Assembly (NCBI GenBank): GCA_030150965.1
Contig: JASLEW010000394.1
Location: 1-52,197 of the forward strand
Reading direction: 5' to 3'
From: Thermoanaerobaculia bacterium
GTDB lineage: Bacteria > Acidobacteriota > Thermoanaerobaculia > Multivoradales > UBA5704
Length of the DNA: 52,197 nucleotides
In this document: positions 1 to 52,197 of the stretch, piece after piece
Position numbering within the stretch: the first letter of the stretch is position 1
How the letters are laid out: each line of letters starts with the position of its first letter
Made by a program: the position numbers and the translations under genes
Notes under the pieces: model-generated
Seen by the model: only the letters and a program-made list of their open reading frames with translations
What the model was told of the DNA's origin: nothing
Database searches by the model: none

Positions 1-1
1 G

Positions 2-1693
2 GCCGGCAGGGATGCCGCCGGCGCGGACGGCGGCGCCCCGGGTGCGGGAGCCGAGGCCCGCGGGGCCGGCGCCGCCGCCGGGCGCCTCTTCGGCACCGAC
101 GGCATCCGCGCCCGCTTCGGCGAGCCGCCGCTGGTTCGGGCCACGGTCACGGCGCTCGGCCGGCAGCTGGCGGTGATGCTGCGCGAGGAGGCGGCGAAGG
201 CGCTGGCTCCAGCGGTGCCGCGGGCCGAGGTGCCGGAGCCGGTGGTGGTCCTGGGCGGCGACACGCGGGAGAGCACGCCGGTCCTCTGCCGGTGGTTGGC
301 GGAGGGGCTGACCGCCGGCGATGCGGTGGTGCGGTACGCCGGCGTGATCCCGACCCCCGGCGTCTCCTTCCTCACGGCGCGGCTGGGCGCCGCCGCCGGG
401 ATCGTGGTCTCGGCCAGCCACAACCCCTATCCCGACAACGGCATCAAGCTGCTCGACGGCAAGGGCTGCAAGTGGAGCGATGCCGCCGAGCTGGAGATGG
501 AGCGGCGGCTGCGGGAGGCAGGCGGCGGCGCGGCGGCGATGGGGGGAATGCCGGGGATGCCGGGGATGCCGGCGGCGCCCGAGGCCCCGGCGGTCGAGGG
601 AGTGCCTTCGATGCCGGCGATGCAGGAGGTGCCGCCAGCGTCGATGGTGCACGAAGGGCGGGCGATGCCGGCGGAAGGCGATGCGGGCAGCCCTGCCGTC
701 GAGACCGCGCTGCGCGATCTCTACCTGCGGCACCTGGCGGACTCGGCGGCGGCCGAGGTGGCGGTGGCCGGCGCCACCGAGGGCCTGCTGCAGGCGCCCG
801 CGCCGGGGGCATCGGGCCAGGCGGACAGGCTGGCGACGCCGGCCCTGCCGCTCGCCGGCCTGCGCGTGGTGCTCGACGCCGGCAACGGCGCCGCCTCCGG
901 CTATGCCGGGGAGCTGTTCGCCGGCCTCGGGGCGGAGGTGACCCTGCTCAGCGCGTCGCCCAACGGGCGCAACGTCAACCTGGCCTGCGGCTCGACCGCC
1001 CCGGAGCGGATGGCGGCGGCGGTCGCCGCCGCCGGCGCCCACCTGGGAGCGGCCTTCGACGGCGACGCCGACCGCTGCATCCTCGCCGACGAGCGCGGCG
1101 AGGTGCGCGACGGCGACGCCATCCTGTACCTCTGGGCCACGAGCCTGCAGCGGGCCGGCCACCTGGAGCCGCCCGCGATCGTCGCCACCTCGATGAGCAA
1201 CCTCGGGCTGGAGCGCGCCCTGGCCCGCAGCGGCATCGCCGTCGTGCGCTGCGACGTGGGCGACCGCGCGGTGGTCGAGGAGATGGCCCGCCGGGGGATC
1301 CGCCTCGGCGGCGAGCAGTCGGGCCACATCGTCTGCCGCGACCTGGCGGCGACCGGCGACGGTCTCCTGACCGCCGTGCAGATGGCGGCCATCGTGCAGC
1401 GCACCGGCCGCCCGCTCTCGGAGCTGTTGTCCGGCTTCCGCCGCTACCCCCAGACCCTCATCAACGTGCGGGTGGCGCGCAAACCCGATCTCGCCACCCT
1501 GCCGCGAGTCGCCGCCGCCGCCCGGGCCGTGGAGGACGAGCTGGGAGCGGACGGCCGCCTGGTGCTGCGCTACAGCGGTACCGAGCCGCTGGCCCGGGTG
1601 ATGATCGAAGGCCCCGACCAGAGCACGATCGACACCCTGGCCGGCCGGCTCGCGGCGGCGCTGAGCGAGGAGATCGGGGCGGCGGCGCCTTAG
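2..1693 (+). CDS. glmM: Phosphoglucosamine mutase GlmM; the 5' end runs off the window; carries Met/Pro/Ala/Gly-rich insertions
   Basis: The frame of track ORF 173..1693 stays open back to nt 2. It encodes LFGTDGIRARFGE (nt ~86-121), the canonical GlmM N-terminus, upstream of the first ATG and with no in-frame start codon. Also present: phosphoserine loop SASHNPYPDNGIKLL, GEQSGH, and RYSGTEPLARVMIEG near the C-terminus. Confidence 0.85.
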   Translation, partial: AGRDAAGADGGAPGAGAEARGAGAAAGRLFGTDGIRARFGEPPLVRATVTALGRQLAVMLREEAAKALAPAVPRAEVPEPVVVLGGDTRESTPVLCRWLAEGLTAGDAVVRYAGVIPTPGVSFLTARLGAAAGIVVSASHNPYPDNGIKLLDGKGCKWSDAAELEMERRLREAGGGAAAMGGMPGMPGMPAAPEAPAVEGVPSMPAMQEVPPASMVHEGRAMPAEGDAGSPAVETALRDLYLRHLADSAAAEVAVAGATEGLLQAPAPGASGQADRLATPALPLAGLRVVLDAGNGAASGYAGELFAGLGAEVTLLSASPNGRNVNLACGSTAPERMAAAVAAAGAHLGAAFDGDADRCILADERGEVRDGDAILYLWATSLQRAGHLEPPAIVATSMSNLGLERALARSGIAVVRCDVGDRAVVEEMARRGIRLGGEQSGHIVCRDLAATGDGLLTAVQMAAIVQRTGRPLSELLSGFRRYPQTLINVRVARKPDLATLPRVAAAARAVEDELGADGRLVLRYSGTEPLARVMIEGPDQSTIDTLAGRLAAALSEEIGAAAP

Positions 1694-2010
1694 TCAATGC
1701 CTGCCGCACCGCGGTTGGCCTTGACCCGCTGGTCCCGCTTGCCGATCTCGACTCCCGTCGTCTCGCGCAGCTCCAGCTCTCGCTTGGCCGTGGAATATCG
1801 AAAGATAGGCGCTGTAAGACCGTTGTATTGATTGAGCCGCGCTGAGGAAGAGCCGCACCCTCGTGGGATGGGGAGGGAGCCTGGAGCGATCGCCCGCCGT
1901 CACCGGTTCTTCTTCCGAATTTGGAAGAACTGTCCCGTTCAGAGCTTACCGCACACCTAAAGGGGAGAAAGCTTGCGCTCATCCATCGGGCGCTAGTTTG
2001 GAGTGTGCCG

Positions 2011-3339
2011 ATGAAGAGCCGCGGTATGGCAGCGTTCCTCGCCGTCTTGGCGGGGCAGGTGGTCTCCGCTCTGGGAACCGGTCTTAGCGGGTTCGCCCTC
2101 GGGGTGTGGGTATACCAGCGGACGGGCTCGGCGACACGGTTCGCCCTCATCACCTTGGTGACGACGCTGCCCGGCATTCTCCTGTCACCGATCGCGGGCG
2201 CGCTGGTGGACCGCTGGGACCGCCGCCGGGTGATGATCCTGAGCAACGTGGGCGCGGGGTGCACCACCCTGATCCTCGCGCTCCTGTTCTGGTACGACCG
2301 GCTGGAGCTCTGGCACATCTACCTCCTCCTGGCTCTCGGCTCGGCGTTCGGCACCCTTCAGTGGCCGGCCTTTTCCGCGGCAACGACCCTGCTCGTCCCC
2401 AAGGAGCACCTCGGGCGCGCCGCCGGCCTGACGCAGGCGGGGACAGCGGTCTCCGCGATCCTGGCCCCGGTGCTCGCCGGCGTTCTGGTGGTGAGGATCG
2501 GGCTCCAAGGGATCGTGCTCATCGACTTCGCGAGCTTCCTCGTAGCGATGGCTACTCTCCTGTGCGTCCAAGTGCCGCGCGCCGAGGTCACGGCGGAGGG
2601 ACTGGCGACCCGCGGCTCGCTACTGCGCGAGGCCGCATCGGGATGGTCGTACATCCGCCAGCGGCCGGGCCTCCTGTCGCTGCTGGGTCTGATCGCCGCG
2701 AGCAACTTCAGCGTGGGGATGATGCAGGTCCTGGTGACTCCGATGATCCTCTCCTTCACCTCGGCCGCCGTGCTGGGCCGCGTGCTGTCGGTGGCCGGGG
2801 CCGGCATGCTCGCCGGCAGTCTGCTGATAAGTGTGTGGGGCGGGCCCTCGCGGCGGGTCTTGGGCATCCTCGGCTTCATGATGCTTCAGGGCGCCATCCT
2901 CTTGGCTGGAGGGCTGTGGCCCAGCGCGATGCTCATTGCTGCGGCGGGGTTCGTGTTCCTGTTCACCGTGCCGATCATCCTCGGCTGCAGCCAGGCCCTC
3001 TGGCAGTCCAAGGTCGCGCCGGACCTGCAGGGACGGGTGTTCGCGGTGCGCAGGATGGTGGCCTGGTCGACCCTGCCGCTGAGCTACCTCATCACCGGGC
3101 CTCTGACGGACCGGGTCTTCGAGCCGCTGCTCGCGGTGAACGGCCCTCTCTCGGGCAGCGTCGGACGGCTCATCGGAGTGGGGAAGGGGCGGGGGAGCGC
3201 CCTGCTCCTCATCCTCCTCGGGATACTCGTCATGCTGACGGTCGCGGCGTTCTCCCGGTACTCCCGGCTGCGGCAGCTCGAGTCGGAGCTGCCGGACGTG
3301 CTACCGGAAACGTGGCTGGATCCAGTGGCGCAGACATAA
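2011..3339 (+). CDS. MFS transporter (EntS/MFS_3-like, 12-TM exporter type), first gene of the NRPS-PKS operon
   Basis: From ATG 2011: MKSRGMAAFLAVLAGQVVSALGTGLSGFALGVWVYQRTG...LPGILLSPIAGALVDRWDRRRVMI, the typical N-terminus of the enterobactin-exporter-like MFS family. Hydrophobic helices continue throughout. The gene ends 60 nt before the NRPS start. The track start at 1921 is a TTG-initiated extension without membrane character. Confidence 0.75.
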   Translation: MKSRGMAAFLAVLAGQVVSALGTGLSGFALGVWVYQRTGSATRFALITLVTTLPGILLSPIAGALVDRWDRRRVMILSNVGAGCTTLILALLFWYDRLELWHIYLLLALGSAFGTLQWPAFSAATTLLVPKEHLGRAAGLTQAGTAVSAILAPVLAGVLVVRIGLQGIVLIDFASFLVAMATLLCVQVPRAEVTAEGLATRGSLLREAASGWSYIRQRPGLLSLLGLIAASNFSVGMMQVLVTPMILSFTSAAVLGRVLSVAGAGMLAGSLLISVWGGPSRRVLGILGFMMLQGAILLAGGLWPSAMLIAAAGFVFLFTVPIILGCSQALWQSKVAPDLQGRVFAVRRMVAWSTLPLSYLITGPLTDRVFEPLLAVNGPLSGSVGRLIGVGKGRGSALLLILLGILVMLTVAAFSRYSRLRQLESELPDVLPETWLDPVAQT

Positions 3340-3398
3340 CAAAATCTTAGCATCTAAAGCGGTTGCCATGATGGAGGACACGCAGGGTAGGCCTTGCC

Positions 3399-6300
3399 AT
3401 GCGGCCCAATAGCCTGACTGAGATCCTTCGAGCTCGCGGCACGGAGTGTGCCAGCCGGCGTGCCTTCCTTTTCCTCGACAACCAGGGGAACGAAGCCGCG
3501 GAGCTGAGCCTCGGCGAGATGGACCGGCGCTTCGATCCGGCTGCCATCCGAGCGCTCGTCGCCGCGGAGGCCGCGCGCGTCCTCGGTCTCGACCCCGGAA
3601 GGCTGAAGCCGGACTGCCCCCTCTCCGCGCTCGGACTGGACTCGCTGGCCGCTGTCGAGCTCAAGGCGGGACTGGAAGAGAAATCCGGTGTCTCCGTGTC
3701 GCTCACCCAGCTGCTCTCCGGGGCGAGCCTCGCGTCCGTCGCGGCGGAGGTGCTGGCGGGATCGGCGGTGCCGCGCCAGGTGCCGGAGTTGGAGATCGGG
3801 GCTCCTCTCGGCGACCATCCCCTCTCGGCAGGGCAGGAGGCTCTCTGGTTCTCCGACCGGCTGGCTCCGGAGGCCGCCGCTTACAATGTGGCGACGGCCG
3901 TCCACGTCGAGGGGGGACTCGACCCGGAAGCCCTGGGGCGCTCCCTCCAGGCTCTGGCCGACCGCCATCCGGCCCTGCGGACCACTTTCTTCTCTCAGCT
4001 CGGCGAGCCGCGCCAGATCGTTCACCAGCGCCTCGCCGTGGATTTCCGCGTCGAGCCATCGGGGTCGAAGGGGTCGGAGATCCCGCTCGTGGCCGAGGCC
4101 TACCGCCCATTCGATCTCGAAAACGAGTCTCTTCTACGGGTCCGGGTCTGGCCTCTGGAGGGCGGCGGCTGGCTCTTGCTCCTCGTCGTACACCATCTGG
4201 TGACCGATTTCTGGTCGCTCGGCCTCTTCGCCCGGGAGCTTGCAGCGCTCTATGGCGAGGCGACCGGCCAGGGAGCGGCGCGGCTCGCACCCCTGCAGCT
4301 CGGCTACACCGACTACGTCCGCTGGCAGGGCAACCTTCTTGCCGGGGAGCAAGGTGAGCGGCTCTGGGAGCACTGGCGCCAACAGCTCTCGGGAGATCTT
4401 CCCGTGCTGGAGCTGGTGACGGACCGTCCCCGTCCCGCCGTCCAGACATATATCGGCCTCTCCCGCGGCCTGCGCCTCGCGCCCGAGCTTGCGGACCGGC
4501 TGCGGGCGCTCAGCCTGGCTTCGGGAACGACGCTCTTCGTCACCCTTCTGGCCGGGTTCCAGGCTCTCCTTGGCCGTTGCACCGGACAGGATGAGGTCGT
4601 GATCGGCTCCCCCACGGCGGGCCGGGACGCCGCGCCCTTCCTGGGGGTGATGGGCTACTTCGTCAACCCGGTGGCGCTCCGCCTCTCCAGCGCAGGCGAT
4701 CCTGCCTGGCGCGATCTCCTGTCGTTTGCCAAGGCGGTTTGTCTCGCCGCATTCGAGCACCGGGATCTCCCCTTTGCCATCCTGGCCGAGCGGCTCCATC
4801 CCGAGCGGGACCCCAGCCGTTCCCCGGTTTTCCAGACGCTCTTCGCGCTCCACAAGGCGCAGCGGCCGGAGGAGAGGAGCCTGGCGGAGCTCGCCGCGGG
4901 AATAGGGAGGGCCCGGGTCACCCTGTCGGACCTCGAGCTCCTTGCCGTCCCCCTCGAGGAGTGCCGCTCTCCCTTCGACCTCACGTTGACGGCCGCCGAT
5001 GCCGAGGCGGGCCTCCCGATCGTCCTGCAGGTCAACCGCGACCTCTTCGATCCCGCTACGGCGGAACGCCTGGTGCGGGCTCTCGAGAATCTGCTGTACG
5101 CCCTGACCGAGGATCCCGATGCCCGAGTCTCCGCGGCCGAGATGCTCGGGGACGCGGAGCGCCGGCAACTCGCGGCCTGGAGCTGCACCACGGTCGAGCT
5201 GCCGCGCGGCCTCTGCCTGCCGGACCTCTTCGCCGCGCAAGCGGAGCGCACTCCGGAGCGAGAGGCCCTCGTCGCCGGCGGTGAGCATCTCACCTACCGA
5301 GAGCTGGGCCGTCGGGTGGAGATCCTGGGGCGGAGGCTTCGCCTCCTCGGCGTCGGACCGGAGAGCCGGGTCGGGGTCTCCGCCGGCCGATCGGCCGATC
5401 TGGTCGTCGCGCTTCTCGCGGTCCTGCGGGCAGGCGGCGCCTACGTGCCGCTCGACCCCATTCAGCCCACCGAGCGGCTCGCCTGGATGCTGCAGGACTC
5501 CGGGGCGAAGGTGTTGCTCGTCGAGGAGCGCCTCGCTCCAGGCCTGCTGGCAGCCGGGGTGCCCGCACACTGCCGCATCGTCTTGCTCGACCGCGTCGCG
5601 GACCTCAGCAGAGCCGAGGAGGGGATCCAGGGACGGCAAGATCCCATACTGCCCGGAAATCTCGCCTACCTGATCTATACCTCGGGATCCACGGGACGGC
5701 CGAAGGGAGTGGCGATCGAGCACCGGAGCGCGGTGACGCTCGTACAGTGGGCGCGGCAGGTCTTCACGGACGCCGAGCTGTCCGGGGTCCTCGCCGCCAC
5801 CTCGATCGGCTTCGACCTCTCGGTCTTCGAGCTTTTCGTACCCCTTTGCTGGGGTGGGCGGGTGATCCTGGCCGAGAATGCCCTGGCCCTCCCCGGACTG
5901 CCCGCGGCGGCAGAGGTGCGGCTGGTCAACACCGTGCCTTCGGTCCTCGCCGAGCTGGTCCGCGGGGAGGACGGGCTGGAGCTGCCGGGTTCGGTCACCA
6001 CCATCAACCTGGCCGGAGAGCCCCTGCCGCGCTCCCTGGTGCGGGCCATCCACGAGAAACACCCGGCGGCGCGGGTGCTCAACCTCTACGGCCCTTCCGA
6101 GGACACGACCTACTCGACGTTCGCCGTGGTCTCGCCGGACGGAGAGCTGCCGCCGGCCATCGGCCGGCCGATCGCCAACACCCAGGCCCATGTGCTGGAC
6201 CGGGCCAGACGCCAGGTGCCGGCCGGCATGCGGGGCGAGCTTCATCTCGGCGGAGAGGGTCTGGCGCGGGGCTACCATGGGCGGCCGGATCTCACGGCGG

Positions 6301-9300
6301 AGCGGTTCGTCCCGGACCCGTTCGCGACGGGAGCGCGGCTCTACAGGACCGGGGACCTGGCCCGCTGGCGGCCGGACAGGGAGCTCGAGTTCCTCGGCCG
6401 CATCGATCATCAGGTGAAGATCCGCGGCGTCCGCATCGAGCCGGCGGAAGTGGAATCGGCGCTGCTCTCGCGGCCGGGAGTGCGCGAGGCGGTGGTCCTG
6501 CCGCAGGGAGAGGGGAGCGACCGGCGCCTCATCGCCTATGTCGTCGCCGAGGCCGGTGCGGAGCTGGAGGGGGACGCCCTCCGCGAGTCGCTCCTCGGGC
6601 TCCTGCCGCGGGCCATGGTGCCCGCGGCGATCATGCCGGTCCCCGGCCTGCCGCTCACTCCGAACGGCAAGCTGGACCGCCGCGTCCTGGCGCGGCTCGC
6701 CCCGGAGCCATCGGCAGGTGCAGGAGCGGAGCCCGCGGCGCCGCGCTCACCGGTGGAGGAGCTGCTCGCCGGCATCTGGGCGGAGGTCCTCGGGGTCGAG
6801 CGGGTAGGGGCGGGAGACGACTTCTTCGCGCTCGGCGGGCATTCCCTTCTCGCTCTGCGCGTCCAGGCCCGGGTGCGCGAACGGCTCGGCGCCGAGCTGC
6901 CGCTCTCCGTGTTCTTTCAGCATCCCACGCTGGCAGCGCAGGCGCGGCGGCTCGCCGCCCGCAAGGTGGACGACCGCCCGCCGCTTCGTCCGTCGCCGCG
7001 GGAGCGGACCGTTTTTCCTCTCTCCTTCGCTCAGGAACGCGTCTGGTTCCTCGAGCGGCTCGAGCCGGGCACCGCGGTCTATCACATGGCCGGCAGCACC
7101 CGCCTGACCGGCCCACTCGATCTCGCGGCGTTACGCCGCGCGCTTTGCGAGCTCGAGGGGCGGCACGACGCCCTCCGCGCCCGGTTCCGGGAAGTAGACG
7201 AGATCCCGGTCCAGGAGATCGCCCCTGCGGAGCTGGACGGTCCGGAGTTGCTGGTCGTGTGCCTCGGGGGGTTGGAACCGGCGGTGCAGGAAGCCGAGGC
7301 GGAGCGTCTCACCAGCGACGAAGCCCAGCGCCCCTTCGATCTGGAGAACGGGCCGCCGTGGCGGCTCCTTCTCCTGCGCCGGGATCGCTGCCTTCACGAG
7401 CTCCTCATCACTCTGCACCACATCGCCGCCGATGAGGAATCGCTGGTGATCCTGGCGCGGGAGCTGGGCGCGCTCTATGCCGGCTTCCACAAGGGAAGGC
7501 CTCCCAGGTTGCCGGAGTTGCCGCTGCGCTCCGTTGACTTTGCCCTGTGGCAGAGGGAAGGGCTGGTTGGCGAGGTGCTGGAGAAGCGGCTCGCCTGGTG
7601 GCGGGAACAGCTGGCCGATCTCCCCGTCATCGAGGTGGCGGCCGACCGTCCTCGTACTGAGGCGCGGAGCTCCCGTGGAGATGTGGTCACCACCGTTCTC
7701 TCGCCGGCCCTCGCCGATGCCCTCGCTGCGCTGGGCCGCCGGGAGGGTGTCACGCTGTTCATGATGCTCCTCGCCGGCTTCCAGGTCATCCTGGAGCGGA
7801 TCGCTGGCGAGCCGGAGGTGCCGGTCGGCTGTCCGGTCGCCAACCGCGACCGCGAGCCGCTGCTCTCGGTGATCGGTTTCCTGGTCAACACCCTGGTCCT
7901 CCGAGCGAGCAGCACAGCGGCCCCAAGCTTCGGCGGATTCCTGCGGCGGGTGCGGGAGGTCACCGTCGAGACCTTCGAGCATGGTGATGTCCCGTTCGAG
8001 CTGCTGGTCCAAGCGCTCCAACCGGAACGGGCTCTCGGCCGCAACCCGCTCTTCGAGGTGGCCTTCGCGCTCCAGCGGCCACCCCGTGGCTGGCAGCTCG
8101 ACGATCTCGCCTTCGCGCCTCGGATCGTGCCGACCAGGACGGCCAAGTTCGCCCTCACCCTGTTCGGCATCGCAGAGGAGGGGAAGCTCTCGCTTCTCCT
8201 CGAGTACGCGACGGACCTCTTCGACCGGCCGACCCCGGCGCGCCTGCTGGGTTATCTCGAGACGCTGCTCGCCGCGGCGGCCGCGGAGCCTGCGCGCCCA
8301 CTCGCCGAGATCCCCTTGCTCGCTCCGGCGGAGCAGCAGGCGCTGATCCATCGTCCGGGAGCACGGCTCCTGCGCAAGGTGGCGAGGGCGCGCTTCCCGG
8401 AGAGTCCCGGGGGGGATGGGCCGCGCGTCCCGGCCGCTCCGCGGACTCCCACCGAGGAGCGGCTGGTCGAGGTCTGGGCCGGTGTGCTGGAACGCGGGCA
8501 GGTGTCGATCCACGACGACTTCTTCAGCCTCGGTGGTCATTCGCTCCTGGCCTCTCGGGTCGTGGCACGGATCCGCAAGTCCCTGGGCGTCGACCTGCCG
8601 CTCTCGATCCTCTTCACCTGTCCGACCATCGCGCGACTGGCCGCCGAGGTCGACCGCGCGCGCCGCGCCTCGGATGCGGGCGTGACGGAGGTAGAGCGGG
8701 TGCCGACACCCCTCGCCTGCCGCTGGGAGGACGGCTCCGCCCCACCGCTTTCTTTTGCCCAGGAGCAGCTCTGGTTCATCGACCAGCTGGAGCCGGGGAG
8801 CCCGGTTTACAACCTATCCACCGCCGTATGCCTCGATGGGGCTCTCGACCGCAATGCCCTGCGCAGGGCTCTGGCCCAGGTCGTCGAGCGCCACACGGTC
8901 CTCCGCACGACCTTTCGCGCCTTCGCGGGGCGACCGGTCCAGGTCGTGGCGCCGCATTTCCTCCCCATCCTGCACGAGATCGATCTCCTGGATCTCGCTC
9001 CCGGAGTGCGGCAGGACGAGGCGGCGCGCCATGTGGCGGCCTGGGCGCTCGCCCCCTTCGACCTTGCCGCAGGCCCCCTCTTCCGCGCCGCTTTGCTGCG
9101 GCTGGGCGAGAGCAGCCACCTCCTGCTTGTCACCTTCCATCACTCCATCGCCGATGGCTGGTCGTTGCGTATCTTCTATGAAGAGCTCGGGGCGCTCTAC
9201 GCGGCAGTCCATGGGGAGGTGCCGGTCCTCCCGGCGCTGCCGATCCAATACGCCGACTTCGCCGCCTGGCAGCGTGAGCGGCTTCGCGGCGGCGTGCTCA

Positions 9301-10784
9301 AGCGCCTGATCGCCTACTGGCGGCAGCGGCTGGCCGGTGCTCCCGCTGCTCTCGACCTGCCGTTCGACCGTCCGCGTCCGCCGGTCCAGACCTACGGCGG
9401 CACCTCACAACTCCTGGAGATCGGCATCGGGGCCACGCAGGCCCTCCGTACCTTCGTCCGCGACGAGAGCGCAACCCTCTTCATGACGCTCATCGCCGCC
9501 TGGGCGACCCTCCTGCACCTGCTGAGCGACGAGGAGGACGTGATCCTGGGGACTCCCACGGCCAACCGCTCGCTCCCCGAGCTCGAGCCGCTCATCGGCT
9601 TGTTCGCCAACACCATCCCCCTGCGCGTCGATCTCTCGGGAGATCCGACGTTCCGCGAGCTCGTCGGACGGGTCCGGACCGCGGCGCTGGCCGACTTCGC
9701 CCATCAGGAGATGCCGTTCGAGAAGCTCGTCGAGGAGCTGAGGCCCGAACGCGACCTCAGCCACCATCCGATCTACCAGGTGGTCTTCGCGCTCGAGACG
9801 TCGTCCCGGCCGGACTTCCTGGACCTCTCCGGCCTGCGGATGGCGCCGCTGCCTCCGACCGAGGGGACGGCGAAGTTCGACCTCGCCCTCTACATGGACG
9901 ACCGCGGCGGCCGGCTCGCCGGTCTGTTCGAGACGAACCGCGATCTTCTCGACCGCAGCACGGCCGCGCGCTGGCTCGGACATTTCACGGCCCTCGCCGC
10001 GGCGGGGGCGGGAGATCCGGCGCGGCGCCTCTCGGAGCTGCCGCTGCTCGCGCCGGCCGAGCAGCTCGAGCTCCTCAGCCGCGCCGGTGAGCGGGTGAAG
10101 GTCCGCGGCTACAGGATCGATCCCCGGATCGTCGAGGCCTCCCTCGCCGGCCATCCGGCGGTCGCCTCCGCGGTGCTGATCCGGCGCGCCGATCCGCCCG
10201 GGGAGGAGCGGCTCGTCGCCTATGTGACGGTGCGGCCGGAGGGCTCGGCTCCCGGCGCGGGAGAGCTGCGCTCGTTTCTCGCCGGGCGCCTGCCCGAGTA
10301 CATGCTGCCCGGCGCGTTCGTCGTCCTCGCCGATCTGCCACGGACCGCCGGCGGTGAGCTCGACCTGGGCGCCCTGCCCGTGCCGCAGGAGAAGGCCGAC
10401 CTCGGCGGCGACCCCATGGCGCCGAAATCGCCGGATGACGGGGCCGACGGTGCGGGGAGGATCGTCGCCGAGATCTGGCAGGAGCTCCTGGAGGTCGAGA
10501 AGGTCGAGCTGCGCGACAACTTCTTCGCTCTCGGCGGGCACTCGCTCCTGCTTCTCCCATTGCAGGAGCGCCTGCGCGAGAGGTTCGGAGTCAGCCTGCC
10601 GGTCGTCGAGCTGTTCAAGTTCCCGACCGCGGGCGCGCTCTCCGCACACCTGGCTGCGAGGACGGCTGCGGAAGCCCCCCGTCCCCCCGAGAAGACCCTG
10701 GACCGCGTCGAGGCTGTGCGCCAGGGCCGCGAGCGGCTGAAGCGGCGCGCGGAGCGGAATGCCCGAAAGACAGGAGCGAGGTGA
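3399..10784 (+). CDS. Non-ribosomal peptide synthetase A: FAAL stub - ACP - C-A-T - C-T - C-(A C-terminal subdomain only)-T
   Basis: Domain order read from motifs. FAAL-like N-terminal stub (aa 1-45). ACP (LGLDSLAAVELK, Ser codon 3642). C (HHLVTDFWS, ~4191). A (LAYLIYTSGSTGRPKGV ~5661; NLYGPSEDTTY; YRTGDLARW; PNGKLDRRVL). T (FFALGGHSLLAL, Ser 6843). C (HHIAADEES, ~7417). T (FFSLGGHSLLAS, Ser 8541). C (FHHSIADGWS, ~9137). A8-A10 remnant (VKVRGYRIDP...LPEYMLP, ~10081-10385). T (FFALGGHSLLLL, Ser 10542). Confidence 0.9.
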   Translation: MRPNSLTEILRARGTECASRRAFLFLDNQGNEAAELSLGEMDRRFDPAAIRALVAAEAARVLGLDPGRLKPDCPLSALGLDSLAAVELKAGLEEKSGVSVSLTQLLSGASLASVAAEVLAGSAVPRQVPELEIGAPLGDHPLSAGQEALWFSDRLAPEAAAYNVATAVHVEGGLDPEALGRSLQALADRHPALRTTFFSQLGEPRQIVHQRLAVDFRVEPSGSKGSEIPLVAEAYRPFDLENESLLRVRVWPLEGGGWLLLLVVHHLVTDFWSLGLFARELAALYGEATGQGAARLAPLQLGYTDYVRWQGNLLAGEQGERLWEHWRQQLSGDLPVLELVTDRPRPAVQTYIGLSRGLRLAPELADRLRALSLASGTTLFVTLLAGFQALLGRCTGQDEVVIGSPTAGRDAAPFLGVMGYFVNPVALRLSSAGDPAWRDLLSFAKAVCLAAFEHRDLPFAILAERLHPERDPSRSPVFQTLFALHKAQRPEERSLAELAAGIGRARVTLSDLELLAVPLEECRSPFDLTLTAADAEAGLPIVLQVNRDLFDPATAERLVRALENLLYALTEDPDARVSAAEMLGDAERRQLAAWSCTTVELPRGLCLPDLFAAQAERTPEREALVAGGEHLTYRELGRRVEILGRRLRLLGVGPESRVGVSAGRSADLVVALLAVLRAGGAYVPLDPIQPTERLAWMLQDSGAKVLLVEERLAPGLLAAGVPAHCRIVLLDRVADLSRAEEGIQGRQDPILPGNLAYLIYTSGSTGRPKGVAIEHRSAVTLVQWARQVFTDAELSGVLAATSIGFDLSVFELFVPLCWGGRVILAENALALPGLPAAAEVRLVNTVPSVLAELVRGEDGLELPGSVTTINLAGEPLPRSLVRAIHEKHPAARVLNLYGPSEDTTYSTFAVVSPDGELPPAIGRPIANTQAHVLDRARRQVPAGMRGELHLGGEGLARGYHGRPDLTAERFVPDPFATGARLYRTGDLARWRPDRELEFLGRIDHQVKIRGVRIEPAEVESALLSRPGVREAVVLPQGEGSDRRLIAYVVAEAGAELEGDALRESLLGLLPRAMVPAAIMPVPGLPLTPNGKLDRRVLARLAPEPSAGAGAEPAAPRSPVEELLAGIWAEVLGVERVGAGDDFFALGGHSLLALRVQARVRERLGAELPLSVFFQHPTLAAQARRLAARKVDDRPPLRPSPRERTVFPLSFAQERVWFLERLEPGTAVYHMAGSTRLTGPLDLAALRRALCELEGRHDALRARFREVDEIPVQEIAPAELDGPELLVVCLGGLEPAVQEAEAERLTSDEAQRPFDLENGPPWRLLLLRRDRCLHELLITLHHIAADEESLVILARELGALYAGFHKGRPPRLPELPLRSVDFALWQREGLVGEVLEKRLAWWREQLADLPVIEVAADRPRTEARSSRGDVVTTVLSPALADALAALGRREGVTLFMMLLAGFQVILERIAGEPEVPVGCPVANRDREPLLSVIGFLVNTLVLRASSTAAPSFGGFLRRVREVTVETFEHGDVPFELLVQALQPERALGRNPLFEVAFALQRPPRGWQLDDLAFAPRIVPTRTAKFALTLFGIAEEGKLSLLLEYATDLFDRPTPARLLGYLETLLAAAAAEPARPLAEIPLLAPAEQQALIHRPGARLLRKVARARFPESPGGDGPRVPAAPRTPTEERLVEVWAGVLERGQVSIHDDFFSLGGHSLLASRVVARIRKSLGVDLPLSILFTCPTIARLAAEVDRARRASDAGVTEVERVPTPLACRWEDGSAPPLSFAQEQLWFIDQLEPGSPVYNLSTAVCLDGALDRNALRRALAQVVERHTVLRTTFRAFAGRPVQVVAPHFLPILHEIDLLDLAPGVRQDEAARHVAAWALAPFDLAAGPLFRAALLRLGESSHLLLVTFHHSIADGWSLRIFYEELGALYAAVHGEVPVLPALPIQYADFAAWQRERLRGGVLKRLIAYWRQRLAGAPAALDLPFDRPRPPVQTYGGTSQLLEIGIGATQALRTFVRDESATLFMTLIAAWATLLHLLSDEEDVILGTPTANRSLPELEPLIGLFANTIPLRVDLSGDPTFRELVGRVRTAALADFAHQEMPFEKLVEELRPERDLSHHPIYQVVFALETSSRPDFLDLSGLRMAPLPPTEGTAKFDLALYMDDRGGRLAGLFETNRDLLDRSTAARWLGHFTALAAAGAGDPARRLSELPLLAPAEQLELLSRAGERVKVRGYRIDPRIVEASLAGHPAVASAVLIRRADPPGEERLVAYVTVRPEGSAPGAGELRSFLAGRLPEYMLPGAFVVLADLPRTAGGELDLGALPVPQEKADLGGDPMAPKSPDDGADGAGRIVAEIWQELLEVEKVELRDNFFALGGHSLLLLPLQERLRERFGVSLPVVELFKFPTAGALSAHLAARTAAEAPRPPEKTLDRVEAVRQGRERLKRRAERNARKTGAR

Positions 10785-10799
10785 AGCAGGAGCTGATCC

Positions 10800-13700
10800 A
10801 TGGAGCAGGACATGAATGAGCCGAAGGTCGAACAGCTCGAACGGACGGACATGGAGGGGATCGCCGTCGTCGGCATCGCCGCCCGATTCCCGGGCGCACG
10901 CAACGCCGCCGAGCTGTGGCGCAACCTGCGTGACGGGATCGCATCGATCTCGTTCTTCAGCGAGGAGGAGCTGGCCGCGGCCGGAGTGGAGCCCGCGCTG
11001 CTGGCCGATCCACGCTACGTGCGGGCCAAGGGCTCCCTGGAGGACGCGGACCTCTTCGACGCAGCCCTCTTCGGCCTCACGCCGCGCGAGGCCGAAACCA
11101 TGGATCCCCAGCACCGGATCTTCCTGGAGTGCGCCTGGGAGGCGCTGGAGGATGCGGCTTGCGATCCGGAGCGCTTCGGGGGCCGCATCGGCGTCTGGGC
11201 CGGCTCGGGCTTCAGCTCCTACCTCCTCTCGAATCTCCTGCCCAACCAAGAGAGGATGGAGGGCTTCGGCGCCCTCCAGGTGGCGCTCCTCAACGACCGC
11301 GACTTCCTCGCCACGAGGGCCTCGTACCAGCTGAACCTCAAGGGACCCAGCGTGTCGGTCCAGACCGCCTGCTCGACCTCGCTGGTGGCAGCTCACATGG
11401 CCTGCCAGGGCTTGATCGGGGGCGAGTGCGACATGGCGCTCGCCGGGGGCGTCTCGATCAGCGCGCCGCTGCGCACGGGCTACCTGTACCAGGAGGGGAG
11501 CGTGCTCTCGCCGGACGGCTGCTGCCGCGCCTTCGACGCCGCCGCGGCCGGCACCGTGGAGGGGAACGGCTGCGGAGTCATCGTCCTGAAGCGGCTTGAC
11601 GACGCCCTGGCCGACGGCGACCGCATCTATGCGGTGATCCGCGGCTCGGCGGTGAACAACGACGGCTCGGCCAAGATCGGCTTCACCGCGCCCAGCGTGG
11701 AGGGGCAGGCCTCGGCCATTTCCGAGGCCCTGATGACGGCCGGGGTCGATCCCGGGACGATCGGCTACGTCGAGGCCCATGGCAGCGGCACGCCGCTCGG
11801 CGATCCCATTGAGATTGCGGCGCTCACCAAGGCTTTCCGCGCGGCGGGAGCCGAGGGCATGGGCTTCTGCGCCATCGGATCGATCAAGACCAACCTGGGC
11901 CATTGCAACACGGCAGCGGGCGTGGCCGGGCTCATCAAGGCCGTCCTGGCGCTGGCGCACGGGACTCTGCCACCCAGCCTCCACTACGAGAGCCCCAACC
12001 CGCAGATCGACTTCGCCGGCAGCCCCTTCTATATCTGCACAGAGGCGCGGCCGTGGACCACCGATGGAGGGCCGAGGCGGGCCGGCGCGAGCTCGTTCGG
12101 CCTGGGCGGGACGAACGCCCACGCCGTGCTGGAGGAAGCGCCCGAGCAGGAGCCGGGCGATCTCCCCTCCCGGCCGGCACAGCTCCTGGTTCTTTCGGCC
12201 CGCACCCCGGCGGCGCTCGACGCGGCGGCGGCCCGGCTGGCGGACCACCTGGAGGCGAATCCGGACGCCGACCTCGCCGACATCGCGTGGACCCTCCAAG
12301 TCGGGCGCAAGGAGCTCGAGCACCGCCGGATCGCCGTGGCCCGCGACCGCGAGTCCGCCAGCTCCGCGCTCAGGGACCGTGCCCCCGCCGCCGTCACCGG
12401 CAAGCAGGAGGGCGCATGGTCGAGGCCGGTGGTGTTCCTCTTCCCAGGGCTCGGCGACCAGCACGTGGACATGGCCCGGGAGCTCTATGAGACCGAGGCG
12501 CTCTTCCGCGGGCAGGTCGACCTTTGCGCCTCCAAGCTCCAGTCCTGGCTGGGCGCCGACCTGCGCGAGGTGCTCTTTTCGCCCGGCGAGTGGTCGCTGC
12601 CCGCCAAGGCAGCCCCGGACCTGCGCACCATGCTCCGCCGCTCCGCGGAGACCTCGCGCCTCCACGAGACCCTGTTCGCGCAGCCGGCCTGCTTCGTGGT
12701 CGAGTACGCCCTGGGCCGTCTGTTGATGGACTGGGGGATCGTGCCCCGGGCCCTGATCGGCTACAGCCTCGGCGAGTACGTGGCGGCATGCTTGTCGGGA
12801 GCGCTCTCCCTGGACGATGCCCTGGAGCTGGTGGCGCGGCGGGCGAAGTTGATCCAGGCCCTCCCCGGGGGAGCCATGCTTGCGGTGCCCTTGCCCGAGG
12901 AGGAGATCCGGCTGCTGCTGGGGGAGGGCCTGTCCCTCTCCGCTACCAACGGCCCGCATTTCTGTGTGGTGGGAGGGACCGGCGAGGCGGTGGATACGCT
13001 GGACCGGCAACTGGCCGGGCGCGGCGTGAGCTGCCTCCGGCTGCGCACCACGCACGCGTTCCACTCCGCGCTGATGGAGCCGGCCGTGGCTCCCTTCACC
13101 AAGATCGCGTGCAAGGTGCGCATGCAGGCGCCGGAGATCCCCTTTGTCTCCAACGTCACCGGCACCTGGATCACCGCGGACGACCTCGCCGGCCCCGCCT
13201 ACTGGGCGCGGCACCTGCGCCATCCCGTACGCTTCGCGGAGGGCATCGGCGAGCTGCTCCAGGAGCCCGAGCACGTTTTCCTGGAGGTCGGCCCGGGCGC
13301 GACCCTGGGCACGCTGGTCAAGCAGCACCCGGCTGCCGTGGCCAACCGGGTCACGGTCCCGACTCTGCGCGCCGGGGGCTCCGATCTGGAGACCCTGCTG
13401 GAGGCCGTGGGCCGGCTGTGGATCGCGGGGACCCACGTGGACTGGGCCCGCTTTCACGGCGGCGAGCGCCGCCTCAAGGCGCGGCTGCCGACCTATCCCT
13501 TCGAGCGCCAGCGCCACTGGATCGATCCGTCGAAGGACTCGGCGAAACCCGCGGCGGCGGCCGGTCCCGCGGCCGGCCTCGCGGACTGGTTCTGGGTCCC
13601 AGCCTGGAAGCAGGTGCCGCGCATGGCCGGCCTCCGGGAGGCCCTCCGCTGGCTGGTCTTTCTGGATGAAGCAGGGCTGGGAGAGAGAATCGCGGCGCGG

Positions 13701-15461
13701 CTGCGTAAGGACGGCCACCAGGTCGTTACCGCGAGGCGTGGCGCCGCCTTCGAGGAGATCGGGGAGGGTGCGTTCACGATCCATCCCGCCCGCCGGCAGG
13801 ACTACGACGCGCTGCTCCGTGGCAGGCCGCCCGGGAAGATCCTCCACCTCTGGGGGATCACGTCCGCGGAGCCCTCCTTCGCGGCGGCGCAGACGGCGGG
13901 GCTCGTCAGCCTGACGCTGTTGACGCAGGCCCTCTCGGTCGTCGAGAGCGATGCTCAGATCCGGCTCACCGTCGCGACCAACGGTCTCCACGAGCTGGTG
14001 GACGGCGATCCGATCCATCCCGGCAAGGGCACGCTTCTCGGAGCCCTGAAAGTGTTCCACCAGGAGCTGCCGCGCCTGACCTGCTCCAGTGTCGACGTCG
14101 CGCTCTCCGCAGTCGCGGAAGACCGCCTCGTGGAACAGCTCCTGGCCGAGAGTTCCGGTCCGGCGGAGACGGTCGTGGCCCTGCGGGGCCGCCAGCGTTG
14201 GGTCCGTGGCTTCGAGCCGATGCGTCTCGCCGAGGAGGGGTCGAGGCTCGCCGAGGAGGGTGTCTACCTGATCGCCGGTGCCGCGCATGGTCCCGGCATG
14301 GCGATGGCCGAGCATCTGGTGCGCTCGGGAGCCCGGGTCGGGCTGGTCCTGCCGCCGCAGCTACCGGCACGGGAGCAGTGGGAGACCTGGAAGGAGCTGC
14401 CTGAGCTGCCGGGAGGGCAGGACGTGATCGGTGCCGTCATCCTGCGGCTCCTGGCGATCGAGCGTGAGGTGGGGCTCGACCGGGTCCTGATCCTGCGCTC
14501 GGACCCGGGAGCGGCCCTCACCGAGACCCGCGCCCGCTTCGGCCCGATTCATGGCGTCTTCTTCACCGGCGGCATCTTCGCCGGCGGCCTGATCCAGCTC
14601 AAGGCTCCGGAGGCCCTGCAGACAGCCCTGGCGCCGCTGGCCCGGGAGGCCGAGGCGCTCCTCGATGCCGTGGACGCCGAGCCCGAGCCGCCTTCCTTCG
14701 TCATGCTGTCTTCCACCGTGATCGCCGTCACGGGCGGCCTGGGCCAGCTCGAGGTTGCCGCAGCCGGTGGGTTCCTGGAGGCGCTCGCCGCGCGGCGTCA
14801 TGCGGAGGGGAAGCCATTCACCGTGGCTGCGCACTGGGATGCTTATCAGTGGGGTGGCTGGCTCGTGACCGGGGTGGCCGGCGCCATGTCCGGCTTCACT
14901 CCGGAAGCGGTGCAGGCGAATCTGGCGACGTACGGCATCTCGGAGAATCAGAGCGCCGGCGCGATGCGGCGGCTCTTGGCGAGCTCCCTGCCCCGGGTGA
15001 TTGTCTCCGCCCAGGACCTCCCCCGTCTGATGGCAGCCGCGGACAGCGTCACCGCGGACACCCTGCTGGCCCAGATGGCGCCGGCCCGCCACGGAGAAAG
15101 GGCGCAGCGGCCGGGGCTCTCGACCGCCTATGAGCCGCCGCAGGACGAGCTCGAAGAGAGCCTCGCCGGCATCTGGCAGGACCTCCTCGGCATCGAGCCC
15201 ATCGGCCGGGACGACAGCTTCCTGGAGCTGGGCGGCCATTCACTCCTCGCCATCCAGACCGTCACGCAGATCCGGAGCGTTCTGAAGGTCGACCTGCCGG
15301 TGACCACGCTCTTCGAGTCACCGACGGTCACGAAGCTGGCCAAGGTTGTGCGCCGAGCTCGCGGCCAGGGTACCCCCGTGAACGTGGAGGCGCTGCTCGC
15401 CCTGGTCGAGGGGCTCTCCCCCGCCGAAGCCGCGCAGAAGCTCGCGGAGCTGGGGGGCTGA
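10800..15461 (+). CDS. Type I polyketide synthase module: KS - AT (malonyl-type) - KR-like (probably inactive) - carrier
   Basis: AGGAG (10788-10792) lies 7 nt before ATG 10800. KS: IAVVGIAARFPGA, TACSTSLVA (Cys codon 11370), EAHGSGTPLGDPIE, GSIKTNLGHCNTAAG. AT: FLFPGLGDQH, GYSLGE (Ser codon 12765), HAFHS. KR-like region ~13540-14900. Carrier: FLELGGHSLLAI (Ser codon 15240). Confidence 0.9.
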   Translation: MEQDMNEPKVEQLERTDMEGIAVVGIAARFPGARNAAELWRNLRDGIASISFFSEEELAAAGVEPALLADPRYVRAKGSLEDADLFDAALFGLTPREAETMDPQHRIFLECAWEALEDAACDPERFGGRIGVWAGSGFSSYLLSNLLPNQERMEGFGALQVALLNDRDFLATRASYQLNLKGPSVSVQTACSTSLVAAHMACQGLIGGECDMALAGGVSISAPLRTGYLYQEGSVLSPDGCCRAFDAAAAGTVEGNGCGVIVLKRLDDALADGDRIYAVIRGSAVNNDGSAKIGFTAPSVEGQASAISEALMTAGVDPGTIGYVEAHGSGTPLGDPIEIAALTKAFRAAGAEGMGFCAIGSIKTNLGHCNTAAGVAGLIKAVLALAHGTLPPSLHYESPNPQIDFAGSPFYICTEARPWTTDGGPRRAGASSFGLGGTNAHAVLEEAPEQEPGDLPSRPAQLLVLSARTPAALDAAAARLADHLEANPDADLADIAWTLQVGRKELEHRRIAVARDRESASSALRDRAPAAVTGKQEGAWSRPVVFLFPGLGDQHVDMARELYETEALFRGQVDLCASKLQSWLGADLREVLFSPGEWSLPAKAAPDLRTMLRRSAETSRLHETLFAQPACFVVEYALGRLLMDWGIVPRALIGYSLGEYVAACLSGALSLDDALELVARRAKLIQALPGGAMLAVPLPEEEIRLLLGEGLSLSATNGPHFCVVGGTGEAVDTLDRQLAGRGVSCLRLRTTHAFHSALMEPAVAPFTKIACKVRMQAPEIPFVSNVTGTWITADDLAGPAYWARHLRHPVRFAEGIGELLQEPEHVFLEVGPGATLGTLVKQHPAAVANRVTVPTLRAGGSDLETLLEAVGRLWIAGTHVDWARFHGGERRLKARLPTYPFERQRHWIDPSKDSAKPAAAAGPAAGLADWFWVPAWKQVPRMAGLREALRWLVFLDEAGLGERIAARLRKDGHQVVTARRGAAFEEIGEGAFTIHPARRQDYDALLRGRPPGKILHLWGITSAEPSFAAAQTAGLVSLTLLTQALSVVESDAQIRLTVATNGLHELVDGDPIHPGKGTLLGALKVFHQELPRLTCSSVDVALSAVAEDRLVEQLLAESSGPAETVVALRGRQRWVRGFEPMRLAEEGSRLAEEGVYLIAGAAHGPGMAMAEHLVRSGARVGLVLPPQLPAREQWETWKELPELPGGQDVIGAVILRLLAIEREVGLDRVLILRSDPGAALTETRARFGPIHGVFFTGGIFAGGLIQLKAPEALQTALAPLAREAEALLDAVDAEPEPPSFVMLSSTVIAVTGGLGQLEVAAAGGFLEALAARRHAEGKPFTVAAHWDAYQWGGWLVTGVAGAMSGFTPEAVQANLATYGISENQSAGAMRRLLASSLPRVIVSAQDLPRLMAAADSVTADTLLAQMAPARHGERAQRPGLSTAYEPPQDELEESLAGIWQDLLGIEPIGRDDSFLELGGHSLLAIQTVTQIRSVLKVDLPVTTLFESPTVTKLAKVVRRARGQGTPVNVEALLALVEGLSPAEAAQKLAELGG

Positions 15462-16912
15462 TGAGCGTCGCCGACCGCCTGTCCTCCTTGAGCCGGGAGC
15501 AGCGGGCCCTGTTCGAGCGGCTGCTGCAGCAGCAGAGCCGCCCGGTGGCCCGAACTCCGCCGCCGGTACGTTCGGTCTCCGGCCCGTCCGGCGTCGGCGA
15601 CTGGCCTCTCTCCTTCGACCAGGAGCGAGTCCTGCAGCTCCACCGGGACCATCCCGGTCTGGTCGCCTGGAACGTGGATGTGGGCAGCCACGTCATGGGC
15701 GAGCTGGATGTCCCTCTGTTCCTGGCCGCCTGCCGCGAGCTCGTCCGCCGGCACGCGGCTTGGCGCACCACGTTTCCGGTCGTGGATGGCCGTCCCGTGC
15801 AGCGGGTCCATCCCTGGGTGGAGCCCGGGACCTGCGTGATCGACCTGAGCGAGTTGCCGGCGGCGAGGAAGGAGGAGACCGGGCACGCGGCCCTCTACGA
15901 GCACACGCGAAACCCGTTCGACCTGGAGGTGGGACCGCTTCTGCGCATCGCGCTGGTGCGGCTCGCCCGGCGGGAGCATCTGTATCAGGTGACGATCCAT
16001 CACACGGTCACGGACTGGATCGCCTATCAGATCTTCTTCCAGGAGCTGCTCGCCCTGTACGAGGCGTTCCGCGCCGGCCGTCCCTCGCCGCTGCCGCCGC
16101 CGCCCGTGCAGTTCCCCGACTTTGCCGTGTGGGAGCGGGAGTGGCTCCAGGGGGAGGTGCTGGACGAAGAGGCCCGCTTCTGGCGCCGGGAGCTGGAGGG
16201 CTTCCCCCTGGTGCTGGACCTGCCGGCGAGCCGCCCCCGTCCGCCGGTGCAGAGCCAGCGGGGTGGGCTCCTGCGCATCGCGGCCGGGTCCGGGCGCACG
16301 GACCGCCTGCGAGCTCTGGCGCAGAAGGAGGGGGGCACCATGTTCATGGCGGTGCTGGCCGTCCTCAACGCGCTCGTGCGGGACCTCACCGGGCGGGACA
16401 GAATCGTGATCGGCTCGAACAGCGCCAACCGGCCCCGGCCGGAGCTGGCGGGGGTGGCCGGCTTCTTCCTCACCCAGGTGCCCTTCGCGACGGAGGTGTC
16501 GGGAGATCCCACGTTCCGCGAGCTGCTCGCCCGCACGAGGCGAACGGCCCTGGCGGCCTATGCTCACCAGAACCTGCCGTTCACCAAGCTGATCGAAGCG
16601 CTTGGGCTGGAGCCCGACCCGAGCCGTTACCCGGTCGTGCAGGTCCTCCTTCTGGTCCTGGAGGGGCAGAGTCGGGGTCGGTCCGGGAACCTGGAGTTCC
16701 GGCCGGTGTGGATCTCCGACGGCAACTCCCGCTGGGACCTCGCGATCGTCCTCTACGACTACCACGACGTCGGCCTCACCGGCGCCCTGGAGTACAACGC
16801 GGACATCTTCGATGCCCGGGACGCCGAGCGGCTGGTCGGTCGGTTTCTCTCGATCCTCGATGCCGTGGCCGCCGACCCCGACGTCCACCTGTCCGGTCTG
16901 GAGCCCGGATGA
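15461..16912 (+). CDS. Free-standing NRPS condensation-domain protein
   Basis: 483 aa. WPLSFDQERVLQLH at the N-terminus, active-site-type IHHTVTDWIAY, and a later C-domain block GSNSANRPRPELAGVAGFFLTQVPF. The start overlaps the PKS stop by 1 nt (TGATG), and its stop overlaps the next start (ATGA). Confidence 0.8.
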   Translation: MSVADRLSSLSREQRALFERLLQQQSRPVARTPPPVRSVSGPSGVGDWPLSFDQERVLQLHRDHPGLVAWNVDVGSHVMGELDVPLFLAACRELVRRHAAWRTTFPVVDGRPVQRVHPWVEPGTCVIDLSELPAARKEETGHAALYEHTRNPFDLEVGPLLRIALVRLARREHLYQVTIHHTVTDWIAYQIFFQELLALYEAFRAGRPSPLPPPPVQFPDFAVWEREWLQGEVLDEEARFWRRELEGFPLVLDLPASRPRPPVQSQRGGLLRIAAGSGRTDRLRALAQKEGGTMFMAVLAVLNALVRDLTGRDRIVIGSNSANRPRPELAGVAGFFLTQVPFATEVSGDPTFRELLARTRRTALAAYAHQNLPFTKLIEALGLEPDPSRYPVVQVLLLVLEGQSRGRSGNLEFRPVWISDGNSRWDLAIVLYDYHDVGLTGALEYNADIFDARDAERLVGRFLSILDAVAADPDVHLSGLEPG

Positions 16913-19900
16913 GCGTCACCGTCACCGACCGCCTGGCGGCTCTCGCTCCCGAGCAGCGAGCCCTGTTCGAAAGGCTGCTGGAGAAGGAGCTCGAGGACGC
17001 GCGCATCCACCAGCCGGCTCCTCCGATCCTGCCGGTGCCGCGAGACCGTGACCTTCCTCTCTCCTTCTCCCAGCAACGACTCTGGCTCATCGACCAGATC
17101 GAGCCGGGCAGCCCGGCGTACAACATCCCGCAGGTCCTGCGTCTGGTTGGTGAGATCGAGCCCAGCTTGCTGCAATGGATCTTCTCCGAGATCGTCCGCC
17201 GGCACGAGTCGCTGCGCACGACGTTCGTCTCTCGGCAGGACGGTCCCGTGCAGGTGATCGCCTCTCCGGAGCCGCTCGCTCTCTCGCTCCTCGATCTTTC
17301 TCACCTACCCGAGAAGGAACGCGAATCTCAGGCGCGGGATCTCGCGTTGGCCGAGGCCAGGCGCCCGTTCGACCTCCAGCGGGGTCCGCTGCTGCGCCTG
17401 CTCCTGGTGCGCCTGATCGAGAGACACCACCTCCTGCTCCTGACCATGCACCATATTGTCGCGGATGGCTGGTCCATGGGCATCCTGGTCCGCGAGATCA
17501 TGGCACTTTACACGGCGTTCGCCGAGGGCAGACCGTCGACCCTGCCGGAGCTGCCGGTACAGTACGCGGATTTTGCGGTGTGGCAAGCCTCCTGGTTGCA
17601 GGGCGAGGTCCTGGCGAGCGAGATCTCCTTCTGGAAACGGCAGTTGGCGGGATTGCCGCCACTCTTGGAGCTGCCCACCGACCGGCCACGTCCGGCGGCG
17701 CAGACCTTCCGTGGCGCCACCCAGCCGTTTCATCTCGAGTCTGGCTCCGCGGACGCTGTGCGCGAGCTGTGCTGGCGCGAAGAAGCGACCCCCTTCATGG
17801 TCCTGCTCGCCTCCTGGGCGGCCCTGCTGGGGCGCCATGCGGGACAGGACGACGTGGTCATGGGCGCACCGGTTGCCGGGCGCAACCGGCGGGAGATCGA
17901 AGGATTGATCGGGTTCTTCGTCAACACCCTGGTCCTGCGATCGGATCTGTCCGGAGATCCGAGCTTCCGTGAGTTGCTGCACCGAGTGCGCCAGGCGTCC
18001 CTCGACGCCTTTGCCCACCAGGATCTCCCCTTCGAGCGGATCGTCGAGGAGATCGGGGTCGAGAGAAACCTGGCGATCTCTCCGCTCTTTCAGGTGCTCT
18101 TCATTTTTCAGAATGTCCCGGTGGGGAATCTCACCGTGCCGGGGCTGGCGCTGTCGCAGGTCGACGTGGACGCAGGCCTCGCGAAATTCGATCTCTCCCT
18201 GTCCCTGACTGACACCGGGGCCGGGTTTTCGGGCGCTCTCGAGTTCGCCACGGACCTGTTCGATTCAACGACCATGGACCGGCTTCAGGACCACTTCCGG
18301 ACCCTGCTGGCAAGCGCCATGTCCGATCCGCAACGGCGCTTGGCGGAGCTGCCTTTGCTGGCGAACGGCGAGCTGCATCAGATCCTTTGGGAATGGAACG
18401 ATGCTCCAGGTCGGGACGGGTCTTCGTGCGTCCACCACCTCATCGAGACGCAGGCGCGTCGGAGGTCGGAGCTGGCGGCCGTTCTGACCTCGGAGGGGGT
18501 GGAGATCTCCTATGGCGAGCTCGACCGGCTGGCAGACAGGCTCGCGTCGAGACTGCGCGCGCTCGGTGTGCTGCCGGACGACAGGGTCGGCGTCTGTCTG
18601 CATCGGGGCTGGGAAGGAGCCGTGGTCTTGCTCGCTATCCTGAAGGCGGGTGGCTGCTATCTGCCTCTCGACCCGGCCTACCCGCGCGAGCGATTGGGAT
18701 TCATGCTGTCTGACGCTGCGGCGCCAGTGATCGTGACGCGCGACGGATTGGTCGAAGCCCAGCCTGTGCAGGGCGTCCGCCTGCTCTCGCTCGATGACTT
18801 CTGGGAGGGCGATCGGCCTCGCGAGGAGAGGAGAGGAGATCTCCCCGTGGTGGATCTCAACCACCTGTCCTACATCATCTACACCTCCGGCTCGACAGGC
18901 CAGCCCAAGGGGGTGGCTCTGCCGCACCGCACACTGGCCAATCTGATCGCTTGGCAGATCACCGCCTCGGCAGTACCCGCGGGGCGGACCCTCCAATTCG
19001 CCTCGCCGAGCTTCGACGTGTCGCTGCAGGAGACGCTCGCAACCTGGGCCGCGGGGGGCACGCTGGTCCTGCTGTCCGAGGACGACCGCCGAGATGCCGA
19101 AGCCGTGCTGCGCCGCTTGCGCGGAGCGCGCGTCGAGCGCCTGTTCCTGCCGTTCGTCGCCCTCCAGCAGATCGCCGAGGCAGCCGCCCGCGCCGACGCG
19201 CTTCCCCCCCTGCGGGAGGTGGTCACCGCGGGCGAGCAGCTCCAGATGACTCCCGAGGTACGTGCCTTCTTCTCGCGCCTTCCCGGCTGCGTGTTGCGCA
19301 ACCAGTACGGGCCGTCCGAGACCCATGTGGTGACCGAGTCTTCGCTGTGGAACGAGCCGCACGGAGAGGTGGAGGAGTGGCCTGCCCTGCCGTCCATCGG
19401 GCGCCCCATCGCCGGCACCGAGGTCCATCTGCTGGATTTTCGGGGCGAGCTGGTCCCGATCGGAGCCCCAGGGGAGATCTATCTGGGAGGCCGGGGGCTG
19501 GCGCGCGGCTACCTGGGCCGTCCGGACCTGACCGCCGCGCGGTTCCTCCCCGATCCATGGGGTAGCCAGGGTGACCGGCTCTATCGAACCGGGGATCTGG
19601 CACGCCGCAGCCGCTCGGGCGAGATCGAATTCCTGGGCCGCATCGACCACCAGGTCAAGATCCGCGGATTCCGGGTCGAGCCGGGGGAGATCGAGGCGGC
19701 TCTGGCCGAGCACCCCAGCGTGCGTCAGGCCGTGATCGCCGTCCGGGAGGATCTCCCCGGCGGGCGTGGGCTGGTGGCGTTCGTGGTGCCGGACGGCGAG
19801 CCCGTGCCCGCTGTCGCCGAGCTGCGGCAGCTCCTGCGCGAGCGTCTGCCGGAGTTCATGGTGCCCGGCCACCTGGCCTTCCTCGACCGGCTGCCGGTCA

Positions 19901-22900
19901 CCCCGAGCGGCAAGGTGGACCGTCGGGCTCTGTCGAAGCTGCGGGTCTTCCCCGAGATGCCCAACCATGCTGACCGGGCGGAGTCCACGCCGGCCGCGAG
20001 CCGGAGCCCGGTCGAAGAGTTGCTGGCCGGGATCTTCGCCGAGCTGCTCCAGGCGGAGCGGGTGGCTCCCGGCGAGAGCTTCTTCGATCTCGGCGGCCAC
20101 TCGCTGCTCGCGACCCAGTTGGTGTCGCGGCTGCGGCTGGTCTTCGGCGTGGAGCTGCCGGTGCGGGCGGTGTTCGAAGCTCCCACCGTGGCCAGCTTGG
20201 CCACGGCCGTGGAACGAGCGCTGCGGAAAGGGGAGGCAGCGCGGCTCCCGCCGCTGGTCCGGATCGCGCGGGAGGGTCCCCTCCCCCTGTCGTTCGCCCA
20301 GCAACGGCTCTGGCTCGTCGACCAGCTGCAACCCGGCAGCGCGGCCTACAACATCCCCGTGGCGTTGCGCCTCGCGGGGAGACTCGATCCGAGGGCTCTG
20401 GCGGCGGCGCTGTCGGAGGTCGTCTGGCGCCACGAAGCGCTGCGCACGGTGTTCGAGCTCGGGCCCGGGGGCGAGCCGGTGCAGCGGATCCAGCCCAGCG
20501 CCCCCGTGCCCTTGCCGGTGATCGATCTGCGGGGGCTCTCCTCCCCCGGGGCTGAGTCGATGCGCCTGGCGCGGCAGGAGGCGAGCCGGCCGTTCGATCT
20601 GACCGCGGGACCGGTGCTGCGCGCTGCGCTCGTGTTGTCGGGAGAGCTGGAGCAGGTACTGCTCCTGACCGTCCACCACCTCGTCAGCGACGGCTGGTCG
20701 ACGGGGGTGCTCATCCAGGAGCTGGCGACGCTCTACCCGGTATTGGCCCGCGGGGAGGCGTCGCCCTTGCCGGAGCTGTCGGTCCAGTATGCCGATTTCG
20801 CCGTGTGGCAGCGACGTTGGCTCACCGGCGAGGTCATGGCGGCGGAGCTGGCGTACTGGCGGGAGCGCCTGGCCGGAGCTCCGCAGGCGCTGGAGCTGCC
20901 CATGGATCGTCCGCGTCCGGCGGTGCAGACTTTCCGCGGCCGGACCCTGTTTCTCTCTCTTCCCACCCCGCTGGAGAGTCTGCACGAGCTGGCCCGCCGT
21001 CGGCGGGCGACCCTGTTCATGGTTCTCCTGGCCAGCGTCCAGACTCTGCTGGCCCGCCTCGCCAGCCAGTCCGACATCTCCGTGGGGACGCCCGTCTCCG
21101 GCCGCAACCATGCCCAGACGGAGGGGCTGATCGGTTTCTTCGTCAACACGCTCGTGATGCGCTCGGACCTGGCGGACGAGCCGGCCTTCGGAGCGTTGCT
21201 GGAGCGCGTGCGGGAGACTGCTCTGGAGGCCTATGCCCACCAGGATCTGCCGTTCGAGAAGCTGGTGGAGGAGGTGGCGCCGGAGCGCGACCTGGGCCGG
21301 ACGCCGCTGTTCCAGGTGATGCTCGTCCTCCAGAACGCCGCGTTCGACGGCCTGGAGCTGCCGGATCTGCGCCTGGAGCCTCTGCCCGTGGACAGCGGCA
21401 CGGCTAAGTTCGATCTCACCCTGAGCCTGGGCGAGGATCGCGGCGCCCTCGCGGGGTTCGCCGAGCACAATCGGGACCTCTTCGATGCGACCACGGTCCG
21501 CCGCCTGCTGAGCCAACTGGACAACCTCCTGCAGTCGGCCCTGGCCGCGCCGGAGAGAAACGTCTTCGATCTGGAGCTGATGGGAGCGGCCGAGCGCCTG
21601 CAGGTGGTGCAGGAGTGGAGCGGGGAGGACCTGGGCTACCCGCGGGAGCGCTGCGTCCACGAGCTGTTCGCAGAGCGCGCGGCGCTCCATCCCGAGGCCC
21701 TGGCGGTGTCGTTCCGGGACGAGGCATGGAGCTATGGGGAGCTGGATCGCCGCTCGGCTCTCCTCGCGGAGCGCTTGCGGAGCCTCGGGATCGGGCCGGA
21801 GGTGCCGGTGGGGCTCCTCACCGAGCGCTCGCTCGAGATGGTGGCCGGCGTGCTGGGGATCCTCAAGGCTGGCGGGGCCTACGTGCCGCTGGACTCGTCC
21901 TTCCCGGCCGAACGGCTGGAGTGGATGCTGCGGGACACCGGCGCTCCGGTGGTGCTGGTCCAGGAGCGGCGGCTGGGAGATCTGCCGGCCGGCCCCTGGC
22001 GGGCCGTGAGCTTGGAGGGCCTCTGCCAAGGCTCCGAGATGGCTGCCGCACCGGGACGGAGCCCTGGCGCGTCCCGGGACAATCTGGCCTATGTCCTCTA
22101 CACCTCGGGCTCGACGGGGACGCCGAAGGGGGTGGCCGTGCCGCACCGGGCGGTGGTCCGCCTGGTGCGCGGCCGGGACGGCCTGTGCATCGGCGCCGAC
22201 GAGGTCTGGCTCCAGCTCGCGCCTCTCGCCTTCGACGCCTCGACGTTGGAGATCTGGGGGGCCCTGGCCAACGGCGGACGCCTGGAAGTCTTTGGACCCG
22301 ACAAACCGACGATCGAGGAGCTCGGGCGGAAGGTCGAGTCCACAGGGGTGACCTCCCTCTGGCTGACGGCGGGCCTCTTCCACCAGGTCGCGGAGTCGGA
22401 CCTGCGGACCTGGCGGGGTCTGCGCAGGCTCCTGGCCGGAGGGGACGTGCTCTCTCCGGCCCACGTCCGGAGGGCCCTGGAAGAGCTGCCGGGCTGCCGC
22501 GTGATCAACGGCTACGGCCCCACGGAGAACACCACCTTCACCTGCTGCCATGACCTGACGGCACCCTCCCAGGTGGAGGGTCCGGTGCCGATCGGCCGTC
22601 CGATCGCCAACACGCGGGTCCATCTGGTGGACCGCCGCGGCCATCCGGTGCCGCCCGGAGCCCCGGGAGAGCTGCTGACGGGAGGCGACGGCCTGGCCCG
22701 CGGCTATCACGGCCGGCCGGATCTCACGGCGGAGCTCTTCGTCCCCGATCCGTTCGCCGGGCAACCGGGAGAGCGGCTCTACCGCACGGGCGACCTGGCG
22801 CGCTGGCGGCCCGGCGGGGAGATCGAATTCCTCGGCCGGATCGACCAGCAGGTCAAGATCCGCGGCTTCCGCGTCGAGCCGGGGGAGATCGAGGCGGCGC

Positions 22901-25900
22901 TGGCAACCCTGCCCGGAGCTCGGGAGGTCGTCGTGGTGGCGCGTGAAGATGTGTCCGGCAACCAGCGACTGGTCGCCTATGTGGTCGGGGAGGTCGAGAC
23001 CGACTCGCTGCGCCGGTCCCTGCGCGAACGGCTGCCGGACTACATGGTGCCTGCCGTCTTCGTGACCCTCGATGCGCTGCCCCTCACCGCCAATGGCAAG
23101 GTCGACCGGAGAGCCCTGCCTGCGCCCGACGGGCCAGATGCCGGCGCCGGCCACCTGGCACCGCGGACACCCGTCGAAGAGATCCTCGCAGGAATCTGGG
23201 CCGAGGTCCTCGGCGTCGGACGGGTCGGAGTGAACGATCACTTTTTCGACCTGGGAGGACACTCGCTGCTGGCAACCCGCGTGATGTCGCGTATGCGCGG
23301 CGCCTTCGGGGTCGAGATCCCGCTGCGCAGCCTCTTCGAGGCTCCGACGCTGGCGGGCTCCGCAGCCCGGATCGAGGCGGCGCTCCAGGCCCGCACGGCC
23401 GCGCTCGCGCCGCCGCTGACCCCCATCCCGCGGACCGGGCCCCTGTCCCTGTCGTTCGCCCAGCAGCGCCTCTGGTTCATCGACCAGCTCGCGCCGGGCA
23501 GCCCGCTCTACAACATTCCGGTGGTGTTGCGCGCCGAAGGGAGCCTGGACTGCCGAGTCCTGGCGCTCACCCTCGGTGAGATCGTGCGCCGTCATGAGGC
23601 CTTGCGCACGGTCTTCGCTGCGCCGCAAGGCTCACCGGTGCAGGTCATTCAACCCGCGGCCCCCTTTCTGCTGAACGTGGTGGACCTCTCGGGGCTCCCG
23701 GAGAGCGCGCGCCAGCCGCTGGCTCACACCCTGGCCCGGGAAGCGGCCGTCCATCCCTTCGATCTCGCTCGCGGCCCCTTGCTGCGCGTGCTGCTGCTGC
23801 GGGTGGCGGAGGGAGACCATGTCGTTGTATTGACCCTGCATCACATCGTCAGCGACGGCTGGTCGATGGGCATCCTGGTGGGAGAGCTGAGAGATCTCTA
23901 CGAGGCGTTCGCCCAGGGAAGGCCGTCCACCTTGCCGGAGCTGCCGATCCAGTACGCCGATTTTGCGGTCTGGCAGCGGCGCTGGTTCCAGGGGGAGGCC
24001 CTGGAGGCGCAGCTCGATTATTGGAAACGCCAGCTCCAGGGGGCGCCCACGGCGCTGGATCTCCCTCTCGACCACCCGCGCCCGGCGTTGCAGAGCCACC
24101 GCGGCGCGAAGCGCCTCGTCGCCCTCCCCTGCCTGCTTTCGGAGGCAATCGGACGCCTGTGCAGCCAGCGGGAGGTGACCCCCTTCATGACCCTGCTCGC
24201 CGCCTGGGCGGTCCTGCTGGGACGCCATGCGAGGCAGGACGACGTGCTCGTGGGCGCGCCGATCGCCGGCCGCAACCGGCGCGAGATCGAGGGCCTGATC
24301 GGCTTTTTCGTCAACACCCTGGTGTTGCGTTCGGATCTGTCAGGAACCCCGAGCTTGCATGAGCTCCTGGAGCGGGTTCGCCGGACGGCCCTCGACGCCT
24401 TCACCCATCAGGATCTTCCCTTCGAGCGGATCGTCGAGGAGGTCGGAGCCGAGCGGAACCAGGCGATCTCTCCGCTCTTCCAGGCGGTCTTCGCCCTGCA
24501 GAACGCCCCCCTGGAAGACCTGGAGATACCAGGGCTGGTGCTCTCGCCATTCGACGTCGATATGGGCATTGTGAAATTCGATCTCACCCTGACTCTGCGG
24601 GAGAGCCCGGCGGGTTTTGTGGGACTGCTGGAGTACAACGCGGATCTGTTCGACGTCAGCACGGTGGATCGCCTGCTGGCCCGCTTCGAGGCCCTCCTCG
24701 CCGCCGCGGTCCAGGAGCCATCCCTGCCCGTGGCGGAGCTGCCGATCCTCCTGCTCGGAGAACGGCAGCAAATGCTCGTGGAGTGGAACGACACGCGCGT
24801 CCCCCTCTTCCCAGCTTGTCTCCACGAGCTCATCGAGGCCCAGGCCGACCGCTCTCCGGACAGCGTGGCCGTCGTCGCCGGAGACGAGTCCCTCACCTAC
24901 CGCGAGCTGGATCTTCGCGCCAACCGTGTGGGCCATCACCTGCGCACGTTGGGGGCCGGCCCGGATGTCCTCGTCGGCCTCTGTGCCGAGCGCTCACCGG
25001 AGATGGTGATCGGCATGTTGGGCATCCTCAAGGCGGGAGGCGCCTACGTGCCCATCGATCCGGACTATCCCCAGGAGCGTCTCGCCTTTCTCCTCGCGGA
25101 TTCAGGGGTCCGGGCGGTGCTGACGCAACGGCATCTGGCGGACCGGATCCCGGCCGGAGAGGTGTGTCTCGTCCTCTTGGACAGCGAGGAGAGGACCGTG
25201 GGCGCAGGAGGCGAGAGGCCTCGCGGAGGGGCGCTGCCGGAGAGCCTCGCCTACGTCATCTACACCTCGGGCTCGACCGGCCGTCCCAAAGGGGTCCTGG
25301 TCCCCCATGCCGGTGCGGTGAACCGCCTCCTGTGGGCTCAAGACGCCTACCCGGTGACCGTCGCGGACCGGGTCCTGCACAAGGCCTCCTTCAGCTTCGA
25401 TTTCTCGGTGTGGGAGTGCTTCGGACCGCTGATCGCGGGAGCCCGGCTGGTCCTCGCCCGCCCCGGAGAGCAGCGCGATCCCTCGCAACTGGTCCGCACC
25501 ATCCGGCAACAGGAGATCACGCTCGTCCACTTCATCCCGTCCATGCTCCAGGTCTTCGTGGCCGAGGAGGGGGTCGAGGCGTGCACGAGCCTGCGCTATG
25601 TCTTCTCCGGCGGCGAGGCGCTTCCCGCGGAGCTTGCGGAGCGCTGCCGCGAGCGGGTGCCGGCGGTGCTGCGCAACCAGTACGGCCCCACGGAGATCTC
25701 CATCGACACCACCGATTGGATCTGCCGGCCGGAGGACTCTCGCCGGGGCTTCGTCCCCCTGGGGCTTCCCCTCGCCAATACAGCTCTGTATATCCTCGAT
25801 CAGACCCTCTCTCCCATGCCGCCCGGGGTGGCTGGCGAGCTGTGCGTGGGAGGTGCGGGAGTGACGCGAGGCTACTGGCAGCGGCCGGACCTCACCGCCG

Positions 25901-28900
25901 AGAAATTCGTCCCCGACCCCTTCTCCGGGCAGCGGGGAGCCCGGCTGTACCGGACCGGCGATCGAGCCCTCCGCCTGCTCGACGGCAACGTCAAGTTCCT
26001 CGGCCGCATGGATCACCAGGTCAAGATCCGCGGCTTCCGGATCGAGCTCGGAGAGATCGAGGCGACGCTCGCCAGCCATCCCGCGGTGCGGGAGTGTGTG
26101 CTCCTCGTGCGCGAGGATACGCCGGGCTCGCGCCTCCTCGTCGCCTATGTCGTCCTGGAGCGACAGGCGGAGATCCAGGATCCGGGCTCAGACCTTCGCC
26201 GCTTCGTGGGCGAGCGGCTGCCCGAGCACATGGTGCCGTCCGCCATCGTGGCTCTGGACGCCTTCCCCCTGTCGCCCAATGGCAAGTTGGACCGGCGGGC
26301 TCTGCCGGCTCCGCAGAGCACCCGGACGTCCCGGTCCAGGCGCCGGCGAGCGGCACGTCCGGTTGAACAGAGCTATACGGCGCCGTCCAACCCGGTGGAG
26401 GAGCTGCTGGCCGGGATCTGGGGCGAGGTCCTGGGGATCGAGCGTGTCGGGATTCATGAGAGCTTCTTTGCTCTCGGCGGGCACTCCCTGCTGGCGACGC
26501 AGGTGGTGTCGCGCATCCGGAGCGTGCTCGGCGCGGAGCTGCCGCTGCGCCAGCTCTTTGAATCTCCGACCATCGCGAGCCTCGCCCGCATCGTGCAGAG
26601 CTCGGGGAGCACCGTCCAGGCGCCGCCCATCCTGCCAGTGCCGCGCGACCACGATCTGCCCCTCTCCTTTGCCCAGCAGCGGCTCTGGCTCGTGGATCAG
26701 ATCGAGCCGGGCAACCTCGCGTACAACATGCCCCTGGCGCTGCGCCTGACCGGCGGAATCGCGCCCGGGCTGCTGAAGGGGATCTTCTCCGAGATCGTCC
26801 GCCGGCATGAGGCGCTGCGGACCACTTTCGCGTCCCGCGACGGCTGGCCCGTGCAGGTGATCGCCCCGCCGGGGCCGGTCGAGCTGCCGGTGCTCGACCT
26901 TTCCCAGCTGCCGGAGAGCGAACGCGAGGCGCGGGCGCGGGATCTCGCGCTTGTCGAGGCCCAACGTCCCTTCGACCTCCGGCGCGGACCGTTGCTGCGC
27001 CTGCTCCTGGTGCGCCTGGCCGGGACGGACCACCTCCTGCTCCTGACCCTCCACCACATCGTCTCGGACGGCTGGTCCGCGGGGGTGATGCTGCGCGAGA
27101 TCGCGGCTCTTCACGAGGCCTTCTCGCAGGGGCGGCCTTCCCCCCTCGCCGGCCTGCCGGTGCAGTACGCCGACTTCGCGGTTTGGCAGCGGAGCTGGCT
27201 GCAGGGCGAGGTCCTCGACGCGCAGCTCGCAGGCTGGAAGCGCCAACTCGCCGGGGCGCCGGCGGTGCTGGAGCTGCCTCTCGACCGCCCGCGCCCGGCG
27301 ATCCAGAGCTACCGCGGCGCGAGACGCCCCGTGCTCCTCTCCTCTCCTCTCTCGGAGGCGGTCGGGCGCCTGTGCCGCCAGCAAGGGGTGACCCCCTTCA
27401 TGGCCCTGCTCGCCGCCTGGGCGGTCCTGCTGGGGCGCCACGCGGGAGAGGACGACGTGCTCGTCGGCGCGCCGATCGCCGGGCGGAACCGGCGGGAGAT
27501 CGAAGACCTGATTGGGTTCTTCATCAACACTCTGGTGTTGCGCCTGGACCTTTCCGGAGCCCCGAGCCTCGCCGAGCTGCTGGGCCGGGTGCGCCGGACC
27601 GCCCTCGACGCTTTCGCCGGCCAGGACCTGCCGTTCGAGCGCCTGGTCGAAGACCTCGCCCCGGAGCGGTCCCTCGCCTACGCGCCGCTTTTCCAGGTGA
27701 TGTTCGTCTTGCAGAACATGCCGCTCGGGGAGCTCGCCGTTCCGGGTCTTGCGATCTCCCCGCTCAACGTGGACGCAGGGCTCGCGAAATTCGATCTCTC
27801 GCTGAACCTGTTCGAGGGCCCGGAAGGGGTGGTGGGGACGTTGACATATGCCGTGGACCTCTTCGACGAGAGCACCGTGGAACGGTTGATCGCTGGTTTC
27901 CAGACCCTCCTGGCCGGGATGGCCGCGATGGCGGCGGCCGATCCCGCCGCGCCGCTGCACGACCTGGAGGTCCTGCCGGAAGCCGAGCGGCGGCAGCTCC
28001 TGGCGGTCTGGAGCGCCGAGGAGACGGGGGCCTCGGACCTCTCCCTCTACGAGCTGTTCGAACGCCAGGCCGAGCGGACGCCTGACGCCGTGGCGGTGAT
28101 CTATGAAGAGGAGATCTGGACCTACCGGGACCTGCTGCGCCGGAGCCGCGAGATCGCCGGCTTGCTCCGCGAGCAGGGGGTCGGCCCGGAAGCTCGCGTG
28201 GCGATCCTGGACCGGCGTTCGCCGGAGCGGCTCGCCCGGGTCCTGGGCGTGCTCGCTTGCGGAGCGGCGTTCGTGGCGATCGACCGCGAGCAGCCCCGGG
28301 CGCGCCGGGCGGAGATCCTGGCCGACGTGGCGCCGGTGTGGGTCTTCCCCCCGCAGCCGCCTCTCCCGGAAGAGGGGGAGGGGGAGGTGGAGGCGGGAGT
28401 GACCGTCCTCCCGGAGGTCGGCGCTCTCGGCTCCCACGTGCCGTGCTCCTGCCCGGGACCCGCCTATGTGGTCTATACGTCCGGCTCCACCGGACGCCCC
28501 AAGGGCATCTTCGGCCACCACCGGGGCGCCGCCACCTACCTGGAGTGGATCGTCCGCAACTACGGCCTCGCGGAATCCGACGTGGCGTTGCAGCTCGCGC
28601 CTCTCACCTTCGACGCCTCCCTGCGCGACACGCTCGCGCCGCTGGCGGCCGGGGGGCGGATCGTGATCGTCCCGGATGACGTGGCGCGCGATCCGGCGGC
28701 TCTCCTGGAACGGATGGCGGCGCATGGGGTCACCTGCCTGCCGAGCATCGTCCCTTCGCTGCTCCGCCTCCTGGTCGAGGAGGCGCTGGCCTCGGGCCGG
28801 AAGATCCCCTCGCTGCGCCTGCTGCTGGCGAGCGGCGAGAAGCTTCACGGCGCGGACGCCGCGGCGGTCCGGAGGGCCTTCGGCCCGCGGGTCTCGCTGG

Positions 28901-30480
28901 TCAACCAGTACGGACCGAGCGAGACGACCATGACCTTCACCTGGTACGCGGCCACCGCGGACGACGAGGCCCGGCCGGCGCTTCCGGTGGGCCGGCCGGC
29001 CGCGTCCTCGCGGGTTTACCTGCTGGACCGGATGCTCCGCCCCGTGCCGCTGGGCGCAGCCGGGGAGATCTGCTGCGGAGGTCCCGGCCTGACTTATGGG
29101 TACCTCGGGCAACCGGACCGCACGGCCGAGGCCTTCATCCCCGATCCCTTCAGCGCCGTGGGCGAGCGGCTCTACCGGACGGGGGACCGCGGCCGGTACC
29201 GTCCCGATGGCGTCCTGGAGCTGCTCGGACGCATCGATTTCCAGGTGAAGATCCGCGGTCAGCGCGTCGAGCCCGGAGAGGTCGAGGCCGTGCTGCGCAG
29301 CCATCCGGCCGTGCGGCAGGCCGTTGTGGAGGCCCGCGGAAAAGAGGAGCCACGCCTGGCGGCCTGGCTGGTGGCGCAGGGCGTGAGCGCCAATGACCTC
29401 CGCGCTTTCCTGGCGGAGCGTCTCCCCGCGTCCATGATTCCTGCCGACTGGGTCTTCCTCGACGCCCTGCCGCTCACGCCACACAACAAGGTCGATCGCT
29501 CGCGCCTGCCGGAGCCCAGCCGCGAGCGCGCGGCGGCCGTCCAGGAGCCCCGCGACCGGACCGAGCTGCGGCTCGTCCGCCTGTGGGAAGAGATCCTTGG
29601 CATCCAGCCGGTCGGGATCTCCGACAACTTCTTCACCCTCGGAGGTCACTCCCTGTCCGCCGTCCGCCTGATGGCCGGCATCCGTCGCCTCTTCGGCCGG
29701 GACCTCTCCCTCTCCGTGCTCTTCCGGAAGCCCACGGTCGAGGAGCTCGCCGACACTCTGCGGCAGGACGGCCGGGATCTCCCCTGGTCCCCCCTGGTGG
29801 CGCTGACGCCGGAGCCCGCGGGCGAGATGCCCTGGCTCTTCATCCACGGCGGAGACGGGCACGCCCTCACCTTTGCCGATCTGGCCCGCACCTTGAGCGC
29901 GGCGGGTGAAGACCGGCCGGTCGTCGCCCTGGAGGCCCGCGGTCTTGCCGACGGGCAGACGCCGCTGGAGAGCATCGAAGACCTGGCGGAGGTCTACCTC
30001 AGCGCCATCCGGAAGGCCTGGCCAAGGGGCCCCTACCGGCTGCTGGGATACTCCATGGGGGGCAAGGTCGCCTTCGAGATGGCCCGCCGGCTGGAGCAGG
30101 AGGGCGAAACCGTGGAGCCGCTGATCCTCCTGGACATTCCCGCCCTCCCGCGCCCCGAGTCGGTTCCGGATCTCGAGGTCCCCGCGGAGGTCCGCGCTCT
30201 GCCGGGCTTCGATCCCGAGCTAGCGGACCGCTACCTCGCCGTCTGGAGGGCGCACCTGAAAGCCTCCCATTCCTGGACCCCGGCGCCCTTCGGAGGCAAG
30301 GTCCGCCTCCTCGTGGCGGAGGCGGGAACCTATGCCGGGAACCCGGATCCGGCCCTCGGCTGGGGAGCCGTGGCCGGGGGAGGGGTCGAGGTCGCCTCAA
30401 CCCCGGGAGATCACTTTAGCCTGCTCCGGCCGCCGCACGTCCAGACCCTCGTGGAGCGCTACTTGAAGAGGTATCTATGA
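16909..30480 (+). CDS. Non-ribosomal peptide synthetase B: four C-A-T modules plus terminal thioesterase
   Basis: The true start is ATG 16909 (ATGA overlap with the upstream stop); the track start 15760 is an upstream extension. C motifs: MHHIVADGWS (~17446), VHHLVSDGWS (~20671), LHHIVSDGWS (~23836 and ~27049). A cores: LSYIIYTSGSTGQPKG (~18864), LAYVLYTSGSTGTPKG (~22084), LAYVIYTSGSTGRPKG (~25246), PAYVVYTSGSTGRPKG (~28462). Carrier Ser codons: 20101, 23263, 26485, 29650. TE: GYSMGG (Ser 30052) and GDHF. All C domains look LCL-type; no E, MT or Cy domains were seen. Confidence 0.9.
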   Translation: MSVTVTDRLAALAPEQRALFERLLEKELEDARIHQPAPPILPVPRDRDLPLSFSQQRLWLIDQIEPGSPAYNIPQVLRLVGEIEPSLLQWIFSEIVRRHESLRTTFVSRQDGPVQVIASPEPLALSLLDLSHLPEKERESQARDLALAEARRPFDLQRGPLLRLLLVRLIERHHLLLLTMHHIVADGWSMGILVREIMALYTAFAEGRPSTLPELPVQYADFAVWQASWLQGEVLASEISFWKRQLAGLPPLLELPTDRPRPAAQTFRGATQPFHLESGSADAVRELCWREEATPFMVLLASWAALLGRHAGQDDVVMGAPVAGRNRREIEGLIGFFVNTLVLRSDLSGDPSFRELLHRVRQASLDAFAHQDLPFERIVEEIGVERNLAISPLFQVLFIFQNVPVGNLTVPGLALSQVDVDAGLAKFDLSLSLTDTGAGFSGALEFATDLFDSTTMDRLQDHFRTLLASAMSDPQRRLAELPLLANGELHQILWEWNDAPGRDGSSCVHHLIETQARRRSELAAVLTSEGVEISYGELDRLADRLASRLRALGVLPDDRVGVCLHRGWEGAVVLLAILKAGGCYLPLDPAYPRERLGFMLSDAAAPVIVTRDGLVEAQPVQGVRLLSLDDFWEGDRPREERRGDLPVVDLNHLSYIIYTSGSTGQPKGVALPHRTLANLIAWQITASAVPAGRTLQFASPSFDVSLQETLATWAAGGTLVLLSEDDRRDAEAVLRRLRGARVERLFLPFVALQQIAEAAARADALPPLREVVTAGEQLQMTPEVRAFFSRLPGCVLRNQYGPSETHVVTESSLWNEPHGEVEEWPALPSIGRPIAGTEVHLLDFRGELVPIGAPGEIYLGGRGLARGYLGRPDLTAARFLPDPWGSQGDRLYRTGDLARRSRSGEIEFLGRIDHQVKIRGFRVEPGEIEAALAEHPSVRQAVIAVREDLPGGRGLVAFVVPDGEPVPAVAELRQLLRERLPEFMVPGHLAFLDRLPVTPSGKVDRRALSKLRVFPEMPNHADRAESTPAASRSPVEELLAGIFAELLQAERVAPGESFFDLGGHSLLATQLVSRLRLVFGVELPVRAVFEAPTVASLATAVERALRKGEAARLPPLVRIAREGPLPLSFAQQRLWLVDQLQPGSAAYNIPVALRLAGRLDPRALAAALSEVVWRHEALRTVFELGPGGEPVQRIQPSAPVPLPVIDLRGLSSPGAESMRLARQEASRPFDLTAGPVLRAALVLSGELEQVLLLTVHHLVSDGWSTGVLIQELATLYPVLARGEASPLPELSVQYADFAVWQRRWLTGEVMAAELAYWRERLAGAPQALELPMDRPRPAVQTFRGRTLFLSLPTPLESLHELARRRRATLFMVLLASVQTLLARLASQSDISVGTPVSGRNHAQTEGLIGFFVNTLVMRSDLADEPAFGALLERVRETALEAYAHQDLPFEKLVEEVAPERDLGRTPLFQVMLVLQNAAFDGLELPDLRLEPLPVDSGTAKFDLTLSLGEDRGALAGFAEHNRDLFDATTVRRLLSQLDNLLQSALAAPERNVFDLELMGAAERLQVVQEWSGEDLGYPRERCVHELFAERAALHPEALAVSFRDEAWSYGELDRRSALLAERLRSLGIGPEVPVGLLTERSLEMVAGVLGILKAGGAYVPLDSSFPAERLEWMLRDTGAPVVLVQERRLGDLPAGPWRAVSLEGLCQGSEMAAAPGRSPGASRDNLAYVLYTSGSTGTPKGVAVPHRAVVRLVRGRDGLCIGADEVWLQLAPLAFDASTLEIWGALANGGRLEVFGPDKPTIEELGRKVESTGVTSLWLTAGLFHQVAESDLRTWRGLRRLLAGGDVLSPAHVRRALEELPGCRVINGYGPTENTTFTCCHDLTAPSQVEGPVPIGRPIANTRVHLVDRRGHPVPPGAPGELLTGGDGLARGYHGRPDLTAELFVPDPFAGQPGERLYRTGDLARWRPGGEIEFLGRIDQQVKIRGFRVEPGEIEAALATLPGAREVVVVAREDVSGNQRLVAYVVGEVETDSLRRSLRERLPDYMVPAVFVTLDALPLTANGKVDRRALPAPDGPDAGAGHLAPRTPVEEILAGIWAEVLGVGRVGVNDHFFDLGGHSLLATRVMSRMRGAFGVEIPLRSLFEAPTLAGSAARIEAALQARTAALAPPLTPIPRTGPLSLSFAQQRLWFIDQLAPGSPLYNIPVVLRAEGSLDCRVLALTLGEIVRRHEALRTVFAAPQGSPVQVIQPAAPFLLNVVDLSGLPESARQPLAHTLAREAAVHPFDLARGPLLRVLLLRVAEGDHVVVLTLHHIVSDGWSMGILVGELRDLYEAFAQGRPSTLPELPIQYADFAVWQRRWFQGEALEAQLDYWKRQLQGAPTALDLPLDHPRPALQSHRGAKRLVALPCLLSEAIGRLCSQREVTPFMTLLAAWAVLLGRHARQDDVLVGAPIAGRNRREIEGLIGFFVNTLVLRSDLSGTPSLHELLERVRRTALDAFTHQDLPFERIVEEVGAERNQAISPLFQAVFALQNAPLEDLEIPGLVLSPFDVDMGIVKFDLTLTLRESPAGFVGLLEYNADLFDVSTVDRLLARFEALLAAAVQEPSLPVAELPILLLGERQQMLVEWNDTRVPLFPACLHELIEAQADRSPDSVAVVAGDESLTYRELDLRANRVGHHLRTLGAGPDVLVGLCAERSPEMVIGMLGILKAGGAYVPIDPDYPQERLAFLLADSGVRAVLTQRHLADRIPAGEVCLVLLDSEERTVGAGGERPRGGALPESLAYVIYTSGSTGRPKGVLVPHAGAVNRLLWAQDAYPVTVADRVLHKASFSFDFSVWECFGPLIAGARLVLARPGEQRDPSQLVRTIRQQEITLVHFIPSMLQVFVAEEGVEACTSLRYVFSGGEALPAELAERCRERVPAVLRNQYGPTEISIDTTDWICRPEDSRRGFVPLGLPLANTALYILDQTLSPMPPGVAGELCVGGAGVTRGYWQRPDLTAEKFVPDPFSGQRGARLYRTGDRALRLLDGNVKFLGRMDHQVKIRGFRIELGEIEATLASHPAVRECVLLVREDTPGSRLLVAYVVLERQAEIQDPGSDLRRFVGERLPEHMVPSAIVALDAFPLSPNGKLDRRALPAPQSTRTSRSRRRRAARPVEQSYTAPSNPVEELLAGIWGEVLGIERVGIHESFFALGGHSLLATQVVSRIRSVLGAELPLRQLFESPTIASLARIVQSSGSTVQAPPILPVPRDHDLPLSFAQQRLWLVDQIEPGNLAYNMPLALRLTGGIAPGLLKGIFSEIVRRHEALRTTFASRDGWPVQVIAPPGPVELPVLDLSQLPESEREARARDLALVEAQRPFDLRRGPLLRLLLVRLAGTDHLLLLTLHHIVSDGWSAGVMLREIAALHEAFSQGRPSPLAGLPVQYADFAVWQRSWLQGEVLDAQLAGWKRQLAGAPAVLELPLDRPRPAIQSYRGARRPVLLSSPLSEAVGRLCRQQGVTPFMALLAAWAVLLGRHAGEDDVLVGAPIAGRNRREIEDLIGFFINTLVLRLDLSGAPSLAELLGRVRRTALDAFAGQDLPFERLVEDLAPERSLAYAPLFQVMFVLQNMPLGELAVPGLAISPLNVDAGLAKFDLSLNLFEGPEGVVGTLTYAVDLFDESTVERLIAGFQTLLAGMAAMAAADPAAPLHDLEVLPEAERRQLLAVWSAEETGASDLSLYELFERQAERTPDAVAVIYEEEIWTYRDLLRRSREIAGLLREQGVGPEARVAILDRRSPERLARVLGVLACGAAFVAIDREQPRARRAEILADVAPVWVFPPQPPLPEEGEGEVEAGVTVLPEVGALGSHVPCSCPGPAYVVYTSGSTGRPKGIFGHHRGAATYLEWIVRNYGLAESDVALQLAPLTFDASLRDTLAPLAAGGRIVIVPDDVARDPAALLERMAAHGVTCLPSIVPSLLRLLVEEALASGRKIPSLRLLLASGEKLHGADAAAVRRAFGPRVSLVNQYGPSETTMTFTWYAATADDEARPALPVGRPAASSRVYLLDRMLRPVPLGAAGEICCGGPGLTYGYLGQPDRTAEAFIPDPFSAVGERLYRTGDRGRYRPDGVLELLGRIDFQVKIRGQRVEPGEVEAVLRSHPAVRQAVVEARGKEEPRLAAWLVAQGVSANDLRAFLAERLPASMIPADWVFLDALPLTPHNKVDRSRLPEPSRERAAAVQEPRDRTELRLVRLWEEILGIQPVGISDNFFTLGGHSLSAVRLMAGIRRLFGRDLSLSVLFRKPTVEELADTLRQDGRDLPWSPLVALTPEPAGEMPWLFIHGGDGHALTFADLARTLSAAGEDRPVVALEARGLADGQTPLESIEDLAEVYLSAIRKAWPRGPYRLLGYSMGGKVAFEMARRLEQEGETVEPLILLDIPALPRPESVPDLEVPAEVRALPGFDPELADRYLAVWRAHLKASHSWTPAPFGGKVRLLVAEAGTYAGNPDPALGWGAVAGGGVEVASTPGDHFSLLRPPHVQTLVERYLKRYL

Positions 30481-32123
30481 GCCGCAGCCGATTGGATTGC
30501 CTGAGCATCGGGTACTACGAGCCCGCCTTCGAGGAGCACGAGAAGCTCCTCCGCCAGCTTGGAGAGGACTCGGAGGCCTACCGCGACCTGCAGTTCAGCT
30601 TCGTCGACCTGGGCGACCGGAAGCTGACCTACATGGGTCTCCTGAGCCATGCCTACCGCCTGGCCCATGGTCTGGATCCCGCAGGGGAAGACGACTTCAA
30701 GTCGGGGGACATCCCAAACCTGGCCGCGGTCTACCTGACGCACTTCCTGCGCCTCAAGGGGTTGCGGGCCGAGTATGTCAACCTGTTCTCCTACGAGCAG
30801 GACCGGCTGCGGAGCTGCCTGGACGAGGACCCGCTCTGCGTGTCCATCACGACCACGTTCTACAGCCTCAACTTTCCGGTCATCGAGATCGTCAAGGGGA
30901 TCCGCCGGCACAGCACGCGGACCCGGATCGTGGTCGGCGGCCCCCTGGTGGCGAACCATCACCGCCGCTACCCGCCCGACGAGCTGCTCATCGCTCTCGA
31001 CGATATGGGCGCGGACATCTACGTCATCGAGTCACAGGGTGAGCAGACCCTGTGGCGCGTGGTCGAGTGCCTGAAAAATGGCGGCGACCTGTCCCGGGTG
31101 CCGAACATCGTCTACCGCGACGAGGCGACCGGGAAGTTGCGCCTGAACGGGGCCGAGCGAGAGAACAACTCCCTGGACGAGTACGCCATTGACTGGCGGC
31201 TCTTCCGGGGCGACGCCCTGGGGCCGACGCTGCAAACGCGGACCGCCCGCAGCTGTGCGTTCAGCTGCGCCTTCTGCGGCTACCCGACGAGGGCGGGAAA
31301 GCTCACCCTGGCCAGCCTCGGCACCATCGAGCGCGAGCTCGATTCGATGCGGGACATCGGCGGCGTCCAGAACGTGGTCTTCATCGACGACACCTTCAAC
31401 GTGCCCCTGCCACGGTTCAAGGACATCTGCCGGCTGATGATCCGCAAGGGCTACGGCTTCAACTGGTTCTCCTACTTTCGCTGCAGCAACTCCGACGAGG
31501 AGGCGTTCGAGCTGATGGCCCGCAGCGGGTGCAAGGGAGTGTTCCTCGGTATCGAGTCGGGCTCGCCCCGCATCCTGGAGAACATGGACAAGCACGCGGC
31601 GGCCGACAAGTACCGCGAGGGAATTCGCCGGCTCAAGCAGCACGGGATCCTGACCTTCGGCTCCTTCATCGTCGGCTTTCCCGGTGAGACCGAGGAGACG
31701 ATCCGGGAGACCGTGGACTTCATCCGGGAGACCCGGCCGGACTTCTATCGGGCCCAGATCTGGTACTGCGAGCCGGGGACCCCCATTTACTACCGCAAGG
31801 AGAAGTACGGGATCGAGGGCGAGGGCTACAGGTGGCGGCACTCCACCATGGAGAGCCGGGAAGTGATGGACCACATCGACGACATGTTCCTCGACATCCG
31901 GGAGTCGGAGTGGCTCCCACAATGGTCCTTCGACTTCTGGGTCATCCCGTACCTGATTGGCAAAGGAATGTCCCTGGAGCAGTTCCGCGGCTTCGTCCAC
32001 GAGGCCAACCGGGCGCTGTCGCTGGAGATCGAGTACGTGCCGGACGCGGAGAAGCGGCGGCTCCAGCGCGACTGTGTCCAGAAGATGGTTGAGAACCTTC
32101 GCGGGTGGCGCCGGGCCGCCTAG
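30477..32123 (+). CDS. Cobalamin-binding (class B-like) radical SAM enzyme, probable methyltransferase-type tailoring enzyme
   Basis: ATGA overlap with the NRPS-B stop. N-terminal Rossmann-like B12-binding region (LCVSITTTFYS...RIVVGGPLV). Radical SAM cluster motif CAFSCAFCGY (CxxxCxxC, nt 31254-31277). The N-terminus LDCLSIGYYE...AYRDLQFSF resembles my recollection of PhpK-type family members. Confidence 0.8.
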   Translation: MSRSRLDCLSIGYYEPAFEEHEKLLRQLGEDSEAYRDLQFSFVDLGDRKLTYMGLLSHAYRLAHGLDPAGEDDFKSGDIPNLAAVYLTHFLRLKGLRAEYVNLFSYEQDRLRSCLDEDPLCVSITTTFYSLNFPVIEIVKGIRRHSTRTRIVVGGPLVANHHRRYPPDELLIALDDMGADIYVIESQGEQTLWRVVECLKNGGDLSRVPNIVYRDEATGKLRLNGAERENNSLDEYAIDWRLFRGDALGPTLQTRTARSCAFSCAFCGYPTRAGKLTLASLGTIERELDSMRDIGGVQNVVFIDDTFNVPLPRFKDICRLMIRKGYGFNWFSYFRCSNSDEEAFELMARSGCKGVFLGIESGSPRILENMDKHAAADKYREGIRRLKQHGILTFGSFIVGFPGETEETIRETVDFIRETRPDFYRAQIWYCEPGTPIYYRKEKYGIEGEGYRWRHSTMESREVMDHIDDMFLDIRESEWLPQWSFDFWVIPYLIGKGMSLEQFRGFVHEANRALSLEIEYVPDAEKRRLQRDCVQKMVENLRGWRRAA

Positions 32124-32146
32124 AACCGACCGACTCGAGCGGAGCG

Positions 32147-34594
32147 CTACTTGGAGCGGAACAGGGCAGAGGGATCCGCCTTGGTCGCCCGGTAGGCCGG
32201 CCTCAGGATCGCCGGCAGGGAGAACAGCGCGATGATGCAGGGCACGATGAGGAAGACGACGGGATCGTAAGGATTGACGTCGAACAGGATGCTCCCCATC
32301 GTCTTCGCCAAGCCGAGAGCGAACGCGAGCCCTGCGGCCAGGCCGATGGCGAGGAGCACCGCCCCCTTCCCGGCGAACTGCCGCAGGATGTCGGACGGAT
32401 CGGCCCCCATGGCCATGCGGATGCCGATCTCGAAGCTCTGCTGGCGTACGGTATAGGCCAGGATCGAGTAGATCCCGATCACCGCGAGCAGGAGGGCCGA
32501 CGACGCGAAGAAGATCAGCAGGAAGGCGTTGAGCCGCATGCCGGCCTCCTCCAGGTGCCTCCGTTCCTGCAGGGTCTTGATGTCGTAGACCGGGATGTCC
32601 GGGGCGATCGTCTGCATCAGGTTGCTCAGCTGGACGCGGGTCTGGTCACCCGCCCCGCGCGTATGCAGCAGGATCGATGCGGTCCTCGCCCGCATCTGGA
32701 GCAGGGGAAAATAGACGTCGCGGTGGAAATCGTGATCGAACAGGAGGCGCCCGCGCTGGTCGACATCCTCGACGACGCCGACCACCTCCGCCCAGACGTT
32801 CTGCGAGGCCCCCGAAAAGAACCGCTTGCCGACCGGGTTCTGGGAGGGCCAGAGCGCCTCCGCCGTGGAGCGGCTGAGGATGGCGACCACGGGGTGGCTG
32901 GCGTCGTCATGCTCGTTGAAGTCGCGCCCCTGGATGAGCTTGATGCCCGTCTTCCGCAGGAAGTTGGGCGAGGTCCGCTGGTCATAGACCTTGACCTTGT
33001 CCTCCGGCGCTTCGAGCGACTTGCCTTCCGGGACGATGAAGCGGTAGGTATAGCCCTCGCCAAGAATGCCGGGCCCCCACAGGCCCGCCTCCTCCACGTC
33101 CGGCAGAGTCCGCGCCTTCTCGAGCACCTGCTTGTACAGCAGGTATACGGGACCGTCCTCCTTGTATTGCGTCGCCGGCAGCTCGAACCGGGCGCTCAGG
33201 ACGTGCTCCACCTGGTACCCGGGATCGCTCTGGATCAAGGCCCGCAGGCTCTTGATCAGGAGACCCGCTCCGATCAGCAGGATGACGGAGAACAGGACCG
33301 CCGAGACGACCAGGAAGCTCCGGGTGGTAGCCGTGGCCGCCGACTGGCTGTGCCCCTTGCCCTCGGACTGCAGCTCCTCCTGGAGGTCCACGTTCAGGCT
33401 CTTCCGGGCCGGGATCACGCCGATCAGGAAGCTGACCAGGAGCGACACGATCACCGCCGCCGCCAGGGCTCGCAGGTCCACCGAGAACTGCATGAAGGCC
33501 GGGAGGTTGTAGGCTTGCCCGCCGAACGTGGAGAGGAGCTTCACCGCGAAGAGCGCCGCGCCGACGCCGAGCAGGGCGCCCGCCAGGCAGAGGAGGGCCC
33601 CTTCGAGGACGAAATCGCGGATCAGGCGGAGGCGGCTGCTCCCCAGGGCCAGCCGCAGGGCCACTTCCTTGCGCCGCTCGACCGCCCGCCCGAGGAGCAG
33701 GTTGGTGACGTTGGCGCAACCGACGAACAGGACGAAGACCGCTCCGATGAGCAGGGTCAGGACCGACAGGCGCATGCGCTCGAAGTCGAACTGGAATGTG
33801 CGCAAGGGGTGGACGGTGGCCACGAAGCCCGCGTTGGAGCTCGGGAAGGTGTGGGCGAGCTGTTGCGAGATCGAGCGCATCTCCTGCTGGGCCTGCTCCA
33901 GGCTGACCCCTGGCCGCCGGCGCGCGAACACGTCCAGCCAGCGCGCGATCCGGTCCTCGACGTAACCCGGCCGTTGCGTCAGCCTGGAGATGGTCACGGG
34001 CACGTAGAGGTCGATGTCGCGATAGATGTCGCGGAAGCCCTCGGGCAGGACACCGACGACCTGAAACGCGAGGCCCTGGAGCTGGATGCTCCGGCCGACG
34101 ATCGAAGGGTCCCCGCCGAAGCGGCGTTTCCACAGGCCGTGGCTGAGCACGGTCACCGCCTGCGGGCTGGTCCGGTCGTCCTCCTCCGGCTGGAAGCTCC
34201 GCCCGAGAGCCGGCCGGACTCCCAGCAGATCCAGATAGGAAGCAGAAACGTAGCCGGCGTTGACCCGCTCGGCACGGTCGCCCGCGGTCAGGTTGAGCTG
34301 CAGGCCGTTCGAGCTCGCGGAGATCAGCTCCAGAGTCTGGCTCTGCGCACGCCAGGAATCGACGTCCAGGTAGGAGGCCGGCAGGATCGACCCATCCCCT
34401 GCGGCCCGCATCCGCAGGACGGTCAGGCGGTCTCCCGCCTTGTAGGGGATCTCGCTCAGCAGCACGGAGCTCGCGATGCTGCAGATCGTCGTCATCGAGC
34501 CGATGCCCAGGGCCAGGATCATGAGGATAGAAAACGAGAGGCCGGGCCTTTTCACCAGGGCTTTGAAAGCCTGTCGAAGATCCGATGCCATCAT
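32147..34594 (-). CDS. ADOP-family duplicated FtsX/MacB-like permease (orphan, no adjacent ATPase)
   Basis: From Met at 34594, preceded by AAGGAGG: MMASDLRQAFKALVKRPGLSFSILMILALGIGSMTTICSIA, the typical ADOP/MacB N-terminus. The ~815 aa carry two TM-bundle regions separated by large periplasmic-type domains. The protein ends ...RATKADPSALFRSK. It is convergent with the radical SAM gene (23-nt gap). Confidence 0.85.
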   Translation of the reverse strand: MMASDLRQAFKALVKRPGLSFSILMILALGIGSMTTICSIASSVLLSEIPYKAGDRLTVLRMRAAGDGSILPASYLDVDSWRAQSQTLELISASSNGLQLNLTAGDRAERVNAGYVSASYLDLLGVRPALGRSFQPEEDDRTSPQAVTVLSHGLWKRRFGGDPSIVGRSIQLQGLAFQVVGVLPEGFRDIYRDIDLYVPVTISRLTQRPGYVEDRIARWLDVFARRRPGVSLEQAQQEMRSISQQLAHTFPSSNAGFVATVHPLRTFQFDFERMRLSVLTLLIGAVFVLFVGCANVTNLLLGRAVERRKEVALRLALGSSRLRLIRDFVLEGALLCLAGALLGVGAALFAVKLLSTFGGQAYNLPAFMQFSVDLRALAAAVIVSLLVSFLIGVIPARKSLNVDLQEELQSEGKGHSQSAATATTRSFLVVSAVLFSVILLIGAGLLIKSLRALIQSDPGYQVEHVLSARFELPATQYKEDGPVYLLYKQVLEKARTLPDVEEAGLWGPGILGEGYTYRFIVPEGKSLEAPEDKVKVYDQRTSPNFLRKTGIKLIQGRDFNEHDDASHPVVAILSRSTAEALWPSQNPVGKRFFSGASQNVWAEVVGVVEDVDQRGRLLFDHDFHRDVYFPLLQMRARTASILLHTRGAGDQTRVQLSNLMQTIAPDIPVYDIKTLQERRHLEEAGMRLNAFLLIFFASSALLLAVIGIYSILAYTVRQQSFEIGIRMAMGADPSDILRQFAGKGAVLLAIGLAAGLAFALGLAKTMGSILFDVNPYDPVVFLIVPCIIALFSLPAILRPAYRATKADPSALFRSK

Positions 34595-34939
34595 GATGGT
34601 CCCCCTGCCTCCTTGGGAGCCAGATCCAATGGGTCCAGAAGGTGGATGCCAGCCACGGCCTCCCTCTCCATCACCAGGGATCGGCAGCCTTGCCCGTGCG
34701 CGGATCTCATCCAGAAAGACGTGGGCCGTGATGCAGGCGAGGACGGCGAAGTCCGCACAGGTGGCGAGACGGTGGATGCTCCGCATCATGGTCCGTCAGG
34801 ATAGGATTATAGCTAAGACCGTTTGGTTTGGGGAAAGCGGGTGTCTCGAAGGCGACCTTGGCCTTCTCGCCGGTGACCCAGCCCTCGGCCTGGATGTCGC
34901 GATGAGGGCACAATCCCCCCTCCGGAGGAAGATAGCGCC

Positions 34940-36937
34940 ATGACCATTCGACGCGCTCTGGCCCTGGTCCCAGTCGTCTCGCTGCTGACTCTGACGCTGC
35001 CCGCGCAGACGCCGTCCCCCTCGCCCCTGGTGGACCGGATCGGCGCCCGCGGCTACCTGCAGGTCGAAGCCCCAAGCTATATCAAGCTGCCGCTGCGCCA
35101 GAAGCTCGTCGCCTACCACCTGTACCGGGCGGCGGTACAGCTCGATCCCATTTTCTACGACCAGATGTCGGCTTACGGGCTGACGGCCAAGCGGCTGCTG
35201 GGCGCGATGGTCGAGCGTCCGGAGCGCCTGCCGGAGGGGGCCCGCGCGGCGATCCTCGAGTATACGAAGCTCGTCTTCGGCAACCACGGGAACCACAACG
35301 AGACCACGGGGGAGAAATTCATCCCCACGATCTCGTTCGCGGACCTCTCCCAGGCCGCCCAGCAGGCGCGCGCGAAAGGGGCCAAGCTCGGCACCCAGGC
35401 CCAACTCGCGCAGACGCTCAAGTCGCTCCAGGCCCCGCTCTTCGATCCCAAGTTCCAGCCGCAGCTCACCACCAAGAACCCGCCGCCGGGCGAGGACATC
35501 CTCACCGCGTCGGGCAACAACTACTACCAGGGGGTCAAGCTCGACGACCTCCAGGGATTCACCGAGAGATATCCCCTGGATTCCCGCCTGGTCAAGAAGA
35601 ACGGCAGGCTGGTCGAGGAGGTCTGCCGGGCCGGCTCGCCGGACGGCAAGGTCCCGCCCGGCCTCTACGCCAAGGAGCTGCGGGCGGTCAACCGCGAGCT
35701 CGAGGAGGCGGCCCAGTCCGCCGATCCCGGCCTGGCCAAGGTGCTGCGCGCCCTGGTCCGCTTCTATCAGACCGGCGAGCTCAAGGACTGGCACGATTTC
35801 AACGTCCTCTGGATCCAAAACGACGAGGCGGTGGACTTCGCCTCCGGCTTCATCGAGGTCTACCGCGACGCCCGGGGGATCAAGGGGTCGTCGCAGATGG
35901 TGGTGGCCGTGGTCGACCAGGAGCTCGCGCCGCTGATGCACAAGCTGGCCGACAACGCCGTCTATTTCGAGCGCAAGGCGCCGTGGGAGGAGCGGTTCAA
36001 GAACCTCGACGTCAAGCCGCCGGTCGGCAAGGCGATCGAGACGCTGATCGCCAGCGGCGATTTCAGCGTCGCCACGACCGGGGACAACCTGCCGAACGAG
36101 CAGGATATCCGCGAGAGATACGGCACCAAGAGCATCATGCTGACCTCCACGATCAACGCCGTCAACGCCACGCGCGGCGCCAAGGCGGCGATAGAGTTCT
36201 CGGACGACCCGGCGGCGGGAGACCTCTTCTACCGCTACGGCATCACGGCGGACAAGCTCCACACGGCGCTGCACGAGATCATCGGCCACGGCTCGGGCAA
36301 GGTGGCGGTGCCCAAGGAGCCGTCGGCCTACCTCCGCGAGCACTTCTCGACGCTGGAGGAGGCGCGGGCCGACCTGGTGGCCGCCTGGAACATCTACGAT
36401 CCCAAGCTGGCCGAGCTCGGCGTGAAGGACGTCCCCGAGGTGGGCCGCGCGCTCTACCGGCAGATGGCGCGGGCTGGCCTCACGCCGCTCAAGAGCTACC
36501 CCACGGGGGACACGATCCTGTCGGACCCCGACCGCGCGCGCATGCTGGTGGCCAACTATCTGATCGAGGCCGGGGCCCTGGAGCGGGTGAGGAGGAACGG
36601 CCACTGGTACGTCGACGTGAAGGATTACGACAAGGCGCACGAGGCGGTCGGCAAGCTGCTCGCCGAGCTCATGCGGATCAAGGCCACCGGGGATTACGAC
36701 GGGATCAAGAAGCTGATCGACACCTACGGCCTCCACTTCGATCCGGCGGTGCGCGACGACGTGATCGCCCGCTACAGGAAGATCGACACTCCGATCTACC
36801 TCTCGGGCGTCTTCGCGGACCTGGCCCCCATCAAGGACAAATCGGGCAAGGTGACCGACGTCGCCATCTCCTACCCCCGCGACTTCCTCGCCCAACAGCT
36901 CGCCTGGGCGCGGGAGAACGGGACGCTGGGGCTTTAG
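34940..36937 (+). CDS. Secreted zinc metallopeptidase, family M49 (dipeptidyl-peptidase III-like)
   Basis: GGAGGA lies ~11 nt before ATG 34940. Signal-like N-terminus MTIRRALALVPVVSLLTLTLPAQ. Zinc motifs HEIIGHGSGK (HExxGH) and LEEARADLVA (EExRAD), spaced as in DPP III enzymes. Confidence 0.8.
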   Translation: MTIRRALALVPVVSLLTLTLPAQTPSPSPLVDRIGARGYLQVEAPSYIKLPLRQKLVAYHLYRAAVQLDPIFYDQMSAYGLTAKRLLGAMVERPERLPEGARAAILEYTKLVFGNHGNHNETTGEKFIPTISFADLSQAAQQARAKGAKLGTQAQLAQTLKSLQAPLFDPKFQPQLTTKNPPPGEDILTASGNNYYQGVKLDDLQGFTERYPLDSRLVKKNGRLVEEVCRAGSPDGKVPPGLYAKELRAVNRELEEAAQSADPGLAKVLRALVRFYQTGELKDWHDFNVLWIQNDEAVDFASGFIEVYRDARGIKGSSQMVVAVVDQELAPLMHKLADNAVYFERKAPWEERFKNLDVKPPVGKAIETLIASGDFSVATTGDNLPNEQDIRERYGTKSIMLTSTINAVNATRGAKAAIEFSDDPAAGDLFYRYGITADKLHTALHEIIGHGSGKVAVPKEPSAYLREHFSTLEEARADLVAAWNIYDPKLAELGVKDVPEVGRALYRQMARAGLTPLKSYPTGDTILSDPDRARMLVANYLIEAGALERVRRNGHWYVDVKDYDKAHEAVGKLLAELMRIKATGDYDGIKKLIDTYGLHFDPAVRDDVIARYRKIDTPIYLSGVFADLAPIKDKSGKVTDVAISYPRDFLAQQLAWARENGTLGL

Positions 36938-37068
36938 CCCGCGCCGCCGCGGCGGCCAAGCCCCGCCCCGTCCCGGGATCCGGCCCTCGGCGCACCTAGC
37001 AGATGGGGGGCAAGGGGCGCCCGGCGCCATCGCGGGGCCGCTCTCTCGGCCCACCGAAAGGAGGCTCT

Positions 37069-37233
37069 GTGGGCGACAAGAACAAGAGCATGAACGCCTT
37101 GGATCTCGAGGTCCAGGAGGTCGAGCAGTTCGCCTGCCTGGGCTGCGGGACGTCCTCGACCAGCCCGCGCTGTACCTGTCCGGTGACCCCCTCGACCACC
37201 GGCAGCCTGTTCACCGCCGAGGCCACTCGCTAG
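37069..37233 (+). CDS. Candidate RiPP precursor peptide (class I lanthipeptide-like leader; Cys/Ser/Thr-rich core)
   Basis: AAAGGAGG (37057-37064) lies 4 nt before in-frame GTG 37069; an alternative ATG is at 37090. Product: VGDKNKSMNALDLEVQEVEQFACLGCGTSSTSPRCTCPVTPSTTGSLFTAEATR. The gene sits directly upstream of the split LanB genes. Confidence 0.55.
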   Translation: MGDKNKSMNALDLEVQEVEQFACLGCGTSSTSPRCTCPVTPSTTGSLFTAEATR

Positions 37234-37240
37234 GGGGGCG

Positions 37241-37274
37241 GGGCGGCCGCCGCCTTGAAGGCCGGAGGCCGCCC
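37241..37274 (+). terminator. GC-rich stem-loop immediately after the precursor stop codon (possible attenuator or mRNA stabiliser)
   Basis: GGGCGGCC (37241-37248) is the exact reverse complement of GGCCGCCC (37267-37274), and further partial pairing is possible inside the loop. It starts 8 nt after TAG 37231-37233. There is no U-tract. Confidence 0.35.
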
Positions 37275-37410
37275 GACCCTGCTTCGTCCGCGGCGCCGGA
37301 CCACGGCGCGAGAGTGAGCGGAGGAAAGCCTGTCCTCGTCCGAGCAGCTCTGCCTCTTCGCCCTGCTTTACGCTCCCCGTGAGCAGCACGAACGGATCGT
37401 CAGCGAGCTG

Positions 37411-38208
37411 ATGACGCCGATCGCGCGCGAGGTGCGCGACGCTCCCGAGCTCGATTCCCTCTTCTTTGCCCGCTACAACGTGCCGAGCTGGCAGGTGCGG
37501 TTCCGCATCCTGGGGCGGCCGGAGTGGATCTCCGGGCCGGTCCGCGAACGGGTGCGGCAGGGGGTGGCGCCGTTGCAGGCGGCGGGCGCAATCGAGGCGG
37601 TCGAGTTCGCCGAATACGATCGCGAGCTCGAACGCTACGGCGGCGAGGAGGGCATGGCGCTGGCCGAGAAGCTCTTCCTCCACGATTCGCTGGCCATCCT
37701 CGAGCTGATCGAAGCCGACCGCCAGGGACTGCTGGAGAAGAGCCGGCGGGAGATCTCGCTGCTGATGACCGAGCGGCTCCTCGACCTGCTGCGCTTCGAT
37801 CGCGCCCAGCGCACCGCTTTCTACGCCTATGGCTACCAGTGGACCCGCGAGATGGGCACCTGGCGCGACGGCGACATGGACAAGATCGAGCAGCGCTACC
37901 AGGAGCTGAAGCCGGGCCTCCAGAACCTCTTCACCGGCGAGCGGTGCGGCGACCCCGCGTGGCTATGGGGAGGGACGACCGCCGCCCGGATCGCCGGCCG
38001 CTGGCTGGAGGCGAGCCGGCCCGTCGCCGAGGCGATCCTCGCCGCGCATGCCGCCGGGCGCGTCCACCAGGACCTCGGGTATCTCGCCTGGTCGTATGCG
38101 CACATGAGCTGCAACCGCTTCGGCATCGACTCCACGCCGGAAGCCATCCTGCGCTACTTCATGCACCGGCTCTACGAGGACGGAGGGGGCAACCCCGCGG
38201 GCTCGTGA
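37411..38208 (+). CDS. Lantibiotic dehydratase C-terminal (glutamate-elimination, SpaB_C / thiopeptide-type bacteriocin biosynthesis) domain protein; true start probably upstream of the first ATG
   Basis: FFARYNVPSWQVRFRILG and AEYDRELERYGGEEGM match the hallmark FFxRY...hxRxR and YxxExxRYGG blocks of this domain. The same frame is open from 37318 and still looks homologous (LCLFALLYAPREQHERIVSEL) but contains no ATG/GTG/TTG. Confidence 0.8.
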   Translation: MTPIAREVRDAPELDSLFFARYNVPSWQVRFRILGRPEWISGPVRERVRQGVAPLQAAGAIEAVEFAEYDRELERYGGEEGMALAEKLFLHDSLAILELIEADRQGLLEKSRREISLLMTERLLDLLRFDRAQRTAFYAYGYQWTREMGTWRDGDMDKIEQRYQELKPGLQNLFTGERCGDPAWLWGGTTAARIAGRWLEASRPVAEAILAAHAAGRVHQDLGYLAWSYAHMSCNRFGIDSTPEAILRYFMHRLYEDGGGNPAGS

Positions 38209-40793
38209 CCGCATCGCCGGCCGCGGGCGCCCACCTGGCGCTCCTTCGCATCACCACCCTCCCCTTCGAGATCCTTGGCCCGCTCGCCGGCGCCGAGGCG
38301 GCCGGCGGCGCCGCCGGGCTGGCGGACCTCGCGGCCCGCCTCGACGACGAGGCGCCAGGACTCACCGCGGCCCTGCATGCCGCGGCCGGCGCACCGCCGG
38401 ACCCGGGGGACGGCCGGGCGGCGCCGGGCAGAAGCGCGGTGATCGCGGTCCGCCGCGCCATCCACAATCGCCGTGCGGTGGCGCCGGCCGAGCTCGCGGC
38501 GCTGCGGCAGCGCCTGGCGCCCGACCTGCTCGCCGCGGTCGCGGCTCATCTCGCCGGCCGCGCCGAGCTCGCGGCGCGGCAGGCCGAGCTCACCCGGGCC
38601 TACCGGTCGGACCTGGAGCGGGCACGCCGGGCGCTTCTCGCCCTGGCCGGCGAGAGCCTCTTTCAGGAGGGGATCCGGCTGGTCAGCCGGTCTCTCCTGG
38701 CGCGGGTGCGGCGGCTCCACGGCTGCGATCCCGGCCGCCTGCGGCACGACGAGCGCCACACCCTGGCCAAGCTCACCGCCTACGCGGCGCGATTCGCCAC
38801 CAAGAGCAGCCCCAACTCGCTGTTCTGCGCCACCGCCCTGTGCTGGATCGGGGGCGAGCAGGCGCGGGCAGCCGGCGCCAACCGGCTGGCGCGCCTCGAC
38901 GTCGTCCTGTCCGTGGCCGAGGCCCGGAAGATCAGCGCCTGCATCGGCGCCGACCGCGCCGCCTGGCCGGCGATCGTGCCCCGCCCCAACCCCACGCTGC
39001 GCTGCGCGGCGGGGGTCTGGAGCTTCTGGCGCCCGAGCTCGCCGCGCGGCGACTCCGACAACGAGGTGCTCTGCCGCACCCGCTCCCAGCCCGTCCTCGA
39101 CCTCTTCCTGGAGGAGGCCGGCCGCGGCACGCTCAGCGTTCCCGCGCTGCTCGCGGCGGTGGCCGAACGGGCGCAGATCGAGGTCGCCGAGCTGACGCCG
39201 TTCTTCGCGCGGCTGGCCGACAAGGGCATCCTGATCGCCGAGATCGAGGCGCCGTACAACTGCCGCCGCCCGCTGCGGCTGGTCGCCGAGCGGATGCGGC
39301 GAGCGCGGGCGGAGGCCCCCTGGCTGCCGGAGGTCGAGGCGGTGGAGGAGGAGGTGGATGCCCTGCCGCAGCTGCGGGCCGAGGAGCGGATGGCCGCCAT
39401 GGACCGGCTCGAGGCGCGGCTCGCGGCGCTTCCCCGCACGCGCGAGATCAGGGGCGACGAGCTGTTCCGCGTCGATGCGGCCACCGCGATGGAGGTCCAC
39501 CTGCCCGAGCGGGTCCGGGCCGAGGTCGAGGTGCCGCTGCGCCGCTGCGTGCGCCTGTTCGCCGCGCTCTATCCCGAGCTGGCGTTCCGGCGCGGTTGGG
39601 CGCAGCGGTTTCTCTCCCGCCACCCGGCCGATACCGACGTGGTGCTGCTCGACCTGTACCACGGGCTCTTCGAGCCCGAGGCGCGGCACCGGCCGGACTC
39701 GTTCCCCGAGGCGCCGCCCGGCGCCGCCGCCGCGCAGCAGCTGCAGCTGCGGACCCGCGAGCTCCTGGCGGCGCGGGCGCGGGCCGCGCTCGGCGCCGGC
39801 CAGGACGAGGTCGAGCTCGGGGACGCGGACTGGCAGGCCCTGGCGGGCGGCCTGCCCGAGCCGAGGTGGTCGGCGGGGGCGCTCTTCCAGATCGCCGCCC
39901 GGAGCGTCGAGGAGATCGCGGCGGGGCGCTATCGCGCGGTGCTCAACGCGCTGTTCGGCGCCGGCATCGCCCTCGCCCGCTTCGCTCACCTCCACGGCGG
40001 GCCGGGAGCCGACAACGCGGTGGCCCGCGAGGTGGCGCGGAGCTGGCAGCCGCTGGCCAGGCCCGGAGCGGTCTGCGCCGAGGTGACGTACAACCACCTC
40101 GGCCGCACCGCCAACGCCGGCCTGCGCCCGGCGCTCTTCCGCCACGAGATCGAGCTGCCGGGCAGCCTTGCCACGCCCGGCAGCGAGGTGATCCCGCTGC
40201 GCGAGATGACCGTGCGCTGGGACACGGCGGCGGAGCGGTTCGTGCTGCTCTGGCCGCGCGCCGGCGTCGAGGTGATCCCGGTGGTGAGCAGCGGCGTCAG
40301 CCCGGAGGGGTTCGTCCAGTTCCTGGTCGAGATCGGCCGCCAGGGCCTGCAGCCGCTCGGCTGGTTTCCGGGCTTCGACGTCCCCGGCCTCGGCTGCTGG
40401 CCGCGCTTCCGCAGCGGCAGGCTGGTGCTCTTCCGCCGCCGCTGGGTCTTCCCCGCCGGCGAGGCGCCCGCGGTCCCGGCGCCGGCGGCCGACCCCGACG
40501 CGGCCGGCGCCCTCTTCTTCGCCCGCTGCGCCGGCTGGCGGCGCCGTCACCGCCTGCCGCGTCACGTCTTCGTCCATACTCCGGCCGAGCCCAAGCCCTT
40601 CTACTGCGACCTGGACTCGCCGCTCTTCGTGGACCTGCTGCGCCGCCTGCTCTCCCCGGCCGGCGGAGCCGCGGCGGCGGCCGCCCCCACGCTCCAGGTG
40701 ACCGAGATGCTCCCCGCACCCGGCGAGATGTGGGCGCAGGACGAGCGCGGCCGCTACGCCAGCGAGATCCTCCTCCACCTCTCCGGCCCGTAG
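38205..40793 (+). CDS. Lantibiotic dehydratase N-terminal (tRNA-Glu-dependent glutamylation) domain protein, split LanB
   Basis: GTG 38205 overlaps the upstream stop (GTGA). N-terminal LLRITTLPFEIL, then SLFQEGIRLVSRSLL and LAKLTAYAARFATKSSPNSLFCAT. These are the conserved early LanB blocks. About 860 aa, with no elimination domain at the C-terminus. Confidence 0.8.
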   Translation: MTASPAAGAHLALLRITTLPFEILGPLAGAEAAGGAAGLADLAARLDDEAPGLTAALHAAAGAPPDPGDGRAAPGRSAVIAVRRAIHNRRAVAPAELAALRQRLAPDLLAAVAAHLAGRAELAARQAELTRAYRSDLERARRALLALAGESLFQEGIRLVSRSLLARVRRLHGCDPGRLRHDERHTLAKLTAYAARFATKSSPNSLFCATALCWIGGEQARAAGANRLARLDVVLSVAEARKISACIGADRAAWPAIVPRPNPTLRCAAGVWSFWRPSSPRGDSDNEVLCRTRSQPVLDLFLEEAGRGTLSVPALLAAVAERAQIEVAELTPFFARLADKGILIAEIEAPYNCRRPLRLVAERMRRARAEAPWLPEVEAVEEEVDALPQLRAEERMAAMDRLEARLAALPRTREIRGDELFRVDAATAMEVHLPERVRAEVEVPLRRCVRLFAALYPELAFRRGWAQRFLSRHPADTDVVLLDLYHGLFEPEARHRPDSFPEAPPGAAAAQQLQLRTRELLAARARAALGAGQDEVELGDADWQALAGGLPEPRWSAGALFQIAARSVEEIAAGRYRAVLNALFGAGIALARFAHLHGGPGADNAVAREVARSWQPLARPGAVCAEVTYNHLGRTANAGLRPALFRHEIELPGSLATPGSEVIPLREMTVRWDTAAERFVLLWPRAGVEVIPVVSSGVSPEGFVQFLVEIGRQGLQPLGWFPGFDVPGLGCWPRFRSGRLVLFRRRWVFPAGEAPAVPAPAADPDAAGALFFARCAGWRRRHRLPRHVFVHTPAEPKPFYCDLDSPLFVDLLRRLLSPAGGAAAAAAPTLQVTEMLPAPGEMWAQDERGRYASEILLHLSGP

Positions 40794-40972
40794 CCGCGGC
40801 GCCGCGGCACCGGATGGGGGGATCCCGGCGGCGTGGTCGACCGGCGCCGGCGGTTGCGGTCACCGGGCCCCGGGCTCCAACCCGGCGCCGCCGAGCGATC
40901 TGCCGCGCGATGTAACGAGCTGCGCGCCCGCATCGCCTCTCTCTTCTGCAGGATCCCCTACGGAGGTGTCCC

Positions 40973-43900
40973 ATGGCGAAGCGCAGAGCTGGCGTCGTCT
41001 CGTTGCTGTCTCCTGTCCGCGAAGGCCACGATCGCCGCGCCCGCCGCGCCCGCCGCGGCGGCCACGCGGTGGCGAGAGCGTGTGCGGCCGCGCGGCCGAC
41101 CGCCTGCGCCGCGCTGCTTCTCGTTGCCGGCACCCTGGGGGCACCGCGGCCCGGCGCGGCGGAGACCTGCTGGGCGTACGGCGATTCGGTCAATGCGCTG
41201 GTGCCGATCAGGTGCGTGCAGAAAAGTGATCTCACCAGTCCGTGCTCCTACGGCAGCCTGGCCTCGCCGACCGATTGCACCGCGGTGCCGGCGGCGAGCC
41301 CGCAGACCATCCTGGAGATGCACAAGGTGTGGCACGAATGCTTCGGCGCGGTCGGCGGCTCCAACCCACCGGCAGGGCGGGGGCAGCGCTGGTACGCCTT
41401 CCACCGGCAGTTCGAGTTCGACTACGACGCCTTCCGGCGCGGCGTGGGGTTCCCGCCGATCGAATCGCTCGATTGGTGTCCTGGCATGGACATGCCCTAC
41501 GGCACCGACCCGATCGCGCTCGCGCCGGGGGCGCATCCGCTCGGCTGCGGCACCGGCACCCCGCGCCCCGATCACGTGGCCTGTCCGGAGTGCATCGCCT
41601 TCGCGCAGTGCCTCTTCCTGCCCGGCGGCGGTCCCATCGGCTGCCCGAGCGCTCCGAGCGCCACCTGCTCGACGCCGGATCCCGCCGTGTCGTTCCCCTA
41701 TGCCTCGCTCGACCAGTTCCAGAGCGTCGACGAGGTGACGAAGCTGCTCGACGCCGAGTTCCACGGCCTGATGCATCAGGCGGTCGCCGACGCCGACAAC
41801 CCGGGCTTCTACAACCAGGACAACTCCGGATCGAACTGCTCGCCGCGCGACGGCATGTTCTGGCGGCTGCACAAGGCCCTCGACGACGTGGTGCGGGCCT
41901 GGCAGGACGTCAAGGCGGTGGACGTCGTGGTCGTGCTCGACCGCTCGGGCAGCATGGGCGATCCCGACGCCTCCGGCTCGACCAAGCTCCAGGCGGCGCT
42001 TGCCGCGGTCAACAACTTCGCCGGCCTGCTGGAGACCAGCCGCACCGACGGCCAGGTGAACCGCATCGGCCTGGTCTCCTTCTCCAACGCGGCGACGCCC
42101 GATCTGCCGATGACGGTCGCCGACTCGACGCTGCTCGCCGCCGGCGGGCCGCTCGCCACCGCGCTCGGCCACATCTCGGCGACCGGTCCCGGCGGCTGCA
42201 CCGGCATGGGCGCCGGCATCCAGCAGGCGATCAACCTGCTCTGCCCGGGAGGCAGCTGCAACGGCTTCGCGGGGCCGGGCAACCCGCGCAAGGCGATCCT
42301 GCTGCTCACCGACGGCATCGAGAACGTGCCGCCCTGCCTCCAGCCGGCGGGCGCGAGCGGCGCGACCTGCGGCGACCAGTGCTTCGGGCCGCAGCTCGAC
42401 TACACCCATCTCTCCTTCACCCAGCTGGTCGCCGTCGGCTTCGGCACGGCGGCAACGCTCGACGGCGGCAAGCTGACCCTGCTCGCCGAGCGCCAGGGGG
42501 GCATCTACGTGCAGAACCCGGGCGGCGCGGGCGACGATCTGAAACATTTCTTCACCAAGGGTTTCGGCGAGCTGACCGACGAGTTCACGCGGGTCGATCC
42601 GACCGGCGTGCTGGCGCCGGCCGACGCCGCTTCGGAGCCGGTCGATTACAGCTCCTGCGGCGACTCGAAGCTCACCTTCGCCTCCGGCTGGCTCGCTCCG
42701 GTGCCCGCGGGAGCGCTGCGCCTCCAGGTCACGACGCCGACCGGCGCGCTGGTGCTTCCCGCGGGGCCGGGAGTCCAGGCGTCGCGCCAGCCGACCTGGG
42801 ACTTCGCGCGCATCAAGCTGCCGCAGGGGGCGCCGGTGACCGGCGCATGGAGCGCCCAGATCATCCGGCCGCACCGCGTCTACGTCAACGGCTTCACTCC
42901 CGACAGCTTCGCCGACCCGGCCGCGGGCACCACCCTGGTGCGCGACGAGATCCATCGCCTGTGCCCGGACGGCTGCCGGCGGGTGCTCACCGTCGAGCTC
43001 GGGCGGCGCGGCCCGGTCTCGGCCTACGTGCAGGCGGTCAAGGCGGAGGAGCAGGCGGGGGCGCTGTCCGGGGTCAAGTCGCTGACCGACGCCAAGGAGT
43101 TCGCCGCGGCGCTCGCCGGCGGCGCCTGGGATCTGATCGTCTACGCCTACATGGGCGCGGAGACGGCCCAGCCCTACGATGAGGGGTTCGCGAACCTGAT
43201 CTGCCAGGGCCAGCGCGCCGTGCTGACCGACGTGCGGGCGCAGGTCGGCGGTCCGGTCATCCTGCGTTGCGGCGGGGCGCTGCGCGAGGGTCCGACCAAC
43301 TGGCCGCTGCTCGCGGGCGACGGCAGGCTCGCCGCCGGCTCCTTCGCGCTGCGCAACCCGGGCTACCCCGTCTTCAGCTTCGGCCTGCGGCCGACCTCCG
43401 GCCAGAGCATCGTGCAGGCGACCGCCGGCGGCAAGGACCCGGCGGTGACGGCCATCGTTTCGACCGGCAAGGAGGTGCGCTGGTACCTGGATGTCCTCGG
43501 CTCCGGGCTCGCCCGGATCGATCTCCACAACCGCTCGCTCGACCAGCGGGCCGGCGACGAGCTCTTCGCCACCGCCCACATCCTGCCCTCCTTCGTGCCG
43601 GCCGGCGGCTTCGACAAGGTCGATGCACGGGTCGAGGTCACCTACCCGCAGATCGGCCTGGGGACGCTCCTCTCCCGCGCCAAGGGCGAGCCGCGCCGGG
43701 TCAACGGCGAGATCCTCTCCGCCCGCTCGGCGGCGGCGTCGAAGCTCGCGATCCCCACGGCGACGGCGACGTTCCCGCTCTACGACGACGCCACGCACGG
43801 CGACCTCCTGCCCAACAACGCCTACTGGACCGCCGCGCTCACCGGCATCAAGGCGACCGACGGCCCCTACACGCTGCATTTCACCTTCGATCTGACCAAG

Positions 43901-44638
43901 AACGGCTGCACCACCCGCCGCGAGCTGGTGAGCTCGACCTACGTGGACGTGCGGCCCGATCCCAAGGCGAGCAACGTGCACGTCCTGTCGCAGGCCGCGG
44001 CCCCGAGCGGCGGGCTCAGCACCGTCGTCGAGCTCACTCCGACCGACCGTTTCGGCAACCTGTGGGGACCCGGCCGCTTCGACGCCCGCGGCTGCGAACC
44101 GGCGAAAGCCTGCGCCATCGTGGCCGGCTCCGTCGTCGATGCGGGCACCGGCACCTACCGGGTGACCCTCGACACGCCCCCCGGCACCGCCGGGGTCCGC
44201 CTGCTGGCCGCCGGTGGGACCTTCGACCTGACCCTGCCGTGCCCCGCCTGCGCGCGCCTCGCCGGCCTCCAGGTCGAAACCGCGCGCCTCTTCGAGCACT
44301 CCACGACCCGCGCCACGGTCCGCCTCGACAAGCCGGCCCCGCCCGGCGGCGCTCTGGTCTTCCTCGCCAGCGCCAACGCGCTGGCCGCAACGCTCCCGGC
44401 AACCGTCACCATCCCCGCCGGCGAGAGCCAGGCGGCCTTCACCGTGACCCTCCACCACGCCCACGACGGTCCGGCGCTGGCGAACCTCACCGCCACCTAC
44501 GGCGGCTCGGAGGCCAGGGCAGCGGTGACCGTCCTGCCGATCGCCTGGCAGAAGAGCGCCGCGGCGCCGGCGGCGCCAGCGCCCCAGCACCACCACGCGC
44601 ACGATCCGCAGGAGCCGGTCAAGCCGCCCGCGCCGTGA
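40973..44638 (+). CDS. Large secreted protein: tyrosinase-like (type-3 copper) domain + von Willebrand factor A domain + ~750-aa C-terminal region of unknown fold
   Basis: GGAGG lies 6 nt before ATG 40973. Arg-rich N-terminus followed by a hydrophobic stretch (ACAALLLVAGTLGA). CuA-like HKVWHECF...WYAFHRQFEFDYD (~41320-41420). CuB-like EFHGLMHQAV...DGMFWRLHKALDD (~41757-41880), close to the DPxF[W]xxHxxxD signature. vWA MIDAS VVVLDRSGSMGD...LLLTDGIEN (~41918-42330). Confidence 0.6.
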   Translation: MAKRRAGVVSLLSPVREGHDRRARRARRGGHAVARACAAARPTACAALLLVAGTLGAPRPGAAETCWAYGDSVNALVPIRCVQKSDLTSPCSYGSLASPTDCTAVPAASPQTILEMHKVWHECFGAVGGSNPPAGRGQRWYAFHRQFEFDYDAFRRGVGFPPIESLDWCPGMDMPYGTDPIALAPGAHPLGCGTGTPRPDHVACPECIAFAQCLFLPGGGPIGCPSAPSATCSTPDPAVSFPYASLDQFQSVDEVTKLLDAEFHGLMHQAVADADNPGFYNQDNSGSNCSPRDGMFWRLHKALDDVVRAWQDVKAVDVVVVLDRSGSMGDPDASGSTKLQAALAAVNNFAGLLETSRTDGQVNRIGLVSFSNAATPDLPMTVADSTLLAAGGPLATALGHISATGPGGCTGMGAGIQQAINLLCPGGSCNGFAGPGNPRKAILLLTDGIENVPPCLQPAGASGATCGDQCFGPQLDYTHLSFTQLVAVGFGTAATLDGGKLTLLAERQGGIYVQNPGGAGDDLKHFFTKGFGELTDEFTRVDPTGVLAPADAASEPVDYSSCGDSKLTFASGWLAPVPAGALRLQVTTPTGALVLPAGPGVQASRQPTWDFARIKLPQGAPVTGAWSAQIIRPHRVYVNGFTPDSFADPAAGTTLVRDEIHRLCPDGCRRVLTVELGRRGPVSAYVQAVKAEEQAGALSGVKSLTDAKEFAAALAGGAWDLIVYAYMGAETAQPYDEGFANLICQGQRAVLTDVRAQVGGPVILRCGGALREGPTNWPLLAGDGRLAAGSFALRNPGYPVFSFGLRPTSGQSIVQATAGGKDPAVTAIVSTGKEVRWYLDVLGSGLARIDLHNRSLDQRAGDELFATAHILPSFVPAGGFDKVDARVEVTYPQIGLGTLLSRAKGEPRRVNGEILSARSAAASKLAIPTATATFPLYDDATHGDLLPNNAYWTAALTGIKATDGPYTLHFTFDLTKNGCTTRRELVSSTYVDVRPDPKASNVHVLSQAAAPSGGLSTVVELTPTDRFGNLWGPGRFDARGCEPAKACAIVAGSVVDAGTGTYRVTLDTPPGTAGVRLLAAGGTFDLTLPCPACARLAGLQVETARLFEHSTTRATVRLDKPAPPGGALVFLASANALAATLPATVTIPAGESQAAFTVTLHHAHDGPALANLTATYGGSEARAAVTVLPIAWQKSAAAPAAPAPQHHHAHDPQEPVKPPAP

Positions 44639-44693
44639 GGCCGGGTCTCGCCGGCAGGCGCACCCAACCTGCCTGGACCGGTGCTCTCCCGGC

Positions 44694-44818
44694 ATGGTAG
44701 CACCGCCGGCGATGCCCGTTGTGGCGGATGGTGGGTCGAAGGCATGCGGTGGCGCGGGTCGATGAGCACCGAGGGCTGCGGACGCCGAACGCGAAGGCCG
44801 GCGGTGCTCTCGGCAGGG
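44694..44818. repeat. Copy A of a ~125-nt intergenic structured repeat
   Basis: Aligns without gaps to 46873-46997 with 11 mismatches in 125 nt (hand alignment). The 5' AGCACCGCCGGC is the reverse complement of the 3' GCCGGCGGTGCT, closing a ~100-nt element. Confidence 0.8.
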
Positions 44819-44900
44819 TCGTCGGCAGCCCCCGAGCCCGGTCGCGGGCCGCCGACAGGAGCCCCGGCTTCAGCGATGTCCGGGACTGGCGCGTGGCAAA

Positions 44901-46094
44901 ATGGGCGCCATGCGCGGTTCTCGGCTGGCGCTCCCCGCGGTGCTCCTGGCCTCCATGACCCTGGCGGCGCTGGCGGCAGCCTCGGGGCAGACGCCCCCCC
45001 GCTTCGGTGAGGAGATCTCGGTGCGGCTGGTCACCGTGGTGGTGCGGGTGGTGGACGGGGCAGGGGCGCCGCTGCTCGGCCTCACCCCTGACGACTTCCG
45101 CGTGCGCGTGGGGCGGAGGGTGGTGCCGGTCGCAGCGGTCGATTGGGTGGTCTCCGCTGCCGAGTCCCCGGTCGCGCCGGCGGCGGCCGGGACGCCCGCG
45201 GCGGCTCCGGAGAACGCTGAGAGATCACCGGCCGGGGAGAGCGGGAAGGTCCCCGCGGACCGAGAGGCCATCCCGCTCACCGCCGGCGAGCCGGCGTTGC
45301 TCCCGGCGGAGCCGCCGCCGGCCTTGGCCGCCGGCAAGCTGGTGGTGATCTTCGTGCAGGCCGACGCCAACTCGCCGACCCGCACCCGCGGGCACCTGCG
45401 CACGCTCCCCTTCGCCCGCGAGCTGCTCGCGGCGCTGCCGCCCGAGGACCAGGTGGCGGTGCTGTCGTTCGATTCGCATTTGAAGCTCTGGCAGGACTTC
45501 ACCCGCGACCGCGCCGTCATACCCGAAGCGATCTATCGGGCGATTCACTTTGGCGGCAGCCCAAAAGCGACCTCCCTGGGCGCCACCGGCGCGCCACGGT
45601 TGGCGGCGCACTTCGATACGGCGGCGGCGGCCGACGCCGCGTCGCCCGAGCGCGCCCTGGCGGTGACCGCCGAGGCGCTGGCGGCGCTGCCGGGCGAGAA
45701 GGTGATCGTGTTCATGGCGTGGGGCCTGGGCCATTTCAGCAGCTGGGGCACGCGGATGACCCCCGCCTTCGCGCCGGCGGTACGGGAGCTCAAGGCGGCT
45801 CGCGCCAGCGTCTTCGTGCTCGACGTCACCGAGGCCGGCTCCCACAGCCTGGAGGTCGGCCTGGAGGGGATCGCCGAGGCGACCGGCGGCACCTACGAGA
45901 AGACCAACCTGTTCCCGGGCCTGGTCGTCGAGCAGCTCGCGCGCACCATCTCCGGCTACTACGTGCTGACCCTCGACGCCGGCGCCATGCCGGCAGGCGG
46001 CGGCGAGGTCAACGTGTCACTGCACAGCCGTCGGGCCACCGTCCTGATGCGGCCAACCGTGATCCCGTCCCCAGGCCGCCCCACCCAGGAATAA
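44901..46094 (+). CDS. VWFA-related acidobacterial-domain protein (secreted)
   Basis: Signal-like MGAMRGSRLALPAVLLASMTLAALAAASGQ. Then FGEEISVRLVTVVVRVVDGAGAPLLGLTPDDFRVRVGRRVVPV, the characteristic N-terminal block of the VWFA-related Acidobacteria family. A vWA-like core follows (VVIFVQAD...VLSFDSHLKL...VFVLDV). Confidence 0.7.
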   Translation: MGAMRGSRLALPAVLLASMTLAALAAASGQTPPRFGEEISVRLVTVVVRVVDGAGAPLLGLTPDDFRVRVGRRVVPVAAVDWVVSAAESPVAPAAAGTPAAAPENAERSPAGESGKVPADREAIPLTAGEPALLPAEPPPALAAGKLVVIFVQADANSPTRTRGHLRTLPFARELLAALPPEDQVAVLSFDSHLKLWQDFTRDRAVIPEAIYRAIHFGGSPKATSLGATGAPRLAAHFDTAAAADAASPERALAVTAEALAALPGEKVIVFMAWGLGHFSSWGTRMTPAFAPAVRELKAARASVFVLDVTEAGSHSLEVGLEGIAEATGGTYEKTNLFPGLVVEQLARTISGYYVLTLDAGAMPAGGGEVNVSLHSRRATVLMRPTVIPSPGRPTQE

Positions 46095-46277
46095 GCGCCA
46101 GCCCGTAACCTGCAGCGCGCAGCTGACTCTGTATCCTGCAAGGCGGGCAGGATGGCCCTACTGTCCATACTGGCGGGCAAGAGGAGGCTACGCAATGGCC
46201 ACGAGATTCCTCAGGGCTCTGCCCGGGGTGGCGTTCCGCGCCACGGGGTCCTCGGGCTGCCGCCTGGCGCAAAGCTC

Positions 46278-46844
46278 CTAGCGGAAGAGATTGCGGAGCG
46301 GGATCTCGAGCCCTGGGAGGAGGGGGGTGGTGAGGATGTCTCCAGCAGCTGCGGTGAGGTTGGTCGATGGACCGAATTGTCCGTGCTGGTTGCGGGGTAA
46401 GACGCGGACGGCCTTGCGCCAGGAGTCAAGGATCCAGTACTCCCTGACCCCGAGCTTCTCGTAGCGATCGCGCTTGAGGGTTTCGTCTCGGTGGCGGGTG
46501 GAGGCGGATAGGATCTCGATCACCAGGTCGGGCGCTCCCTTGACGTTGGCTTCGGTGGTGATGCCGAGGCGGTCGGTCGAGATGAAGAAGATATCGGGCT
46601 GGACGATGTCGTGAGGTGAGAGCAGGACATCGACCGGGGCAATGAAGACCTCGCCCAGTTGGTGGTCGTCAACGAAATTTGCGATTGCCCGGTAGGACCT
46701 GCCCAGGAGACGCTGGTGGTCGAGCGAGGGGGCCGGACTCACGTAGTGCTCTCCGTCGATGATCTCGTGGCGCCGGCCGTCATCGGGGATCTGGACGTAA
46801 TTCTCGTAGCTGAGTTTGCGTTGGGCTGGGTCTCTAACGGCCAT
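46278..46844 (-). CDS. Uma2-family (DUF820) putative endonuclease
   Basis: AAGGAGG lies 7 nt before the Met at 46844. MAVRDPAQRKLSYENYVQIPDDGRRHEIIDGE...PDLVIEILSASTRHRDETLKRDRYEKLGVREYWILD matches the PD-(D/E)xK Uma2 signature. The track start 47003 is an extension into the repeat. Confidence 0.85.
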   Translation of the reverse strand: MAVRDPAQRKLSYENYVQIPDDGRRHEIIDGEHYVSPAPSLDHQRLLGRSYRAIANFVDDHQLGEVFIAPVDVLLSPHDIVQPDIFFISTDRLGITTEANVKGAPDLVIEILSASTRHRDETLKRDRYEKLGVREYWILDSWRKAVRVLPRNQHGQFGPSTNLTAAAGDILTTPLLPGLEIPLRNLFR

Positions 46845-46872
46845 CTCGGCCCCTCCTTGGAGCTCCCTTGGG

Positions 46873-46997
46873 ATGGTAGCACCGCCGGCGATGCTCGTCG
46901 TGGCGGATGGTGGGCCGAAGGCATGAGGTGGCGCGGGTTGATGAGCGCCGAGGGCTCCGGACGCCGAGCGCGAGGGCCGGCGGTGCCCTCGGCAGGG
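46873..46997. repeat. Copy B of the ~125-nt intergenic structured repeat
   Basis: See copy A; same orientation. It lies 29 nt upstream of the Uma2 start, in the divergent Uma2/vapB intergenic region. Confidence 0.8.
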
Positions 46998-47235
46998 AGT
47001 CATCGGTCAAGGAAAGGACCGCGAGCCGGCAGTCGTGATCGCAGCCATCCGGCACTCATAGTAAAAGACGCCAAACAGCAGTCCGAAAGACGCAGCAGCT
47101 CGCGGCGGGCAGGCTTCATCTCGCATCAAGTCAGCCCGCCCCGATCTGGCGAACCAAGTGCGAATCGAGGCCGGGTCGGACGGCACGCTGCGCAGGCCGG
47201 CGAGACCAGGGGGTGGATCTTCCGCCTCTCGCTTG

Positions 47236-47256
47236 AGCAAGGAAGACATCCTTGCT
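47236..47256 (+). promoter_or_regulatory. Perfect 8-bp-arm palindrome just upstream of vapB (candidate VapB/VapBC operator within a sigma-70-like promoter)
   Basis: AGCAAGGA-agaca-TCCTTGCT. It is embedded between TTGAGC (47233-47238) and TAGAGT (47256-47261), which are spaced 17 nt apart. Confidence 0.35.
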
Positions 47257-47268
47257 AGAGTAAGGATC

Positions 47269-47559
47269 ATGTCCAAAGTCACGAGCAAGCTCCAGGTCAC
47301 GCTGCCCAAGGCCCTTGCAGACCAGTACGGCATCCGGCCCGGTGATGAGATTGAGTGGGAGGCGGCTGGGGATGTCATCCGTGTTCTGGTGCCGGGCGCA
47401 ACGCCCGCCGCCACCGATCACGAGCGGCGGCTGCGGAACTTCGAGGCGGCGCTGCGGCGCCAAGCCGAACGCGAAGCGAGTGCTCCCCGGCCGCGAAGCG
47501 TAAACGGCGACCGCGGTTGGACTCGCGAGGAGCTCTACGATCGTGGTGGCCCTCGTTGA
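47269..47559 (+). CDS. vapB: AbrB/SpoVT-fold antitoxin (VapB-type)
   Basis: MSKVTSKLQVTLPKALADQYGIRPGDEIEWEAAGDVIRVLVPG is a typical SpoVT/AbrB swapped-hairpin domain. It overlaps the downstream PIN gene by 17 nt. Confidence 0.8.
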   Translation: MSKVTSKLQVTLPKALADQYGIRPGDEIEWEAAGDVIRVLVPGATPAATDHERRLRNFEAALRRQAEREASAPRPRSVNGDRGWTREELYDRGGPR

Positions 47560-47968
47560 CACCAACATCCTGATCTACGTCTTCGATCCGCGCTTCCCCG
47601 AGCGCCAGCGGCGCGCCGCCGAGATCCTCCACCAAGGCCTCCGCGACGACACGCTGCGCCTTCCACACCAGGCCATCGTGGAGTTCGTGGCCGCGGTCAG
47701 CCGGCCTCTGCGCGATGGTCCGCCCCTGCTCGCCGCACACGAGGCGAGGCGGGAGGCCGAGGAGCTGCTGGACCAGTTCCCCGTACTCTTCCCGACGCCG
47801 GGCCTGGTCCGCCTAGCATTGCGAGGAGTGGCCGCCTACCAGCTGAGCTGGTTCGACGCCCACCTCTGGGCCTACGCCGAGTACTACGGACTGCCGGAGC
47901 TGTGGAGCGAGGACTTCCAGCACGACCGCCTCTACGGCACGGTGCGCGTCGTCAATCCCTTCTGCTGA
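47543..47968 (+). CDS. vapC: PIN-domain ribonuclease toxin (VapC-type)
   Basis: VALVDTNILIYVFDP at the N-terminus (first catalytic Asp). About 140 aa, with a C-terminal LWSEDFQHDRLYG-type block. Confidence 0.85.
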   Translation: MVALVDTNILIYVFDPRFPERQRRAAEILHQGLRDDTLRLPHQAIVEFVAAVSRPLRDGPPLLAAHEARREAEELLDQFPVLFPTPGLVRLALRGVAAYQLSWFDAHLWAYAEYYGLPELWSEDFQHDRLYGTVRVVNPFC

Positions 47969-48145
47969 CCGGCCGTGAGCGCATCTCCTACGGCCCATTA
48001 TCTGGCCGTTCTGCGCGCGCAGCCACGAGGCCGAGCCCCACAAGTCGAGCGCCAAGTTCGGTACCGGCAGGCAAAGGAGGCTGTCCCAAGGGTCGCTCGT
48101 GACGAAGCAGGGTCAGCAGGCGCCGAAGGGTGATGAATCCGCGCC

Positions 48146-48727
48146 TCAGGGGTGGATCTTGCGCCCCTCGGCCAGCATCGCGACGAACTTCTCCAGCCGC
48201 CTCGCCCGCGTCTCGGGGCGCTTGGCCTCGTGCAGACGGTAGAGGATGGCGTAGCGGTTGGCGCTGTCGAGGGTGGCGAAGAAGTCCCGCGCCGCGGGGT
48301 TCTTCTCCAGCTCCTGCCGCAGGTCGTCCGGCACGGTGGCGTCGCGCTGGCCCTGGTAGGCGGCCTCCCAGCGGCCGTCCGCCTGGGCCAGCTCGATCTG
48401 GCGCAGGCCGGCGGGGCGCATGCGCCGGCTGGCGATGAGCGCCAGCGCCCGCGTGCGGTTGATCGCCGACCAGCGGCTGCGCGGCTGGCGCGGCGTGAAG
48501 CGCTGCAGCCAGAAGCGCTGGTCGAGCTTGTCCTTCTGCGCGTCGATCCAGCCGTAGCAGAGGGCCACGTCGAGCGCCTCGGAATAGCTGACGGTGGCCA
48601 CGCCCGAGTCCTTCCTGGCAAGCTTCAGCCAGAGGCCGGGCGCCGTCGCATGGTGCGCCGCGAGCCAGACCTCCCAGGCCACGGCGGAGTCGAAGGCCTG
48701 GATGATCCGCTCCGCCCCCGGCTTCAC
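48146..48727 (-). CDS. YdeI/OmpD-associated family protein
   Basis: FDSAVAWEVWLAAHH...LWLKLARKDSG...SYSEALDVALCYGWIDAQK...RFTPRQPRSRWSAIN...ANRYAILYRLHEAKRPETRARRLEKFVAMLAEG is the typical family pattern. The GTG start overlaps the pdxJ stop (GTGA). Confidence 0.75.
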   Translation of the reverse strand: MKPGAERIIQAFDSAVAWEVWLAAHHATAPGLWLKLARKDSGVATVSYSEALDVALCYGWIDAQKDKLDQRFWLQRFTPRQPRSRWSAINRTRALALIASRRMRPAGLRQIELAQADGRWEAAYQGQRDATVPDDLRQELEKNPAARDFFATLDSANRYAILYRLHEAKRPETRARRLEKFVAMLAEGRKIHP

Positions 48728-49617
48728 GCCGGCGCCCCCGCCATGGCGCGCAGCATCTCGCGCACCGCCTCCGGCATGCCCACCAGCACGGCGCGGGCGA
48801 TCAGGGCGTGGCCGATGTTGAGCTCCTCCATCCCGGCGACGGCGGCGATCGGGCCGACGCTCGCGGTGGTCAGGCCGTGGCCGGCGTAGAGGCGGAAGCC
48901 GTGGCCGGTGAGCAGGGCGCCGGCGCGGCGCACCTTCTCCAGCTCCGCCCTCACCCCCGTGTCCTCCCCCACCCCACCGCCGCCGGCACCGCCCACCGCC
49001 CCGTCTCCCCCTCGCCCTGCCGAGCCGCCGCCGCCGGATGCCGCCGACAGGGCCGCGCGGGTGTAGGCGTCGGTGTTGATCTCGGCGCCGGACACCAGCC
49101 GCCCGGGATGCCGGGCGGCGTCCAGCCGCGCCAGCGCCTCGACCTGCCGCTCGTCCGGATCGACGAACACCGAGACCGCGATGCCGGCCGCCGCCAGCCG
49201 CTCGGCCGCCGCCAGCACCGCGCCACCCTGGCCGGCGAGATCGAGCCCGCCCTCGGTCGTCACCTCCTCCGGCCGCTCGGGCACCAGGGTGACCTGGTCG
49301 GGGCGCACCGCGACCGCCACCGCCAGCATCTCGGCGGCGATCGACATCTCCAGGTTGAGCTTGCCGCGCACGGCGGCGCGCAGGCGCTCGACGTCGGCGT
49401 CCTGGATGTGCCGGCGGTCGGCCCGCAGGTGGGCGGTGATGCCGGCGGCCCCGGCCACCTCGGCCAGGCGGGCCGCCTCCACCGGATCGGGATAGGGGGC
49501 GCGGCGCGCCTGGCGCACCGTCGCCACGTGGTCGACGTTGACCGAGAGCCTGACCCCGGACGGCTTGGCGGCGGGTCCTGGCCGGCCCTGGCGGCCCGTG
49601 CCGGGGCTCGTCGCCAC
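48724..49617 (-). CDS. pdxJ: Pyridoxine 5'-phosphate synthase with an N-terminal extension and a Gly-rich internal insertion
   Basis: LSVNVDHVATVRQARRAPYPDPVEAA, ITAHLRADRRHIQDADV, LNLEMS, VTLVPERPEEVTTEGGLD and ELNIGHALIARAVLVGMPEAVREM are the conserved PdxJ blocks. Confidence 0.9.
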   Translation of the reverse strand: MATSPGTGRQGRPGPAAKPSGVRLSVNVDHVATVRQARRAPYPDPVEAARLAEVAGAAGITAHLRADRRHIQDADVERLRAAVRGKLNLEMSIAAEMLAVAVAVRPDQVTLVPERPEEVTTEGGLDLAGQGGAVLAAAERLAAAGIAVSVFVDPDERQVEALARLDAARHPGRLVSGAEINTDAYTRAALSAASGGGGSAGRGGDGAVGGAGGGGVGEDTGVRAELEKVRRAGALLTGHGFRLYAGHGLTTASVGPIAAVAGMEELNIGHALIARAVLVGMPEAVREMLRAMAGAPA

Positions 49618-49832
49618 TAGCGCTCGATCTCCACGTCCGGCCGCACCACGTCCTGCGGCTCGCGCGAGATCAGGACCGTCCCCTGGATGGGGAAGAGGGT
49701 GCGGTGCAAGCGCTCGCCGAACACGCAGTTGATCTCGTAATACCCCTCCGGGCTGATGGTGATGAGGGTGCCCTTGCCCCCCTTCACGCCCAGGATCTCG
49801 TTGTGAATCAGCACGTCGGCTGGTAGCTCCAT
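49617..49832 (-). CDS. Small hypothetical protein (71 aa), co-oriented with and abutting pdxJ
   Basis: The ORF has non-low-complexity composition: MELPADVLIHNEILGVKGGKGTLITISPEGYYEINCVFGERLHRTLFPIQGTVLISREPQDVVRPDVEIER. Its stop overlaps the pdxJ start by 1 nt. I recognise no family. Confidence 0.4.
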   Translation of the reverse strand: MELPADVLIHNEILGVKGGKGTLITISPEGYYEINCVFGERLHRTLFPIQGTVLISREPQDVVRPDVEIER

Positions 49833-49868
49833 CGCCTCTCCCCGGATGCGTCGCGCCGCCCCCGGCGG

Positions 49869-51272
<1,404 letters not shown>

Positions 51273-51312
51273 TTTGGCACATTTGCCCGAAGTCTCGATA
51301 GGATGGGGATCG

Positions 51313-52197
51313 ATGCTACCGACGACGGTCCCGGCCGGCGCCCGCGGCACGGTGCTCGAAGGCACCCTGGAGCGGGTGGTCTACGCCAACGAGGAGAACG
51401 GCTGGACGGTGGTGCGGCTGACGCCGTCCGAAGGTGGGGAGCGCGAGGAGCTCACCGCGGTCGGCAACCTCCTCGGCGTGCAGCCCGGCGAGAGCCTGCG
51501 GCTGACCGGCAGCTGGATCGACGACCCCCGCCACGGCCGCCAGTTCCGGGTGGAGTCCTACGCCACGGTGGTGCCGGCCACCGTCGCCGGCATCGAGCGC
51601 TACCTGGGCTCGGGGCTGATCCGCGGCATCGGCAAGGTGATGGCGGCGCGCCTGGTGGCGGCCTTCGGCATCGAGACGCTGGCGGTGATCGAGGACCAGC
51701 CCGAGCGGCTCCGCGAGGTGGGCGGCATCGGCCCCAAGCGCAGCAACGAGATCCGGGTGGCGTTCCAGGAGCAGCGCGACATCAAGGAGGTGATGGTCTT
51801 CCTGCAGTCGCACGGCGTCTCGACCAGCTACGCGGTGCGGATCTTCAAGGCCTACGGGAGCCTGGCGGTGCGCTGGGTGCGCGACAACCCGTACCGGCTG
51901 GCGACCGACATCCACGGCATCAGCTTCGCCAGCGCCGACCGCATCGCCGCCTCGCTCGGCATCTCGCGCCTCGCGCCGCAGCGCCTCGCGGCCGGCGCGC
52001 TGCACGTCCTGGGGGAGGCGGCCGACCGCGGCCACCTCTACCTGCCGCAGGACCGGCTGGTCGAGGAGGCCGACCGCCTGCTCGGCGCCGGCCAGGGACC
52101 GGTCGAGCAGGCGGTGACGGCGCTCGCCGAGGCCGGCGAGGTGGTGAGCGAGCCGCTGCCGGCCGCTCCGGCACCGCCGGGCCCGCCGGCCGCCGCG
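51313..52197 (+). CDS. recD2: RecD2-like SF1 ATP-dependent DNA helicase, N-terminal part (3' end beyond the window)
   Basis: This gene is not in the ORF track because no stop is reached. My own translation from ATG 51313 is MLPTTVPAGARGTVLEGTLERVVYANEENGWTVVRL...LRLTGSWIDDPRHGRQFRVESY...IERYLGSGLIRGIGKVMAARLVAAFGIETLAVIEDQPERLREVGGIGPKRSNEI. This shows the characteristic RecD2 N-terminal OB/HhH region. Confidence 0.8.
   Translation, partial: MLPTTVPAGARGTVLEGTLERVVYANEENGWTVVRLTPSEGGEREELTAVGNLLGVQPGESLRLTGSWIDDPRHGRQFRVESYATVVPATVAGIERYLGSGLIRGIGKVMAARLVAAFGIETLAVIEDQPERLREVGGIGPKRSNEIRVAFQEQRDIKEVMVFLQSHGVSTSYAVRIFKAYGSLAVRWVRDNPYRLATDIHGISFASADRIAASLGISRLAPQRLAAGALHVLGEAADRGHLYLPQDRLVEEADRLLGAGQGPVEQAVTALAEAGEVVSEPLPAAPAPPGPPAAA

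Follow-up and report, generated by a model that had tools for sequence, protein, structure and literature searches.

[quoted passage not shown] This arrangement raises the question of what became of the ligase and, with it, of how the carrier is loaded, if it is loaded at all. The gene encodes a protein of 2461 amino acids with the layout FAAL stub-ACP-C-A-T-C-T-C-(A C-terminal subdomain)-T and, like the transporter gene directly upstream of it, lies on the forward strand.

The FAAL remnant and the deletion junction

The N-terminal sequence encoded by the open reading frame at 3399..10784 is MRPNSLTEILRARGTECASRRAFLFLDNQGNEAAELSLGEMDRR up to the junction at 3530/3531 and continues beyond it as FDPAAIRALVAAEAARVLGLDP...LGLDSLAAVELK. 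The part before the junction, codons 1-44 (3399..3530), ends at an A1-like LSxGExDRR motif and is collinear with residues 1-44 of the orthologue P0007 from a Thermoanaerobaculia metagenome-assembled genome (MAG), with 33 of the 44 residues identical (75%). At the nucleotide level, window positions 3397-3530 matched positions 9999-10132 of the P0007 locus (L002) with 80% identity over 134 nt (E=5e-31), the match spanning two bases before the P0007 start codon through codon 44. A tblastn search of the window's own 6.36-Mb genome with the 46-residue N-terminus also detected the FAAL N-termini on contig C361 (45% identity over 40 amino acids, E=1.4e-6) and contig C815 (42%, E=0.007). These matches agree with the preliminary description, in which the N-terminus was said to follow the first ~45 residues of a FAAL, and indicate that the resemblance is not due to chance and that the segment descends from such an enzyme.

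The extent of the loss was evident from the comparison with P0007, the N-terminal domain of which matches Pfam AMP-binding (PF00501) at residues 15-408 and, over residues 1-589, has fatty-acid--AMP ligase families as its best NCBIfam matches. It also matches PRK05691 (a non-ribosomal peptide synthase/polyketide synthase subfamily), which we take to be PvdL-like. The two flanks of the window junction bracket this complete FAAL: residues 1-44 correspond to residues 1-44 of P0007, and residue 45 onward aligns with P0007 from about residue 590-591, where its ACP starts. Missing in frame are P0007 residues 45-589, about 545 codons or about 1.6 kb, including all the catalytic motifs (A2-A10), as had been proposed for a body of ~500 residues. 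Within residues 1-144 of the window protein, no Pfam match to AMP-binding was found and PP-binding at 54-117 was the only match, the stub alone matching nothing in Pfam; the sole AMP-binding match in the whole protein is at 611-960, in the adenylation domain A2. The AMP-binding core (A3 P-loop TSGSTxxPKG, A5, A7 and A8 hinge) is lacking at the N-terminus, and the FAAL C-terminal subdomain with the A10 lysine (PF23024) is lacking in the window, whereas it is retained in the sister cluster L001 (protein P0006, residues 7-120).

The deletion junction, CGC/TTC at 3528..3533, is the point at which the two blastn blocks against L002 meet. Microhomology there is limited to at most 3 nt (CGC); a microhomology-mediated deletion was considered and set aside, CGC alone being common to both sides. 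The stub runs straight into the starter acyl carrier domain ACP1 (residues 45-125; 3531..3773), as the preliminary description had stated. This domain matches Pfam PP-binding (PF00550) at residues 54-117 with E=1.5e-13 and ACP_SdgA_C at 49-118, its PDB matches are carrier proteins of polyketide synthases (PKSs) and NRPSs, its LGLDSL motif is intact, and the predicted phosphopantetheine serine, Ser82, is encoded by the TCG codon at 3642-3644. Thus, as far as sequence comparison can establish it, the first 44 residues were confirmed to be a genuine FAAL remnant left by a clean in-frame deletion.

The region preceding the gene is likewise ancestral. Positions 3379..3398, which correspond to the upstream and putative ribosome-binding region of the FAAL start codon, are conserved with the sister cluster (window 3379-3433 equals L001 9925-9979 at 91%), and L001 9901-9968 aligns in turn with L002 9945-10024, which holds the end of the L002 hotdog gene and the start codon. 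Judging from these alignments, the region goes back to the 3' terminal part of the hotdog gene found ahead of the NRPS in orthologues. A single deletion of ~1.6 kb removed FAAL residues 45-589, comprising all the nucleotide-binding and catalytic motifs together with the FAAL-ACP linker, and ended exactly at the first ACP residue with the frame kept. Because it is in frame and ends at the ACP, translation from the ancestral start codon and upstream region now passes directly into the intact carrier and the remainder of the assembly line, and the resulting protein has no means of acylating ACP1 in cis.

It could be argued that distant positions of a FAAL-ACP gene with its FAAL intact were fused during assembly, or that a rare deletion variant was assembled, given that the genome is a MAG of 999 contigs with 84.7% completeness and that NRPS genes are repeat-rich. 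In addition, a degenerate 38-mer across the junction had no match in public metagenome contigs or genome contigs. However, the sequence shared by the two sides of the junction is far shorter than any assembler word length, the join is in frame and exactly on a domain boundary, and the bin has no contig with an intact allele, the best FAAL matches elsewhere in the genome being 50-58% identical. Furthermore, the sister genome carries, on a 2.24-Mb contig, an independent FAAL deletion on the kilobase scale, so that such deletions do occur in this lineage. We consider an assembly artefact very unlikely.

Repeated loss of the FAAL among orthologues

The preliminary description had called for a search for an intact FAAL in related clusters, and one was found in full in four orthologues (P0007, P0008, P0009 and P0011). 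Searching with P0007 residues 1-600 revealed no intact-FAAL orthologue closer than P0007, the next best being P0009 (82%) and P0008 (81%); in the tree of the region from the ACP to C2, the window and P0007 are separated by a path of 0.22 changes per column. A 23-mer for the gene start matched the P0007 contigs and the L001 genome only, apart from one chance match in Streptomyces. The sister cluster L001, which is 96.3% identical over 17 kb, has a different FAAL deletion. It removes FAAL residues about 13-441, with codons 1-12 kept and followed by an out-of-frame jump to about residue 442, and the stop codon of this leader overlaps a GTG start codon as GTGA, a coupled GTG restart. The deletions in the window and in L001 are independent, since each of the two alleles still has FAAL sequence that is missing from the other. 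In a third clade, P0012 and P0015 have the ACP at their very start, 9-10 nt downstream of the hotdog gene. The tree accordingly requires at least three FAAL losses in the synthetase family, represented by the stub in the window, the different deletion in L001 and the clean ACP start in P0012 and P0015. Such recurrent loss implies that the FAAL in cis is dispensable. The orthologue series, with an intact FAAL, an N-terminal stub, a C-terminal remnant and a clean ACP start, represents a rare set of natural intermediates.

This series also bears on whether the stub is kept as a functional element, for instance as a helix for the docking or recognition of a loader acting in trans. It is in frame, begins at the ancestral start codon and has a dN/dS of 0.37 relative to P0007, a value that says little because most of the divergence is older than the deletion. 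In contrast, L001 has just 12 of the 44 codons, out of frame with the synthetase, and nothing precedes the ACP in P0012, in P0015 or in the ACP-first synthetase encoded by the C442 paralogue, which argues against a conserved docking element. In intact FAALs, moreover, these residues belong to the N-terminal subdomain, the AMP-binding match of P0007 starting as early as residue 15. A retained function is thus extremely improbable; the 44 residues probably form an unstructured N-terminal extension that does nothing by itself.

Selection on the synthetase and the proposed loading of ACP1

The loss of the FAAL by a clean in-frame deletion leaves two possibilities, namely that another enzyme loads the carrier or that decay of the pathway has begun. 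A choice between loading in trans and loss of the loading function had been named beforehand, and this framing still holds; the evidence leans to loading in trans but does not settle the matter. To begin with the evidence from substitutions, 75 of the changes private to the window branch are non-synonymous and 65 are synonymous, where neutrality would predict a ratio of 2.64:1 (omega about 0.44, p=1.3e-6), and those in the first condensation domain, C1, are 9:12 (p=0.004). The gene is still under significant purifying selection on the window's own branch, although the deletion could be so recent that this selection mostly predates it. For ACP1 the strict codon filter gave 4 non-synonymous private codon changes and 1 synonymous one, numbers too small for a test; inspection of the sequences revealed a further non-synonymous change, R73C, that the filter had missed. 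In the FAAL-less clade (dS 0.46), omega is 0.46 for ACP1, 0.32 for C1 and 0.33 for the whole protein, the two domains being under the same degree of constraint as the remainder. The constraint on the gene, together with that on the ACP and C1 in the FAAL-less clade, favours loading in trans.

The putative recipient of the acyl group is also preserved. C1 (residues 140-583; 3816..5147), for which ACP1 should be the donor, has an intact HHxxxD motif (HHLVTDF) and a dN/dS of 0.25-0.34. Its best PDB matches are ordinary carrier-fed C domains, with the starter C domains of CDA and surfactin much lower; the weakness of these latter matches, which is suggestive only, led us to set aside C1 as a starter C domain using acyl-CoA.

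We consider it probable that the assembly line is still in use after the in-frame deletion and that ACP1 receives its acyl group in trans from a separate FAAL. ACP1 would then feed C1, by analogy with the DptE/DptF initiation of the daptomycin type. No FAAL or free-standing A gene was found elsewhere in the 52-kb window, and the candidates lie in the rest of the genome. The candidate loaders are a stand-alone FAAL of 640 amino acids on contig C900, encoded by a closed open reading frame of 667 codons with no ACP motif following, and the FAALs of paralogous clusters. Besides the one on C900, the genome has FAALs on C815, C361 and C108. Loading in trans would already be the normal state in P0012, P0015 and the C442 paralogue.

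The alternative of early decay supposes that the window holds an incomplete, horizontally acquired copy of a pathway released from selection, in which the FAAL deletion is an early lesion and ACP1 is never loaded. The cluster lies on an island of roughly 48 kb that appears, from its matches, to have been recently acquired. The island is flanked by PGM (1-1693) and a sigma-54 regulator (49657-52151), which match contig C2 of genome G002 at 74-86% identity and are only about 4 kb apart there. The cluster itself (2000 to about 36940) matches contig C1 of the same genome at 96-97%. Neither mobile-element genes nor tRNAs were found at the borders of the island. An MFS transporter gene (2011..3339; Pfam MFS_1/MFS_3; megablast block 2000-3339 = L001 8320-9659) marks the left end of the stretch that shares 96% identity with the sister cluster; it has 93.7% amino acid identity to the MFS protein of L001, lies directly upstream of the NRPS gene and is probably in the same operon. 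The left arm of most orthologues, consisting of a C-A-T protein, a large radical SAM enzyme, a methyltransferase-like gene, a type II thioesterase and a hotdog protein, is missing from the window, and the window's own genome has only 62-78% paralogues of these genes, on C442 and C148. The missing left arm and the recent look of the island mean that the copy may be incomplete and that early decay remains a real rival.

Also in keeping with decay, the sister allele in L001 carries an inactivating FAAL deletion, and dN/dS is raised on the three terminal branches, at 0.44-0.62 for the three close alleles compared with 0.28-0.33 in deeper comparisons. The remnant of the module-4 A domain is roughly neutral, its dN/dS being 1.2-5 when close relatives are compared and 0.93 between P0012 and P0015, and the C2-T3 linker is likewise evolving neutrally. 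However, the four genes of the assembly line, about 27 kb in all, contain neither internal stops nor frameshifts. An apparent frameshift between the open reading frames at 15461..16912 and 15760..30480 was dismissed, these being two proper genes, a free C protein followed by NRPS-B from ~16909. The purifying selection on the window branch and on C1 also speaks against decay, as does the stable maintenance of the FAAL-less architecture in another clade. In addition, the in-frame deletion at the ACP boundary and the GTG restart in L001 would both preserve expression of the downstream protein. Taken together, early decay is possible but doubtful; if the copy were merely decaying, it would be just an example of the early pseudogenisation of a transferred cluster.

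In annotation, the first module should be given as a starter of the ACP-first kind that carries the dead stub of a FAAL, rather than as FAAL-ACP or as an N-terminal domain of unknown kind, and the acyl donor should be sought outside the cluster when the product is predicted.

Comparison with known systems and the A-less modules

The closest known arrangement is the fused FAAL-ACP-C starter represented by P0007, with which the window gene shares the start codon, the ACP and the C-A-T continuation. Lacking FAAL residues 45-589, however, it is a descendant of such a starter and not a working member. A comparable starter is the acyl ligase-T-C at the N-terminus of PvdL; in the A54145 system, FAAL and ACP are fused in LptEF, a protein distinct from the NRPS. 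For lipopeptides of the daptomycin type, initiation by a free-standing FAAL (DptE), a carrier (DptF) and a specialised C domain is established (PMC9113097). The likeness to the window would be that a separate FAAL is proposed to acylate the carrier, which then donates to the first C domain; the ACP of the window differs in being fused to the NRPS, with no FAAL gene in the cluster and with a C1 resembling ordinary carrier-fed C domains.

Adenylation domains have also been lost further along the protein. A2 (residues 606-1100; 5214..6698), in which the motifs A1-A10 were all located, is its sole complete adenylation domain. Module 3 has C2 at residues 1207-1633 and no A-domain match before C3 at 1783; it is a C-T module without any A domain, in which the C2-T3 linker and then T3, with its GGHSL carrier motif intact, occupy 8298..8678. 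Module 4 retains only the C-terminal subdomain of an A domain, the A8-A10 region (10041..10373; A reference positions 376-491; Pfam AMP-binding_C 2245-2319). A2 acting in cis is a candidate server of both modules, and the C-A-T protein encoded beside the orthologues and missing from the window is a second candidate.

Yersiniabactin HMWP2 is another system with A-less modules, served by A domains acting in trans or iteratively. Modules of this kind are described for WS9326A (PMC7539972) and for capreomycin (CmnI/CmnA-A1; PMC12400406), and modules 3 and 4 of the window, like those of all three systems, have carriers without an adenylating domain of their own. The WS9326A and capreomycin cases concern amino-acid A domains, and their abstracts mention no vestigial stubs; the window differs in having lost a FAAL and in having orthologues with graded remnants.

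A broader reading, which we put forward only tentatively, is that this acidobacterial synthetase family is in transition from adenylation in cis to adenylation in trans, as an NRPS counterpart of the trans-AT PKSs. A small shared pool of adenylating enzymes would consist of the stand-alone FAAL, the remaining A domain in cis and the free C-A-T protein, and the 44-residue stub, the C-terminal remnant in L001 and the graded A remnants would be successive snapshots of this transition. The trans-AT PKSs keep remnants of their cis AT domains, which are conserved and thought to act as docking regions. The resemblance would lie in the loss of a loading domain with a short non-catalytic remnant left behind, supply in trans being a proposal in the case of the window; the enzyme class is a different one, and the FAAL stub is not conserved. 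The junctions described here mark domain boundaries tolerated by evolution, which could be useful in engineering FAAL-less or A-less modules and in tests of loading in trans. Across the family, the C and T domains are under purifying selection, while the FAAL has disappeared repeatedly and modules 3 and 4 have A domains that are gone or trimmed to differing degrees between lineages. The erosion of these A domains is graded, from the full module-3 A domain of P0011 through the partial remnants kept by orthologues to complete absence, and forms a second series, parallel to that of the FAAL, in which the carrier and condensation domains are kept.

The synthetase and the FAAL origin of its N-terminal stub

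The window is the entire contig C654 (52,197 bp) of a MAG of 999 contigs (6.36 Mb, 84.7% complete), with a GC content of 70.6% versus 73.2% for the genome. Translation of the NRPS ORF (3399-10784, + strand, 2461 codons) gave a protein that begins with MRPNSLTEILRARGTECASRRAFLFLDNQGNEAAELSLGEMDRR and continues with FDPAAIRALVAAEAARVLGLDP...LGLDSLAAVELK, exactly the N-terminal residues and the direct run into a carrier domain that the preliminary description had reported. Pfam analysis of the whole protein indicated four PP-binding, three Condensation, one AMP-binding (611-960) and two AMP-binding_C domains, and residues 1-144 matched carrier-protein models only (PP-binding 54-117 and ACP_SdgA_C 49-118). 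[quoted passage not shown] The neighboring genes encode an MFS transporter (2011-3339), a KS-AT-KR-ACP PKS (10800-15461), a free C protein (15461-16912), a four-module NRPS with a thioesterase (NRPS-B, about 16909-30480) and a B12-type radical SAM enzyme (30477-32123), and neither a FAAL gene nor a lone A gene was found across the whole window.

The first 46 residues, used as a tblastn query against the window's own genome, singled out two true FAAL genes at their N-terminal ends, on contigs C361 (TFVEVLRARAAESPEARAYTFLDAAGEEAATLTFADLERR; 45%, E=1.4e-6) and C815 (42%, E=0.007). Furthermore, with residues 1-140 as the query, the orthologue P0007 (3243 aa, from a Thermoanaerobaculia MAG) was retrieved from a large protein collection; it starts with MRPHSLIEALRSRTTERAGRRAFLFLDSHGNEAAELSAGELDRR, runs on through an entire FAAL and then reads ...IGSLDPAAIRALVAAEAARVL, and 33 of the 44 stub residues are identical to it. 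Residues 1-589 of P0007 comprise AMP-binding (15-408) and a DIP2/FAAL-type C-terminal domain in Pfam, and their best single-domain matches in NCBIfam were fatty-acid--AMP ligase families. By these three comparisons, the stub is indeed recognizable as FAAL-derived, as had been proposed.

At the DNA level, window 3397-3530, from 2 bases before the start codon to codon 44, aligned with 9999-10132 of L002, the P0007 locus, at 80% identity, and window 3531 onward aligned with L002 from about 11769 (P0007 residue 590, the ACP start). Since the two blocks meet at 3530/3531, P0007 residues 45-589, comprising all of motifs A2-A10 plus the linker that joins FAAL to ACP, are missing in frame. Thus, the observation that the catalytic body is gone in frame was confirmed, and its interpretation as a reduced loading domain was supported. 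An assembly artefact could in principle create such a fusion, but the junction, which joins CGGCGC to TTCGATCC, has no more than 3 nt common to both sides, which makes word-based mis-assembly unlikely and leaves this explanation very improbable.

The 20-45 nt immediately 5' of the synthetase start codon (window 3379-3398; 9901-9945 in the sister cluster L001; L002 9945-9980) represent what remains of a duplicated hotdog gene 3' end; in orthologues, the hotdog gene lies directly 5' of the synthetase. This remnant shows that the MFS gene was inserted between the hotdog gene and the synthetase in the lineage of the window and L001.

Repeated loss of the starter ligase

The sister cluster L001, on a 2.24-Mb contig of the Acidobacteriota MAG G002 (MFD00964.bin.1.74), is 96.3% identical to the window across 17.3 kb. 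The called start of its synthetase, P0006, lies inside the FAAL C-terminal subdomain, and 5' of it the gene start seen in the window is kept through codon 12, with 91% identity including 20 nt upstream. After codon 12, the L001 sequence resumes, out of frame, at about FAAL residue 442, resulting in a leader ORF (9946-10004) of 19 codons, 12 of them old FAAL codons and 7 out of frame, whose TGA overlaps the synthetase GTG start as GTGA. This overlap looks like a rescue of the out-of-frame deletion by translational coupling. Codons 13-44 are present in the window and lost from L001, and residues 442-589 are present in L001 and lost from the window; because each allele retains what the other lost, the two deletions are independent, within a dS of about 0.06.

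In a third allele, P0005 (locus L004), the contig ends within the FAAL C-terminus, so its starter state is uninformative. A full FAAL is present in P0007, P0008, P0009 and P0011, and P0012 and P0015 start directly at the ACP, 9-10 nt past the upstream hotdog gene; no FAAL was found within 10 kb at L005, the P0012 locus. The ACP-to-C2 region shared by the window, P0005-P0009, P0011, P0012 and P0015 gave a maximum-likelihood tree with the topology (P0011,((P0007,(window,P0005,P0006)),((P0008,P0009),(P0012,P0015)))), which indicates at least three FAAL losses. No intact-FAAL allele nearer than P0007 was found in a set of 5.8 billion proteins, and in public contig collections the characteristic gene start occurred only in P0007's contigs and the genome of L001.

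The orthologue comparison thus bore out the expected intact FAAL, in P0007, and the possibility that the stub has a functional docking role is contradicted, as all other FAAL-less relatives either lack the stub or have it disrupted. The gene has lost its FAAL in cis and retains intact ACP1 and C1 domains; the stub is a relic of evolution with no conservation elsewhere. Deletion of a loading domain, after which its role is either filled in trans or lost, belongs to a known kind of event; the present case has unusually clear intermediates and recurrence, and is of moderate interest as a natural series in which the shedding of adenylating domains by assembly lines can be studied.

Constraint on the synthetase and its genomic setting

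The main alternative to continued use is that decay has begun in an island-borne copy in which ACP1 is never loaded. The four assembly-line genes (about 27 kb) contain no internal stop or frameshift, and of the codon changes private to the window branch, 75 were non-synonymous and 65 synonymous, where neutrality predicts 2.64:1 (omega about 0.44, p=1.3e-6), with 9:12 in C1 (p=0.004). Ser82 of ACP1 and HHxxxD of C1 are both intact; private changes in ACP1 (4 non-synonymous and 1 synonymous, plus R73C, noted by eye and missed by the strict codon filter) point against function, though they were too few to test. In the FAAL-less clade of P0012 and P0015 (dS 0.46), omega was 0.46 for ACP1, 0.32 for C1 and 0.33 for the whole protein; this comparable constraint indicates that starting at the ACP, with no FAAL in cis, is a viable and maintained arrangement in the family. 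Both deletion alleles also keep a route to translation of the downstream protein, by in-frame fusion in the window and by the coupled GTG restart in L001. On the other hand, the three terminal branches have a higher omega (0.44-0.62) than the deeper comparisons do (0.28-0.33), which counts against function. Between the window and L001, omega was about 0.31 for the PKS and free C genes, whereas NRPS-B (0.41) and MFS (0.54) were both nearer the value of the NRPS gene.

Decay would also fit the lack of a left arm in the window's copy. These genes (C-A-T protein, large radical SAM, methyltransferase-like, type II thioesterase and 155-aa hotdog) precede the synthetase in L001, L002, L005 and the P0009 locus; the P0008 locus, for which roughly 3.3 kb of upstream sequence is available, has the thioesterase and hotdog only, and the L006 contig ends at the thioesterase. 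The window's 96%-identical segment to L001 begins only at the MFS gene, so that its copy is incomplete relative to these relatives. In the window's own genome, left-arm genes occur only as paralogues (62-78% amino acid identity to L001) on contigs C442 (5020 bp) and C148. On C442, the paralogous left arm is followed by a synthetase opening directly with an ACP (MEPETSRLEAALRRQAARVLG...), and this is a further cluster of the family that has no FAAL. Weighing these points, we consider decay rather unlikely and continued use the better reading.

The contig ends, a PGM gene (1-1693) and a sigma-54 regulator (49657-52151), matched contig C2 of G002 at 74-86%, where they are only about 4 kb apart, and window 2000 to about 36940 matched its contig C1 at 96-97%. 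From these matches, the cluster occupies an insertion of roughly 48 kb, and a recent exchange between lineages is probable; a search of the island borders revealed no integrase, transposase or tRNA. At L005, a MacB-type transporter follows the ACP-first synthetase instead of the PKS and large NRPS, a layout from which the first synthetase and the left arm may form a self-contained pathway.

Putative loading in trans and erosion of internal A domains

With continued use as the preferred reading, we lean toward a mechanism in which ACP1 would receive phosphopantetheine and be acylated in trans by a discrete FAAL, after which C1 would join the ACP1-borne acyl group to the residue loaded by A2. 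In the PDB, C1 comes nearest to ordinary carrier-fed C domains, not to acyl-CoA-using starter C domains, which is weak evidence for an ACP-borne donor. A candidate trans loader is a stand-alone FAAL of about 640 aa on contig C900 (1960-3960, - strand), without a carrier domain or NRPS neighbor; the genes on either side encode a histidine kinase and a TonB-like protein. FAAL-ACP-C starters had a match in all 41 related genomes searched (G000-G040), with up to 26 per genome, and this massive expansion in the acidobacterial family makes cross-loading plausible; several stand-alone FAALs of 560-720 aa were also found among these genomes. Initiation by a discrete FAAL and carrier is established for daptomycin-type lipopeptides (PMC9113097), and for WS9326A (PMC7539972) and capreomycin (PMC12400406) another A domain is established as serving A-less modules.

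Erosion of the module 3 and 4 A domains is graded across the orthologues, with positions numbered in the A-domain reference of the phmmer map. The module 3 A domain is full in P0011, reduced to a piece in P0007 (about 315-405), P0008 (about 314-392), P0012 (317-393) and P0015 (40 residues), and absent in P0009, P0005, P0006 and the window. For module 4, the remnant spans 324-491 in P0007, 379-493 in P0008, 393-492 in P0009, 389-492 in P0012, 373-492 in P0015, 377-490 in P0005, 378-491 in P0006 and 376-491 in the window; in P0011 it falls at the contig end, where a further A1-like motif (LTYGELNRR) follows C3 in the sequence, yet the domain map has no A match there. Judging from this series, the loss is old and shared, not peculiar to the window's assembly. 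The dN/dS of the module 4 C-terminal A fragment was 0.93 between P0012 and P0015 and 1.2-5 among close alleles; it evolves about neutrally. At the C2 active site (window about 7400), HHIAADEES or the like (HHIAADEDS, HHIAADETS) replaces HHxxxDG, and the altered motif in every orthologue with retrieved sequence indicates that it characterizes the family and is not a defect of this locus.

Follow-up and report, generated by a model that had tools for sequence, protein, structure and literature searches.

An NRPS module retaining only the C-terminal subdomain of its A domain in Thermoanaerobaculia, and a proposal for its loading in trans

The NRPS-A gene and its third module

The window, i.e., the whole stretch of 52,197 nucleotides analyzed here (contig JASLEW010000394.1 of the Thermoanaerobaculia assembly GCA_030150965.1), contains the NRPS gene NRPS-A and, downstream of it, a PKS module. 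The domain order of NRPS-A is FAAL stub, ACP, C1-A1-T1, C2-[A7 scrap]-T2 and C3-[Asub]-T3, the Asub of the last module being dead. Three Condensation domains, four PP-binding domains and a single AMP-binding core (aa 611-960) were identified in the protein by Pfam; its second AMP-binding_C match (aa 2245-2319, nt ~10131-10355) is not preceded by an AMP-binding core. All of C1-C3 and T0-T3 have intact catalytic motifs. The features of the locus are as follows.

3399-10784, plus strand: NRPS-A gene, one open frame of 2461 aa (ORF and translation, Pfam)
3399-3533, plus strand: N-terminal stub of the FAAL (aa 1-45), joined in frame to the starter ACP (translation)
5229-6713, plus strand: A1, the sole intact A domain in NRPS-A (Pfam AMP-binding aa 611-960; motifs)
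8349-8396, plus strand: module 2 leftover HRPGARLLRKVARARF, an A7-region scrap of ~16 residues, Asub absent (alignment with P0157 RHPGARLYRTGERVRFRSDG)
8745-10076, plus strand: C3 condensation domain (Pfam Condensation aa 1783-2226), with canonical HHSIADGWS at 9138-9164
10035-10064, plus strand: ELPLLAPAEQ, the motif of the end of C / C-A linker, on the left of the junction (translation)
10065-10403, plus strand: vestigial A-domain C-terminal subdomain (Asub), whole remnant (Pfam AMP-binding_C aa 2245-2319)
10356-10358, plus strand: GAG codon for Glu2320, where A10 has its invariant Lys (translation)
10404-10457, plus strand: A-T linker, predicted to be disordered (pLDDT <50 at model residues 123-137)
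10458-10655, plus strand: T3 carrier domain (Pfam PP-binding), with the phosphopantetheine Ser2382 in GGHS, codon at 10542
10800-15461, plus strand: PKS module KS-AT-KR-ACP (Pfam), which would take the chain from T3

Motifs A1-A7 are missing from module 3: the C-A linker runs directly into A8, and no AMP-binding match was found by Pfam between C3 and T3. The remnant starts with A8 (LELLSRAGERVKVRGYRID, 10065-10121) immediately after ELPLLAPAEQ, continues through A9 (LPEYMLP, 10290-10310) and ends with a degenerate A10 (PRTAGGELDL), which together with the LPVP (LPxP) turn makes up PRTAGGELDLGALPVP (10338-10385). The A10 consensus PxxxxGKxDR is not preserved, the remnant reading GGELDL. The A8 motif is complete, because the LELL preceding SR, wrongly taken for the C-A linker in the first-pass annotation, aligns at the DNA level with LEVL of the A8 motif LEVLGR in a relative. 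Since the intact A1 of the same protein reads LEFLGRIDHQVKIRGVRIE ... TPNGKLDR, the motif assignments in module 3 are sound. Motifs A3, A7, A8 and A10 are all present in A1, and its dN/dS is 0.38 between the source genome (G000) and G002, another species of the same genus.

As judged from the motifs, the remnant is incapable of adenylation, as A1-A7 and the A10 lysine are absent. No interrupted A domain (with an insert at A8/A9 or A2/A3) was found in module 3; A8-A10 extend over ~100 residues, the usual length for an Asub, and it is the core that is missing. The remnant is predicted to retain the Asub fold: its block-mean pLDDT in the AlphaFold model is 70-90, and ~95-103 of its residues superpose on the Asub of CytC1, PheA and Txo2 with an rmsd of 1.3-2.2 Å (Foldseek). 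Thus far our results agree with the first-pass annotation, which had described module 3 as a C domain followed by A8-A10 only, with the A10 lysine lost, and then a T domain, with the core removed in frame; its interval, 10050-10390, covers the feature. AMP-binding_C without a core and the change of Lys to Glu show the remnant to be catalytically dead. Its description of the FAAL stub (aa 1-45) and of an A-less module 2 is likewise borne out by translation and Pfam, so that three ANL-type domains of NRPS-A are affected while the frame is still open.

In module 2, the leftover HRPGARLLRKVARARF aligns with PGARLYRTGERVRF, from the A7 region of P0157 (a sister protein), which rules out an A10 remnant as the identity of the 25 residues after C2. 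The Asub of this module has been lost in every remnant. The FAAL was cut differently in the two species: in frame in G000, with aa 1-45 kept, and in G002 after 13 codons, to which the C-terminal subdomain of the FAAL is joined out of frame; a full FAAL is present in G010 and P0157.

The shared string at the left side of the module 2 and module 3 junctions had been read as a sign of precise excision. This reading is not supported: LLxPAE(R/Q)xxL is an ordinary end-of-C/C-A linker motif, which also precedes intact A domains in relatives (ELPLLSPAELQQVREWG and ELPLLGLAERHQLLVEAND in G010, ELPLLTPAERRQLLAWN in P0058), the right-hand ends of the two junctions differ, and no extended DNA repeat links them. 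In G017, the segment that is deleted in G000 has a 10-bp direct repeat, GCCGAGCGGC, on either side; this repeat could not yield the in-frame joint of G000, because its copies lie in different frames.

A collapse between repeated NRPS modules that took out the A core could be suspected, as G000 is a 999-contig MAG and NRPS modules are repetitive. Against this, the identical junction occurs in the ortholog of G002 (3 contigs), which matches the whole 682-aa query at 93% identity with the C-T and C-Asub-T order unchanged, as well as in P0010, from an independent ENA contig; related junctions are found in more than 10 other assemblies, and there are no repeats longer than 28 nt within 7000-10800. 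The chance of an assembly artifact is practically negligible, and the repeat collapse considered in the first-pass annotation is excluded by the independent assemblies.

Trimming of A domains in relatives and selection on the remnant

The family comprises at least 13 Thermoanaerobaculia NRPS-PKS lines forming a decay series. In G010, the N-terminal part of A3 is intact up to the contig end; A6-A10 are retained in P0157 and G017, A5-A8 in P0253, and A8-A10 alone in nine other family members, while the A10 lysine position is occupied by K, R, E or G or is deleted. The deletions in the relatives are nested and stepwise, with about ten different junctions. The C3 tree and the Asub+T3 tree are concordant: in both, P0157 and, next, G017 are the neighbors of the G000 clade, so that the trimming of this clade to A8-A10 was independent of that in other clades. 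Taken together, the trees indicate that A3 was cut back to A8-A10 at least three times independently and that the lysine was lost on several separate occasions. Recurrent loss of A-domain parts, as suspected earlier, is therefore a property of the family. P0253 lost the Asub instead, and this, together with the absence of the Asub from all module 2 remnants, means that the Asub is not indispensable. In all relatives examined, the unit next downstream of C-A*-T is a PKS.

Orthology with G017 extends only from C3 onward, as the identities of its upstream module to modules 1 and 2 (35-65%) are too low. In the search for representatives, giant multi-module NRPSs dominated the ranking, and only the two hits with one contiguous stretch were informative.

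In the deep pairs, dN/dS is 0.42-0.59 for the remnant (p = 0.002-0.047), 0.30-0.51 for T3 and 0.30-0.41 over the end of C3; for C3 as compared with G017 it is 0.29 (438 codons). The NG86 values from ~100 codons at 70% G+C are rough. C3 and T3, which flank the remnant, are intact and by these ratios under purifying selection. The remnant in the deep comparisons, as well as the whole gene, is not neutral. The A-T linker, with dN/dS of ~0.9-1.7 in all but one of the six deep pairs (0.30 in the exception), is by the same measure evolving neutrally. In the closest pair, G000 and G002, selection on the remnant looks relaxed, with a dN/dS of 1.4 on 11 changes for the stub, 3.5 for the module 2 linker and 0.49 for the whole gene (both remnants pooled versus the rest, Fisher p = 0.009). 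Stop codons are absent from the 268 substitutions between G000 and G002, with 6.6 expected under neutrality (P = 0.0013), and the sole indel over 7.2 kb is an in-frame 9-nt one in the A-T linker; no frameshift was found. Private changes are most numerous in G000 (83 vs 60 and 38), and those at conserved sites are mostly conservative. Downstream, both genomes have uninterrupted reading frames for the PKS and NRPS-B.

Relatives with intact A domains combined with relaxed selection in the window had been named as evidence for pseudogenization. Intact domains were indeed found in G010 (A2, and the visible N-terminal part of A3); signs of relaxed selection were seen in the closest pair, but not in the deep comparisons or over the whole gene.

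Candidate helper genes and the loading of module 3

The gene order upstream of NRPS-A differs between G000 and G002.

1990-2010, no strand assigned: synteny break; homology with G002 sets in ~10 nt upstream of the MFS start codon

The upstream arm of G002 (genes for half-C-A-T, rSAM-B12, MT-like, Cys-thioesterase and 4HBT proteins) is replaced by glmM in the window, and no helper arm was found next to NRPS-A within the window. The arm half-C-A-T / rSAM-B12 / MT-like / TE / 4HBT adjoins NRPS-A in P0157, P0162, P0253 and G002, and the P0164 contig includes TE and 4HBT and then stops, 3.3 kb upstream; a TEII homolog lies beside NRPS-A in G002, P0157, P0162, P0164, P0170 and P0253. No half-C-A-T gene was found within 10 kb of P0170 or P0058, and the 898-aa gene at the arm position by P0170 is unrelated to half-C-A-T. 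The only copies in G000 are paralogs of those in G002 (63% identity for half-C-A-T and 77% for TE), situated beside a second family cluster on another contig. Among 41 related genomes, half-C-A-T is encoded only in G000, G002 and G017, exactly those with a crippled module (3/3 vs 0/38), and it is absent from G010, with A3 intact as far as the contig reaches. The free protein is not a relocated A2 or A3, being only 35-40% identical to any family module. In an alignment of the thioesterase with RifR (E = 1e-41), GHCLGA takes the place of the nucleophile motif GHSMGA. A Cys nucleophile is used by SyrC and CmaE.

The explanation that we consider probable is that module 3 is loaded in trans and carries a vestigial dead Asub left by stepwise in-frame deletions of the core. 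The A domain would have become dispensable in the ancestor of this NRPS-PKS family because the module was loaded in trans, and the useless core would then have eroded independently in each lineage, the compact Asub before T3 surviving in most; non-catalytic and tolerated or weakly selected, it would probably act as a folded spacer or tether positioning T3. The free-standing half-C-A-T would activate an amino acid and load its own carrier domain, where the neighboring B12-radical-SAM and methyltransferase-like enzymes may modify it, and the type II thioesterase-like enzyme with the Cys nucleophile would move it onto T3, and perhaps T2. C3 would condense the amino acid with the upstream chain, and the PKS would receive the product from T3 at its KS. 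The arm in the relatives fits trans-loading by analogy with SyrB1/SyrC or WS9326A; alternatively, half-C-A-T might supply some other building block. The G000 line itself may borrow the paralogous helper enzymes, use A1 or be impaired, as the helper arm is not adjacent and only a paralogous copy is present in the assembly.

The last two options lead to the main rivals of trans-loading by the helper arm. A1 of the same protein could load T1, T2 and T3, by iterative or trans use, the stub being junk. In at least nine members of the family, three carrier domains are accompanied by exactly one intact A domain, A1 in the window is intact in its motifs and constrained, and the helper arm is missing there; yersiniabactin HMWP2 and capreomycin CmnA-A1 to CmnI (PMC12400406) provide precedents, comparable to the single intact A domain and the three carrier domains within one protein here. 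An A-domain remnant and a dedicated arm with a free A-T and a thioesterase are absent from both systems. However, A3 is crippled in P0253, P0058 and P0159 despite their other A domains, and P0253 still has the half-C-A-T/TE arm; half-C-A-T co-occurs exactly with the crippled module among the 41 genomes; and the pocket motifs of A1 and A2 differ in the intact relative G010 (FDLSVFE vs FDAAVWE). We consider loading by A1 unlikely. The best PDB match of A1, LgrA module 2, is uninformative as to its specificity, as the same entry tops the matches of the unrelated half-C-A-T.

Early pseudogenization in G000, with module 3 no longer working and the stubs being products of decay, would be in line with the three crippled ANL domains, the cuts of the FAAL, which are independent in the two species and out of frame in G002, the missing helper arm, the relaxed ratios of the closest pair and the excess of private substitutions in G000. 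Against such decay, no stop or frameshift is seen over 7.2 kb with 268 substitutions; the downstream frames and the catalytic motifs of C1-C3 and T0-T3 are preserved, the private changes of G000 at conserved sites are mostly conservative, and the same architecture is found in many species, with dN/dS of 0.3-0.5 for C3 and T3. Decay of the cluster appears quite improbable in view of these data.

Beyond trans-loading of a module with a vestige, the dead Asub could have been selected as a non-catalytic adaptor after a switch to trans-loading by a free A-T and a Cys-thioesterase shuttle. The lineages would then have independently trimmed the core to the core/Asub hinge, keeping the ~100-residue Asub and the LPxP turn to position T3 for the C3 acceptor site or to dock the shuttle. 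This more specific proposal is put forward tentatively, and we are inclined to doubt it.

Comparison with known systems and implications

A-less modules loaded in trans by an aminoacyl shuttle are known from SyrB1/SyrC, CmaA/CmaE and WS22-23/WS5-20 (PMC8748450, PMC8949500). SyrE module 9 with SyrB1 (A-T) and SyrC, CmaA/CmaE/CmaD, the C-T modules of WS9326A with WS22/WS23 (A-T) and the TEII-like WS5/WS20, and LgnA/LgnD likewise have a C-...-T arrangement without a working A domain. As in SyrB1/SyrC-type systems, the synthetase of the relatives is adjoined by genes for a free-standing A-T and an alpha/beta-hydrolase (TEII-like), and the rSAM and MT-like genes lie by the free A-T in the relatives as SyrB2 lies by SyrB1. 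Unlike in those systems, an Asub that is predicted to be folded and dead stands between C and T here, the free protein has half a C domain before A-T, a RifR-type TEII in which Cys replaces Ser is the candidate shuttle, the phylum is Acidobacteriota, and the window's own copy is without the helper genes.

Full-length inactive A domains are complemented by a stand-alone A-T in albicidin/cystobactamid, ramoplanin and enduracidin biosynthesis (PMC8949500). The likeness lies in a dead cis A domain and its replacement in trans, which is only proposed here; those A domains are of full size with degenerate motifs, unlike module 3, where ~400 core residues have been deleted and A8-A10 are left. The X domain of glycopeptide synthetases, a degenerate C domain kept as a platform for P450 recruitment (PMC8949500), is likewise a dead, in-frame and conserved piece of a former NRPS domain. 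Its new function has been demonstrated, unlike that proposed for the Asub stub.

No description of a C-Asub-T module was found in the part of the literature that was covered, which makes this a weak negative. Modules that are A-less or have a dead A domain and are served in trans are known; what appears to be new is a module with only a folded inactive Asub, together with relatives that record a stepwise dismantling of the A domain. If our interpretation is correct, the family is a natural experiment on which parts of the A domain NRPS modules can lose. Most breakpoints are concentrated at the C-A linker and the A8 hinge, i.e., at the subdomain and exchange-unit swap sites used by engineers, and, should the adaptor proposal be true, 'C-Asub*-T' would be a distinct recurrent module type and a natural guide to removable A cores.

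To our knowledge, the natural products of Thermoanaerobaculia are essentially unknown. The half-C-A-T and the Ser-to-Cys type II thioesterase would, on the trans-loading interpretation, make up a candidate new trans-loading set from uncultured Acidobacteriota (Thermoanaerobaculia). In automated cluster annotation, core-less AMP-binding_C matches such as that of module 3 are easily misread as complete A domains or pseudogenes.

Remnant of module 3 and its surroundings

The adenylation (A) remnant in module 3 of NRPS-A is best explained as a vestigial, folded, non-catalytic C-terminal subdomain (Asub, motifs A8-A10), left in a module that is loaded in trans and belongs to an NRPS-PKS family found in Thermoanaerobaculia. 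Trans-loading of this kind is already known, and the remnant is a variant on that theme; its value is mainly that of a natural record of A-domain dismantling and of a pointer to a new set of helpers. The window contains a hybrid NRPS-PKS cluster:

1921-3339, MFS gene
3399-10784, NRPS-A (2461 aa)
10065-10403, A remnant of module 3, within NRPS-A
10800-15461, PKS module KS-AT-KR-ACP
15461-16912, lone C protein
about 16909 to 30480, NRPS-B, (C-A-T)x4-TE
3' of NRPS-B, B12-radical-SAM gene and MacB-type transporter

Pfam matches in NRPS-A comprise three C domains, four carrier domains and a single AMP-binding core (aa 611-960). AMP-binding_C is matched twice, the second time (aa 2245-2319) with no core N-terminal to it. 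The protein sequence that follows C3 is ELPLLAPAEQ-LELLSRAGERVKVRGYRID...LPEYMLP...PRTAGGELDLGALPVP, that is, C-A linker, A8, A9 and a degenerate A10, the catalytic Lys of which is replaced by Glu2320 (GAG, 10356-10358), confirming the first-pass annotation that module 3 keeps only a degenerate A8-A10. Assembly collapse is excluded by independent assemblies and by the lack of repeats longer than 28 nt, able to cause it, in 7000-10800. The orthologue in G002, a three-contig genome of the same genus (93% protein identity, 96-98% DNA identity), has the C-T and C-Asub-T order and the junction identical to those in G000, the genome of the window, and a third copy (P0010, ENA contig) agrees with both.

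The lone C protein (15461-15540) and NRPS-B (16909-16990) have near-identical N-termini, MSV..DRL..L..EQRALFERLL, forming a common docking-type head, and their genes share an ATGA overlap at about 16909-16912. Compared with relatives, G000 and G002 have a short tail C-terminal to T3 (10690-10784); it lacks the conserved GRGRFxEARRRV...EExAD, which in relatives presumably docks onto the PKS. The C2 active-site motif (7416-7442) is HHIAADEES rather than HHxxxDG; as the related genome G010 has the same variant, HHIAADETS, although its module 2 still has an A domain, this is a family trait and not a sign of decay.

Selection and predicted fold

G000 and G002 NRPS-A genes differ at 268 nucleotides of 7251 aligned positions. 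Neutral evolution would give 6.6 stop codons, whereas there are none (P = 0.0013), and the sole indel is one 9-nt in-frame difference.

dN/dS (Nei-Gojobori) of NRPS-A and its parts in the G000-G002 pair and in deeper pairs (among G000, G002, G017 and P0058; dS 0.4-0.7)
Whole gene: 0.49 (G000-G002)
C1: 0.25 (G000-G002)
A1: 0.38 (G000-G002)
T2: 0.30 (G000-G002)
C3: 0.37 (G000-G002); 0.29-0.41 (deeper pairs)
T3: 0.30-0.51 (deeper pairs)
Module-2 linker: 3.5, 9 changes (G000-G002)
Asub stub: about 1.4-1.6, 11-12 changes (G000-G002); 0.42-0.59, p = 0.002-0.047 against 1 (deeper pairs)
A-T linker adjoining the stub: about 0.9-1.7 in five of six deeper pairs, 0.30 in the sixth

The few changes between the two closest genomes place the stub above 1, and both remnants pooled differ from the rest of the gene (Fisher p = 0.009), while the deeper pairs, where the picture is clearer, place it below 1, with the A-T linker serving as an internal neutral control. 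By these substitution patterns, module 3 and the NRPS-A gene are under selection, the stub being less constrained than neighbouring domains, yet not free. G000 has 83 private amino-acid changes vs 60 and 38 in its two close relatives; at conserved sites, most of these changes in G000 are conservative replacements.

In the AlphaFold model, built from an 8-row alignment, the stub (block-mean pLDDT 70-90) is predicted to form the A8 hairpin, a helix, two long strands, a helix and a strand, followed by a disordered A-T linker and by T3 as a four-helix carrier domain. Foldseek superposes about 95-103 stub residues on the C-terminal subdomains of CytC1, PheA, Txo2 and others (rmsd 1.3-2.2 A), and the LPxP turn linking Asub with the carrier domain is retained as LPVP.

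Stepwise loss of A domains in the family

Searches of protein collections revealed the homologous C3-(A remnant)-T3 unit in at least 13 protein clusters, from Thermoanaerobaculia where named and followed by a PKS module wherever the context is readable. In G010, FAAL and A2 are intact, and A3 begins normally (LLVEANDT...LTYGELNRRANQLAHRL) and runs up to the contig end. A3 of P0157 and G017 lacks A1-A5 and keeps A6-A10, the A10 Lys being retained in P0157 and replaced by Arg in G017. P0253 A3 keeps A5-A8 and has lost the Asub body; this remnant (L036) is of the opposite type, with ARIRG joined to RVDREALP. Nine other members, including that of the window, keep A8-A10 only, with differing junction sequences; the A10 Lys position is occupied by Lys, Arg, Glu or Gly, or A10 is missing. 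This Lys was lost several times. LELLSR of G000 pairs in the DNA alignment with LEVLGR of A8 in G017, and the last deletion in G000 relative to a G017-like state is 273 nt, in frame. Two maximum-likelihood trees, of C3 and of Asub+T3, concordantly place the G000/G002/P0010 clade as sister to P0157, with G017 next (support 100/99 in the former; 90/90 and 85/91 in the latter). Since these nearest neighbours keep A6-A10, the loss of A6-A7 in the G000 lineage was, by the tree topology, separate from the same loss in a clade of six members and in P0058/P0159.

The initial reading that A cores were lost repeatedly and in frame, leaving the gene open, is right. Precise excision at a junction shared with module 2 does not hold: the shared string, LLxPAE(R/Q)xxL, is the standard motif of the end-of-C/C-A linker, found also before intact A domains in G010 and P0058. 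Module 2 has a decay series of its own, with an intact A2 in G010, P0058, P0159 and P0253; an A5/6-A7 piece without Asub in P0157, P0164, P0167, P0170 and P0204; and in G000 only HRPGARLLRKVARARF, which aligns with the A7 region PGARLYRTGERVRF of P0157. FAAL is cut differently in two close species: G000 retains aa 1-45 in frame, while in G002 the FAAL start codon and 13 codons (MRPNSLIEIFRAE) remain and meet the C-terminal subdomain of FAAL out of frame (GELVVTGRLKDL..., L011 about 6370-6440), leaving an internal GTG as the only possible start of its long frame. With differing junctions, the module-2 series and two FAAL cuts, the loss was recurrent but not precise, and proceeded by nested deletions.

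Helper arm and possible loading of T3

A divergent arm lies 5' of NRPS-A in P0157, P0162, P0253 and G002; at least its thioesterase and 4HBT genes are present in P0164 and P0170. It encodes:

half-C-A-T, 877-908 aa, free-standing: C-terminal half of a C domain, complete A, T
B12-binding radical SAM enzyme
methyltransferase-like protein
type II thioesterase homologue plus 4HBT protein, the two oriented towards NRPS-A

Among 41 related genomes, half-C-A-T is found only in G000, G002 and G017, exactly those with the crippled module; genome searches of G010, where the A3 start is still intact, yielded neither half-C-A-T nor an orthologous thioesterase. Half-C-A-T genes are located at L028 12935-15637 (G002), L029 6798-9812 (G000, contig C148) and L023 2378-5104. 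The protein lacks the HHxxxDG lobe of C, being itself a truncated former module, and shares only 35-40% identity with any of the main-synthetase modules. Its G017 orthologue (C325 2892-5534) had no internal stops in one search and one TGA in another with slightly wider bounds, perhaps a near-terminal stop or a sequencing error.

The arm thioesterase (L011 3448-4200 in G002; L034 3180-4046 in G000, contig C442; L023 8753-9508) aligns with RifR over its full length (E = 1e-41), GHCLGA lying over the RifR nucleophile motif GHSMGA (Ser94). As Asp and His are retained, the triad is Cys-Asp-His. Aminoacyl shuttles SyrC and CmaE use a Cys nucleophile. The sequence makes the enzyme a candidate for acyl or aminoacyl transfer rather than for proofreading hydrolysis. 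A free A-T, a shuttle and an A-less C-T module are combined in syringomycin, coronamic acid, WS9326A and legonindolizidine biosynthesis (PMC8748450, PMC8949500, PMC7539972), and the free half-C-A-T, Cys-thioesterase and A-dead module of the relatives appear to follow the same logic. With radical SAM and MT-like genes beside the free A-T, the amino acid could be tailored on the free carrier domain before transfer, which would explain why a cis A domain became redundant or even harmful.

At the locus under study this arm is missing. Homology between G000 and G002 begins about 10 nt 5' of the MFS start codon, with a synteny break at 1990-2010, upstream of which glmM is found in G000 vs the five-gene arm in G002 (L011 1-4750, L028 12935-15637). 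Either the locus was truly rearranged, or the MAG is mis-joined at the glmM/MFS joint. The window line may borrow paralogous helpers: the sole half-C-A-T of G000 (C148) and its sole Cys-thioesterase (C442, also GHCLGA) are 63% and 77% identical to those of G002, and the latter is encoded in a second arm (rSAM, MT-like, TE, 4HBT) ahead of another ACP-starting NRPS. The line may also rely on A1, or be impaired. The second cluster of the family in G000 (C442 L034, C148 L029) has an NRPS without FAAL and is split over short contigs.

Follow-up and report, generated by a model that had tools for sequence, protein, structure and literature searches.

A conserved peptide gene beside a split LanB dehydratase in Thermoanaerobaculia as a probable RiPP precursor gene

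We show here that the 54-codon gene at positions 37069 to 37233 of the window, which is the whole stretch of 52,197 nucleotides that was analyzed, is a real gene and is tightly linked to a split LanB dehydratase across about 70 loci, and that the elimination subunit of this enzyme has retained its catalytic residues and fold. The encoded peptide is very probably a RiPP precursor that is modified by this class I-type, glutamyl-tRNA-dependent Ser/Thr dehydratase, encoded at 37330 to 40793. Gene linkage together with enzyme conservation argues strongly for dehydration of Ser and Thr residues in the peptide core.

The precursor gene, whose assignment draws on the reading frame, its homologs, and pN/pS ratios, runs on the forward strand from GTG (37069 to 37071) to TAG (37231 to 37233). 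Its product, VGDKNKSMNALDLEVQEVEQFACLGCGTSSTSPRCTCPVTPSTTGSLFTAEATR, is exactly the 54-residue peptide given in the preliminary description of this DNA, and the hand count of 4 Cys and 13 Ser/Thr among its last 33 residues was reproduced. The strong Shine-Dalgarno sequence mentioned there lies at 37056 to 37064 on the forward strand (GAAAGGAGG, containing GGAGG), 4 nt before the GTG. In 54 homologous genes, AAGGAG is located 5 to 8 nt before an ATG or GTG codon aligned to 37069, which, on the earlier question of a start at 37069 or at 37090, supports 37069. The Met encoded at 37090 is not conserved in homologs, and an extension to 37003 has no counterpart in them; both starts were rejected. 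In the peptide frame, GC3 is 0.84 to 0.92 across the whole ORF, in a window with a G+C content of about 70%. Opposite-strand ORFs at 36934 to 37683 and 36996 to 37226 were discarded, since GC3 favors the forward frame and homologs keep the peptide on this strand. Automated annotation has neither missed the ORF nor extended it to 37003, as had been feared, since the source record already contains the 54-aa protein (P0001).

A protein database search returned 26 homologs of 44 to 86 amino acids, mostly 53 to 56, a genome scan yielded a further 12 loci, every one from an Acidobacteriota or Thermoanaerobaculia MAG, and a scan of metagenomes that started from the elimination protein contributed 80 additional loci. 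The 61 distinct homologous peptides that were aligned all come from Acidobacteriota (Thermoanaerobaculia) where the source is named, and they share the signature L-[DNE]-L-E-[VI]-x-E-x-E ... GC-x(1,2)-[TS]-S-[ST]-T-x3-C-T-C. Within the leader box at residues 10 to 19 (A-L-D-L-E-V-Q-E-V-E; 37096 to 37125, forward strand), L11, L13, and E19 are invariant, and conservation is at least 90% at E14 and E17. The FNLD box of class I leaders suggests, by analogy, that this element may bind the dehydratase. ALDLEV had been likened to such an FNLD-like box in the preliminary description; the L-[DNE]-L-E portion of this likeness is conserved, but residues vary where FNLD has Phe and Asn. The core motif, G25-C-G-T-S-S-T-S-P-R-C-T-C37 (37141 to 37179, forward strand), includes the invariant residues G25, C26, T31, C35, and T36, and S29 and C37 are nearly so. 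All Cys residues of the CxxC...CxC pattern described earlier for the core are present in the window peptide, but the family can do without the first Cys of CxxC, which many members replace with other residues. The alignment further delimits a C-terminal tail (37180 to 37230, forward strand; PVTPSTTGSLFTAEATR), of which the segment S/TTT[AG]SLFTA[KR] is kept in the main clade and is missing from a divergent short-peptide clade. The peptide C termini are varied (EATR, KTAS, RTVS, and truncated forms). Neither a GG nor a Pro-Arg-type cleavage motif was found in the peptide, and the border between leader and core is thus undefined.

Constraint is distributed unevenly along the peptide, with pN/pS values of about 1 at residues 2 to 9, 0.4 to 0.6 in the leader box, 0.22 to 0.38 in the core motif, and about 0.5 in the tail. 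This substitution pattern fits a translated, selected peptide and indicates that the gene is under purifying selection. Constraint is highest in the core motif, the reverse of what had been anticipated, namely a leader that is conserved and a core that varies. Searches of curated models placed the peptide in no family: no Pfam model matched the window peptide at an E value of ≤0.01, and no NCBIfam precursor model (gallidermin/nisin, FxLD, thiazolylpeptide, and others were considered) matched any of three family members at an E value of ≤0.1. A profile comparison of the family peptide with NisA gave no significant leader match and reached a probability of 12%, in the core only.

Linkage to the dehydratase was assessed at 94 non-redundant elimination-gene loci, 78 of which have at least 300 nt of upstream sequence. 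One to five tandem family peptide genes lie directly upstream of the elimination gene and on the same strand in 65 of these 78 loci, and a family peptide is encoded anywhere in the locus in 71 of the 78. Where the elimination protein is at least 60% identical to that of the window, an adjacent peptide was detected in 42 of 43 loci. A Lant_dehydr_N gene follows the elimination gene in 50 of the 53 loci with at least 1.5 kb of downstream DNA. Gene order in the window is peptide, PF14028, and PF04738, all on the forward strand; members of the divergent clade sometimes carry the peptide gene after the dehydratase genes or in divergent orientation. The preliminary description had named lack of conservation beside LanB homologs as the finding that would speak against a LanB-modified precursor. 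This reading is supported, since dozens of related loci keep the small ORF next to LanB homologs and, in the window, the peptide gene is followed by one gene for each half of a LanB dehydratase. An orphan family peptide gene with a strong Shine-Dalgarno sequence was observed between genes for a TPR protein and YchF in two loci (L007, 10001 to 10171; L008, 7433 to 7603), with no dehydratase gene within 10 kb.

The first of the two downstream genes (37330 to 38208, forward strand) encodes a stand-alone LanB elimination subunit (Lant_dehydr_C) of 292 amino acids, matching PF14028 (E value, 4e-42) and TIGR03891. A profile of 16 orthologs places window residues R59, R102, and H258 at the positions of NisB R786, R826, and H961, and all three are invariant. 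We take these NisB residues to be essential for glutamate elimination, as was reportedly found by Ortega et al. in 2015. An AF2 model of the subunit (mean pLDDT, 93.6) finds its best fold matches in the elimination domains of MadB, MibB, and NisB (E values of 1e-12 to 1e-9, 17 to 21% identity); the [4+2] aza-cyclases TsrL, PbtD, and TbtD score lower (E values of 1e-7 to 1e-5, 10 to 14% identity). Because the residues are invariant and the modeled fold is nearer to elimination domains than to aza-cyclases, sequence and model identify the protein as an elimination enzyme and not a pyridine synthase. The elimination family comprises 397 database clusters at an E value of ≤1e-5; the best 120 of the 397 are all at least 55% identical and annotated as "thiopeptide-type bacteriocin biosynthesis protein," and their named sources are Thermoanaerobaculia or Ca. 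Polarisedimenticolia. Between 37318 and 37411, no ATG, GTG, or TTG start precedes the conserved N terminus. The source record and five close relatives begin a 265-aa elimination protein at an internal ATG (37411 in the window), and the invariant residues C8, R17, and H20 are all encoded upstream of this codon. Judged from the sequence, the gene probably starts with CTG at 37330, 5 nt after GGAGG; the alternative is a systematic N-terminal truncation in annotation.

The second gene (38205 to 40793, forward strand) encodes the LanB glutamylation subunit (Lant_dehydr_N; PF04738, 7.6e-67) of 862 amino acids, and its GTG start overlaps the preceding stop codon (GTGA). The listed LanB_N ORF of 1,089 amino acids (37524 to 40793) was not accepted: approximately 230 codons at its beginning share their DNA with the PF14028 gene, read in a different frame, and orthologs, which align from residues 1 to 5 up to residue 862, indicate a start at 38205. 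No solved relative of the glutamylation subunit came up in a single-sequence search, and there was no sequence-level match to NisB; a profile search identified TbtB (6EC7; E value, 4.7e-25), a protein of near-equal length, as the closest solved relative. An extra N-terminal domain was also considered and dismissed, since residues 7 to 225 align with residues 16 to 228 of TbtB and there is thus nothing extra at the N terminus. At L013, L014, L015, L019 to L021, and other loci, the GTGA of the window is replaced by CTGA, in which a CTG overlaps the stop codon of the elimination gene. The start of the glutamylation gene may often be non-canonical or translationally coupled in orthologous loci.

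The peptide and elimination genes are separated by a structured spacer (37234 to 37329, forward strand) with two GC-rich stem-loops, a folding energy of -60.9 kcal/mol, and a z score of -3.11, and none of 200 shuffled sequences was as stable as the whole spacer. Folding of a 76-nt excerpt (37225 to 37300) gave a z score of -0.41, no better than shuffles, so that the GC hairpin reported earlier after the stop codon is significant only when the full spacer is folded. Equivalent spacers in 67 homologous loci have a median z score of -2.2, and 38 of them fall below -2. No T tract is present and a terminator consensus scan was empty; together with the full-spacer z score, this characterizes the hairpin as real and not a canonical intrinsic terminator. 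The second stem-loop (37281 to 37329) pairs with the GGAGG ahead of the elimination gene. It could limit translation of the enzyme relative to the precursor, and the spacer as a whole may act in attenuation, transcript stability, or translation limitation. Hairpins are known to follow lantibiotic structural genes, and by analogy the structured spacer, the weak CTG start, and the paired Shine-Dalgarno sequence probably keep the precursor in excess over the enzymes.

We propose a mechanism in which leader binding, the dehydration sites, ring formation, proteolysis, and export are predicted steps. The N-terminal approximately 21 residues would constitute the leader, and its L-x-L-E...E...E box would dock on the TbtB-like glutamylation subunit (38205 to 40793). 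This subunit would esterify core Ser and Thr residues with glutamate from Glu-tRNA, the main targets presumably being the [TS]-S-[ST]-T run and T36, and the elimination subunit (37330 to 38208) would then remove the glutamate to leave dehydroalanine or dehydrobutyrine. C26, C35, and C37 would be likely to add to the dehydro residues, giving thioether rings either with no dedicated cyclase or with the help of a LanC encoded elsewhere in the genome. A peptidase from outside the module would cut off the leader.

The explanation that competes most closely with this mechanism departs from it at the cyclization step only. It holds that the same precursor and the same split LanB yield an ordinary class I lanthipeptide whose rings are made by a canonical LanC encoded elsewhere in the genome, and we regard it as a tentative possibility. 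Three conserved Cys residues next to the Ser/Thr run are in line with it, and split LanBs paired with LanC are known from the pinensin and SapT systems (PMC7268733, PMC9011353). LanC-like genes do occur within 10 kb in some family loci. Among the 26 loci flanked by 5 kb or more on each side, only 4 have them, and these fall into two independent contexts. L001, L009, and L010, which are related to one another, encode a kinase-LanC fusion on the opposite strand, 2 to 7 kb downstream, and L024 has two LanC genes 5 to 7 kb upstream, beside a second, unrelated Cys-rich peptide. Against this explanation, there is no LanC-like gene in the other 22 of these 26 loci or in the window, and those that exist differ in type, position, and strand between loci, for which reason they look like neighbors and not like parts of the module.

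For the window, no PF05147 match was found among the scanned ORFs, and neither tblastn nor an HMM, both built on four Acidobacteriota LanC sequences, produced a match over the 37 kb before and the 15 kb after the peptide gene, a search basis that very divergent cyclases could escape. The precomputed Pfam annotation of L003, L005, L007, and L011 contains no LanC either, and LANC_like is absent from the 25 most frequent Pfam families listed (down to families with two ORFs) for 89 flanking ORFs at ten loci. With LanC-like genes so rare near the module, thioether formation is unsupported by gene content. As regards assignment to class I lanthipeptides, the adjacent PF04738 (7.6e-67) and PF14028 (4e-42) genes predict a class I dehydratase activity, and the peptide has a leader and a core with Ser/Thr and Cys, like a class I precursor; no linked LanC accompanies them, so that membership fails on the linked cyclase and the name "lanthipeptide" is not established. 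Assignment to thiopeptides, pyritides, or PEARLs fails more clearly still. A second type of Cys-rich peptide, with the leader pattern MKK..KL.L..ETL and a core of 6 to 7 Cys, was observed inside a tandem array in L013 (9716 to 9895) and, next to the two LanC genes, in L024 (4865 to 5059). One dehydratase may serve two precursor families in some genomes.

Among known systems, the pinensins of Chitinophaga and SapT of Streptomyces resemble the window module in several respects. They share a small precursor, an acidic leader with L-D-L, a core rich in Cys and Ser/Thr, a dehydratase split into PF04738 and PF14028 proteins, and a hairpin after the precursor gene. Unlike them, the window family has no linked LanC in most loci, places the elimination subunit first, lacks the Phe-Asn of FNLD in its leader, resides in Acidobacteriota, and has an unusually invariant core. 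NisA and NisB offer a more distant parallel. The NisB elimination triad R786, R826, and H961 is kept, and the L-D-L of the leader and the C-x-P-G-C and C-x-C of the core are superficially nisin-like, whereas the profile comparison of NisA with the window family is not significant and NisB is a single polypeptide working with NisC, in contrast to the split window enzyme.

It is quite unlikely that the peptide is not a modified precursor at all and instead is a small Cys-rich protein, for instance a metal-binding one, or a regulatory micro-ORF that neighbors the dehydratase by chance. The CxxC...CxC spacing does recall metal-binding motifs, strong core conservation is atypical for the variable precursors of antimicrobial peptides, and one copy, that of L007/L008, is unlinked to LanB. 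However, adjacency to the split dehydratase in one to five tandem copies is nearly constant, CxxC lacks conservation at its first Cys, and the invariant residues are precisely those expected for dehydratase and thioether chemistry, namely the Ser/Thr run and C-T-C. In addition, LanB substrates typically have an acidic L-x-L-E leader of this kind.

We consider it very improbable that the PF14028 protein serves, instead of or in addition to elimination, as a [4+2] aza-cyclase forming a pyridine macrocycle from two dehydroalanines, as in pyritides or thiopeptides. This idea draws on the relation of the glutamylation subunit to the thiopeptide enzyme TbtB, on the match of the PF14028 protein to TIGR03891 ("thiopeptide-type bacteriocin biosynthesis protein"), on the additional fold matches to TbtD, PbtD, and TsrL, and on adjacent Ser residues in the core. 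It is opposed by the nearer structural similarity of the PF14028 protein to elimination domains and by the presence of a single PF14028 gene at each locus examined, with none besides it in the 52-kb window and with the three NisB elimination residues invariant; if this sole protein were the cyclase, none would be left for elimination. Moreover, neither YcaO nor an azoline dehydrogenase was found among the Pfam matches of the window ORFs or of the neighbors at annotated related loci. The window module shares with TbtB/TbtC of thiomuracin and MroB/MroC of the pyritides the distribution of the dehydratase over separate polypeptides, with TbtB as the nearest solved relative and the elimination subunit in TIGR03891. 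Unlike thiopeptide and pyritide systems, it has no YcaO/azole machinery and no second PF14028 aza-cyclase, and its precursor is unrelated to thiopeptide precursors.

Larger biosynthetic genes are present in the neighborhood of the peptide gene. An NRPS-PKS-NRPS line ending in a thioesterase (3399 to 30480, forward strand) terminates 7 kb upstream. Directly after its thioesterase end lies a gene on the forward strand for a PhpK-family B12/radical-SAM P-methyltransferase (30477 to 32123; TIGR04479, 637.5 bits at a cutoff of 600). This arrangement may be a sign that an acidobacterium makes a non-ribosomal product of the phosphinate type; the window showed no PEP mutase. A 483-aa ORF (15461 to 16912) contains a complete condensation domain and overlaps the beginning of the 4,906-aa NRPS ORF (15760 to 30480) in a different frame. 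Either the C domain belongs to a protein of its own, or the NRPS gene carries a frameshift or an assembly error. The reading in which the LanB_N protein serves the adjacent NRPS-PKS line as a PEARL, adding an amino acid from aminoacyl-tRNA to the C terminus of the peptide or to the NRPS product with no dehydration, is the least probable of all: the line lies 7 kb upstream and LanB-like enzymes in NRPS-PKS clusters were shown to act as PEARLs (PMC11212132), but an intact elimination subunit is always co-encoded, whereas PEARLs have no elimination partner, the three-gene module occurs in many unrelated neighborhoods devoid of NRPS or PKS genes, and the peptide C termini are variable, unlike a scaffold whose C terminus is the substrate. 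The likeness of the module to the PEARL systems of TglB, AmmB, and SnaB consists in a LanB_N-family enzyme beside a small peptide and, in the window, near an NRPS-PKS line; it differs from them in its constant association with an intact elimination subunit, its variable peptide C terminus, and its independence from NRPS-PKS genes.

No gene beyond the peptide and the dehydratase pair is conserved family-wide. The NRPS-PKS genes, the radical-SAM enzyme, an M49 peptidase, and a MacB permease are not part of the conserved module. The NRPS-PKS and PhpK-like radical-SAM genes were rejected as parts of the system since they are absent from the conserved context at other loci, and a dedicated protease or transporter was likewise discarded, with M49, M16, M1, and M50 peptidases and ABC/MacB components found nearby and none conserved family-wide. 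A gene for an M49-family metallopeptidase (34940 to 36937, forward strand) ends 131 nt upstream of the peptide gene, and a divergently oriented gene, identified by its domain match, encodes a MacB/FtsX-type permease (32147 to 34789, reverse strand). They are possible candidates for a leader-trimming protease and an exporter, respectively, with uncertain membership in the system. Directly after the dehydratase genes follow genes on the forward strand for a 1,221-aa VWA-domain protein (40973 to 44638), with a sub-threshold tyrosinase-domain match (E value, 0.004), and, downstream of it, for an acidobacterial VWA protein identified by an NCBIfam match (TIGR03436); neither is conserved at other loci. 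No Rfam families or tRNA genes were detected in the 52-kb window. Elsewhere in the family, M16 peptidases recur near the module in a subset of loci and an ATP-grasp pair is present in five. A class I SAM methyltransferase of about 260 amino acids is encoded directly after LanB_N in nine loci of the divergent short-peptide clade (L054, L065, L066, L074, L087, L091, L092, L099, and L103), which suggests that this clade adds a methylation step.

The precursor family is undescribed, with no curated model and no paper in the literature searched, and its enzymology is familiar. Literature searched on split LanB and class I lanthipeptides in Acidobacteria or Thermoanaerobaculia contained nothing on this precursor family, and the one paper on Thermoanaerobaculia lanthipeptides found in it deals with class II and III systems. 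So far, the minimal architecture, usually with no cyclase, is confined to Acidobacteriota. It takes the form of a compact three-gene module of about 3.7 kb in a rarely cultivated phylum whose natural products are almost unexplored. Genome-mining rules that require LanC or YcaO, as the antiSMASH rule does, would probably overlook the module.

Since most loci have no cyclase nearby, the family offers a clean test of whether a split LanB can finish a product alone and of how thioether rings form without LanC, and the small size of the module and its many natural variants make it amenable to heterologous expression. With due reserve, we entertain the idea that it might represent a cyclase-independent RiPP class for which precursor and split LanB are sufficient, either because the invariant core folds in such a way that its three Cys residues add to the new dehydro residues with no LanC, or because the product keeps dehydro residues and free thiols. 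In the latter case, the retained dehydro residues and thiols would be functional groups that serve, for instance, to bind metal or to capture a target covalently. The wide spread of the family in soil Thermoanaerobaculia and the strong conservation of its core would point to one conserved target or to a physiological, non-antibiotic role.
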